Part shown: piece after piece, positions 1 to 64,000 of the stretch
Numbering within the stretch: position 1 is the first letter of the stretch
Layout: each line of letters starts with the position of its first letter
Origin: Paraspadella gotoi
Taxonomy: Eukaryota; Animalia; Chaetognatha
Assembly (NCBI GenBank): GCA_051294375.1
Contig: CM119267.1
Span: 10,410,406-10,474,405 of the forward strand
Length of the DNA: 64,000 bases
Direction of reading: 5' to 3'
The notes under the pieces: model-generated
What the model saw: only the letters and a program-made list of their open reading frames with translations
Told to the model about the DNA's origin: nothing
Database searches by the model: none
Translations under genes and position numbers: made by a program

Positions 1-3000
1 GTATAACGATAGTTAACGATACTATTTAACGATATTAACGACATATATCGACATTCTCATGCCCCGTTGAGGTCCGCCTATACGGAGACAGTCAGACAGT
101 CTCTCTCTCTCTCTCTCCCTTTCGTCTCTCGTGTGTTTGTGTCGCTGTGGTGCTTGCGTCTGTTGGTGTTTTTGGTGTTATCTCGTCGGTCTCTATACTC
201 TTTCTGTCTTCTCTCGGTGTTTCTCTCGGTTTGTTGATTCTTTAGTGATAAAAATTCTCCTCTCCTGAGACTTCAACCGCTCGACCAAAGGTGCTTCATC
301 GGCTTTCACAAAGATCCAACTCTTTAATATTTCATCGCTCTCAGCTCTCACTCTCGACTGGGTCGTCTCTTCTCGTGCGTTCTCTCTCTCACTGTGCCTC
401 CTGGGTCTCTTCATATACAGTGATTTTTGGTGCTGAAGGGGCAGCTGAATTTTCTTAAGGGTTTTTGCCCGGAGTTTCCTATCTTAATGCCATAAGAAGA
501 GAGGTGGTATGGAATTTGGAGACGACTGGTGGAGATGGAGGTAAGTGAGGGAAGAAGGAGGATGGCCGGGATGGAAGTGATGTGAGACATATTTCGTGGA
601 AGTCGGTCGAGAAGATGAGTGTGGAGGCAGGTGTAGATGGTCGATTTGTGAGTGAGAGGGCGTGGAGTAGGGTATAGGACATAGGGGTAAGTAAAGTTGG
701 AATCGTCGTGGTGGGTTTGGATTGTCCGGAGGAGGAAGCGTTGTCGATCGCTCGTGGCGGTCTTGGAATAATGGTTTGGCCTGGGGCAGTCTGAAGCGTT
801 TGGACGAACGAGAAAAGAGGGAGTTTCGGTTATTATCAAATGTTTGAACTGGGCCGCTGGCTGCGGCGGGGCTGAGCGCGGCTGCGCGGCGGCTGGGGTG
901 AGCGGCGGCTGCGCGGCGGCGTGCGTGGTGAATCTCGGTCATAAAACCGCGGACGAAAAACGCGAAATGAGATTTTTTTTTATTTTAAAAACCAAGTCGA
1001 ATGAGGACGAAATGAGGATTTTCATGAAAAAATACGCCGTGAAATAGTGGTTAGCGCCAAAAAAATCTGTTCCGGGAGTTGCAGTTTGATTTTAATTCTA
1101 TGTTTTTTTACCAATTTCCGACCAAACAAAAATCAAAACCAAAGACGGTAAAATCTTGTTTCGACTCCAGATAAAAGAAATTGAAAGAAGAACAGACAAA
1201 CCGGAAAGAAAAAAATCTCGAATTGTTCACAGAAAGAAAAAGGGAAAAAAGGAAAAAAAAAGGAAAGAAAGCTCATGGAAGAAATGGTCTCGTTTTTTCG
1301 GGGGTCAGAACCCGAAAAGGAACGAAATCTGACCCACACTAGAGGTCGCTCGCTTTGGACGCGACGTCCTTTTTTTTTTACGCTTTCGTGACGACGTCGA
1401 TTGCACGGGCGTCTTGGGAGGTGGAGGCGTTGGCGGCGGCGTTCGGCGTTGCCATGAAACGGTGGTCCGACGTCCTTAAAATAGAGTAATGTAATCGACT
1501 GCTTAAGAAATAAGTTGAGATTTGATGGAATGTTATGTGACATGATGGAACGCCAAGAGTTGACACATAGCTGGAAGCGTTCGCTGAATCGTTTTTAAGA
1601 AACTGGAGCAATAACGATGGGCACTTCTCTCAATGACGTCGAAATCTGCGTAGCATAGGCGATGATGAACGCCAGATGACTTACATTTGCCGGCAAACGA
1701 AGGAAGTTCGATGATTACGTCTTGGCGTCGACATTGAGCCTCCAAAAAAAAAATAACGCGATATAAAAAACGAATTTCGTCGCTAAGAAAGATCGTAACG
1801 TCGAGAAGCGCCTTGGTTTCGTCGCTAAGGAGAGCTAGTCGTGTTGCTAAAGGGGAGCTCGTCGCGCCGCGAGGGGCGTTCGAGACGTCTCCGAGGGAAT
1901 TAGGCGTTGCTAAGGGAATTCGTGCGTCTTTGAAGGGTTGAGAAAAGATAAGGAGAAGACAAAGAAAATGCTAAGGCATTTTGGGGTTTTATCCTGATTG
2001 TAATTACTTAATACTTTAATTCTTTCAAGGACTGAAATATTTCGAAACTTCACTTAATGCACTAACCGTGCTTTCAAAATTATTAAAAAGCTAAAAAATA
2101 AAGCGCTGCATATTTTATAGAAGGTCGTTGCTTCGAACTCCTCCGGAGAATCGAAAATTTTTTTTTTTTAACTTGAACTAATTAAAATTCAAAGAACGTA
2201 TAAATTAATCGAGTCTCGAAGAATAGCTTTTTTTAAGATGGTTAACAATCTTTAGCATGAAGGCGAGGGTCAATTGTTTCCATTTCAATAACAACGCATG
2301 TTATATAGAAATTAACATCACGGAAAATTAAATTTTAAACAATTTAAGTTTGCGCAATGTTGATCTCATTTTACGAATAACTAATCGATATCACAGGATG
2401 CTGATAATTTGTAAATAAATGAAACGGAAAGTTCGATGGCTGTTTGCATCTTAGGCCATTAAAAAGGGATCGTAGAAGTCAGAGCCTCGTGCTATATTCT
2501 AACTTTCGCCGATTATCCTCGAACTTTTCCGAGGGACGAAGGCGACTTTAATCTTTCGTCCCAGAGAAGATCTTCCTCCACATTCTTTCCCCTACCCCCC
2601 TCCCGGCCCCCACTTTTTTTTTCCCATGTCCTCAGATCTTTCCCTGGCCCCACCTTACTTCATTCCACCCCTTTCATTGATAATCTTTCCACAACCCCTT
2701 AAAATCATCGTCCACGCGCCCCATTTTTTGATTACACTATCTTTACCTACAACAAGTTAGTTCCCCGTCACCCTTGTCCCCTCCAAGAACTTTCCCAAAA
2801 CGAAGAAAAAAAAGAAGAAAAAGAAAAGAAAACCGTCCGGCAGCGGAATAACGTTTAAGCGGCGCGAAAACCCCCGGGAGGACAAACGTTTAGAATGGCG
2901 ACCGGGCGCGAAGTCTGATGACGGAGCGTCGTGAGAAACAAATAGAAGGGGGGGTGGGAGATGCAGGGTTGGGGGGGGAATGAAATAAAAGAGCATCGGA

Positions 3001-4417
3001 GTGGAGGAAGGATGAAAGATAGAAGTTGCGAGGCGGACGAAAAAAGAAAATAGAGATAAACAAAGAGAGAGCGGGAAATAGAGAAATAGAAGAGAGAGGG
3101 AATTTTATAGTTGGGAGAGGAGAGAAGATGAGAGGGAGAGAGGAAGAAAGGGAAGGAAAGGAGAGAGGGAGGGAGAGAAGGGGAGGAGAGAGAGGCGGAT
3201 AGGCTGAGTAAGACGGTTTTGGTAAATGGACTCTAGCTGATACGATGATGGTTAGTAAAGTATAGTAAAAGAAGGTACGTTAATCAAGAGTGAAGAGGAA
3301 CAGTTAAGATAATAAGAAATTCTTGACGGATGCTACTGTAGAAAAAGAAAAGAAAAAAGCTACGGTGAACATAACTATTTTAAAACACAATAAAATAATT
3401 CGGGGTATTTAAGAGGAGAAAAATCCCGCAAATAAAGACGCGAAGAGACAAACGGAGAGAACAGAAACACATTTCCCGTTTAGTGAAAACAGGAATAAAA
3501 AGGAGCGGGGTGTATGGCTGCCAAATTCTTCCTTTCGGAGCGGACAAATAACCAGACGAGAAAACAGGGGAGAAAGACGCCGAAAGAAAGAAAAGGGAAA
3601 ATAAAAGAACAGATGGAACAACAACAAAAACCGAAAAAAGGAGGGAGAAAATTTGAAGCGGACCAGTTTTGAACCGGAAACAGATTTAGCTATATGTAGA
3701 GTCGATGAGGATGATGGCGGCGACGTCACGGTGAGTTTCTGGAGATGATTCGCAGATGACCCAACAGAAGATTGATTCAAAGAGCGTCTGTGAAAAGTGT
3801 GCTGTCTGAGATAAGCCGGAAATTAAAAACAGTTTTTTTATTGTTTTGTTTACTGGAGCTTATTCTTCCGTTGGAAATTTTAAAGGACCGCCTCAAAATA
3901 GTCGGAACGCCTCTGATCGCTCGACGGAAAAGTGGTACAAGTGGCGGATTTACAATTGTAACATAAAGTGGAGGAACGAAATTTGAAAGAAGTTATAAAG
4001 CAAATGTTGGAATGGGGAGAAAAGAAGAAAGAAAGTAAAAAAATTAAAATAAATAGCTTTAGAAAAGAAAGTCTAAGGAAAAAAGCAGAAGTTTATCCAT
4101 ACTTGTAGCGTACCAATCCGAAAGACTGAAAGGCAGAAAGAATGAAACAAAATTTCAAGCAAACATAAACAAATATGATGGAGAATCCAAGAAAGAAAAA
4201 AGAAAGAAAAAAAGGAAAGAAATAAAAAAAGACTCTGGTATCCCCATGTAAAAGAACTTATATTGGAGAAGAATGGGGGGAAAAAAAACTTTTTTTAAAT
4301 TTAAAGCAAGAAAGAAGAACGAGTTAATAAGAACGTAGTACTGCTGGAAAATTCAAAGAAAGCAAGGAAGGAAGGAGATGGAAGAGAGAGTGAGAAAGAA
4401 AAGAGCCACAAGGGGGA

Positions 4418-4448
<31 letters not shown>

Positions 4449-6450
4449 GCGTAGTGGGAGGGGAGATGAAAAGAGATTTGGAGAGGAAGATAAAGGTTTG
4501 AAAAATCTCGAGAAATTCGATTAAACTTTAAAGCGATGACGGCGGGAACGAAGACCGAAGGCAGATGAAAAACTTTTGTGTGTGGTTGTGTTTGTGGTGT
4601 GTGCCTGTGTGTTCACAATCACGATTTTAAAAGAAAATTGAGCACTTATTATTTTTTTTTTAAGTAGCAAAAAATGGCCATCTTTCTTTTCCGCCCCGTT
4701 TAAACTTCCTTTTCAAGTGAGAGACGAAGTTGAGAAGGATATATTATTCGATCGGTGAGTGGGGGCGGCAGGCAGAGACCTTTTTTTATTTTAATTTAGG
4801 TTTCCCAGCAAGGGTTTTAAAAAAAGGGAACTTTTTATTTATTTTTACTTTCTTTTTTTCCTTAAGAAAATAAATAAAAATTTGGCGGGGCAGTTCGGAT
4901 CGTTTGGAGAGGGCGAAACTTGGGCATTACCGGAACAATGTACGGGCTCGTTCTCCTTCTCTCAGAATGCCCCGACTTTCGAACAAGAAAAAAAAATAAA
5001 CTTCAAAAGTCATTGGCCAGTCGCAGGTGCGCCACTCAGACTATCGAGTTATTGCTACTTTCGAAAGTTTTTTTCTTCTCTCTCTCTTCTCTCTTTTTTT
5101 ATCAGCGTGGCGTGATATTTTTGGTTTCGAACACATTATTTTCGTGTTTATCGCTGTAATCGACGCGACCGTCTTCTCTTGGGACCCTCCTGCGAGAAAA
5201 ACAGATTTAAACACCTACGAAAAAGATCCAGCCTGACCACGACCTCTTTCGACTCTATCCGTAATAACCAGAGAGAGAGAGAGAGCTGGAGAGAAGAGAG
5301 AGAAGGAGGAGAGAGACGAATAGACCCTTTGCTCCCGTAACCCAATTGTTTTGGCCTAATCTATGTTTTAAAAGAAAAAAAAAGAACCATTAAAAACGAA
5401 AGAGGGGGAAAAAACACTTCATATCATTTCGACAAGTGAGAAAGAGAAGAAGTTGAATTTCGAAGAAAAATGAAGGGAAAAAAAATCTAAATTCGAGAGA
5501 CACGATTTGTCTCCGTTCGTGTTTTTTGTGTTTTTTTTCATTTTATCTTATGTTTTCTTTTAATTTCGTTGTTATCGGCTTTGGAAAGGGATAACAAATA
5601 GGGGATAAAAAAAAAACAACTAGGCTATTTTTAAGAAGAAATTTTGAGAAAAAACATAGGGGGTAATTTTCGAAAATAAACAGCCGCCAGAGATAACTGC
5701 GCGCTCGGAAAGGCGTGGAAGGGCTTCACGACGTCCGTTTTTCGAAAAAAAAAAAAAAGAAATAGAAACGATAACAAAGTTCGATTACGGGATCGAAAAA
5801 TCGACGCAGTTTAAATAAATTTAAGGAGAATTAAAATGAAAATGTCGTCATCGTCAATCGTACGACAATGACACGAATAGCGTCGAGGGGATTAAACTTG
5901 AATTAAAAGCACAAGCCAGTTAATTTGTTAGAAATTTGAAATTTCCCGATTTGTTTTTTTTTTTTTTTCGGGAATGTTTGTTTCGATTTGTTGTAGCGAA
6001 AATTTCGTTTTTCACTGTGAGGAGGCCGAGAGGGCGGGCCAAGTTCCCCAGAGAAATTAAAGAGAAAGTGTTTTTTTTCTTCTGATGCGAAAACGAGGTC
6101 TTATCTACAAAAAGGGAACCGGACCGAAACCGGTCGCCCGATGATTAAGGGGAATTAAATCCGGATTTTGATCAGGATTTCGATCGAGAATTCCGATTCT
6201 CTCTTCTTTTTTTTGGTTTAAACTGGAGGAAGGGAAGAGGAAACTCTTTCTCTCGTTTTTTATTTCAGTCGTGATTAGAGACATTGGTACCGGGAGACGA
6301 CGGCGACGACGATGACGACGACGATGGCACTGTGAAAACGGTTTTGAGTCTAACGTTGGATTTTCGATTTGATAAACCGACGTTTATGTCAGATTGTCAG
6401 CTCACGCGCTCACATCATTATTAGATCAAACTCTACAAACACATCCAAAA

Positions 6451-6533
6451 ACAATACAATACAATCCAATCCAATCCAATACAATACAATACAATACAAT
6501 ACAATACAATACAATACAATACAATACAATACA
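6451..6533. repeat. (AATAC)n pentanucleotide microsatellite with AATCC variants
   Basis: Directly visible. Confidence 0.95.
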
Positions 6534-6712
6534 AGTCGGAGCCAAAAATGCCGTCGTGGTAAATCGAACAGACGAACCAATCGATCGAAGTGACCGACCG
6601 TCCAAAAAAAAATGACTCTGAGCTTCTGCACTTGTTCAAGAAAATAAAGAAAATTTTGTTTTTTGATGACGAAGACTCAGATGCGGCGACGAACCTTTTT
6701 TGTGATTAACGA

Positions 6713-6760
6713 CGATATTAACGAAATTAACGATATTAACGATATTAACGATATTAACGA
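6713..6760. repeat. (GATATTAAC)n 9-mer tandem repeat (degenerate copy at 1-45)
   Basis: Directly visible. Confidence 0.85.
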
Positions 6761-6803
6761 CGATATCCGATTCTCTCCCTTGAGCCGCCATAGGAGACGT
6801 CAG

Positions 6804-6840
<37 letters not shown>

Positions 6841-9800
6841 NNNNNNNNNNNNNNNNNNNNNNNNNNNNNNNNNNNNNNNNNNNNNNNNNNNNNNNNNNNN
6901 NNNNNNNNNNNNNNNNNNNNNNNNNNNNNNNNNNNNNNNNNNNNNNNNAAAATTCTCTCCCTGAGACTTCACCGGCTCACCCAAAGGGCTTCATCGGCTT
7001 TCACAAAGATCCAACTCTTTAATATTCTCTCGCTCTNNNNNNNNNNNNNNNNNNNNNNNNNNNNNNNNNNNNNNNNNNNNNNNNNNNNNNNNNNNNNNNN
7101 NNNNNNNNNNNNNNNNNNNNNNNNNNNNNNNNNNNNNNNNNNNNNNNNNNNNNNNNNNNNNNNNNNNNNNNNNNNNNNNNNNNNNNNNNNNNNNNNNNNN
7201 NNNNNNNNNNNNNNNNNNNNNNNNNNNNNNNNNNNNNNNNNNNNNNNNNNNNNNNNNNNNNNNNNNNNNNNNNNNNNNNNNNNNNNNNNNNNNNNNNNNN
7301 NNNNNNNNNNNNNNNNNNNNNNNNNNNNNNNNNNNNNNNNNGATGAGAAGGAGGAAGAGGAGGAGGCGGGATGGAATGGAATATTTTCTGGAGGGCGAAG
7401 AGATGAGAGGAGACAAGATGGTCGAGTGAGAGAGGCGGAGGGTAAGGACATAGGTAAGTAAATGGAACGCTGTGGTGGGATTTTGGAGCCGGAGAGAGCG
7501 TTCGACGTGGCGGCGAAATGGTTGACGCGTCGGAACGTGGACGAAGAGAAAATAGATGGAGTTCGGTTATTATTCAATGTTTGAACTGGCGCTGGCTGCG
7601 GCGGCGGCTGAGCGGCGGCTGCGCGGCGGCTGGGGCTGAGCGGCGGCTGCGCGGCGGCGTGCGTGGTGAATCTCGGTCATAAAACCGCGGACGAAAAACG
7701 GAAATGAGATTTTTTTTTTTTTTTTAAAAACCAAGTCGAATGAGGACGAAAAGAGATTTTCATGAAAATACGCGTGAAATAGTGGTTAGCGCAAACAAAA
7801 AATCGTTCTGGGAGTTGCAGTTGATTTTAATTCTATGTTTTTTACCCAATTTCGCCAAACTAAAAAAAACCAAGCAGTAAATCTTATTTTGACTCAGATA
7901 AAAGAAATTGAAAGAGACAGACAACCGAAAGGAAAAAAATCGCGAAATTGTCACAAAGAAAAAGGAAAAAAGGATAAAAAAAAAAAGGAAGAAAGTCTCA
8001 TGGAAGAAAATGGTCTCGTTTTTTCGGGGTCAGAACCAGGGAACGAATCTGACCCACATAGAGGTCGCTCGCTTTGACCGACGCCTTTTTTTTTACGACT
8101 TTCGTGGACGACGTCGATTGCACGGGGCGTCTTGGGAGGTGGAGGCGTTGGCGGCGGCGTCGGCGTTGCCATGACAACGGTGGTCCGACGTCTTAAAAGA
8201 GTAATGTATCGACTGCTTAAGAAATAGTTGAGATTTGATGGAATGTTATGTGACATGATGGAACCCAAGAGTTGACGACATAGCTGGAGCGTTTCGCTGA
8301 ATTGTTTTTTAAGAAACTGGAGCAATAACGATGGCAACTTCTCAATGACGTCGAAATCTGCGTAGCATCGGCGATGATGACGCAGATGACTTACATTTGC
8401 CGGCAAACGAAGGAAGTCGATGATTACGTCATTGGCGTCGACATTAGCCTCCAAAAAAATAACCGAATAAATAAACGAATTCGTCGCTAAGAAAGATCGT
8501 AACGTCGAGAAGCGCCTTGGTTTCGTCGCTAAGGAGAGCTCGTCGCGTTGCTAAGGGGAGCTCGTCGCGCCGCGAGGGGCGGTTCGAGACGTCTCCGAGG
8601 GAATTTAGGCGTTGCTAAGGGAATTCGTTGCGTCTTTGAGGGTTCGAGAAAAGAGATAAGCGAGAAGACAATAGAAAATGCTAAGGATTTTGGGGGTTTA
8701 TCTGGATTGTATTACTTAATAATTCTTATCCAAGGACTGAATATTTCGAAACTGCACTTAATCCTAACCCGTGCTTTCAAAATTATTAAAAAGCTAAAAA
8801 ATAAAGCGCTGCATATTTATAAAGGTCGTTGCTTCGAACTCCTCCGGAGGAATCGAATTTTTTTTTCTAATTAAATTCAACGTATAAATTAATCGAGTCT
8901 CGAAGAAGCTTTTTTAAGATGTTAACAATTCTTTAGTATGAAGGCGAGGGTCAATTTGTTTCGTTTCATAACAAAGGATGTTATTTAGAAGTTAACGCAT
9001 CACGGAAATTAATTTTAAACAATTTAAGTTTGCCAATGTTGATCTCTTTTACGATACTAATCGATATCACATACTAATAATTTGTAAATAAAATAGAAAC
9101 GGAAGTTCACTTTGCATCCTAGCCATTAAAAAGGATCGTAGAAGCAGAGCCCGTGCTATATTCTACTTTCGCCGGATTATCCTCGACCTTTTCCGAGGGA
9201 CGAAGGCGACTTTAATCTTCGTCCCAAAAGATCTTCCTCCACATTCTTTCCCTACCCCCCTCCCGGCCCCCCCTTTTTTTTCCCTCCTCAGACTTTCCCT
9301 GGCCACCTGACTTCATTCCACCCTTTCTTGATAATCTCCACAACCCCTTAAATCATCTCCCGCGCCCCATTTTTTGCCTACACTATCTTTAGTACAACAA
9401 GTTAGTTCCCCGTCACCCTTGTCCCTCAAACTTTCCCAAAAGAAGAAAAAAAAGAAGAAAAAGAAAAAAAAACCGTCCCGCAGCGGGAATAACAGTTAAG
9501 CCGGCGCGAAAACCCGGAGGACAAACGTTAGATGGCGACCGGGGCGCGAAGTCTGACGGCGTCGTGAGAAACAAAAAGGGGGGGTGGGAGATGCAGGGTG
9601 GGGGGGAAGAAATAAAAGAGCATCGGAGTGGAGGAAGGGAAAGATAAGAAGTTGGGAGGCGGACGAAAAAGAAAATATGAGATAAACAAAGAGAGAGCGG
9701 GAAATAAGAAATAGAGAGAGAGGATTTATAGTTGGAGAGAGAGAAGGAGAGAGGGAGAGAGGAAGAAAGGGAAAAAAGTAGAGAGGGAGGGAGAGAGGGA

Positions 9801-10964
9801 GAGAGAAGAGGATAGCAAACTGCTTTGAAAATGAGCTCAGCTGATACGATGGACGGTAGGAAAGTAAGTAAAAGAAGGTACGTAAATCAAATGGAAGAGG
9901 AAAGTTAGAAACTATAAATTCTTGACGGATGCTACTGTAGAAAAAGAAAAGAAATAATGTACGTGAACCTAACTATTTAAAAACAAATAAAATAATCGGG
10001 TATTTAAAAAGAGGAGAAAAAATCCCCGGCAATAAAGACGAAGAGACAAACGGAGAGACAGAAACACATTTCCCGTTTATGAAACAGGAAATAAAAAGAG
10101 CGGGTGTTGCTGCCAATTCTTCCTTTCGGAAGCGGAACAAATAACCAGACGAGAAACCAGGGAGAAAGACGCCGAAGAAAGAAAAAGGGAAAAAAACAGA
10201 TGAACACAACAAAACCGAAAAAAAGAGGGAGAAAATGTTGAGGGACCAGTTTGACCGGAAACAGATTTAGCTATATGATGATGACGATGAGGATGATGGC
10301 GCCAACGTCACGGTGACGTTCGGAGATGATTCGCAGATGACCCTACAGATTATTCAAGGAGCGTCTGTGAAAAGTTGCCTCGAGATAAGCGATACAGTTT
10401 TTTTTTGTTTTGTTTACTGAGCGTTATTCTTCCGTCGGAATTTTAAGGTCCGCCTCAAAATAGAGACGCCGGTGATGCTCGACGGAAAAGTGGTACAGTT
10501 TGGCGGATTTACAATTGTACATAAGTGGAACGAAATTTGAAAGAAGATATAAGTAAATGTTGGATGGGGGAGAAAGAAAGAAAGAAAAAAAAGTAAAATA
10601 AATAGCTTTAAGAAAAGAAAGTTAGGAAAAAAGCAAGAAAGTTTATCATACTTGTAAGCGTACCAAATCCGAAAGACTGAAAAGGAGAAAGAATTGGAAC
10701 AAAATTTCAAGCAAAACATAAACAAACTTTGATGGAGAATCCAAGAAAGAAAAAGAAAGAAAAAAAAAGAAAAGAAAAAAAAAGACTCTGTATCCCATGT
10801 AAAAGAACTATATTGGAAAGACTGGGGGGAAAAAAAAACTTTTTTTATTTAAAGCAAGAAAAGAATGAACGAGTTTATAAGAACGTAGTACTGCTGGGAA
10901 AATTCAAAAGAAAGCAGGAAGGAAGGAGATGGAGAGAGAGTGAGAAAGAAAAGAGCCACAAGGG

Positions 10965-10995
<31 letters not shown>

Positions 10996-13161
10996 GCGTA
11001 GTGGGAGGGAGATGAAAAGAGATTTGGAGAGAAGATAAAGGTTTGAAAATCTCGAGACAATTCGATTAAACTTTAAAGCGACGGCGACGAAGACCGAAGG
11101 CAGATGAAAAACTTTTTTTGTGTGTGTGTTTGTGTGTGTCTGTGTGTTTCACGATTTTAAGAAAATTGAGCACCTTATTATTTTTTTTTAAGTACAAAAA
11201 TGGCCTCTTTCTTTTCCCCGTTTTAAATTCCTTTTCAAGTGCAGAGACGAAGTTGAGACGGATATATTTATCACGCAGACCTTTTTTTATTTTAATTAGT
11301 TTCCCAGCAAGTTTTAAAAAAAGGAAACTTTTATTTATTTTTACTTTCTTTTTTTCTTAAGAAATAAATAAAATTTGTGGCAGTTCGATCGTTGGAGAGG
11401 AAACTGGGCAATTAACCGAACAATGTACCTCGTTCTCCTTCTCGATGCCCGAACATTTCGAACAATGAAAAAAAAATAAACTTCAAAAGTCATTGGCCAG
11501 TCGCAGGTGCGCCACTCAGACTATCGAGTTATTGCTACTTTCGAAAGTTTTTTTCTTCTCTCTCTCTCTCTCTTTTATCACGTGATATTTTTTTTTCGAA
11601 CATTATTTTCGTGTTTATCGCTGTATCGACGCGACCGAACCCTCCTGCGAGAAAACAGATTTACAACCTACGAAAAAATCCAGCCGACGACCTCTTCGAC
11701 TCTACGATAACCAGAGAGAGAGAGAGAGGGAGAGAGAGAGAGAGACGATAGACCTTTGCTTCCCGATAACCCAATTGTTTTGGCCTAATCTATGTTTAAA
11801 AAAAAAAAAGAAACCATTAAAAACGAAAAGAGGGGAAAAAACACTTCATTAGTCATTTCGACAAGTGAGAAAGAGAAGAGTTGAATTTCGAAGAAAATGA
11901 AGGGAAAAAAAATCTAAATTCGAGAGAACGATTTGTCTCCGTTCGTGTTTTTTGTGTTTTTTTCATTTTAATCTTATGTTTTCTTTTAATTCGTTGTTAT
12001 CGCTTTGGAAAGGGATACAAAATAGGGATAAAAAAAAAACAAACTAGGCCTATTTTTAGAAAATTGTGAGAAAAAAATAGGGGGTAATTCGAAAATAAAC
12101 AGCCGGCCAGAGATAACTGCGCGTCGGAAGGCGTGGAAGGGCTTCACGACGTCGTTTCGAAAAAAAAAAAAAAAATAGAAACGATAACAAATTCGATTCG
12201 GGATCGAAAATCGACGCAGTTTAAAATAAATTTAAAGGAGAAAATTAAAATGATAATTGTCGTCATCGTCATCGTACGACAATGACAGCGAATAGCGTCG
12301 AGGGGATTAAACTTGATTAAAGCACAAGCCAGTTAATTTGTAGATAATTTGGAATCGATTTGTTTTTTTTTCGGGATGTTTTTTCGATTTGTTTTGTGTA
12401 TTGTTAGCGAAAGTCGAAAAATTTCGTTTTCACTGAAGTCTGATGTCAACCAGAAAACAATCGAGATGAGAAAGAAGAGAGAAGAAGAGAGAGACCAGAT
12501 GAGAAGAGAGAGAAGAGAGGATGAGAGACGAATGATAGAGAGGAGGAGAGAGGCATAAGCGGGGAAGTCGTCCGGGCGCGATGGGTAAGGCTTTTTTTAT
12601 TTCAAGGTTAAGGGCGCTATGCATTGGCCGAGAGAGGAGAGAGAAGAGAAGGAAGAGAGAGAGATGGAAGAGAGAGGGGAGGGAGAGAGGGAGAGAAAGA
12701 GAGTAGAGAGAGGAGAACGAGGAGAAGAGAGAGAGATGACGAGAGGAAGGTGGTGAAGAATAGTGAGGCAGGTCGAGTGTTGAGAGAGCAGGCGAAAGCC
12801 GGGGGAAGAACGCAGCAGGAGCGGCAGAGACCGAGTGAGAGAGAGAGGAGAGACATGAGACGAGGAGAGAGCGAGGACTGAGCGGGAGGGATGAGAAACG
12901 AACCGAAGACCGAAAGAGAGAGAAGAGAGACTAGAGGACGAGAGGAGAGGAGGAGAGAAGAGAGAGACGATGAGAGAGATCAGGGGAGAGGAGTGGGGAG
13001 AGGACGGTGTAAAGTGGGATGATGGAGATTTGAGAGAGAGAGGAGGAGAGAGAGAGGAGAGGAAAAACTCGACATTTTCAGCGAGAACGATGACGACGTC
13101 GACGACGATATTCGCGACGACGAGCGACGTCACTTGTTTCTTCGTCGCCGAGAAGAGAAAT

Positions 13162-13173
13162 AGTCACGTGACT
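13162..13173. promoter_or_regulatory. Palindromic extended E-box/CLEAR-type site AGTCACGTGACT (duplicate at 18601-18612; GGTCACGTGACC at 38408-38419)
   Basis: Perfect 12-bp palindromes containing GTCACGTGAC, the known MiT/TFE-USF consensus. Function is not shown. Confidence 0.3.
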
Positions 13174-13372
13174 CAGTGGAAAAATAAAGAGAAAACTCGT
13201 TTCCATGGCGACCCGGGGATCCGTTCCCGCCAAACGAGAGATTGAGAGAGCGAGAGGGGATTGGAAGGATGGGGAAAAGCGAGAAGAGAGGAAGAGCGGA
13301 AGGAATAAGAGGGAGAATGGGGGGAAAAAATAGGAGAGGGAATAATGAGAAAGATTGGAAAAGTGAAAGAGA

Positions 13373-13630
13373 GGGAAAAATAAGGATTGAAGAAAAGGAA
13401 AATAAGGGAAAAATAAGGATTGAAGAAAGGGAAAATAAGGGAAAAATAAGGATTGAAGAAAGGGAAAATAAGGGGAAAATAAGGATTGAAGAAAGGAAAA
13501 AATAAAGATTGAAGAAATGGAAAAATAAGGGAAAAATAAGGATTGAAGAAAGGGAAAAATAGGGGAAAAATAAGGATTGAAGAAAGGGAAAAATAAAGAT
13601 TGAAGAAAGAGAAAAATAAGGATTGAAAAA
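13373..13630. repeat. Purine-rich minisatellite, ~33-bp unit GGGAAAAATAAGGATTGAAGAAAGGGAAAATAA (degenerate copy at ~18810-18990)
   Basis: Roughly 8-9 head-to-tail full or truncated units are directly visible. Confidence 0.85.
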
Positions 13631-14882
13631 AGTGAAAAAAAAGAGAAAATAAATGAGGAGAAAGAGACTGAGATAAAGTGGGATAAGAAGATTAAAACTG
13701 ATTGGTATCCAGTGATTGTTGGACTTGAAGAAACTATAAAAGTACACTCGCGTTGCCTCAGAAAAATAGTTTGCATTTTTTTTATCTGCAAAGATTTGTT
13801 TCATCTCTTTATCTATAATATCATTCAACTATCAATAAACTTTTTATATATGTATATTATTAGTTTTGTCTTCCTAACTGTCCGACCGAAAAAGCGTCTT
13901 GTTTCGTTGCAAGCCGCGAAAGCACATGATTTAAAAAAATGAGAAACAAGTTGAGGGTAAATTAAAAGAAAATCTCGATTATTCAAATGCAAATACGGAG
14001 AGAGGAGATGAGAGAGATGAGATGAGAGAGAGAGAGAGAGAGAGAGAGATGAGATGAGAGAGAGAGAGAGAGATGAGGAGAGAAAGTCTTCGGTAAGGCG
14101 GGGAAAATATTTCGAATATTAATATTTCCTTCTTTCGTGCAGAATACGTCAGTGGATCCGTCCCGATTTCTCGGAGGAGAGATTTATATCGGACGAAGAA
14201 TAAGAAGAAGAATGAAGAAGAAGAAAGAAGAACAACGACAACAACAAAATCTTTTTCTTCGCGAGGAACTCACGTTTTGCGAAGTTGACTTGTGGAAGGG
14301 GGGGGACGGGGCGGTGGGGAGGGGGAGTCAGGCAGGTGAGATAGGAAGAGAAAGCAGGAGAAATAAGACGGATAAAATCTGGCCTGGTTCTCACAGATTT
14401 TTTTGGTTAGATTTTTGTGCCCGGTAGCGATGGCGTTTGGCAGGTTGAAGTAGTATAGTATGTAGTTGTAGTATGTACGTATAAGTATCAATTGTAGAAT
14501 TTTAATAACTGTAACGATTACGATAATGAAACGTGATGTTTATTAAAATCGGTTGATAGTTTGTACCGTATTAATTATTTTAATTACGTTTTTGAATAAT
14601 ATTTACGATATTGATCCTTTCTATCGTCTACGTTTGTAGTTTAAAGGATGAAAATTTTGTTAAATGTTTCTATAACGATTTTATTTTTTGTATTATAACG
14701 GACATGTTTTGCTTTCGTGCAAGCCTTCCGGCGTTACAAGTTGGTTATAATTTTGACAAAAAATATTTGTATGTTATCAGCGTTGTGCACCTCAAAACTA
14801 AAAAAAGAAATAGTAACTAAAGAAAAGATTTGTTTGGAGGTCGGGAGTGATTCCTCGACGGTTAGTGACAGGGAAAGACTGC

Positions 14883-14946
<64 letters not shown>

Positions 14947-15075
14947 AGAAGAAGAAGAGATAAATGACCCACGTAATGTGGGCCGATGCTTCACCGATTC
15001 CGAGCGCGAGCATCGAAGAGGTGAGTTGAGGAAGAGAAAATTAGGTGAACGTGAAAGGTTGAAAATGACTAAGAT

Positions 15076-15140
<65 letters not shown>

Positions 15141-18100
15141 CGGATGTCAGGTTGTGCAAGGTGGAAAGTAAAAGAGATGAGTACGGGAGGAAGGGGCGAG
15201 ATGAGGAGAGAGGAGAGAAGGAGGAGAGGAACGACTTGGAAAATTGAAAAAAGGAGAGACCTTTCTGGTGAATCGCTTTTCAAGGGGATTCCCCGAGGAG
15301 AGAGAGAGAGAGAGATAGATGAGAGAAGAGGAGAGAGATGAGAGAATATATATATAGTATATATATATATCCTGAGTGATGTTCGAATACTAAGGATGAG
15401 AACCTTACCTCGACGCTTCTCACTGCTGAACGAGAGTGAGAGAGAGAAAGTGTGGATGAGAATGAGAAGAGAATGAGGGGGGAGGAGGAGGAGGGCGGAG
15501 AGGAGGAGGTAGGACATCGAGAAAGTCCGCTTCTCTTCCTCGTCATGTTTCGCTTTTTTGTTTCGCTTCGTCGCCGAAAGACAAAAAAAAAAAAAAAAAT
15601 TCTCTGGAAACTCAGATTTTCACACAGATTCGAAAGAAGAAAAACAAACGCGAGTACCATCGGCGTCGCCATTCTGTTGTCAGAGAGCGTGAGAGCGAGA
15701 GGCGAGAGAGAGAGCGAGAGAGAGAGAGAGCCTTTTTTGAATCGGAACCCGGGGAAGACGACGGGCGTGAGGAAGAATATTCATCCGAGTCCCGACGAAA
15801 TGTTGACCAGGAAATGCGATCAAAAGGCGCGGGAGGATGATGCCGACCACAAGATGCGATCGCACGATGTGACCATGTCTGCAACATCGAGCGCTGGACT
15901 CGACCGCTTGATTTGGGGGGGAACAAAAGGGAATATATTTTTTTACAATGCGTCGAGTAAGACGCGGCAAAGTTAAGTTGTACTAAATTTGGCTTTTTAA
16001 AATTCTATGAAAAAAAGATTTTTAAAAAAATGTATTTATATTTATTATCAAGCCTGAACGGCGAGCCGTCAGGCTTGATCATTGATTCGGGTGAGCTTCT
16101 TTGTGACGTAGTCGTCGTCGTCGTCTGTCGGCTGTCGTCGTCGTCTAGGTCGTCTGTAGATACCGCGTAACTTTACGGTTCTGTTTTTTTCTAACCGAGC
16201 GTATAAACAAGTCCATTATACCCTTACCTCGACAGACTTCCTTGAAAGGTTGGCATGTGACCTTAACCGTTCCTTTTAAAATAAAAAATTATATACTGAA
16301 CTATATGATGTAAACGTTTTTACAAAAAGTGATGCATTCATAGTCTAAGTTAAAAATTAGAATATGGCTTCTCAATCTTGAAAATAAGCTTTGAATATTT
16401 TCTTATATCATTTGGATTTTAATATTTATTTTGTTTGAATTTCACTTCATTATGATTTACTGCAATATGCAATAGAGATTATAGTACTCATATCATCATC
16501 AAATTAGTACTATAGAAATGCTTATATCTAATTTACATATTGCGAGTCATGATAATATGAAGATGAAGATTCAAAAAATTTTTTTTAAATCGTCGTATAA
16601 AAATGGGAATCAAAATAACATTTTTAATGAAAGCTATATCTTAATTTTAATACAAATAAAAATAATCTTGTGTACAAGCATGCGATTGGAAAAAATGGTT
16701 GGAAAATTTCCAATTGTAAACCAGTTGTAACATTTCTTTTGCCTTTTCTTTTATTTCTTTTTTCTTCTTTTATTTACAAAAAAAACGAGTGTAGTTTTCG
16801 ACTGTACAGCAGCTTCAAGCAGCTGTCCAGCTTTTGTCCTGTTTCTCTCTCTTCTCTTTGTCTCTTTCTCTCTTTACGATTCTTGCGTGATCTTCCTTTT
16901 TTTTGAAAAAGATTACTGATTATGTTTTTCTTTCTAAAATCTTTTATTCGGGGCGTTTTTCCTCACATACAAAAATACCAAATTTACATCCGAGATTTTC
17001 GATGGATACATTTTAAAAAAGTGAAGAATAACTGTATATTGACATGCATTGTCACATGTAATCAGCTAATGTAGACTTATTAATATATGCAGCACTTTTG
17101 GCCGAGACAATATTGCATTACATTTTTAAAAAAAAATAAATTTATATTATTTAATTATTTGTAACTTTGAACCGTGTTGGCCACTCATGTTGGCAATTAT
17201 ATCTAAAAATAGGAGTATGATTAAGAGAGATATCGTCAATTTAAAATTTATTTTTTTGTGTATTCTGATATTGTATACTATTATTAAATTTTATTAAATA
17301 TTTTTATGTATGATATTTAATCATTTTTATTCTTTTTTTTAAATAAAATATTTGAATTGTGATAGACTTTAACTATTAAATGCAAATATAAAATTTGACC
17401 TCAGGTCTGTTTCCTTTCTACAAAAAAGAAACAATCAAAACATTTCATTACAAGATTAAAATATTTTTCCAAAATGAGGAAAATAAAATTTTTTTTGATA
17501 TTAAGTAAAACAAGAATATTTAGGAAAGGTCAAAAATATCATAGATCGGTTAAACTGAGTATTTTCAAAACTATATATTTTGTTAATAGGGATTAGAATT
17601 TTTGGAATCATTTTCATTATTGAAAAGAGTTAGCTTTATTCAAGTTTTTTTCTTAGTGAATAGGGTAGCCCTCTCAATGGGGTGTAGAATCAAAAATTTA
17701 GTATGGGACATGCTTATAGAAGGAAAAAAGAGTTCGTCACCTACTCATATTCGTCGAGAAAATGAGTTGCAGCTCTGCAGCGGCCGGCTTCTAGCGGCAG
17801 GATCCAGCGGCTGTCCGCTTCTCTTCTCTCTCTTTCTTCTCTCTCTCTCTTTCTCTCTCTCTTTTTTTTCCTTCTAAAAAAACTTTTAATTATCGGGCAT
17901 TCATTCGCGTTTTCTTCCTCATACAAAATCCAAATTTACATCCGAGATTTTCGTGGATTTTTTCCCTAAAAATTTCTGATGCGTTCAGTTGCGGGCGAGG
18001 AAACTGTCCAGCCTCTCTCTCTCTCTCTTCTCTTCTCTGCNNNNNNNNNNNNNNNNNNNNNNNNNGAGAGAGAGAGAGGAGGAGGAGGAGAGCAAAGCGG

Positions 18101-18187
18101 GGAAAGTCGTCCGGGCGCGAGGTAGGGCTTTTTTATTAGGTAAGAGGCTATGCATTGGCCGAGAGGAGAAGAGAGGAGAGAGAGACG

Positions 18188-18225
<38 letters not shown>

Positions 18226-18459
18226 GAGAAGGGAGAGAGAGAGAGAAGGTGAGTAAGAAAGTGGCGAGGCTCCGGTGGTTGAGAGAGCGCAGGCGAAGCG
18301 CGGAAACGCAGCAGGAGCGGCAGAGACGCGAGTGAGAGAGAGAGAGAGACAGGAAGAAGCGAGAGAAGCGAGGACCTGAGCGAGGGGGATGAGAAACGAA
18401 CCGAAGAGAGAGAGAGAGATAGAGAAGAGAGAGAGAGGAGAGAGGAGAGAGAGGAGAGA

Positions 18460-18490
<31 letters not shown>

Positions 18491-20196
18491 AGAGAACGAA
18501 AACTCGACATTTTCAGTGAGAACGATGACGACGTTCGGACGACGATATTCGCGACGACGAGCGACGTCACTTGTTTCTTTCGTCGCCGAGAAGAGAGAAT
18601 AGTCACGTGACTCAGTTGGAAAATAAAAGAGAAACGTTCCATCGACGACCGGGGATCCGTTCCCGCCAAACGAGAGATTGAGAGAGCAGAGAGGAGGATT
18701 GGAAGGATGGGGAAGCGAAGAGAGGAAGCAGCGGAAGGAATAAGAGGGAGAATGTGGGGAAAAAAAGTAGGAGAGGAGATAATGAGAAAGATTGGAATAG
18801 TGAAAGAGAGGGACATAAGGATTGAAGAAAGGAAATAAGGGAAAAATAGGATTGAAAGAAGGGAAAATAGGGAAAAATTAAGGATTGAAAGGGAAAATAA
18901 GAGGAAATATGATTGAAGAAAGGAAAATAAAGATGAAGAAATGGAAAATAAAGGGAAAATAAGATTGAAGAAAGGGAGAAATAGGGGGAATGTGAAGAAG
19001 TGAAGAAAACAGAGAAAATGATGAGGGAAGGAGCAGAGGCTGGTGGGATAAGAAGATACTGATTGGTATAGCAGTGATGATTGGACTTGTGAAAGAAAAT
19101 TATAAGGAAGTACACTCAGCGTCAAAAAATAAGTTTTTGCTATTCTTTTGTTTATCTGCGAAAGATTATGATTTCCATCTCTTATCTATAATATTATTCA
19201 ACTATCTGATAACTTCTTTATATATGGTTGATATAAGTTATTTGAAACTGTCCCGAAAAGCGTCTTGTTTCGTTGCAAAGCCCGCGAAAAATGATTTTAA
19301 AAAATGAGAACAAGTTGAGGGTTAATTAAAAAAATCTCCAGTATTCAAATGCAAGGAATAAGAAGAGGAGAGAGAGAGAGAGAGAGAGAGAAGGAGAGAG
19401 AAGAGATACTCTCGGTAAGGCGGAAATATCGATTAATATTCTCTCTTCGTGCAGAATTACAGTCGGATGCGGTCCCCGATTTCTGCGGAGGAGAGATTTA
19501 TTCGACGAGAATAAGAAGAAGAATAAGAAAGAAAGACAGAAGAGACAACGACAACAACAAAATCTTTTTCTTCGCGAGGAACTCACGTTTTGCGAAGGTG
19601 ACTTGTGGAAGGGGGGGGACGGGGGTGGTGGAGGGGGAGTCAGGCAAGGTGAGATAGGAGAGAGAAGCAGGAGAAATAAGACGGGATAAAATCTGGCCTG
19701 GTTCCACAGATTTTTTGGTTGAATTGTTTTGCGCCGTAGGCGATGGCGTTTGGCAGGTTGAAGTATGTAGTGGTAGATTGTAGTATGTACGTATAAAGTA
19801 TCAATTGTAGAATTTTTAATAGCGTAACGATTACGATAATGAAACGTATGTTTATTATAAAATCGGTTGATAGTTTTACGTATTAATTATTTTAAATTAC
19901 AGTTTTTGAATAAATTATACGATATTGATCCTTTCTAGTCGTTACGTTTGTAGTTTAAAGGATGAAAATTTTGTTAATGTTTCATTAACGATTTATTTTT
20001 TGTATTATAACGGACATGTTTTGGCTTTCGTGCAAGCCTTCTCGGCGTAAACAGTTGTTATAATTTTGACAAAAATATTTGTAGTAGTTATCAGCGTGTT
20101 GCACTCAAAACTAAAAAAAGAAAATGTAAACTAAAGAAAAGATTTTGTTTGGAGGTCGGGAGTGATCCTCGACGGTTAGTGACAGGGAAAGACTGC

Positions 20197-20246
<50 letters not shown>

Positions 20247-20387
20247 GAGAGAGAGAAGAAGAGAAGAGAATGAGAAAATGACCCACGTAATGTGGGCCGA
20301 TGCTTCACCGATCCGAGCGCGAGCCATCGAAGAGGTGAGTTGAGGAAGAGAAAATTAGGTGAACGTGAAAGGTGAAAATGACTGAGA

Positions 20388-20432
<45 letters not shown>

Positions 20433-20920
20433 CGAGAGAGAGGAGAGAGAGAGAGAGAGAGAGACGGATGTCAGGTGTGGTGAAGTAGAAGTAGAGAGAT
20501 AGGTGCGCGAATATTCTGGTGATCGCTGATTGAGGATTATTATGTTTATATATAGTCTATCTCTGAGTGTTGAAACTAAGGATGAGAGACTTACTTCTTT
20601 TTTTCTGGACGCTCTCTGCTCGCTGAGAGAGAGAAATGTGGATATGAGATTGGGACGAGAGGTCTCTGCCTTCTTTCTGGAGTTGTTTTTTTCGTTTTTT
20701 ATTTTAGTTCGGTCTGGAGGAGGATAGAATTACCTGGTTTTATGTGTAACAAGTCGAGAAAGTTCGTGTGGATAGTGTGTGCGGAGAGGAAGGAGGGGAG
20801 GGGAAGACAGATCTTTAAAAAAAAATAATTTTAACCAGATTGTCACACGATGGATAGCCGCGACGTCGGCTCGGCCATTCTGTTGTCAGAGCGTGAGACG
20901 AAGAGAGAGAGAGAGAGAGC

Positions 20921-20955
<35 letters not shown>

Positions 20956-21862
20956 AGAGGAGGAGAGACCTTTTTTGAATCGGAAACCCGGGGAAGACGA
21001 CGCGGTGAGGAAGAATATTCATCCGAGTCCCGACGAAATGTTGACCAGGAAATGCGATCAAAAAGGGCGGGAGGATGATGCCGACCACAAGATGCGATCG
21101 CAACGAGATGACCATGTCTGGCAAACATCGAGCGCTGGACTCGACCGCTTGATTTTGGGGGGGGGGAACAAGAAAGGGAATATATTTTTACAATGCGTCG
21201 AGTAAGACGCGGCAAAGTAAAGTTGTACTAAATTTGCTTTTTAAATTCAACTAAATAAAAGATTTTTAAAAAAATATTTATTTATTGTATTTATTTATAT
21301 TAATTTTATATTTAATTTATTTTTATTTTATCTTATTTATGTTATTTATTTTTATTTTATTTTATTTATTTCATTTATTTATTATTTATTTAATTTATTT
21401 ATTTAATTTTTATTATTATTTTTAAAATTTATTTATTTATTTATTCTATTTAATTATTTATATAATTTATTTACTTATTACACATTCAAGATTATTTAAG
21501 TTGTCCAAAAGAAAAAACTTTCAGAAATTTGTCCGGAGTTCGAAAGCGACAGGGAGGTAGTTGAAGGGGACGAAGATGAAGGGAGGCTCTCTGTTAATTT
21601 TTTTTTGGTTTTTATTGTTTTTTTTTCTTTTTTTTTTTTTTTTAAGCGGCTGATTTTTTTTTTTTATTGTTTTGATGGAGAGATGTTTGCGGGGGAAGTC
21701 CTGTGCGGGGAGAGATATTCATCCTTGAAACACTGGTAAGGTCGAAAAGTCCTTTGGGAAGAAAAAAGCAGAACTAAAGCTCGAGTCGGAATACGCGGTG
21801 GGTTGAAAAGAAAAAGGGTAATGTGGAATGAGGAATGAGAGAATTTAAGAAGAAATGAGAAT

Positions 21863-21939
<77 letters not shown>

Positions 21940-22620
21940 AGAGCGATTGATTTCGAACAAAAAAAAAAACCCGCAAAAATAAAAACCGAGAGAAAAAGAA
22001 ATGTGGGTGAGTCTCCCGAGTGAAAAATGAAGCCGGAGTCTTGGAAAGAGGGTAAGGCTAAGAGGGTAAGGGGGCGAAGAGGGAGATGTGAGACGATGAA
22101 GAATTGGAATGAGAAAAAGTTTAGATCGAGGAAACAAAGAAAGAATGATAAGAAGAAATTAATTAAAACTAAAATAAAGGAAGGGAGAGGGAGAGCAGAT
22201 GAATGGTTTTAAAGTCATCTCAGCGATATTTATTAAGTTAATGGCGAAAAAAAGGGAATTAATTTTTTTTACAGATTTAAATGGTTCGTCGTCTATAGTT
22301 ATTAATTAATATTTTCACTGCTCGTTATTCTTCTCACTCGCTATTTCCTCACGGTCTGAAATTATCTCAACGTTGTTTCTTGCCTGTATATATTTTCTCG
22401 GCATTGAAATAGATTACTGTTGTGCCGTTTGTCGAAATGACAACCTCAATGGCTGAGATGACACTTGATGCCCTGACGTTCCAAATGACGCAATGTCGTT
22501 CACGACCTCGACAATTCCAACGACGAAGACGTCGTCGTCATCGACGTCGTCAGCGACGTCGTCAACGACGACGAAGAAGACGAAGGAAAAATAAAAAGAT
22601 GACGTCAATGAAGACGACGA

Positions 22621-22670
22621 CCATCACCATCACCATCACCATCACCATCACCATCATCACCATCACCATC
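22621..22670. repeat. (CATCAC)n hexamer repeat, encoding His16 in one plus-strand frame
   Basis: 16 consecutive CAT/CAC triplets at 22622-22669. Confidence 0.9.
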
Positions 22671-22766
22671 CCTTCAACGATATCGTCGACCCCCGCGTCT
22701 CCTCGCCTTCCCTCGCTCCGTCGACGCGGAAAATTTCCTCTCGTCAATATTTCGGTCAATTTAATG

Positions 22767-22797
<31 letters not shown>

Positions 22798-22959
22798 CAC
22801 TTCTTCTCTCTCTCTATCTCTCCTCTCTCTCTCTCTCTCTCTGAGTACACAAGCCCGGCGTCGAAAAGGCGGCCAAAAATCATGGGCGTCGCACGAGCGT
22901 TTCTCGTAAACGGGCGGCGACGTGACGCAAAGACGACGCACGAACGGCGCATAAATGTG

Positions 22960-22991
<32 letters not shown>

Positions 22992-23479
22992 TCTCTTCTT
23001 CTTTATTTTCTGAATTAGTATTATTAATAATCATACAAAAAAATAGGCGGAGAAAAATATCGAAGCCGGCTATTGGGAGGCCCATGCGTGGCAGCCGCTT
23101 TCGCCGCCGCCGTCGCCGCCGCAGCCGCCTTTGGAGGGACTGAAGTCGCGCGTAAGTGCTATATTAAGAAGTGGAAAGGGAAAGGAGGTGGAGAGGACCG
23201 TATGAGGAATGGCTTTGTGCGATATGGCGGGTACTTGCGGTGAAGGCGGTTTAGGGATGGCTAGGAATCCGGGTAGATGGAAAACGTACATATGTGAAAA
23301 GCGTAAAGTTGAATTACGTATAACTTATAATGGCTCGTCAATAGTTAAAATGTTGGGCGACAAACGTTTTCAAACGAAGAAGCCACACAGAAAAACGGAC
23401 ATTTTGCGCGGAAAGCGACGAACCACCTCATGAATGAACAACGGGCCGGTGATGTACATGTAATATTCAGACGATTCCG

Positions 23480-24128
23480 AGCAGAATAAACGAGACTTCC
23501 CGGATGTAATATTCAAACGTTCTTTGCCTGTAGTTTTTACTAAATAATTTTGTCGCCTTCGTCGACTTCATTTTCCGTTTATTTGTAATTTTAAAATCGC
23601 CGCGTTTCGAATCTATAATTTATTGAATAACGATCCTGCAAGACGGAAACCTGGCTCGACAAGCTTTTACGAGGTTTTACGTCATATCTGTTTTAGCTCG
23701 TGTTTCCGTCGGACCTCAGCGACCTTCTTTTTAGTGCTTAAAAGTCAAATACTGGTTGGAAACGAATAAGTACCGGCAAAAATGAGTGCCATTGACTGAG
23801 TGCCTACTGAATAAAATTTAAACTTATTAAACATAATGTAAGGAAAACTGTCGGAACGTTGTCTTGCAGTAAAATCTCTCCGATAAAATTTACCTGTCCT
23901 TCGTCATGAATTTTTCAATCTTCATTGTTATCTCTTCAGGCGTAGAGAAATAAAATCTTCCCCCACAAAAAAACAAACTTTTTCCTTCTTCCCTAGAAAT
24001 GAAAACCACAAGTTTTTTTTTTTTTGGTTTGGAAGAGAAAACTGAAGAAATAAAACGTGGAGATTCTGGAATCTGGAGCCGACGAAAATTTTATTGGCAG
24101 TAAAAATCGTGAGCGAGAGAGAGGAAGA

Positions 24129-24213
<85 letters not shown>

Positions 24214-24321
24214 TCGTGTGAGAGGAAATAGAATGAGATGGACCGAGGGAAAACAGAAGGAACGTCGATTCTATTTATCATAAGGTGATGACAGCGACTA
24301 ATGTTCGGTTGTTATTTCCGC

Positions 24322-24362
<41 letters not shown>

Positions 24363-25965
24363 TATATACTGGACCGTGAGAGAGAGAGGGAAAGCCCAGC
24401 CAACCTAGAGCCGACGACAGAAAAGAGACAGAAAAAATAAAAGAAAGTTGCAAAGAAATACAAACGTCAATTTCGTTGTAAATTGTTCGCCCCTTCGCCC
24501 AAAGGGAAAAAAACAAAAGGCAAATCCAAAAGATTTAATTCTTTCTTTCTTTCTTTCATTCTTTGCCGCGTGAAGTCGGGTCGGCTTTCTTTACTAGATT
24601 GCTTCTATGAATTAAACGTTAAATGTACAACTTAAAATACAAAGTGAAAACAGAAAAAAGGAAAAAATTATCCGTTTAAAAACAGACGAAAAAGGCATTA
24701 TATTATCATTTCAAATTACATTCATATTAGAGGGAACTAAACTTAATGGTGACAGGACGTATCAGAATTCACAAATTCATTTGTTTTTTTGTTGTTTTTT
24801 TTTCTCGTAGAAAACTCACGAGAAAGANNNNNNNNNNNNNNNNNNNNNNNNNGTTACGATTTTCTTCCCTTTGAAGCTAAGAAACTCAATAACCGAGACT
24901 GGCCACCGAGGAAATGTAAATAACTGTCATTAGCCATTTTTTTTTTTTTTACGTTCTGTCTGCCTGTTAGTTTTTTACCTAAATAATTTATTCGTTCGCC
25001 TTTCGGTCGACCGTTCTCATTTCCCGTTATTTGGTTAAATTTTAACAATCGCCGCGTTTTCGGTAAATCCTAATATATTTATTGTGATATAAAATTCCTA
25101 TTGCAAAGACGGAAGACCTGGTTTCGTCTTAGCTTTAACGAGGTTTTTTACTTTTCATATCTGTTCTAATGTCTGTTGTTTGTTCTTTGTTCCGTTTAAA
25201 GCTTTCATACGATGTACACTTTTTTTCTAGTGCTTTAAATATATCGTTCTAAATTTTTACCTAGGTTTTGGAAAAATCGTTTTGACTTTATTCCTAAAGT
25301 TTTCAAAAAGACTCGGAATATATGTACCTTTTTACAGAGAAAAAGGGCTCAGAATCAATTCGTAGGTGCCCGTGATCTTGAGTCTTTTATAGCAGTGGTC
25401 TTTTTATTATGTGAGAGCAAGGTGAGTAGAAAGCTCCATAAAATATAATATAAAAAAGAAGAGAAGAAGGAAGGAGTATCATAAAAAATAAAAGAAGGAA
25501 AAATTTTTTGTTTTTGATAAAAAGATATTTAAAAACTGGTCCTCTACCTAACACATTTTTAAACAACCTCTCTGTATGATATTGTAAATTACATAAATGC
25601 GATAAGAAGATATTGGAAACCTGGGTCCGGAACGTTGGTTCGTGGTCAGTTATAATATTTCTCCGTACTATATTATATTTTACCTCTTGTCTTGTATAAG
25701 ATCCATGATTTTTTTCAATTCTTAATTGATTAATCTTCTTGCTAGGCGTTAGAGAAATAATCTTCCCCCACAAAAAAACAAACTTTTCTCCTTCTTCCCT
25801 AAAATGAAAACCTTCTCTCACAGTTTTTTTTTTTTTGGTTTGGAAGAGAAAACTAAGAAATAAAACGTGGAGATTCTGGAATCTGGAGCCGACGAAAATT
25901 TTATTGGCCAGTAAAAAATCGTGAGCGAGAGAGAGAGAGAGAGAGGAAGAGAGAAAGAGAGAGTA

Positions 25966-25996
<31 letters not shown>

Positions 25997-27150
25997 AGAG
26001 GAGAGGAGAGAGAGAGAGAGAGAGAGAGAGAAGAAAGAGGACAGAGTAAGAGAGAAATTTTTTCATTATATCCTTTTTTAACAATTTGGGAAAAAAGCGT
26101 TTTTTCCTTCTTTTTCTCTTTTCTTTTCTCTTTCCTTTCCTTCTCTTTTGGTTTAAAAAGTGTGATCGCTGCTCTTTGGAAATATCGTCCTGCCGCTGTA
26201 TTTAACGTTTTGATCACTGCTTTTACTATAGGAGGAAAGGTCGTTTATCGGTGTTTTTCTATATTTTATTTTTACATTGGAGAGAGAGAAACGAGACGAT
26301 GAGGTAATTCTCCGCTAGGTTGAGAGGAAATAGATATGTTTAGATTGTGATATGGGTATAACATATATATAGAAAGGTTGGGTTATTTCTAATTTTTATC
26401 ATTAAGGTGATGAACAGCGGACTATGTTTCGTGGTTTTCCCTCGGTGACAGAACAGAAGAGATAGATTTTAGAGAGTGAGAAGAGAAGAGAGAAGTAAAA
26501 AAGTAAATAAAATTATCTTGGACGTAGAGAGAGATGAGGGGAAGGTCCGCAGCTCATACAGCCTGATGGCAGTTCTCGGGTTCATGAGCTATATTAGGGA
26601 AAAAAGATGATCAGATTGAAATAAAAAAAGTGAAAAAGTGTCACATATAGTGTCAAATACAAACGTACAATTCGTTTGTAAAATTTGTCTTGTGTCTAAC
26701 GACGAACCTACGACACCGAAATAGTGGTAATTCACAATACCAAACAAGGCACTGGTATAGTTATCAAATAGATATTATTAAATTCTTTCATTTACTTCTC
26801 TTTGCATTTTTCTTTGTCGCTGATGTAATGATCAGGATGTCCGGCTTTTATTTTTACGAGTAGAGAGTGGAGTTAGTCATGCATTAACGATTAGAAACTA
26901 TATGTACACCAACTTAAAATAGACAAAGGTATGAAAACAAAAATAATGGAAAAAAATATGCCGTATGTAAAAAACAGAACGTAAAAAGGCATTATATATA
27001 TCACTTTCAAAGTTACATTCACTATTAGAGGGAACTATACATTAATGGTGACGAGGACGTATCAGAATATCAACAAAATTCATAATATTGTTATCGAGTA
27101 TGATTGATATTTTTTCTTCAGTGAGAAACGACTCACAGGAAACGCAAAAG
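23480..27150. repeat. Block duplication C: ~23480-24827 and a noisier, expanded copy at ~24900-27150
   Basis: Shared AAAACGTGGAGATTCTGGAATCTGGAGCCGACG (~24052, ~25862) and AAAAAGGCATTATAT..ATTAGAGGGAACTA. The copies are separated by the 25-N gap at 24828-24852. Confidence 0.8.
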
Positions 27151-28349
27151 ATTAATTAAGGAAAGTGAAGAATAAAAGAAAAAGGAGGGGTCGGTAGAGA
27201 TATCATGTAATCTATGAACACTTAGTATGTTTTGTTTGATTGGGAAAAGAAGTGTGAAGGAGTGGAAGAAATAAGTTGAAATTTAATTTTATGTTGCAAC
27301 TCTCGAGTGCGCTACGAGACGTAAGTAACAGGGCAAAAGTTGGGCTAGTTTGAAGGAGGGGATAAGGTGAGGCCACAAAATCCCTGTCTCCGTTGGAAGG
27401 ATTGAAGGCCCTAAATTTAAATTACACGATCTTCTTGGTGCCGGGGGGTCATTAAATCGGAGCAGAAGCTGTTTATTGATTTGAGGGGTAGAGAGGGTGC
27501 CTTGGCAGGAACGTATTCTAAGAGAGGAGGAAGGGGCCGGGGTGTTTTTCTTTTCTTTTTTCTTTTGAAAATATGTTTTCCGGGTGGTTGTTAGAAAATT
27601 TTTTATCTCTTTTTTACATTTGGAAAAAGCGTTTTTTTTTTCTCCTGGTCGGGGGCGGGTGTTCTGGGTCGACGTGGCCTTAATGTCGATGGAAATATCA
27701 AGAAAGTAGTCAAGGGACAATGAATGAAGTTCCTTGTACACAAAAAATTATCTACTTCACAGCAGATATCGGTTTTCCTAGGAAATTCATACGAACTTTG
27801 AACCTAATAAATTATTTTATTTTAGTCATTTGCCAAAATATGTAACAGGTTTCGGATGTCTTTTTCTAAGTAAAGAAAAATGGGTACGATGTAACCATCG
27901 CTGAAGAAAGGACCTTGTAGAGATGGAACATTCGGTCTGAATTGAAATGGGTTTTGTCTCATCGTTTTTTAAAATTTTCTTATTTGATATTCTATGATAT
28001 ACGTAAGTTGTATTCTAATCGACAAATTTTTAGTAATCAATATATTTTTGTTATCTGAGTGTCTAACAGTAATCTCGATTTAACTTAATAACAATTTTTA
28101 ATTGACCTAAATTTTGTGATAATGGTCAAAATTGATCATCCTGATCTCAGGTCCTTGACCGGGGTCATCAAACCCCGTCCACTTGACTGACACCCTTCAC
28201 GATCGAAGCCATCTCGCTGGAGATAATCAAAACTGGCACCTTCTCTTCTGACATCATCAATACTGGCACCGAGTGGCACCCTTTTCACTGGCACGCCCTA
28301 TCTCCATTCCACGTGGCGCTTGTCGGGCGCCGTCCTTATCTCGACTCAC

Positions 28350-28373
28350 CACCTGCCAACGTTGAAACCGGTT
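28350..28373 (-). CDS. Candidate 24-nt microexon of an unidentified minus-strand gene
   Basis: The minus strand reads CACTAAG (branch-like), a (CT)n tract, then TTTCTTTCCAG|AACCGGTTTCAACGTTGGCAGGTG|GTGAGT. The length preserves frame. Confidence 0.5.
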
Positions 28374-28387
28374 CTGGAAAGAAATAA

Positions 28388-28428
<41 letters not shown>

Positions 28429-28932
28429 CTTAGTGCAGTTCCAGATGGTTATAGGTAATAAAAGTAGAAGCTCAAAGTTGGGGGACAAAAAAAAAAATTC
28501 AACTCATTTCATCCAAATCATTTACATAATGCTGGAAGTATAAAACCACGATGTGAGAGATTAAAAGTTCACTTTTTAAATCAAATTTTAGAAGAAAAAA
28601 AGTCAAAAAATCAGTTGAAGGAATTTTTAAGGGTAGAAATAATTCCATGCTGCTCGTTGCCTTGTTGCTTCGTGACTCGACGACCATGGGCGTTGCGACA
28701 CACGTTTCCAACCCCAACCTCGGCCTCGCCGTTACCACTTCGGTACCGTCTCTACCGCCGCGCCCCCTTATCCAATTTCCTTCGCCACCATCCACGGCCG
28801 AAACGAGACGAGGGAGAAGATCGGCGCTGCGGAACAATAAAATGGCGGGAAAGGAGAAATGGGAGAGAGAGATGAGAACTGATAACCGGGTGAGGAATGG
28901 AATTGGCGTCGTACTTTTTGAAGAGAGGGAGG

Positions 28933-28996
<64 letters not shown>

Positions 28997-29345
28997 CAAA
29001 GACGGTCTGTTCAAACTTGAGATAAAATTCAAGTTTGTCGATTGATATAAAAGGAACAGTAAAAAGATGCAATTTATGTTAAATTGTGAAATGCATATTT
29101 TGACAACACAACACGTTGACAACATTGTATTTTTTGGGGCACAATCTCTTTTTCTATATACGAGCGACGTCGAAGACGCCGCTTCGCCGAAATAGACGCC
29201 GCGTCTATTATTACCTTTTGTGCGCGAGATTGAGAACGACGAACGAATGTCACCCAAGGGACAATCACAAACGTCAGAGTTTGCGATCTGCTATTTTTCG
29301 AAATGCACCTGAAAAGAATGAGTGACATTGTACATAAAGGGATGT

Positions 29346-30070
29346 TGTACAAGCTCGAATTGAAGAATTGAAAAAAGGAGACTGATTTTTAGAAAATAAA
29401 TTCGTTGGCTGAAAAAGAAAAAAGAAAAAAGTTCTGATCAGATAACTAGAACGCTCTCTAATTTGCTATCTAACTAATACACTTGAGTCTATAGTCTATA
29501 GTTGTTAAAGAGTTTATAATGATTTTTATCTGAATTGAGCCCTGACCTTTTATTTTTTAATGGCTCAAATATCTGAATTTAAAGTTTAATTGAATGACTC
29601 CAATAGTTCTGTTTAAAGCCTCTAATTGGTTGAATTTTATACATTGAATTTGAATATCTGGTCTCTCATTGGTTATTAATAACTAGTAGATGTTTTGATT
29701 TGTATTCTTAAAATGTGAACTCTCCTCTCATTGGTTGTTATAATGTTGTCTTCGTATATAAAAGGAGAATAAATTCTTAAATTTTGGGAGATTCCTCTGA
29801 GACCATCAGGTATTAAATGATATATGTGAAATTACTTGAATATGTTAATTAATTTTAAGCTTTTATGTAGCTTTGAGCTGTTGCTGCGTCTCGGCCCTGC
29901 TCCTACTGTTGCTGCATTTTGGCTATTGCTTATCTCTGTCATGCTGATGAGTGATGAACGTCCTTCAATGATTATTGGATATTGAATACTTAATAAAGTC
30001 ATTATTCTATTTTATCTTTTGATATATGGATTGAGTTGATATTAAGTCGAGATTAAGCGCTGCTCAAACA
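29346..30070 (+). mobile_element. Candidate solo LTR
   Basis: TGT...ACA termini with ATGT on both flanks (possible 4-bp TSD). Internal ATTGG (CCAAT) boxes, TATATAAAAG at ~29755 and AATAAA at ~29992. CpG-poor and microsatellite-free, unlike the flanks. The ends are tentative. Confidence 0.4.
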
Positions 30071-31524
30071 ATGTTCTCATCTGAAACTGAGAAACCCCCC
30101 CAAGGAATCTTCTACAATAGTGAAAATGAGTTTTAAAGAGATGTAAATTTGTGCCATTTTTCCTAGTTCTGTCAGTACTACTAATGCAGTTGCAGTCACT
30201 TCCACTCCAGTTTAATTACATGACAACCTCCCTCCATCCGTTTGCAATTAATACGAATGGAGGCTGAGAGAGAGAGACGGTCTTAATTAACACAACGTTG
30301 GTGAAATGAAACCCACGTAAACGAGGTAATCGAAACGACTAAGGAAAAAAGGAGAATAAAAATGGAAAAAAGGAAATAAATAAATTGAATGGCGGAGATA
30401 TATTTCGCGTCTTTTGTCTTCGAATTACGACGAATTCGAATTCTTGGCGCCAAAATTTATTTTTAAAAATTTATTACAAAGAGCGTTGGAAGGAAAATGT
30501 GGCGCCGCTATTAAGAAATTTACGGCGACGCTAACGAAAACTGTCTTCGCTGGGCATGACGCCTAATGAGAAAGAGAAAAAGAAAAAAGATTCGCGCGAC
30601 AGAAGAAAAAATGTTCGTCGTAAAACGTCATTTCACATAGACATCTAGAGCATTGATGAGTTAGAAAAAGAAAAGAAATGAGATATTCTTAACTATAGAC
30701 TCGGTTGCATGAAAAATAACCTTTTTAAAAAAATGTGCATAAAATTTATTACAATCGGTCATGTGGTTTAAGAGATATAATTTTTGACATTGAGTGTTCC
30801 AAAATATGAAGGGAAAATGGAATTTAATTTAAAAGCTTCAGAATCATTAGTCATCGTATCTTTCAATAATTTTGAAATTATTATTTAGGGATCTGGGTTA
30901 ATCTACTACAGGAAATACAAAATATTAGAAAGAAGTTTAGTCTAAAATTAATCAGATTTCTCTACGTTCAGCTTTGCTGTGGAGTGCTTCGTTTTTTAAA
31001 AATCACCGCTCCTGAACGGATTGCCCGATTTTTATAAATTTGATTAAAGTCTGATATGTGGCACGATTTTTTTGCACATTACTGTATTTTTACGTTTTGT
31101 TTTTATGGATTATAGCAGAGTGAGAGAGAGCAGTGACTAAGAAAAAAAAAATCTTGGTCATCTTCGGTAATGGACGCTCCTGTTTCTTATGTACGTCGAG
31201 GATTTTATGGTGTTCGCAGGCGAGGACCATTGCTGTAATCGACGTGGACATTCTGAAGTGGATATAGAGAAAGACAGAGAGAGAGAGAATAGCGCCGAAA
31301 GGAAAGCGGTTTAGTACAAAAATAACCGTCTTTGACAACGTTAGTTGACTTTATCGTGAAAAATTTCCTCCGCACCCCCCCCAAAAATAATAAACTAATA
31401 AACAATGACTACATTTAAACTCTACATTTAAACTTGGAAATTCATGATTACTTCAAGTTCAATTTATCGGAGAAAAACAAGGCAAAAACCAGTTTATTTG
31501 AAATCGTTCAAAATCAAAGGGCCA

Positions 31525-31590
31525 TATTTAAGCCAATGAGGACACGAGGACATGAGAGGGCACGAGGACACGTCGCCCAGTATTAAATGT
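31525..31590 (+). promoter_or_regulatory. Putative ODC-like promoter: CCAAT box, repeated GGACACG/CACGAG motifs, TATA-like TATTAAA
   Basis: AGCCAATGAG at 31531-31540, then GAGGACACGAGGACATGAGAGGGCACGAGGACACG, then TATTAAA at 31581, about 120 nt upstream of the ATG. Confidence 0.4.
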
Positions 31591-31699
31591 CAATTATATT
31601 TTGCCGGTGTTTTTCAACAATTATTTTTGGGCTTGATCTGGTCAATTAATTTTTTTTAAGTCAACATTAGAATTGGTTTAAAATTCAGCTCCTTGCACT

Positions 31700-31899
31700 A
31701 TGGCCACACTCGAAATGCTCGTTTGAAAAAAACCGACCCATAACGCAAAGAAAGTTAAACGCGGTGAAAAAGTTTTTGACGTCTGAGAAAGATCCACACG
31801 ATGGCGCCATTCTCGTGGTGGAACCGGAAGTAGCGTCGAAGCGGATTCACAAGTGGCGCCACTTGATGCCGCGCGTTCGACCTTTTATATGCCGTAAAG
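31700..31899 (+). CDS. ODC: ODC-like exon 1 (MATLEMSFEK...DGAILVVEPEVASKRIHKWRHLMPRVRPFYAVK), ending at the PLP-binding Lys
   Basis: ATG at 31700 and donor AAG|GTGAGC at 31900. The second copy reads TTT TAT GCC GTA AAG (FYAVK) in frame. Confidence 0.8.
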
Positions 31900-34732
31900 G
31901 TGAGCAACTTAGCATTTGTTATTTAATATCTTTTCCCTTGTCACACGCATTACAGGATTATGAAGCGTTATTATTTGAAACATTTCTCATATCTCAAATT
32001 CTTCTCTTTTTAGTTTTTCCCTAATAGTTTTACACTTTGTCTAAGGTGTGTTTAACTTGTAAGCCTCAATATGTAGGTTTAAAGAATGCACATTTCGTTT
32101 TATTTATTTGCTTATTTTTTAACTTTTTTTAAAACTTTTTTTACTTTTTTAAACTTTTTTAAACTTTTTAACTTTTTTATCCTTCAAAATATGTAATATA
32201 TATAAGAATATAAGAATAAGTATTCCCCGATCTAATACTTAAGGGAGTGGTTTTTCTTACAATTGAAACATTCTTTGAAATATTTTCCACTTCATTGATA
32301 GGGAGAGCCAGGTACTGCTGGGAGTAAATAAACGGGACTGGAGAGTGTCTTGATTGAAAGCTTACAGGGACCTGCTATGTCATTATCTTGTAAGAGTGAT
32401 GGAGGCCTTAAACCACCAAAGCCTGTCCAATAGGGCGTTGAAAAATAACGAAATATAACAAATCAAGTGAGGTACATAGCTATTTTGGTGTAATAAAGTA
32501 TGTAGAATTCGATGATGATAACTATTTTTTTGTATAGTCTCATCTTCTTTGTCGGAAATGGCGGATTTTTGCAGCATATAAGGTGCTATTAAAATGGAGC
32601 AAACATTGTAGAGTATAGGAAACTCAAATTATTAAGATTTTTATAAAAGCCATATTTAACTTACATAATTAGAAAATAAGACCCATATAAATATTTTGTT
32701 AAGTTTATTTACAAATTTTATATTTTAATAATAGTTTCTTAGCTATATTTATTAATAATAAAAATAAAAAATAAGCTAAAATAAAAAAATAAAAATTTTA
32801 AAACCGGATTTGAATTCCTTACAAAAAGGTTGATATAAGAAAGTATAATCCATTTTTAAAATTTTTCATTAAGTAGGTTAAAAATATTAAAAACTTATTT
32901 TTGTTTATTTTAAATTTTTGGCTTAAAATTATAGTTTTTCTGAATTTTGACTAACTTAATGTATAATTTTATATATAAAAATTATATTTTCTTATATCAA
33001 CTAATTTTTACTCATAATATAATAAATATAGTTAACTAATTTTTATAAAACATAAAATTTAGAAATAAACTTACCAAAATATTTTTAATAAGTCTTTATT
33101 TTTATGTTTCAAAAGCTTTTAATAATTTGATTTATCATAACTTAAAATGGTTTTTGCTATTTTATAACAATTTTATATACATTAAAAACCGTCATTTCCG
33201 ACAAAAAAAGATAAAATTATACAAAAAATGGTCATCACCATCGAATTCTACAGACTACACTACATTACACTAAAATAGCTATGTACCTCACTGTTGATAT
33301 TGTTTATAATTGGTTATTGTTGATTTTCAACGTTATGCTGCTCGCAACAGTCCAGGGGGTTCACAAGAAAGCCTTATTGTATTAATATGAAATGGAGATA
33401 ATTTTTTATATTGGTTGTACCAATTTCATAAACAACACATCGACAACTGAATCCTTAGAATCCCCAGGCGAATCCAGACCCGCGAGTCATCGAGTCGCTC
33501 ATCCGGTGTGGTTCCGGTTTCGACTGCGCTTCCAAGAAGGAAATAGATCTCGTTCTCCAAATGGGAGCTCAAGTAAAAGATGTCGTCTTCTCCCATCCGG
33601 CAAAAATCGATTCGCACGTCTCTCACGCCGCACAAAAAGGTGTAATTAAATTTGCCTCGATGTAAACATGATGAATGATACATAAGTATTAATAAAATCA
33701 ATATTTTATTCAAGGTGTGAACCTCCTGGTGTTCGACAGTCTGGAGGAAGTGAAAAAGATGGTCCAACTTCATCCTAATTGCGAAGCGGTTCTTCGCATC
33801 ACGACCGGAAATCAGAAGAGTCTCATTCAATACGACGAAAAATACGGCGCCGATTCTAGCGAGATTCCGGAACTGATGAGAGCGTGCAAAGATTTGGGTA
33901 TAGTACTAAATGTAGGACGATACATGTATCACTATCATTATCAGTATGATGTTTCATCTTAAATTCGCTTTCCAATTCTCGCTGCTTAAAACTAGTTACT
34001 TTAAGGAGTGAACCTCGTCGGAATTCACTTTCACGTGGGCAGCGCTGGCGATAACTCGCAAGCCTTCACCGACGCGCTGTCAAAAACCGCTGAACTTTTC
34101 AAGATGGCGGCGTCCATGGGACACGAGATGCGATTGGTCGACATCGGAGGAGGATTTCCAGGTCTCGACGATGAGGATCCGGGTATCGAAGTCTACGCGG
34201 AAGCGATTAACGAAGGGCTAAGGATGTACTTTCCCGACCTCGCCGTCGAAGTAATTGCCGAACCGGGAAGGTAAGTTTGGAGATTAAAAAATAAATAAAT
34301 AAAACGAGAACATTAAGGAATTAACCAAGAAAACTTACAAACCGACGTCAAACAAGGTTCGTCGCTTGCCGTACAACCGGAACACTATTAAAGATCGTGA
34401 ATAAGAGGCTGAAACGAGAGACCGAAGACCAAATCGTCGCTCATTACTTTTTCAATGACGGAATTTACGGAAATCTCCTCTACCTTCGCTACTTTCCTCG
34501 CGGCGACGTCGTCTTCTTCGTCAAGTCGCCCGTCGACGCGTCCGTGACGACTCGTTCGGTGCTTTGGGGCGCTACTTGTCCGTCTTACGACTTCTTCGGC
34601 AAGGGCGTTCAATGGCCGGAACTCTGCGTCGGCGACGGCGTCTTTTTCGACGACACTGGCGCCTACGGTGCCTCCGTGGCGAGTAACTTCAACGGCTACG
34701 GCAAGGACTTGACCAAGTTTATCTATATATAA
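31700..34732 (+). CDS. ODC: Ornithine decarboxylase-family (fold-type III PLP decarboxylase) gene, 5 exons: 31700-31899, 33468-33639, 33715-33897, 34006-34270, 34357-34732; ~397 aa after removing two 1-nt insertions in exon 1
   Basis: Manual splicing at GT..AG introns gives the ODC motifs in order: PRVRPF[YAVK]ANPD, GFDCAS, FDS, VLRI, KYGA, FHVGS, DIGGGFPG, IAEPGR, NDGIYG, WGATC, GAY, FNG. Intron phases are mutually consistent. The two exon-1 frameshifts (~31718, ~31887) are absent at the same positions in the second copy. Family assignment is firm, but ornithine specificity is not. Confidence 0.92.
32436..33332. mobile_element. Non-autonomous foldback/MITE-like DNA element in ODC intron 1
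   Basis: Imperfect inverted arms of ~135-150 bp: GTGAGGTACATAGCTATTTTGGTGTAAT...TGTAGAATTCGATG...TTTGTCGGAAATGGCGG (32436-32570) versus CCGTCATTTCCGACAAA...CATCGAATTCTACA...ATTACACTAAAATAGCTATGTACCTCAC (33184-33332). The interior is very AT-rich and non-coding. Confidence 0.75.
33468..33639 (+). CDS. ODC: ODC-like exon 2 (ANPDPRVIESLIRCGSGFDCASKKEIDLVLQMGAQVKDVVFSHPAKIDSHVSHAAQK)
   Basis: CCCCAG acceptor and the GFDCAS motif. This frame is missing from the ORF track because it has no early start codon. Confidence 0.9.
33715..33897 (+). CDS. ODC: ODC-like exon 3 (VNLLVFDSLEEVKK...VLRI...EKYGA...KDL)
   Basis: TTCAAG acceptor and GTATAG donor. Aligns with ODC TFDS-E-K, LRI and KFG. Confidence 0.9.
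34006..34270 (+). CDS. ODC: ODC-like exon 4 (VGIHFHVGS...DIGGGFPG...IAEPGR)
   Basis: HVGS, the glycine loop and EPGR motifs. Canonical AG|GTAAGT donor at 34271. Confidence 0.93.
34357..34732 (+). CDS. ODC: ODC-like exon 5, C-terminal beta domain (YFFNDGIYG...WGATCPSYD...GAY...FNGY)
   Basis: AACAAG acceptor, in frame with ORF 34397-34732, ending in TAA and followed by an AT-rich 3' region. Confidence 0.92.
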
Positions 34733-36234
34733 TTTTATTTATTATTTAGTGCTCAAAATTTTTGTTATTTTTATTTAATCTAGAAATCTAGAAATAGATT
34801 TTTAGACATTGTTATCTCTAACAATTATTTAATTTGTTAAAGCCATATTTTGTTTCATTGTATTACGAATTTACGATTAAATCTGTCCTTACACGATCCC
34901 AATTATAAATTATCAAAAGTAACTTACTACTGAATTCGCATTGATCCCGCATATATGTCGTATAATTCGATGACGCAATCATCCCTAGCGTTTTACTACG
35001 GGTTTAGGAAATAAATCACCAACGCTCGATATTTACGCTCACGTCTTTACACTAAAATCTAAAAAGAATAAAAGAAAATAAAGTGACGAAAAAAAATAAA
35101 ATAAAAAATAAAATGTTGGAAATGTCTTTCCGATTTATCCATTTCCAATTTTCGAAACTGAAAGGGCCGACGCCCACCTACTTTTTTTTTCTTTCTTTTT
35201 TCCCCCTTTTTTTTTCGAGGCAGTTTTTCTTTCACCTCCGGTTTTTTTCCTCTTTTTTTTCCTTTCCCTTTTCTGTCCCCCTTTTTTTTCGGAGAAACGG
35301 TACGAGACATGATTTCTTTTTTCTTTTTTGGTCCTATTTTCTACTTTTCTCTCTTTCCATATCTTTCGCTCTACTATTTTCTGTTTTGACAATTCTAAAT
35401 CTTTCCAGATAAACCTTGTTTTGGTAATTCGAGTAGAAAGACTTTCTTTTAATCTCGAAAAGCTTTTTTTCCTTATCGGCAAAGTTTACCAAAAAAAAAA
35501 TAGTCAAAAAACTTTCTTTTGTCCCATAAATTTGGTTATTCCGTTTGTGTCCCAAAAGCAACGTCAGCGGAAAAGTAAACAAACGCGGTACACACTCAAG
35601 CTTCCACGACATACTTAAGACTACCTTCAGTGTGCAAATTCGTCACACGCAATCGAAACGCGCTTTTCAAGCCTCCAACTCCCTAAAGAGCGACACGTGC
35701 GAGCATCTCAATTCAATAGCGCCATACAAAAAAATGCGCGCCCTCTATTAGTTCGTGCTAGTCGAAGCAGGCGCAGCCTGGAGCAGTAACTCGGCCGGAA
35801 GGAGCCAAGCCCAACCAATCTCGCCGCAATTCGCCCGCGGGCGTGGAACCGGAAGGGGCGCTAGCGTGACGCCGCAACCTCGACGCTCGCGAAATTGGGT
35901 TTTGGCACAAAAATTCCTATAAAATCGGAAAAAAACTGGGAGAGACCAATTTGATTAGGCGGAGACGACGACGACAATGACGAGGGCGCACGACCAAAAA
36001 AAAGAAAATAACTATTCCTTGAAGAAATGTTTTCATTCAGATGAAGAGGGATGCCACATTTTGGGAGAGAGTCAGGCGAGGGTCTTGGTTTGAAGTAAGG
36101 AAAACAATCAAGGCAGCAGAGCGAGCGCACTCTTGGCGCCACCGTCTTATCGGTTTTTTTCTTATTAACATCGACTATAGAGAGGAAAAAAAAAAGGAAG
36201 GCCGAATGGATTTATATTTACTTTCGGTAAAGTA

Positions 36235-36280
<46 letters not shown>

Positions 36281-38456
36281 GTCCCCTTAGCCAAATCTCT
36301 CGAGCCTTCGAGACTCGATATACATTATGCATAGAAACGGAGAACTTCGGCGCTCGGAAGTGTATAACCCGGGGTGGGACCTGGTGGGTGCAGGAGATGG
36401 GGAGAGGAAGGGTGGGTGAGGGCAGAAGAAATGGGTTTGGGGCAGGACGGTAGGGGGCGAGATTAAAAGAGAAGATTCGACTTATTTTAAGATCCGCCTA
36501 ATCGTGATTAAAAAGGAAGGATAGAGAGAAAAGGAAAGTAAGGTATTTGCACGCATTTCGAACCCAGAGTGAACGTCTAAAGTTCACTCGCTGGTCGCTC
36601 ACCTTTTTACCGTTCACCGCGAGGTTATCGTCGAGCCCCTTTACTCGGCCACGCCCATATTTGATTAACCTTGACCGGAACGCGTGCGCCATCGCGTCCC
36701 TGGCGTCGATCGCCAACTAGAGCACGCAGGTCAGCAACGCCATCGTCGCGGTTTAAGGGCGAAACGTCGAGGGCATCAATTTGAAGCCGAGTTATTCCCG
36801 AGTCTTACGAGGCGGCGATTGCGAGGCCAATGAGCGCCACTTGATGCCAGAATGTTAAGCCTTTCGCGACTGTTTGGGCGAAAGTTTCTCGCAATAAATA
36901 ACGATGATGATGACGAATATTACCGAACTTAGTATTTAAATCTCAAGACTAGAGCGTGAAGTAGGTAGAATGAATTTTTGTAAATATTTGAAATTATTCT
37001 CCATAAATTATGTATGTTGGGAAGTTATTTTCAAAAGAATTTTCCTCTTTGATTTTTCTTTTAATACCTTCTTGTCCCCTATAACCTTACCTCGGGCCAG
37101 CTAAATCACCCTACCAACTCACCGTAGTTGTTTTCTCCGTCTTTACTTTCTCTCCTGTTTTCGCCCCCTCCCCCCCTTCTTCCACTCTCCCGACGCCATC
37201 TTCCCACCCACGCGTCATTCCCAAATTCCCCCCCCTCTCTCTCTCTTCCCCCCATTTGCGCCATCGCTCGCGATTTTTCGTCGCAAGAGATCCCGGCCTT
37301 GACCCCGAGGGTAAACAGGGCGGGGGGAAATTGGGGGGAAGAGAAAAAAGAGGTCAAAGCAAAAGAAAAAGAAAAAAAAAACAGCGTAACAAAGGGGGGA
37401 AAAGGAGGAAAACAAAAAAGAAAAAAACAAAGGAAAAACAAAAGGTAAAAGGAAGATGAAAAAAAAAAACAACAAAAGGATAAAGGAAGCCTCGTCTCTC
37501 GGAAGAATAGTCGCCTTTGTTCTTGTTTACGACCAACGCTTTCGCTCTGAAGATAAAAAAAAAAAAGATAATTTTTTTTTGCTCCGGGAGATGAGCTTGT
37601 TTGTTTTTTCATAACGTTTCTGCAGGTTGTTTACGGTTAAAATAAGGTTGGCGAATGTTTTATTTTTTTCAAAGCGAGAATATTATCATCGATTAAAAAA
37701 CTTTTAAAAAAGTCCAGTCATCAGTTATCAGTTATCAGTTATTACACTTTTACAGATGTGAAAGGCGAGAAAAGTAAACAAAAAACTCATTTTTTTGGCG
37801 GGAAATCGAAACGCGGTTCTCTCACTCTCGCCAGCTGACGAACCGTAGTCCTTTGAATATCTGGGTTGGTTTTTCGAATCGGGTGACAATAGGACGAGGA
37901 GGGGACGCATTAGGGTTCGTCGGGTTCCAATGATAATTTTTATCTACTTAGTCTAAATTTATCTTTGTCTGAATATTTTCTTTTATTTTTATATTTTAAG
38001 TGATTTCAGTGATTTTTTTCCCCTTTTTTTTTATCGAGGATCACGATTCCAATTTGTTTTCCCTCTTTATCGCTCGAATCCAATATTGACATATCTTGTA
38101 AGTCTTTTTCCCCTCAAGTCTTTTTTATTTCTTTCTCTTTACTTTCAACTCTTTTTTATTTTTATTTTTTTTATTAGTTTTTTTATTATTTCTTTTGTAC
38201 ACCTCTCTCTCCCATTCTTATCCTACAACTCACTCTCAGTACAACAAGATCCCTGCTCCGACTCCCCCCCTCTCTCTCTCTCTTCTCTCTCTCTCGTCTT
38301 CTCTCTCTCTCTCTCCTCTCTCATCTCTCTCTCTCATTTTCAATTTTAATCGAAGCATTAATTTTAAATTCCATCCTTCGCCGCCGGCGGGGGAAAAGTT
38401 TAATCTCGGTCACGTGACCTCAATTAGTCTTGGAAAATCGCGAGAAAGACCAATCC

Positions 38457-38496
<40 letters not shown>

Positions 38497-39850
38497 TCAT
38501 CTCCTCTCCTCTATCTCTCTCTCTCTCTCCTCATACATCATCTTCTTACAAAAAGGTTACATAATTCAATCTCTCGCCTTTTCCCTCCAGGAGTCAAAAG
38601 TTATCCGTCAGTGGAACACGAAATCTTCCTTTGGGACTCAGAACCGTTTTTTTTTTATCCTTTGAATCTTCTTCGTCTCTCGGACTCAATTTTTGCGTTT
38701 GCGTCTTTCGTAGTTTTCGTGATTCATCGTTCCTTTTATGGCGTCGTCCTCGTAAAAGACATTGTCGTCGTCGTCGTTGTCGNNNNNNNNNNNNNNNNNN
38801 NNNNNNNCTATATGACTCATGGTTGTCATTGAAAAATAACTCACTTGTTTATAAAAAATGGTGCATAACCCAATCTTATTACAATCGTCATGTGGTTTAA
38901 GAGATATAATTGACAATTGAGTGTCCAAAAATATGAAGGAACATGGATATTTTAAATTTAAAAGCTTCAAGAATCATTAGTCATCGTATCTTCATAATTT
39001 GAATTATTAATTTAGGGATCTGGGTTATCTACTACAGGAAATACAAATATTAAGAAAGAAGTTTTAGTCTAAAATTAATCAGATTTCTCTAAACGTCAGC
39101 TTTGCTGTGGAGCTGCTTCGTTTTTTTAAAAATCACCGCTCCTGAACGGATTGCCCGATTTTTAATAATTTGATTAAAGTCTGATAATGTGGCACGATTT
39201 TTTTGCACAATTTACTGTATTTTTTACGTTTGTTTTTATGGATTATAGCAGAGTGAGAGAGAGGCAGTGAATAAGAAAAAAAAAATCTTGGTCATCTTCG
39301 GTAATGGACGCTCCTGTTTCTTATGTACAGTCGAGGATTTTATGGTGTTCGCAGGCGAGGACCATTGCTGTAATCGACGTGGACATTCTGAAAAGTGGAT
39401 ATAAGAGAAAAGACAGAGAGAGAGAGAATAGCGCCGAAAGGAAAAGCGGTTTTATACGCAAAAATAACCGTCTTTGACAACGTTAGTTGACTTTATCGTG
39501 AAATAAATTTCCTCCGCACCCCCCCCCAAAAATAATAACTAAATAAACATGACTACATTTAAACTCTACATTTAAACTTGGAAATTCAGATTACTTTCAA
39601 GTTCAATTTATCGGAGAAAAACAAAGAAAAACCAGTTATTTGGAATCGGGTTCAATCAAAGGGCCATATTTAAGCCAATGAGGACACGAAGGACCAATGA
39701 GAGGGCACGAAGGACACGTCGCCCAAGTAATTAAATGTCAATTATATTTTCCGGTGTTTTTCAAAATTATTTTTGGGCTTGATCTGGTCAACTTAATTTT
39801 TTTTAAGTCAACATTAGAATTGGTTTATTAAAATTCAGCTCCTTGCACTC

Positions 39851-42800
39851 ATGGCCACACTCCGAAATGTCGCTTGAAAAAAACCGACCCCATAAAACGC
39901 AAAAGAATTAAACCGCGGTGAAAGAAGTTTTTGACGTCTGAGAAAAAGATCCAAACGATGGCGCCATCTCCGTGGTGGAACGGAAGTAGCGTCGAAGCGA
40001 TTCAACAAGTGGCGCACTTGATGCCGCGCGTTCGACCTTTTTATGCCGTAAAGGTGAGCAACTTAAAGCAATTTGTTTTATTATATATCATTTTCCCTGT
40101 CACAGCGCATTAACAGGATTATGAAGCGTTATTAAATTTGAAACATTTTCCATATCTCCAAATTTTCTTCTCTTTTTATGTTTCCTAATAAGTTTTACAC
40201 TTTGTCTAAGGTGTGTTTAACTATGTAAGCCTCAAAATATGTTAGGTTTAAAGAATGCCACATTTCGTTTTATTTATTTGCTTATTTTTTAAACTTTTTT
40301 TAAACTTTTTTTTACTTTTTTTAAACTTTTTTAAAAAACTTTTAACTTTTTTAAATCCTTCAAAAAATATGTTAATAATATAAGAATATAAGAATAAAGT
40401 ATTCCCCGATCTAATACTTAAGGGAGAGTGGGTCTTTCTTACAATTGAAACATCCTTTGAAATATTTTTCCACTCATTGATAGGGAAAGCCAGGTACTCT
40501 GGGATGTAAAATAAACGGGACTGAAGTGGTCTTGATTGAAAGCTTAACAGGGACCTGCTATGTCAATTATCTTGTAAGAGTGATGGAGGCCTTAAACCAC
40601 CAAAGCCCTGTCCAATATGGCGTTGAAAAATAACGAAATATAACAAAATCAAGTGAGGTACATAGCTATTTTGGTGTAATAAAGTAATGTAGATATTCGA
40701 TGATGATAACTATTTTTTTTGTATAGTCTCATCTCCTTTGTCGGAAATGGCGGATTTTTGCAGCATATAGGTGCTATTAAAAATGGAGCAAAACATTGTT
40801 AGAGTAATAGGAAACTCAAATTATTAAGATTTTATAAAAGCCATATTTACTTACATAATTGAAAATAAAGACCCATATAAATACTTTTGTTAAGTTTTAT
40901 TTACAAATTTTATATTTTAATAATTAGTTTCTTAGCTATATTTATTAATAAAAAAAATAAAAAATAAGCTAAAATAAAAAAATAAAAATTTTTAAAACAG
41001 GATTTGAATTCCTTACAAAAAAGTTGATATATAGAGTATAATCCATTTTTAAAAAATTCTTTCATTAAGTAGGTTAAAAATAAATATATTAAAAACTATT
41101 TTTGTTTATTTTTAAATTTTTGGCTAAAAATTAATAGTTTTTCTGAATTTTGACTAACTTAATGATATAATTTTGATATAAAAATTATTTTTCTTATATC
41201 AACTAATTTTTACTCATAATTATTTAATAAATATAGTTAACTAATTTTTATAAAACATAAAATTTAGAAATAACTTACCAAAATTATTTTTTAATAAGTC
41301 TTTAATTTTTATGTTTCAAAAGCTTTTAATAATTTGATTTATCATAAACTTAAAATGGGTTTTTGCCTATTTTAAATAACAATTTTTATATACATTAAAA
41401 ACCGTCATTTCCGACAAAAAAGATAAAATTGATACAAAAAATGGTGCAATCACCATCGAATTCTTACAAGACTACATTACACTAAAATAGCTATGTACCT
41501 CACTTGATTTGTTATATTTTGTTTAATTTCTCAACGCTCTAACTGTCCAAAGTCAGGGGCAAGATAGCTAATTTATTAAATGAATGGATAATTTTTAATA
41601 ATTGGTTGTACAATTTCATAAACAACACATCGACAACATGAAATCCTTAGAACCCAGGCCGTATCCAGACCACGCGAAAGTCATCGAGTCGCTCACCGGT
41701 GTGGTTCCGGTTTCGACTGCCGCTTCCAAGAAAGGAAATAGATCTCGTTCTCCAAATGGGAGCTCAAAGTAAAAGATGTCGTCTTCTTCCCATCCGGAAA
41801 AAAATCGATTCGCGAAACGTCTCTCAGCGCCGACAAAAAGGTGTAGATTAAATTTGCCTCGATGTAAACATGATGAATGATACATAAGTATTAATAAAAT
41901 CAATATTTTTATTCAGGTGTGAACCTCCTGGTTGTTCGACAGTCTGGAGGAAAGTGAAAAAGATGGTCCAACTTCATCCTAATTGCGAAGGCGGTTCTTC
42001 GCAATCACGACCGGAAATCAGAAAGTCTCATTCATACGACGAAAAATACGGCGCCGAATTCTAGCGAGATTCCGGACTGAATGAGAGCGTCAAGATTTGG
42101 GGTATAAGTACTAATGTCACGGACGATACATGTATCACTATATTAATCAGTATGATGTTTCATCTTAAATTTCGCTTCCAATTTCGCTGCTTAAAACTAG
42201 TTACTTTAAGGAGTGACAACCTCGGTCCGGAAATCAGCCTTCCACGTGGGCAGCGCTGGCAGATACCCACATCGCAAAAGCCTTCACCGATCGCGCTGTC
42301 AAAAACCGCTGAACTTTTCAGATGGCGGCGTCCATGGGACACGAGATGCGATTGGTCGACATCGGAGGGAAGGAATTTCCAGGTCCTCGAACGATGAGGA
42401 TCCGGGTATCGAAGTCTACGGCGGAAGCGATTAAACGAAGGGCTAAGGATGTACTTTCCGACCGCTCGCCGTCGAAAGTAATTGCCGAACGCGGAAGGTA
42501 AGTTTGGAGATTAAAAAAATAAATAAATAAAACGAGAACATTAAGGAATTAACCAAGAAAAACTAACGACTCAAACAAGGTTCGTTCGCTTGCCGTACAA
42601 CCGGAACATACTATTAAGAATCGTGAATAAGAGGCTGAAACGAAGAGACCGAAAGACCAAAATCGTCGCTCATTACTTTTTCATGAAACGGAATTTTACG
42701 GAATCTCCTCTACCTTCGCTACTTTCCTCGCGCGAGTCGTCTTCTTCCATAGTCGCCCGTCGACGCGTCCGTGACGACTGCGTTCGGTGCTTTTGGGCGC

Positions 42801-42956
42801 TACTTGTCGTCTACGACTTTTGGCAGGGCGTTCATGGCCGGAACTCAGCGTCGGCGACGGCGTCTTTTTCGACGACACTGGCGCCCTAACGGTGCCTCCG
42901 TGGCGAGTAACTTCAACGCTACGGGCAAGGACTATGACCAAGTTATCTATATATAA
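39851..42956 (+). pseudogene. Second, heavily frameshifted copy of the ODC-like gene (probably an error-rich assembly duplicate rather than a true pseudogene)
   Basis: Same exons, introns and flanks as 31700-34732, with many 1-2 nt indels and few substitutions. The block starts directly after the 25-N gap at 38783-38807. Confidence 0.8.
40621..41536. mobile_element. Same foldback/MITE-like element in the duplicate ODC copy
   Basis: Same inverted arms. The right arm here (CCTCACTTGATTTGTTATATTTT...TCAACG) matches the left arm more closely than in copy 1. Confidence 0.7.
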
Positions 42957-45900
42957 TTTTTATTTTATTATTTTGTGCTCAAAATTTTTGTTATTTTTAT
43001 TTTAAATCTAGAAATCATAAGAATACATTTTTAGACATTGTTATCTCTAACATTATTTAATTTTGTTTAAAGCTTTTGTTCTATAGGACAGTAATTACGA
43101 AGTGTAATGCGTCTACACGTATCCCAATTTCAAATTTAGGTCATGTACTTACTACTGAATGCATTGGATCAGGCGTAATTGTCGAATTTCATGGCGGTAA
43201 CGGCCGCCCCAACTCCACGACCGCTAAGACCGTCCTTTGGTTGAGGCGATGACGGTCTCATGGCGCTAAAGGTATGATAGTCACCAAAAGCATTTTGTCT
43301 GTATACTTTACGATAACTGCCTTAAGCCCATTATACATCAAAAGTAATTCTAATCCAGATCCGCTTAGTCGTATATTTAATGCGCAATTATAGGTTTACA
43401 GGTTACGAATAAAAACCGTGCGATTTTATATAGTCTTACACAGATCTAAAAGAAACAGAAAATAAAGTACGAAAAAAAAAATAAAATGTTGGAATGTCTT
43501 TTCCGATTTATCCATTTCAATTTTCCGAAACTGAAAGGGCCGACGCCCACGCTTTTTTTTCTTTCTTTTTCCCGCCTTTTTTTTTCGAAAGGCAGTTTTT
43601 TCTTGTCAACCTCGGTTTTTTTTCCCTCTTTTTTTTTTCGCTTTCCCTTTTCTGTCCCCTTTTTTTTTTCGGAAGAAACGGTACGAGCATGATTTCCTTT
43701 TTTTCTTTTTTGGTCCATTTTCTACTTTTCTCTCTTTCCATATCTTTCGCTGCTACTAATTCTTCTGTTTTTGACAATTCTAAATCTTTTCAGAATAAAA
43801 CCTGTTTTGGTAATTCGAGTAGAAAGACTTTCTTTAATCTCGAAAAGCTTTTTTCCTTATCGCAAAGTTTACAAAAAAAAAATAGTAAAAACTTTCTTTT
43901 GTCTCATAAATATTTGGTTATTCGCGTTTGTGTGTCCCAAAAGCAACGTCCAGCGGAAAAAAGTAAACAAAACGCGGTAAACCAACTCAAGCTTCCACGA
44001 CATACTTAAGACTAACCTTCAGTGTGCAAATTAGTCCACGCAATCCGAAACGCAGCCTTTTGCAGCTGCACAACTCCGCAAGAGCGATACGTGCGAGCAT
44101 CTCAATTCAATAGCGCCATACAAAAAAAAAATGCGCGCCCTCTATTAAGTTCGTGCTAGTCGAAGCCAAGCCGCAGCCTGGAGCAGTAACTGCTGGGCGG
44201 AAGGAGCCAACGAACCATCTCGCCAGCAAATTTCGCCCGCGGGCGTGGAACCGGAAAGGGTGCGCTTAGCGTGACGGCCGCAACCTCGACGCTCGCGAAA
44301 GTTGGGTTTTGGCAACCAAAAAATTCCTATAAAATCGGAAAAAAAAAAACTGGAGAGACAAATTTGATTAGTACGGAAAGAAACGAACGACGACAAATGA
44401 ACGAGGGCGCACGACCAAAAAAAAGAAAAAATAACTATTCCTTTGAAGAGAAATGTTTTCATTCAGATGAAAGAGGGATGCCCACATTTTGGGAAGAGAG
44501 TCAGGCGAGGGTTTGGTTTTGAAAGTAAGGAAAACAATCAAGGCAGCAGAGCGAGCGCAACTCTTGGCGCCACAGTCTTATCGGTTTTTTTCTTATTAAC
44601 ATCGACTATAGAGAGGAAAAAAAAAAGGAAGGCCGAATGGATTTATATTTACTTTCGGTAAAGTATACAACTCTCTCTCTCTCTTTCTCTTCTTCTCTGG
44701 TCCCCTTAAGCCAAATCTTCGAGCCTTCGAGACTCGATATACATTATGCATAGAAACGGAGAACTTCGGCGTCGAAGTGTATAACCCGGGGTGGGACCTG
44801 GGTGGTGCAGGAGATGGAGGAGAGGAGGGTGGGTGAGGGGAGAAGAAATGGGTTTGGGGGTGACGGTAGGGGGCGAGATTAAAAGAGAAGATTGCGACTT
44901 ATTTTAAGATCCGCCTAATCGTGATTAAAAAGGAAGGATAGAGAGAAAAGGAAAGTAAGGTATTTACGCATTTCGAACCCAGAGTGAACGTCTAAAGTTC
45001 ACTCGCTGGTCGCTCACCTTTTTACCGTTCACTCCGAGAGTTATCGTCGAGCCCCTTTATCGGCCACGCCCATATTTGATTAACCTTGACCGAAGGCGTG
45101 CGCCATCGCGACCTGGCGTTCGATCGCCAACTAGAGCACGCAGGTCAGCAACGCCCTCGTCGCGGTTAAGGGCAAAACGCGCTCGAGGGCATCAATTTAA
45201 GCCGAGTTATTCCCGAGTCTTAGAGGCGGCGATTGCGAGGCCATGTGGCGCCACTTGATGCCAGATGTTAAAGCCTTTCGACGACTTTTGGGCGAAAGTT
45301 TCTCGCAATCAAATAACGACGACGATGAAGAGACGAAATATTACCGAACTTTAAAGTATTTAAATCTCAAGACAAGAGCGTGAAGTAGGTAGAAGAATTT
45401 TTTGTAAATATTTGAAATTATTCTCCATAAATTATGTATGTTGGAAGTTATTTTCAAAAGAATTTTCTCTTTGATTTTTCTTTTAATACCTTCTTTCCCC
45501 TATAACCTTACCTCGGGCCAGCTAAATACCCTACCAACTCACCGTCGTTGTTTTTCTCCTCTTTACTTTCTCTCCTGTTTTCGCCCCCTCCCCTTCTTCC
45601 ACCTCTCCAGACGCCATCTTCCCACCCACGCGTCATCCAAATTCCCCCCCCTCTCTCTCTCTCTTCCCCCCATTTGCGCCATCGCTCGCGATTTTTTCGT
45701 CGCAAGAGATCCCGGCCTTGACCCCGAGGGTAACAGGGCGGGGGAAATGGGGGAAGAGAGAAAAAAGAGGTCAAAGCAAAAGAAAAAGAAAAAAAAAACA
45801 AGCTAACAAAGGGGGGAAAAGGAGGAACAAAAAAGAAAAAACAAGGAAAACAAAGGTAAGGAAGATGAAAAAAAAAAAAACAACAGAAAAGGATAAGGAA

Positions 45901-46358
45901 GCCTCGTCTCTCGGAAGAATAGCGCCTTTGTTCTTGTTTACGACCAACGCTTTCGCTCTGAAGATAAAAAAAAAAAAAGATAATTTTTTTTTTGCTCCGG
46001 GAGATGAGCTTGGTTTTTTTTTCATAACGTTTCTGCAGGTTTTGTTACGGTTAAAATAAGGTTGGCGAATGTTTTTTTTTTTTCAAAGCGGAATATTATC
46101 ATCGATTAAAACTTTTAAAAAAGTCCAGTCCAACAGTTTATTAGTTATCAGTTATTACATTTTAGCAGATGTGAAAGGCGAGAAAAAGTAAACAAAAACT
46201 CAATTTTTTTGGCTGGAATCGAAACGCGGTTCTCTCCTCTCGCCAGCTGACGAACCGTAGTCCTTTGAATATCTGGGTGTGGTTTTTCCGGATCGGGTGA
46301 CAATAGGAGAGGGGGGACGCATTAGGGTTCGTCGGGTTCCATGATAATTTTTATCCAG

Positions 46359-46388
46359 GCGAGTTGCCGACTCCAAACTATAACATGA
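46359..46388 (+). CDS. Candidate 30-nt microexon (xELPTPNYNMx) of an unidentified plus-strand gene
   Basis: TTTTTATCCAG|GCGAGTTGCCGACTCCAAACTATAACATGA|GTAAGA. The length preserves frame. Confidence 0.45.
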   Translation, partial: ASCRLQTIT

Positions 46389-46729
46389 GTAAGAACGATT
46401 TCAATTTTCCCTCTACTTAGTCTAAATTTATCTTTGTCTGAATATTTTTTTTTATTTTTATATTTTTTAAGTGATTTCAGTGATTTTTTCCCCTTTTTTT
46501 TTTATCGAGATCACGAATTCAATTTGTTTTCCCTCTTTATCGCTCGAATCCAATATTGCATATCTTGTAAGTCTTTTTCCCCTCAAGTCTTTTTTATTTC
46601 TTTCTTTTACTTCAACTCTTTTTATTTTTATTTTTTTTTATAGTTTTTTATTATTTCTTTGTACACCTCTCTCTCCCTTCTTATCCTACATACTCACTCT
46701 CAGTACAACAAGATCCCTGCTCCGACTCC

Positions 46730-46763
<34 letters not shown>

Positions 46764-47333
46764 GTCTTCTCTCTCTCTCTCATCTCCTCTCTCCGATCTC
46801 TCTCTCTCTATTTTCAATTTTATTATCGAAGCATTAATTTTAAATTCCATCCTTCGCCGCCGGCGGGGAAAAGTTAATCTCGGTCACGTGACCTCAATTA
46901 GTCTTGTGAAAATCGCGAGAAAGACCAATCCCTCTCTCTCCTCTCTCTCTCGTCTCTCTCTCTCTCACTCTCCTCATCTCCTCTCCTCTCTCTCTCTCGT
47001 CTCTCTCCTCATACATCATCTTCTTACAAAAAGGTTACAAATTCAATCTCTCTCCTTTTCCCTCCAGGAGTCAAAAGTTTATCCGTCAGTGGAACACGAA
47101 TTTTCCTTGGACTCGAACCCGTTTTTTTTTTTATCCTTTTGAATCTTCTTCGTCTCTCTTGAACTCGAATTTTTGCGTTTGCGTCTTTCGTAGTTTTCGT
47201 GATTCATCGTTCCTTTTTATGGCGTCGTCCCTCGTAAAAGACATTGTCGTCGTCGTCTTGACGTCGTTGTCGCTTTCCTCTTCTGTCATCGTTATCTTTT
47301 CACTTTTTTCGTCGTCGTAATTTTTCTTTTTTT

Positions 47334-47391
47334 TTAGTCCTCGTTTCTTTTTCTTTTCTTTATTTTTCGACTCTTTTCAGAAAGAGGCAGA

Positions 47392-47428
<37 letters not shown>

Positions 47429-47729
47429 CCCTTCCCCTGTTTACCTCTGTCTCCCCGGTATCACCGTCGGAATACCTAAATGTTTGACGAGACGTCGTCA
47501 CTTCTTCTTCCGTCTCCTTCCATCTCCTTCCGTCTTCTTCTTCCTCGAGACTCAAGATCCCTAAAATTCTTCTCCCTTCGACGTGACCCAGAATGAGGCG
47601 AGTTCCTTCCATTCTACCGGTTTCTCTCGTCCACACTGTCATCTTCGTCGTCGTCGTCGTCGTCGTCGTCATCTTTGTCAATCTTTCCGAATAAAAACCC
47701 TTTGAATCCATTTTAAAAGTCATCGACAC
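47334..47729 (-). CDS. Possible coding segment, acidic with a basic NLS-like end; unidentified
   Basis: 131-codon open frame ...RLILGHVEGRRILGILSLEEEEDGRRWKETEEE...D11-LPLSEKSRKIKKRKRNED. The open frame is partly explained by (GAC)n repeats. Confidence 0.25.
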
Positions 47730-48608
47730 TACGAGGCCGTTGTTTATGTTGTGGTTGTTTTTTAGTTTGTTTGTTTTTTGTTGTTTTTTTTTTTTTTAGG
47801 CGTTTACCGCCGACGTCGTCAACCCATATAAGCGCTTGTTTGTGCCATGGGCGTTGACACGATGTCTATGGGAGCCCGGCGTCGTCGTCGTCGTCGTCGT
47901 AAAAACCAGCGACCGGCGCCGTCGTTGTCCTCCATCTTTTGTCGTCGTCGTCGCCCGCCGGTCGTCGTCGAGCGAAGAGTCAAAGTTGATCTCCCTCGTT
48001 ACGGTTGAGCGTCCTTCACGCGTTCGAGTCGACGCCGCGTCGCGTCGCGTCTCTCCCAGAGGGCGCGGGCGTCGTTAGGCGATGTCTTCGTCGTTCCTTG
48101 CTTGGTTGGGAGTTGTTGTCGTAGTTGTTCTATGTGATGTTGTTGTTGTGTAGCGGGTGTTTTAGTGGTAATAGTTTTGTTTTTGTTGTAATTGTTGTTG
48201 CGGTGTAGTGTAGTGTAGTAGTCATTAGGAGAAGAAGTAGTAGTATTCATGTTACAGTTATTTTTATATTTGTTAACTTGTTGTCGAGTTGAAGTGACTT
48301 TTGTTATTGGAGTTGCTTTTGGAGTTTTTAATGTATTAGTACTCGTACGTTATAATTGTAATAGTTGATTTATTGTAATTGTTCTATTAATTTTTGCAAA
48401 TTTTATTATTATTCGTCGTCATTGTAATTGTAATGAATGTACTTGTAGTTGTTAGAATTTTATCCCTTCACTCATTCACCGTTTCAGTCTCGTCTCGACG
48501 CCGTTGCGAACTTCAGTTGTTGAGTCGTTTATCTTTTTTCTTGTTCTAAAAATAGACTCGGCGGAAGGAAAAACAAATGGCGAGTGTTCTTTAATGGTCA
48601 TTGGTCAG

Positions 48609-48651
<43 letters not shown>

Positions 48652-48837
48652 AAGGTAGAGCAAGTTAAACGTTCAGTTTTCATGGACTCATCAAAGCGAA
48701 AAGGCTCAAGGTTCTTGGACGGTGGAGAGGCAGAGGAGGAAACTTAAAAAGGAAGACAAAATGGCGGACAAAAGCAAAAAAATAAAGCAGGAAAACATAG
48801 CGGAAAGAACGCTTTTTAGACGGGGGGTGTGATGATA

Positions 48838-49370
48838 ATGGATATTGGATATTGGATAAACGCCCACCTAGGATTGGCTTTAATTGCTTATTGGAGCCGG
48901 TTACTACCAAATAAATACTAGTCATTCAATAAATTCAGTTAGATCCTTCAATTACGGAATAGGCCCATATGAGCAACCTCATTGGATGACTTTTACCACC
49001 TTCCTCCCTCCACCTTTTAAAGCGGGACATTCGCCTCATTCCATGATCTTTTTTTACGTCCCTTTTCTTCCCATAACAAAGTTTGTTTTGTCCACACGAC
49101 GACGACGACGACGACGACGACGCGACGTGACGGCCGGGCGGCGGGCGGCCGCGGCGGCGGCGACAGGCGATGGACAACGGCGGACGACCCACTTTGCCTT
49201 TATTAACCGCAAAAGAAGTTTTTTTTTTCGGTTCATTCCTCATTTCGTCGTTTTCCTTAATCCGCCGTGTGGGTCTTTAAACGTCCGGTCTCACCTGCTA
49301 CGTCTCGTGACAAATTGACACGTTTGACGAGTTTTTTTGTTTACGGTTAGCAACCTCACTCTCCCACCCC

Positions 49371-49408
<38 letters not shown>

Positions 49409-49610
49409 CCTCTCCTCTTCTCTCTCTCTCTCTGTTCCAGTGATTTCGGCCACATAAAACCATTTACTTGTTCCCGTTCGCGTCACTTTTTCATTTTCCT
49501 GGCGGAAGGCGTCAACGGATTTGTTTGTTGCCTTCGGCTCGCCTCGTTTTTATCGGCTTTTTCATGTTTCCGTCGTCGTTCGTCAGGATGTCTCTTTCTC
49601 TCTCTCTTCT

Positions 49611-49678
<68 letters not shown>

Positions 49679-49847
49679 CTTTCAATCTCCGTTCTCAATA
49701 ACCGGTTGCCTACCCGGACTCACCAGAATCCATTGCCGTCCCAAGCAAGCAGAGTCCAATTTCTCCCTTTTCTTGTCATTTTTAAAGCTTTTAGTCTCTT
49801 TATATTGCATTGCGGTGCGAGTTATTGAATTTATTTTCCTTTTCTTG

Positions 49848-49891
<44 letters not shown>

Positions 49892-50415
49892 GCTCTCTCT
49901 CTCTTTCTAACCCGATTTTTATTTCACGTGTTTTTTCTTTTCTCAATTTCTCCTGTTTTTGCTTTCTTTAAACCGCCAATTTTTTTTACGTCCTTCTGGC
50001 AAAGACTCCGNNNNNNNNNNNNNNNNNNNNNNNNNACGTAAAAAAAGACATGGAATGAGGCGATGTCCGCTTAAAAGTGGAGGGAGGAAGGTGGTAAGTC
50101 TCCAATGAGGTTGCTCTTCATGGCCTATCCGAAATTGAAAGGATCTAACTGAATTATNNNNNNNNNNNNNNNNNNNNNNNNNNNNNNNNNNNNNNNNNNN
50201 NNNNNNNNNNNNNNNNNNNNNNNNNNNNNNNNNNNNNNNNNNNNNNNNNNNNNNNNNNNNNNNNNNNNNNNNNNNNNNNNNNNNNNNNNNNNNNNNNNNN
50301 NNNNNNNNNNNNNNNNNNNNNNNNNNNNNNNNNNNNNNNNNNNNNNNNNNNNNNNNNNNNNNAAGCAATCCTAGGTGGGCGTTATCCAATATCCAATATC
50401 CAATTATCCAATTAT
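48838..50415. repeat. Inverted duplication: ~48838-49058 versus ~50036-50415
   Basis: GGATATTGGATATTGGATAAACGCCCACCTAGGATT is reverse-complemented at ~50367-50401, and 48930-49058 is reverse-complemented at 50036-50157. Confidence 0.85.
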
Positions 50416-51065
50416 CCATACATCAAATAAAAAGCAACGTTGCCCCTGACTTTGGACTGGCTATTGTGGCGAAGCTATAGCGCCCATCACTCTTACAAGG
50501 TANNNNNNNNNNNNNNNNNNNNNNNNNNNNNNNNNNNNNNNNNNNNNNNNNNNNNNNNNNNNNNNNNNNNNNNNNNNNNNNNNNNNNNNNNNNNNNNNNN
50601 NNNNNNNNNNNNNNNNNNNNNNNNNNNNNNNNNNNNNNNNNNNNNNNNNNNNNNNNNNNNNNNNNNNNNNNNNNNNNNNNNNNNNNNNNNNNNNNNNNNN
50701 NNNNNNNNNNNNNNNNNNNNNNNNNNNNNNNNNNNNNNNNNNNNNNNNNNNNNNNNNNNNGTAATTGTTTGCCCCAATATCATAAGAGGGGTTGAGAAAT
50801 ACGGTTCAATCACAACCCGATAGCGATGAAGGAGCAAAGAAAGGGCAGATATAAAATTATAAATAAAGGGGTGGAATAGAGGGCGCGAAGAGTCGAGGCG
50901 GAGCTCAGCTGCCGCGAAGTCGAGCGACGCGTCAATCAAAAATAAAAAAGCGAAAATGAAAATGGGGAGAAACATCAGAAGACGAAGAAGGTTCAACTTG
51001 AAGATGCCCTCTTGATAACGCGGGTCGTCGGGGAAGGAGAGGAGAGGAGAGAGAGAGAGAGGGTT

Positions 51066-51099
<34 letters not shown>

Positions 51100-51133
51100 A
51101 GAGAGAGAAAGCAGAGAGAGAGAGAGAGAGAGA

Positions 51134-51187
<54 letters not shown>

Positions 51188-51999
51188 GGATTCCTTTTCT
51201 CGCATGTACTGAGAGAGTCCGGTGGATGATAGGAGAGAGACGACAGGTGACCGATGGATTGCAAATTCACAGACGAGTCTTTCCGTTTAATTATTGATGA
51301 CGTCTTTCGTTGTTTTCTTCATTGGGTGTGGTCGGTGAGAGGGGTCTCGTGATATGTGAAACTTTAAAATGGAGTTTTGATGATAGTTTGTATAGAGAAA
51401 GATAGAGGGATAGAGAAAACTTCATAGAATGGGATAATTATAAAAAAAAGAAATAGGGGGTAAAATAGGGCGAAAAATATGGCGCATGGGTTGTGGAATG
51501 TTAGGGTAATGAAATATGAGCGAAAACTGGTTAGATGGAGAAAACTCGGCGATGAAAATTCTCGCGATATCGGAAAAAGAAAAAAGAAGCGGAAATACGC
51601 CGCAGCCGACATCGCCGCTTCAGCCGACGCGGCAGCCGCCTTTCTCTCCCCCCACTATACCCGGATTCGTCCGCAGCATCCGCCGCCCTACGCCCCCTTC
51701 TTTCCCCCCCGCCTCTTCGTCGCAGGCGCTGTTGATCAATCGAGCGGAAAAGAGCGAAGGGATGAAAGAGCTGACATAAACGGAGGATGGAATGACAGAA
51801 GAGAGGACAAAGGACGAATAGGGCGAGGCGAGAATGACAAAAGAGGGTTATTGAATAGAGGTGGGGTGAATGATGGGAGGGAGAGAGGGATGGAGGGAGA
51901 GAAAGAGAGAGAGTGAAGAAAAGTTGGAAAAAATGCCAAATGATGGACAACCGAGACAAAATGGAAAATCAGTGAAAGTAGAGAAAACCGAAATGATAA

Positions 52000-52103
<104 letters not shown>

Positions 52104-52139
52104 GTCTATCCCATATGCATATGAAGGCCTCAAGGATGA

Positions 52140-53445
52140 TGAATCAGGTCGAACAAGAATCGCCATAAGATTAAGGAGGAAAAAAAACTCTGATGGATCA
52201 AAAAAACTGAAGCGTTGAATCTTCTATTTATTCATATCGAGAAAAAAAAGGAGGAAAGGAGAGAAGGAAAGAAAGAAAAAGAGAGGCGCGCTTCTTAGTG
52301 AACCTTAGTTTGTTTTCTATTTTCTTTATTTTCATTGTAATTTTTTTTTCTTCCTTCTTTCTTTTTTTACTTTACTTTTTTATGCCGATTTCAGTTTTTT
52401 TTAAAAAAACCCTGTTTTTTTCCCTTAATTTTCTATATCATTTCCTTTTCTTTCCTTTCTTCCTTTTTCCATCAACCTCCTGTTTTTCCTTCACTTTTCG
52501 TCTCTCAAAGTTGAAGCGATGCAAAATTCATGAGCGACTTGTCTCTCCTTATCGCGAGAAAAGGGCTCGACTTTCAGCCTTCGATAATTTATTCAATCTT
52601 AAAATTAACAGGGAAAATCTGAAAACTATTTTTTTATGAGGAGAGTAGTTAGAGAAAAACCGGAAGTTGATAAGGAGAGAGAGAGAGTAGAAGAGAGCAT
52701 GAAGGAGAGAAGAGAGAGAGAGGAGAGAGAGAGAAGAGAGAGAGAGAGAGCGGGAATGTCCACCCACAGGTGTATACCTGAAGTTGTAGACTCGAGTAGG
52801 AGATAGACGTTACTGTATGACCCATTTGTATGTTGTTGCAGTCAGTATTCAGAAAGGCGCTGCTTCAAGGTAAATGGTATGATGTGTAAGTCAGGTCGGA
52901 ACATGATTAACGATTGAATCGCCATATAAGATTAAGGAAGAAATAAAAAACTCCTGAATGGAATTCGTTTCAAACAATAGATACTCGAAGCGTTCACCTA
53001 TGCTCTTGCTACGGCTTCTGTATTTTCGCATCTTGATCTCTTAGTCGAGAAAAAAAAGGAGGAAAGAGAGAAGGAAGAAAGAAAAAGAGAGGCGCGCTTC
53101 TTAGGTAGAACTTAGTTTGTTTTCTATTTTCTTTATTTTCATTGTATATTTTTTTCTTCCTTCTTTCTTTTTTTACTTTACTTTTTATGCCGATTTTCAG
53201 TTTTTTTTTAAAAAACCAATGTGTTTTTTCCTTAATTTTCGTATATCATTTCTTTTTCTTTCCTTTCTCCTTTTCCATCACACTCGCTGTTTTTCCTTCA
53301 TTTTCGTCTCTCAAAGTTGAAAGCGATGCAAAATTCATGAGCGACTTGTCTCTCCTTATCGCGGAGAAAAGGGCTCGACTTTCAGCCTTCGATAATTTAT
53401 TCAATCTTAAAAATTAACAGGGAAAATCTGAAAACTATTTTTTTT
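52140..53445. repeat. Tandem duplication: ~52140-52635 and ~52885-53445
   Basis: Shared GATGCAAAATTCATGAGCGACTTGTCTCTCCTTATCGC...GGCTCGACTTTCAGCCTTCG. Confidence 0.85.
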
Positions 53446-53677
53446 CTTTCGTTATTTACAAAATCTGCTATTATGCGAAAAAAAAATCGACTAAGGATTC
53501 CCTCTCATGAATTATACATTAAACTACCAACATTATAGGGCTTTAAAGGTATAAATGATAAAAAATTCTTTTAGTTTTTATGACAAATGATCTTTTTTTA
53601 CTACATAATTTTCAAAACGAATTCAATTATTCGTCAGTTTTGTGCCCAAAAAGGCATTTGGTGCAACGGTGCCATTG

Positions 53678-53881
53678 TCACTCGTTGCAATTCCGCACGA
53701 TAAGGATCTCGCCATTCTGCCTCGAGATTTTCGGATTCCCCATTCCGGTTCCGGATGGAACTTTCCAGTTCACGTTGAGTGAACGCCTGGCCCTTTTCGC
53801 GTGAGCGTCACGCGGTTGCAGAATTACGACTTCACGTGATAGGACGGTTTCATGTATGTCGTTGTCGCGATAGATCAAATT
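53678..53881 (-). CDS. Possible terminal exon; unidentified
   Basis: CTCGTTAG acceptor followed by a phase-0 open frame NLIYRDNDIHETVLSREVVILQPRDAHAKRARRSLNVNWKVPSGTGMGNPKISRQNGEILIVRNCNE*. The sequence is high-complexity. Confidence 0.25.
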   Translation of the reverse strand, partial: NLIYRDNDIHETVLSREVVILQPRDAHAKRARRSLNVNWKVPSGTGMGNPKISRQNGEILIVRNCNE

Positions 53882-55709
53882 CTAACGAGTGTTAATATCA
53901 CGTGAGTCATATGGTTTTTAATCGAGATTCAGCCGAAATATAACAACGCGTCGTTACGTCCGTAGCCGTAACATTTATAATGTTTCGTGAAAACGCGCGG
54001 CGGCAGCGTGAATCTAATTTTTTTACGCTTTGACCTTCCGTCGGAGTCAGCGAATGAGATCTTCGAGTTGAGTCACGGAAGCGGATCCTAATCCATCGGC
54101 AGCGTTATGGACCGATGAATGTGATACTGTGAATTTTTTATTTAATAGGAAGGGACAAGGGTTGACACCTGTGCCTTTCGCTTCNNNNNNNNNNNNNNNN
54201 NNNNNNNNNNNNNNNNNNNNNNNNNNNNNNNNNNNNNNNNNNNNNNNNNNNNNNNNNNNNNNNNNNNNNNNNNNNNNNNNNNNNNNNNNNNNNNNNNNNN
54301 NNNNNNNNNNNNNNNNNNNNNNNNNNNNNNNNNNNNNNNNNNNNNNNNNNNNNNNNNNNNNNNNNNNNNNNNNNNNNNNNNNNNNNNNNNNNNNNNNNNN
54401 NNNNNNNNNNNNNNNNNNNNNNNNNNNNNNNNNNNNNNNNNNNNNNNNNNNNNNNNNNNNNNNNNNNNNNNNNNNNNNNNNNNNNNNNNNNNNNNNNNNN
54501 NNNNNNNNNNNNNNNNNNNNNNNNNNNNNNNNNNNNNNNNNNNNNNNNNNNNNNNNNNNNNNNNNNNNNNNNNNNNNNNNNNNNNNNNNNNNNNNNNNNN
54601 NNNNNNNNNNNNNNNNNNNNNNNNNNNNNNNNNNNNNNNNNNNNNNNNNNNNNNNNNNNNNNNNNNNNNNNNNNNNNNNNNNNNNNNNNNNNNNNNNNNN
54701 NNNNNNNNNNNNNNNNNNNNNNNNNTTCTTCGTTATTTACAAAAATCTTGCCTAATTATGCTGAAAAAGAAATCGTCCTAAGGATCTCCTACCCTTCCTT
54801 CCTTCGTCCAGTGTCGTTGGATGAATGATGTGTGCTTCAGCGCCTTTGGACGCCCTCAAAGGTTTTTGAAAAAAATATGGGGACCTTCGTGAGGCTCGTA
54901 AAAGAATATTTCGGTGACGTAGCTCAACGCTCAAAAGCTCGTTTCATGTTAAGCCCCTTTCGCCGTAATTCTCGCTTTTCCCTTACAAACCCCTTTCCCC
55001 CCCCCCCGGTACACCCTCGGCCCAACGCTTTCTGCCATCCCTCTCCCTTCTCTATTCTGGACGTCGCGCGACAGAAGGTCGACCGGGAATCAGGATTTAT
55101 GTCCCTCGTCCTTTCGATGCGAGGCGGCGCCGCTTTTAACTGGTCGTCTGGCTGCGGACTCTAGCGCCGATCGCAGAACACTGACCAGTGACCACGGCTC
55201 GAAAGTGACGGGCGACAACGCCGTAGACCTCGGCGGAGATCGCGGCGTGGGCGTTAATATCAATAAGATAAAACCACAACATCCTAGTCAAAGAGTCAAC
55301 ATTGCAACGATCACTTTCGCACTGAGATTAGTTTAAAAAATACGATATTTCGTACTGTAACCATTGGGCCTAAGAGGACTCAAAATCTTCGTCTCATTCG
55401 TCGTCGTCATCTTCGCATATTTTACCCCCTATCTGTCACGTTTTAATTTTCGGCGGCGGATTTTTTATTTTTTTTCAAAGTTCACCGTCACAAAGTTCAC
55501 CTCGAAAAATCGGCGCGAAATCTCGACGTGTAGGAGCGTGACTCATCCGAGGATTCACTTGGATTTTCACACGAGGTTTTTTGTCTCCTTCGATCTGTTT
55601 TTTTTTTTTGGAAATCCGTATTCGGGGACAATATCGCCCTTGTTAGAAAGTGGACTCTGAATCGACAGAAGCTCGTCGTTGTTGTTGTCGTCGTTGTCGT
55701 AGTCGTTGT

Positions 55710-57940
55710 GGTCGTCGTCGTTATCTTGAAGTCTTGGGAAAATTCTAATTCCTTCACCGTATTTTCAAAGGAACGCCATCTGCCCTGATTGCNNNNNNNN
55801 NNNNNNNNNNNNNNNNNGATTGAACCATTGCCGTAAGCGTAACCTTTGGAGCAAGAGAGTAGAAGAGATGAGAGAGAGAGAGACGAGAGAGAGAGAGCAG
55901 AGAAGAGAGAGAGCCCATAAACGCCGAGGTTCGAAGTTCGGAGTGTTTACAAAATATGGTTCGTCGAAATGTCAGTTTGGGCTTACGATAGAGAACGTGA
56001 ATTTCGTTCGAGATTCCGAAGGCCGCCTCGCCCTCGAGAGTAGGAGGAGATATTTCGTTCTCCTAAAACCGTTTCTGCCAGTTCTCCCTTCCTCGTCTCC
56101 CTCAAATCGTATCTACTTCTTCTTCATTCTCGTCTTTTCCTCTTCAAGAATTGTGTTTTCTCTTCTGATTATTTCTCCCATTCGCTCTAAAGTATCTTAC
56201 CTTATCCTTTTTTATCCAAACCATAAACTACGTTCTCGAATTTCTCCCTTATTCTTCAATCTTATGTATCGACTATCTTTCTTTCTTTCTTTCTTTATTT
56301 CCTTCTTTCTTTCTTTGTTCTTCCTTTCTTCGTTCTCCCTTGTTCTGTTCTCTGTCCTCCTCTCCCTTCTCCGTTATAACTTCTCTCCCAAGACTTTGTT
56401 CTTCCTTTCAATTTAACATTCTTTCTCTCTTTCTCTCTCCTCCCCCCCCCCATTTCCCAACTCTCCCCTTCTCCATTACCAACGCTACAACCAATTCCAA
56501 AACCACCCCTGCCATTCAATCTTGTTGCCATTGGTGCCAACTCCCCCCCCCCTACCCGTTTCAAATGACATGTCTGGTGACTCAATGATTACGCCCTTAA
56601 AGTGACACCCGATTAACCGCCACAACGATATTTAAGTTAAGTAGACAGAGATTTCAGCATGAAACCAAAGTGGAATATTTACAATATGAACAGAGGCAAG
56701 ACCCGGGTCAGAACCTTGCAGACAGAACTCAATGAGCTACCAAAAATCCTTCGCTCACCCTATTTATATCGCACACATCGGACTCACACCGACATAGGGC
56801 CTCGGATTTCCCCGATGGCATGAGCCCGTACTTCTCATGGCTTGATCCAGAGATGACTTTCCCACTCTCTCTTCCCCGAGAGTAGGAGGAGAATTTCGTT
56901 CTCCTAAACCGTTTCTCCAGTTCTCCTTCTCGTCTCACTCAAATCGTATCTACTATTCTCTTATTCTCGTNNNNNNNNNNNNNNNNNNNNNNNNNATGTG
57001 GTCGTTCGTCGTTATCTTGAAGTCTTGGGAAAATTCTAATTCCTTCACCGCTATTTTCAAAGAACGCCATCTGCCGCTTATGCCAGTTGAAATGCCGTAA
57101 GCGTAACCTTTGGACGAAGAGAGAAGAGAGAGTAGAGAGAAAGAGATGATGAGAGAGAGAAGAGCGAGAGAAGAGAGAGAGAGAGAGAGAAGAGAGAGAA
57201 GGCCCCATAAAAAGGAGGTTCGAAGCTCGGATGTGTGTTACAAAATTTGGTTCGTTCGAAATGTCAGTTTGGGCTTATCCGATAGAGAACGTTGAATTCG
57301 TTCGAGATTCCGAAGGCCGCCCCTCGCTCGAGAGAGTAGGAGGAGAATTTTCGTTCTCCTAAAACCGTTTTCTCTGCCAGTTCTGCCTTCTCGTCTCTCC
57401 CTCACAATTCGTATCTACTTATTCTCTTCATTCTCGTTCCTTTCCCCTTCAAGAATTGATGTGTGTTTCTCTTCTGATTATTTCTCCCATTCCTCTAAAG
57501 TATCTTACCTTATCCTTTTTTATCCAAACCATAAACTACGTTCTCAATTTCTCCCTTTATTCTTCAATCTTATGTATCTCGACTTTTATCTTGTCTTTCT
57601 TTCTTTCTTTATTTCCTCTCTTTCTTCTTGTTCTTCCTTTCTTCGTTCTCCCTTGTTCTGTTCTCTGTCTCCTCCTCTCCCTTCTCCGTTATACTTCTCC
57701 TCCAAGACTTTGTTCTCCTTTCAATTTAACATTCTTTCTCTCTTTCTCTCTCCTCCCCCCCCCCATTTCCCCAACTCTCCCCTTCTCCATTACCAACCCT
57801 ACAACCAATTCCAAAACCCCCCCTGCCATTCAATCATTGTTGCCATGGTTTGCCAACTCCCCCCCCCCTACCCGTTTCAAATGACATCGTCTGGTGACTC
57901 AATGATTACCGCCTTCAAGTGACACCCCGATTAACCGCAA
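55710..57940. repeat. Tandem duplication: ~55710-56620 and ~56997-57940, with a third partial copy at ~56878-56970
   Basis: Shared GTTATCTTGAAGTCTTGGGAAA, CGAGATTCCGAAGGCCGCC and CTACCCGTTTCAAATGACAT. 25-N gaps at 55793 and 56971. Confidence 0.85.
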
Positions 57941-60900
57941 ACGGAATTCAGCAAATGCGCAGTCACTTCGTGGCACCGTTCCTTCGAAGTCGGCGCGACG
58001 GCATTCGTTTTATGGGTTCAGTGTTCCCCACGTGGCGCCGAACTCGATTGCCTCCCAGCAATATTTAGCTCAGTATGGGGAAGATAGGTTAGAATTTCTT
58101 TTCGATTTTCGTGAATAGACGCTAAAAATACTAGCATATAATTTGCTAAAAAATCATTATTTCGGATACCTGCTCCCGTTTTGTTTCGAATTTTTAAAAT
58201 GGAATGAAAAAATTTTAGAGGGTAAGTTGACAGGTTTCGTCAATATTATGTTAATATTAACAACCCTTAATTACGTACTTTACTATTTTAAAAAAATTTT
58301 ATTAGATTCTTTAACATCTACCCCGTTTGTTATAAATAGTTTTTAGTATCAGTATTTAGAATTATTCTTATTTACATTCTTATCAAATTTCCAAACTCTT
58401 TCTCTAACTGTTCTCTTGCCTCATCGTCCTACTTTCCCTTATTCTCTTTTAACGCTGTCCTACTTTCAAACACCCCCACAAAACCCCCCCCCCCAACGAT
58501 CACCCCCCACCCTACCCCTCCCATCCCCATTCCCCATCTCCAATCGCGTTCACATAACCCGATGCCTCACCTCCCCTCACCTTTCCTCTCCCCATCCCTG
58601 CCTTTTTAAATTCGTCTTTTTCCGTCAAAAGATTCTTCGTGTTTTGGAATTTTCCCTCTTTCATTCTCCCGTCAAATCACCGACTACTCACCGATGAATC
58701 ACCCGATGAATCACCAGACGTCACAGTCAAACTGCCAGCGTCAACGCTATCATCATCAATTCATCATGATTAACAACTACGAACATAGTAATTTAACAAA
58801 CGTGACTTGGAAAACATTCACCTTCTTTTGTGACACGCAATACACAAGCGAGGCTGTCGTGCGACCCCATCGTCGAACGGAAAAAAATATCAATGATTCC
58901 GCATCACGACCACGACACCTCGATGTCGCCATGTCACCATGTCATCCGCAATTTCCATCTAGAGGGTTATATCAAACAACAAACTGCTAACCATTGACAG
59001 TCCATTAACATCCCGGCGTCACCATCCGCATCTGCCATGTCACGTAATCAATCGTCACCGTCTGCACCTGTCATGCCACGCCGTCACTTTCAACACCTGC
59101 CACGTTGTGCCACGCCCCTCAGCCTTTTCAGTCCTTTTTATTTCTTTGGAGAAAATCCAGGCTTTTTTTCTTTCGGAGAGTCCCTCCCTTGTCCTCATTA
59201 AGATCGTCGTCGTTGTCGTNNNNNNNNNNNNNNNNNNNNNNNNNCGTCTTGTCGTTCTTCGTCGTCGTTCATTGTTGTCTCGTCGTATCGTCGTCAGTCG
59301 CTTGCCCCTTTTTGCATAATGTCGAACATCTCGGTCGTCGACGTCTTCCGTTTGCAAAGTCGGTCGACTTCATTCGACATCGGTCTCGTCGTCGTCGTCG
59401 TCATTATCCATCGGCGTACGTCATCGTTGTTTTCTTAATTGCCTGCTTTTATTGACACAGTCTGACGGGACCCTTAATCAAACAAACTTTATCGTGCGTC
59501 AGCATGTCCATCGTTATTATCATTTATTCATCAATCGTCATCATCAGATTTTCAACGTCTTTGAACCTGTCCGTGTCGGGATATCGTCAAATTAAATTTT
59601 GAGTTCTAAATTAAAGATCGACGAGAAAGACGACGACGACCGAGGCATCGCCTAGAGAGAGAGAGAAGAGATGAAGAGAGCAAGAGAGGAGAGAGAGACG
59701 AGAGAAGAGACAGAGAGAGAGAGAGGAGAGATGAGAGAGGAGAGAGAGACGAGAGAAAGAGAGAGAGAGAGAGCAATGATTCGGCCGCCGACTTTAGAAA
59801 ACGACGCCCGGCCCTCAAAGAAGCGAAAAAAAAAAGCGACGCCGGGACGAGAGACACCCACGTTTGCGAAGTTCTACGTGACGACGGAAAAACGAGAGAC
59901 GTCGAAATCCTTTCGTTCGAAATTGCGTCGCGCGACGTGATTCCGTTTAGATGGCGCGTGTGACTTGCTGAAGGGGAAAGCAGGGGGAAGAGAGGGATGG
60001 GGGTGGAGGAAGTGTATCAATCGGAGAAGGGTCAATGCGCAAGGTTGATTGAAACTGAAAATTCTAGTAATATTATATGGTTATTTACAACATTTACACA
60101 ACCAAAATTGTTTTGTCTTGATTGGCTAACTGGGCACTGCCCCCACGTGGGCAGTGGGGCCAGGATTAAAATTTCTGATAAGAAAGTTTAAGTCAAACGA
60201 AAGATAAAAATTATAGTCATCAAAAAGAAGTATTATCATCAAAATATATACATCTGAGACATTCGTCGTAATTTCGCGAAAGACCAAAGACGCCAAACTA
60301 TATCTCCGCCATCAATTATAATTTATCTATACGCACTTTTTTTCCCCTATTTTTTGATCTACCTTTTTTACTGACTTTAGTCGTGTATAATTCGAATTAT
60401 CCTCGCTCCTACCGGATGGTCTGTTTATACTTTTTCAGATTATAAAAGAGTGCAAACTGTGAAACGGTCATGTCTCTACCCAACCAGTCGAAATAGCCAT
60501 ATGTGATAAATATAAAGAGACAACGTCTCTCCTCTCTATCCAGTGTCTTTACTTTGCTCCGTTCACTTTCATCCGTAATGTCCTCAGTCCTTCCTTCTCT
60601 TTTGCAAACATTTCGGCACATATTTTTTGCATACTCATGCATATTTATTAATTGCCCAAACCCGATGCAGTCGATGGCAAGTCGTGATCTCTCGCGGTTC
60701 TGTCATGGTAATTAAACTGGAAGTGGAATCTCTCTCTCTCTCCTCTCTCTCTCTCTCCTTCTCTCATCTCTCTTCTCTCTCTCTCTAGTCACCTACTCTC
60801 TGTCTCGCGCGCAATAATATACAGGTGCTCTCCTCGTCGACTCTTCTCCTCTCTCTCCCTGCTTCTCTCTCTCTCTTCTCTAGCTTTGCTTACTACTGTA

Positions 60901-61994
60901 CTCCCTCCTTCTCATCTTCCCTTCGTCTCATCATCGCCCTTATTCGCCCTGTGTGCGAAACGTAGCGCGAGCTCTTCTCGATACGCTCATAACGTGAAGT
61001 GATTTAAGTGTTTTTGGTTTTAAGCAATTCAAAACTCGTTTCAGTTTTATCTTCCTCCAAGAACAAACAGACTTGTTATATGATAGCCTATGATAAGTTT
61101 CTTCATCTCAATTTCTCTCGGTATAGAAGGTCCTCGTGTGCCGGACCGCCACTATATTCTGGGCTTAGCGTTTGTCGCACAATCACTGACAGTTTTGTGA
61201 GCAACAACGAGCGACGGCGACTGGTAGACGCGAAATTACTCAATTAGTTGTATTGATTGTGTTTTCATATGTTCGGTCGCCCCGTTCTTTCTCTTTCTCT
61301 GTTCTTCTTCTGTCTCCTGCAGCTTTCTTCTGGTCTTTCTTTTCCTTTCTTAGTCTCTTTTCCTTAATAGCTCGTTCTTCCTCTCATTTCTTTTTTTCTT
61401 CTTTTCTTGATTCAATTTCACTTTTTCTTTTCTATTTCTTTTTCCTTGTCTTCTCGCTCTCTTTCTTATACTCAACAGTCTCGTTGTGACGTTCTTTGTT
61501 TTCTTTTCTTTTTTGCAGTGTTTCACTCTCTCTGCTCACGGTCTCGTTTCGCAGTCGGGACTTAATTCTCGACTTAATATTAATTTCTCTCAATGTTCCC
61601 ATTTTATTATCATTCTCGCTCTACTCAACAATTATTTTTGCAATTTTAGCTCGTATGTTTTCCCCATTTTTTTAATCGGTCCCGTTCATTCTCGCTCATG
61701 TATTAAGAAAAGAGTAGAAAAATAGGCAATGGCAAAATATATGACCTTTATTAACAGTATTCAATATCAATAATATATCACGGCAAGATATCGAGATAAA
61801 CGGCCAAGGACGGCCGTTCGAGTCCCGACTCTGGTTCACGTGATTGTAAACGGGAAGGAGTCAGCCGCGCTTTTTTATTGATCTCTCTCATTGTATATCT
61901 TTATCTTAGTTATTTTTTTGATATTTAGTTGGATATAAGCAAAACGAAAATCATTAAAAGAGCGCCAAAAAGGGTGCACAAAAGTACTCCAGAA

Positions 61995-64000
61995 CAATAG
62001 AATTCTTTATGTTGCGATTTTCGTCATAAATCTTTTTGTTTTTATTGTGTGAAAGATATGCTATTACCCGGTATTAAACTTAGTTTTAAGTAGACAGGGG
62101 ACCGAAGACCGACCCATGTGCAGGGATCGTTTTGAAAACGAAGTTGCCATTTTGTTTTTTTTTTTTTAACCTAGGGAGTGAGGGGGTGATTGAACTCAGG
62201 CCTTCGTTTCTAGACAATATCGTCGCGTAAAAATCAAGGCAGACGTAAAAAGTGAATCAGTTATAATGAGGAGCGCTCGTTTGAAAGGTGTGCGTCCTAT
62301 TTCGGGAAAAAATAAAATAACTTTTAAAATTAATTATTATGTCTTGAGTTAGTTAGAAAAAAATATAGAAGAAACTCATAACCAATCACTCAATCTTTTC
62401 ATCACTCCACCCTACTGCCCAGTTGGCAGTGGGGCAGGATAAAAATTTTCTTGATAAGAAAGTTTAATTCACGAGTAAATTNNNNNNNNNNNNNNNNNNN
62501 NNNNNNNNNNNNNNNNNNNNNNNNNNNNNNNNNNNNNNNNNNNNNNNNNNNNNNNNNNNNNNNNNNNNNNNNNNNNNNNNNNNNNNNNNNNNNNNNNNNN
62601 NNNNNNNNNNNNNNNNNNNNNNNNNNNNNNNNNNNNNNNNNNNNNNNNNNNNNNNNNNNNNNNNNNNNNNNNNNNNNNNNNNNNNNNNNNNNNNNNNNNN
62701 NNNNNNNNNNNNNNNNNNNNNNNNNNNNNNNNNNNNNNNNNNNNNNNNNNNNNNNNNNNNNNNNNNNNNNNNNNNNNNNNNNNNNNNNNNNNNNNNNNNN
62801 NNNNNNNNNNNNNNNNNNNNNNNNNNNNNNNNNNNNNNNNNNNNNNNNNNNNNNNNNNNNNTTTTTTTTCTTTATCTTTTTATTTTTTTATTTTTGAACG
62901 AAAATAAAAAAAAGGGAGAATCTCCGAAATAGAATTTCTTTATTTGTGCGATTTTCGTCATAAATCTTTTTTTTTTTATGTGAAAATGCTATTACCCGTA
63001 TTAAACTTAGTTTTGTGAGGGATCGTTTTGAAAACGAGTTTGCCATTTGTTTTTTTTTTNNNNNNNNNNNNNNNNNNNNNNNNNNNNNNNNNNNNNNNNN
63101 NNNNNNNNNNNNNNNNNNNNNNNNNNNNNNNNNNNNNNNNNNNNNNNNNNNNNNNNNNNNNNNNNNNNNNNNNNNNNNNNNNNNNNNNNNNNNNNNNNNN
63201 NNNNNNNNNNNNNNNNNNNNNNNNNNNNNNNNNNNNNNNNNNNNNNNNNNNNNNNNNNNNNNNNNNNNNNNNNNNNNNNNNNNNNNNNNNNNNNNNNNNN
63301 NNNNNNNNNNNNNNNNNNNNNNNNNNNNNNNNNNNNNNNNNNNNNNNNNNNNNNNNNNNNNNNNNNNNNNNNNNNNNNNNAAAATATATTCGTTACGTAA
63401 TAAATTAAACATAAAATTAACCGAGAAATAATGAATCTAAAGTTTTGACAAACTACTCCGAATTCCTCCACCAATCCGCACGCATCAACTCGTCAAAACA
63501 CGCCGATGCCCGAGTAAAGTTTGTCCGGTTCAAATTCAATTCGTCATCTTTTCCCAGTTTTATTTTTCTTTTTCGTATTTATTAAATCATGACCTTCCAA
63601 CGGATTCTTCCAAAGTTCACCGGCCGATGATGAGTAAAATTAAAACCATCTCTTCTCACAATCGAATTAAGTTTCGGTTGTGAATACCAATTACGACTGG
63701 CCTCNNNNNNNNNNGGGGTGATTGAACTCAGCCTCGTTTCTAGACAAATATCGTCGCGTAAAAATTAAGGAGACGTAAAAAGGGAATCAGTTATAATGAG
63801 GAGGGTTGAAAGGTGTCGTCCTATTTGCGGGAAAAATAAATAAACTTTAAATTTAATTATATGTCTTGAGTTAGTAGAAAAAAATATAGAAAATCCGCGG
63901 TCGTAAAAAGTGAAAATTATTCTTAGACTGAAAATAAAATACTAATGCCTCGCTTTGAATAAAAATATATTCGTTACGTAATAAATTAAACATAAAATTA
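61995..64000. repeat. Fragmented duplicates around gaps (~61995-62370 versus ~62930-63059 and ~63715-63890; 63381-63420 versus 63962-64000)
   Basis: Shared GCGATTTTCGTCATAAATCTTTTT, GGGGTGATTGAACTCAG and AAAATATATTCGTTACGTAATAAATTAAAC. Confidence 0.8.

What the first reader, a model, noticed from the sequence alone, without database searches (positions are those of the whole stretch)
34357..34732. ODC-family enzyme with intact catalytic machinery but a rebuilt, non-acidic substrate pocket: candidate new amino-acid decarboxylase
Seen in the sequence: the reconstructed protein keeps the equivalents of human ODC K69 (YAVK), D88, E94, D134, R154, K169, H197, S200, G235-237, E274, R277, Y323, C360, D364, Y389 and F397. 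However, GSFNCILYDH reads GNLLYLRYFP (D332->F, codon 34493-34495) and WGPTCDGLD reads WGATCPSYD (D361->P, codon 34580-34582). The second copy also lacks Asp codons at both sites, so these are not single-read errors. Established: D332 and D361 bind the delta-amine of ornithine; antizyme inhibitors usually degrade PLP or catalytic residues; and mouse Gm853, an ODC paralogue, is a leucine decarboxylase, so this fold can switch to neutral substrates. Inference: this is an active decarboxylase for a hydrophobic or aromatic substrate that makes a non-polyamine amine, or otherwise an unusual antizyme inhibitor.
Basis: partly seen in the sequence, partly recalled or inferred. Interest (0 to 1): 0.82.

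Follow-up and report, generated by a model that had tools for sequence, protein, structure and literature searches.

The report
Ornithine decarboxylase copy with aromatic pocket
This spliced eukaryotic gene encodes a distant copy of the first enzyme of polyamine synthesis that keeps all its catalytic residues but has aromatic residues and a proline where the acids that grip ornithine normally sit, so it likely turns an uncharged amino acid into a different amine.

Summary
The five-exon gene (31700-34732, +) encodes a eukaryote-type ODC homologue with Phe at position 332 and Pro at 361. One DNA run and intron-less contigs from three runs of two further studies show no other letter at either codon. 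The 'second copy' is a noisy assembly duplicate, not independent evidence. The protein keeps 18 of 18 catalytic, PLP and dimer residues but only 52 of 89 other near-invariant columns, which points to selection for catalysis. Pocket positions 328/331/332/363 are all aromatic; none of 181 homologues has more than two. Best reading (0.5): an active PLP decarboxylase for an uncharged amino acid. FigC is the better precedent. Novelty is limited: altered ODC paralogues recur in animals, with double-acid loss in frog, hagfish and clam proteins here, and the two closest relatives have lost R277. Substrate, activity, antizyme binding and a separate canonical ODC were not testable. New variant of a known kind; interest 0.5.

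The parts
31700..31899 (+). Exon 1 (first coding exon; ATG 31700 inferred; ends in the YAVK motif with K69). Noisy in the window: one extra base near 31887 and probably one more frame error near the start
33468..33639 (+). Exon 2: barrel, D88, E94, K115; A111S, N112H
   Evidence: PF02784
33715..33897 (+). Exon 3: D134, R154, K169, G171 and the altered lid loop 164-167
33834..33836 (+). Asp167 codon (Ser/Gly in most ODCs); the only acid at this position among 180 sequences, a possible stand-in acid
34006..34270 (+). Exon 4: H197, S200, D233, G235-237, E274, G276 and the start of the R277 codon
34357..34732 (+). Exon 5: C-terminal sheet domain with Y323, specificity helix, C360 loop, G387, Y389, F397, stop codon; no C-terminal tail beyond about residue 407
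   Evidence: PF00278
34481..34495 (+). Specificity helix codons Y328 (34481-83), Y331 (34490-92), F332 (34493-95) in place of C328, Y331, D332
34577..34591 (+). Catalytic loop C360-P361-S362-Y363-D364; Pro in place of D361
39851..42956 (+). Second, indel-ridden copy of the five exons inside the duplicate block 38808-47260; most likely an assembly duplicate, not a second gene

Best explanation
The gene encodes a diverged eukaryote-type ornithine decarboxylase homologue with an intact PLP site and an acid-free, aromatic substrate pocket, and it is likely an active decarboxylase that turns an uncharged amino acid into a monoamine rather than ornithine into putrescine. Shown: gene structure, splicing, the residues. 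Inferred mechanism, from the family: a head-to-tail homodimer held by K169-D364; K69 holds PLP; H197, S200, G235-237, E274, R277 and Y389 position it; CO2 leaves towards F397; C360 of the other subunit protonates the product. Inferred specificity: with Y328, Y331, F332, P361 and Y363 there is no carboxylate at the usual positions to pair with a distal amine, and the bulkier side chains would shorten and grease the pocket, so a small or medium aliphatic side chain (Leu, Met, Val or smaller) is my first guess and an aromatic one the second. The substrate is not shown.
For: Codons and three GT-AG joints confirmed in runs of three studies. 18 of 18 catalytic/PLP/dimer residues kept against 52 of 89 other columns that are at least 95% invariant in 117 typical ODCs, Fisher p = 0.0002; 13 of 13 against 35 of 70 without Gly/Pro. 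No acid at 328, 331, 332 or 361: true of 3 of 181 homologues; four aromatics at 328/331/332/363: 0 of 181, maximum two. Where homologues lose D332 they often gain an acid one turn earlier at 328 (6 of 20 against 0 of 161; one of the six is a register shift), and this protein does not. Helix register and fold kept in the model, mean pLDDT 88.9. The specificity helix and the Cys loop are the variable determinants of this fold, and FigC is an active enzyme with both acids replaced (Y331, M355; PMC7857480 section 8). An animal ODC paralogue can decarboxylate a neutral amino acid (Gm853; PMC6313458 passage).
Against: No assay or full-length model. The two closest relatives have lost R277 and S200, and one also C360 (P0127 14 of 18, P0128 16 of 18), so the subfamily tolerates decay. 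The retention test is rough: the 18 residues are conserved across the whole fold, the reference set is redundant, and D332 and D361 were left out of the key set (18 of 20 with them). D332 is also listed as a PLP and dimer residue (PMC5518511), and a Drosophila ODC with D332Y is called non-functional in PMC3543441 (an assertion there, no assay seen). Gm853 switched substrate without losing either Asp. Asp167 could supply a replacement acid. Pro at 361 may shift the catalytic Cys.
Confidence: 0.5

Rival explanations
1. A catalytically weak or dead regulatory paralogue: an antizyme inhibitor, or a subunit that pairs with a canonical ODC and damps or alters it.
For: ODC-like proteins with lost key residues arose repeatedly and were proposed to be regulators (Ivanov 2010, seen only as cited in PMC5574924 and PMC5518511). 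Relatives P0127 and P0128 carry R277T/S and S200T/C. This protein has A111S, a change seen in some antizyme inhibitors (PMC3543441), and Lys at 140 as in AZIN1 (PMC5518511).
Against: 18 of 18 catalytic residues kept over a long branch. Antizyme inhibitors keep D361 and an acid at 332 and lose PLP contacts and Y331 (PMC3543441): the reverse pattern. Only A124 is kept of the six antizyme-contact residues named in the passages read (124, 125, 129, 136, 137, 140), though position 140 varies freely among typical ODCs too.
Confidence: 0.2
2. It still decarboxylates a basic amino acid (ornithine, lysine, diaminobutyrate), weakly or through a relocated acid such as Asp167 or Glu168 on the lid loop.
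For: Asp167 is unique among 180 sequences. Entamoeba ODC has D361N, D332E and A111S and remains a low-efficiency ODC (PMC3543441). P0128 keeps D361 and gains D328, which suggests a basic substrate in the subfamily. A canonical ODC in this genome could not be looked for.
Against: Entamoeba ODC keeps an acid at 332; here neither helix nor Cys loop offers one. 165 of 181 homologues have two acids at the four pocket positions and 13 have one. The direction of the Asp167 side chain is unknown.
Confidence: 0.15
3. An active enzyme with another kind of substrate or outcome: a modified amino acid with an acylated or acidic distal group (FigC-like, with Arg330 as counter-charge), or decarboxylation followed by deamination to an aldehyde because Pro361 displaces Cys360.
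For: FigC has the same double loss and acts on N-citrylornithine; diaminopimelate decarboxylase uses a helix Arg for a distal carboxylate (PMC7857480 section 8). The helix here has an Arg at 330. That Cys360 mutants of ODC drift to side reactions is recalled, not checked here.
Against: Arg330 is not at one of the pocket-facing positions (328, 331, 332 by the FigC and DAPDC spacing); the protein groups with eukaryotic ODCs, not with the bacterial rows; no partner gene was seen beside it.
Confidence: 0.13
4. Sequencing artefact or pseudogene.
For: The assembly is noisy, exon 1 has frame errors and the duplicate copy is full of indels.
Against: Exons 2-5 are open over 331 codons and match contigs of four runs with at most one substitution; the junction to exon 1 is in frame in the spliced contigs.
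Confidence: 0.02

Closest known systems
Eukaryotic ornithine decarboxylase (PF02784 + PF00278; human/mouse ODC1, PDB 2on3, 2oo0, 7odc)
   Same: Best sequence matches among solved structures for exons 4 and 5, same domains, same fold of the sheet domain, 18 of the 20 key residues listed in PMC5518511.
   Different: D332F and D361P, aromatic 328 and 363, altered lid loop, about 35% identity to typical ODCs over exons 2-5, no C-terminal tail.
Mouse leucine decarboxylase Gm853/ODCrp
   Same: ODC paralogue with intact catalytic residues and a neutral substrate, not an antizyme inhibitor (PMC6313458, PMC5518511); Tyr three residues after the catalytic Cys (C338-D-A-Y-D342, PMC7671201).
   Different: Gm853 keeps both aspartates; no sign of orthology was tested, since no Gm853 sequence was among my proteins.
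FigC N-citrylornithine decarboxylase (PDB 7kh2)
   Same: Active fold-type III decarboxylase with an aromatic at the D332 position and a non-acidic residue after the catalytic Cys (PMC7857480 section 8).
   Different: Bacterial, in the DAPDC-side clade, enlarged pocket for a large acidic substrate; lower structural match (Z 11.8 against 13-15 for ODCs).
Antizyme inhibitors AZIN1/AZIN2
   Same: ODC homologues without ornithine activity; A111S and K140 are shared hints.
   Different: AZINs lose PLP contacts and Y331 and keep D361 with Glu at 332 (PMC3543441); here the PLP site is whole and the substrate acids are gone.
Uncharacterised animal ODC-like paralogues (P0132 frog Gastrophryne, P0188 hagfish Myxine, P0136/P0156 clam Mercenaria, P0197 spider, planarian ODC3-6)
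   Same: Non-acidic residues at both 332 and 361; P0132 keeps 18 of 18 catalytic residues; P0136 even has Cys-Pro.
   Different: They fall elsewhere in the tree and use other replacement residues; none has the four-aromatic pocket among the 181 near-full sequences.

Membership tests
Fold-type III (group IV) PLP decarboxylase, eukaryotic ODC-like | PF02784 barrel plus PF00278 sheet domain and ODC fold | tested here: met
Fold-type III (group IV) PLP decarboxylase, eukaryotic ODC-like | Groups with eukaryotic ODCs rather than bacterial ODC-like rows | tested here: met
   on the eukaryotic side of a branch with SH-aLRT 99 (four bacterial rows only; one row from a Verrucomicrobia-named cluster, P0294, also fell on that side); bacterial plasmid hits reach about 30% identity to P0127
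Ornithine decarboxylase (EC 4.1.1.17) | Catalytic, PLP and dimer residues K69, D88, E94, R154, K169, G171, H197, S200, G235-237, E274, R277, C360, D364, G387, Y389, F397 | tested here: met
   18 of 18
Ornithine decarboxylase (EC 4.1.1.17) | Acidic substrate anchors D332 and D361 | tested here: not met
   Phe and Pro
Ornithine decarboxylase (EC 4.1.1.17) | Ornithine to putrescine activity; homodimer | not testable with these tools
   needs an assay; the spliced protein could not be folded whole
Antizyme inhibitor | Loss of PLP-binding residues with D361 kept and Glu at 332 | tested here: not met
   against the description in PMC3543441
Antizyme inhibitor | Antizyme-binding element (117-140) and actual antizyme binding | tested here: inconclusive
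   A124 kept, K140 as in AZIN1, four other named contacts changed (PMC5518511); binding itself not tested
Leucine decarboxylase (Gm853) | All 20 ODC key residues kept, including D332 and D361 | tested here: not met
   PMC5518511, PMC7671201
Leucine decarboxylase (Gm853) | Orthology to Gm853 and leucine activity | not tested
   no Gm853 sequence was identified among the proteins fetched

The most novel reading that the evidence does not exclude
An animal lineage has independently turned ornithine decarboxylase into a dedicated decarboxylase for a neutral or aromatic amino acid by replacing both substrate acids with an aromatic cage, giving a route to a trace amine (isoamylamine-, phenethylamine- or tyramine-like) from the fold-type III scaffold instead of the usual group II enzymes; with P0127 and P0128 it forms a small radiating subfamily with a different pocket in each member.
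Probability: 0.4. Interest if true: 0.72.

Novelty: new variant of a known kind. Interest (0 to 1): 0.5.

Why it matters
In the papers I could read, only one animal ODC paralogue (mouse Gm853) has a demonstrated non-basic substrate, and it got there without touching the two aspartates. Paralogues with altered key residues have mostly been filed as dead or regulatory. This protein separates the two readings cleanly (PLP site whole, substrate acids gone), so one expression and substrate screen would test whether such 'inactive ODCs' are enzymes making unknown amines. The same double loss recurs in frog, hagfish and clam proteins annotated simply as ODC-like, so the answer would carry beyond this genome and would correct pathway annotation.

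Tried and rejected
No whole genome is held, so a canonical ODC or antizyme could not be sought; within the window only this locus matches. Word-based searches with exons 5 and 4 found only 3 and 4 distant proteins. Locus scans found nothing with exon 5 in metagenome contigs or with the P0127/P0128 alignment in genome, metagenome and viral contigs; these need exact patterns and do not span introns, so they show no absence. The ESM Atlas holds neither exon 5 nor P0127 and returned generic ODC clusters. No RNA holder was listed on record; X5 and X6 are guessed as DNA, yet give only intron-less contigs with no cover inside intron 3, so I read them as transcript data, and a processed retrocopy is not formally excluded. 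Bacterial origin: considered because three alphaproteobacterial-type hits share the YGNL motif; rejected on identity and tree. The deep position of the clade in both trees is weak (SH-aLRT 83) and likely reflects long branches. OLADO decarboxy-oxidases: rejected as a precedent, they are fold I (bioRxiv 10.1101/2024.06.04.597157, passages). No PPW-type upstream ORF motif next to the start (the motif is recalled, and upstream exons are unknown). No Rfam match in 28000-48000. Paper searches: 'ornithine decarboxylase' + 'D361A' gave 0; none of the 20 listed of 4,419 papers for chaetognath/ODC/polyamine held the word chaetognath; two searches gave nothing on animal fold-III enzymes for neutral substrates; a term look-up in PMC10762828 found nothing. 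No complex prediction was run. Supplements were not read; those of PMC5518511 and PMC7857480 may hold alignments that bear on the residue comparison.

Full report
The locus. The window is a gapped, noisy eukaryotic assembly with several near-duplicate blocks. The finding is the last of five coding exons on the + strand: 31700-31899, 33468-33639, 33715-33897, 34006-34270 and 34357-34732. Exons have 48-55% GC against 23-31% in the introns, all junctions are GT-AG, and exons 2-5 give 331 open codons. Contigs of runs X5, X6 (study P2) and X8 (study P3) skip exactly introns 2-4 and continue upstream into the last 30 bases of exon 1, in frame with the YAVK motif; run X1 (study P1, possibly the window's own sample) gives only intron-bearing contigs (4 of the 11 listed runs were laid). 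X5 and X6 are labelled DNA by guess but have no cover inside intron 3, so I read them as transcript data.

The observation. Codons 34493-95 (TTT) and 34580-82 (CCG) stand in X1, X5, X6 and X8 with no other letter listed. The exon aligns to mouse and human ODC without a gap from Y316, placing Phe at 332 and Pro at 361. The model of the exon (mean pLDDT 88.9) has its short helix at 327-331 and matches ODC-family sheet domains best. The duplicate at 39851-42956 differs by 83 indel events and 12 mismatches and has lost a base in the Pro codon.

How unusual. I aligned the protein with 181 near-full homologues: 121 from the relatives of a typical ODC (mostly) and 60 from the exhaustive search with exon 5 (enriched for divergent proteins); fragments and four bacterial rows were left out. 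D332 and D361 stand in 117 and 120 of the 121. Five of the 181 lack an acid at both sites; three lack one at all of 328, 331, 332 and 361; none has more than two aromatics at 328/331/332/363, where this protein has four. An acid at 328 appears in 6 of 20 sequences without an acid at 332 and in 0 of 161 with one (one of the six, P0010, is a register shift), which looks like compensation; this protein has Tyr there. It alone, of 180, has an acid at 167 on the lid loop. Pro after the catalytic Cys occurs once among 251 sequences including fragments, in a clam ODC-like protein.

Is the chemistry under selection? Of columns at least 95% invariant in 117 typical ODCs, the protein keeps 18 of 18 catalytic, PLP and dimer residues but 52 of 89 others (p = 0.0002). 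The test is rough: the key residues are the most conserved in the whole fold, the reference set is redundant, and the two lost acids were left out of the key set. It still argues against plain decay.

Relatives. The closest proteins are unnamed: P0127 (Logan, 41% over exons 2-5), P0128 (JGI, 35%) and a fragment, P0153. They share 26 residues found in under 10% of typical ODCs and form a clade with the window protein (FastTree 0.987; IQ-TREE C20 SH-aLRT 94 on 43 rows), on the eukaryotic side of the split from four bacterial rows. P0128 shares Y331-F332 but keeps D361 and gains D328; it has R277S and S200C. P0127 has D88E, S200T, R277T and C360M. So F332 may be old in the subfamily, P361 is private, and the relatives are more decayed than this protein, which counts against reading the whole subfamily as enzymes. 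Independent double losses occur in named animal proteins: frog P0132 (18 of 18 catalytic residues), hagfish P0188, clam P0136 and P0156, spider P0197. An earlier, unreviewed note calls this genome a likely arrow worm (e1-10588039); I did not test that. Another describes similar ODC copies in a springtail (e1-9935458); not tested.

What is known. D332 and D361 bind the distal amine (PMC11912471, PMC5518511; passages). The specificity helix and the Cys loop set substrate choice across the fold, and FigC is active with Y331 and M355 at these sites (PMC7857480; passages and section 8; PMC11792860, passages). Mouse Gm853 decarboxylates leucine and is no antizyme inhibitor (PMC6313458, passages; the original paper not seen), but it keeps all 20 key residues (PMC5518511, passages; PMC7671201, parts 2-3 of 4), so it shows that the scaffold can take a neutral substrate, not that these changes cause it. 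Antizyme inhibitors keep D361 and have Glu at 332 while losing PLP contacts; Entamoeba ODC with D332E and D361N is still a weak ODC; a Drosophila D332Y paralogue is called non-functional (PMC3543441, passages). ODC-like paralogues with altered key residues arose many times (Ivanov 2010, not seen, cited in PMC5574924, passages). My nine completed paper searches returned no description of this subfamily or of an animal enzyme with both acids lost; the library lacks most subscription papers.

Mechanism and odds. Shown: an intact, spliced gene with the whole PLP apparatus and an acid-free aromatic pocket. Inferred: a homodimeric decarboxylase, with K69 and C360 in their usual roles, acting on an uncharged side chain and releasing a monoamine (0.5). 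Rivals: regulatory or dead paralogue (0.2); basic substrate through Asp167 or at low efficiency (0.15); acylated or acidic substrate, or aldehyde-forming chemistry (0.13); artefact (0.02). It is not filed as an ODC, an antizyme inhibitor or a Gm853-type enzyme, since a defining feature fails for each; it is a member of the eukaryotic ODC-like fold-type III family. Whether the genome has a separate canonical ODC remains open.

Verdict. Observation confirmed; interpretation partly supported; new variant of a known kind. It is a clean, cheaply testable case of a recurrent but little-assayed phenomenon rather than a new kind of system: interest 0.5, rising to about 0.72 if a neutral or aromatic substrate is shown.

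Noticed in passing
window 801-5992 vs 7538-12393; 14031-15140 vs 19361-20456; 30693-38779 vs 38808-47260; 55849-56620 vs 57137-57938: Several neighbouring blocks are 87-94% identical with many gaps and often flank 25-N gaps: likely uncollapsed long-read duplicates, so 'second copies' in this assembly are not independent evidence.
   Followed up: partly
window 31687-31688: An AG after a T/A-rich tract 11 bases before the ATG looks like a splice acceptor; the spliced contigs carry about 170 to 1000 bases more 5' sequence than exon 1 holds, so upstream exons, a spliced leader or a joined neighbour are possible.
   Followed up: no
window 31090-31350, minus strand: A GC-richer stretch with an 86-residue open frame running away from the ODC-like gene, a possible head-to-head neighbour; no Pfam match above cut-off.
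   Followed up: partly
P0128, P0157, P0137, P0235, P0156: ODC-like proteins that lost D332 often carry Asp at 328, one helix turn earlier: a possible general compensation rule or a marker for a shorter basic substrate.
   Followed up: partly
P0132 (frog) and P0188 (hagfish): Two vertebrate ODC-like proteins without D332 and D361 group together (SH-aLRT 94); the frog record has two such domains in tandem. Possibly an undescribed vertebrate paralogue family.
   Followed up: no
P0197 and cluster members P0275-P0282: A spider ODC-like family with R277C and Cys-Cys at 360-361, conserved above 90% across Trichonephila, Nephila and Caerostris.
   Followed up: no
window 34709: T>A in run X8 (study P3), changing Leu to Met near the C-terminus; an allele outside the pocket.
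   Followed up: yes
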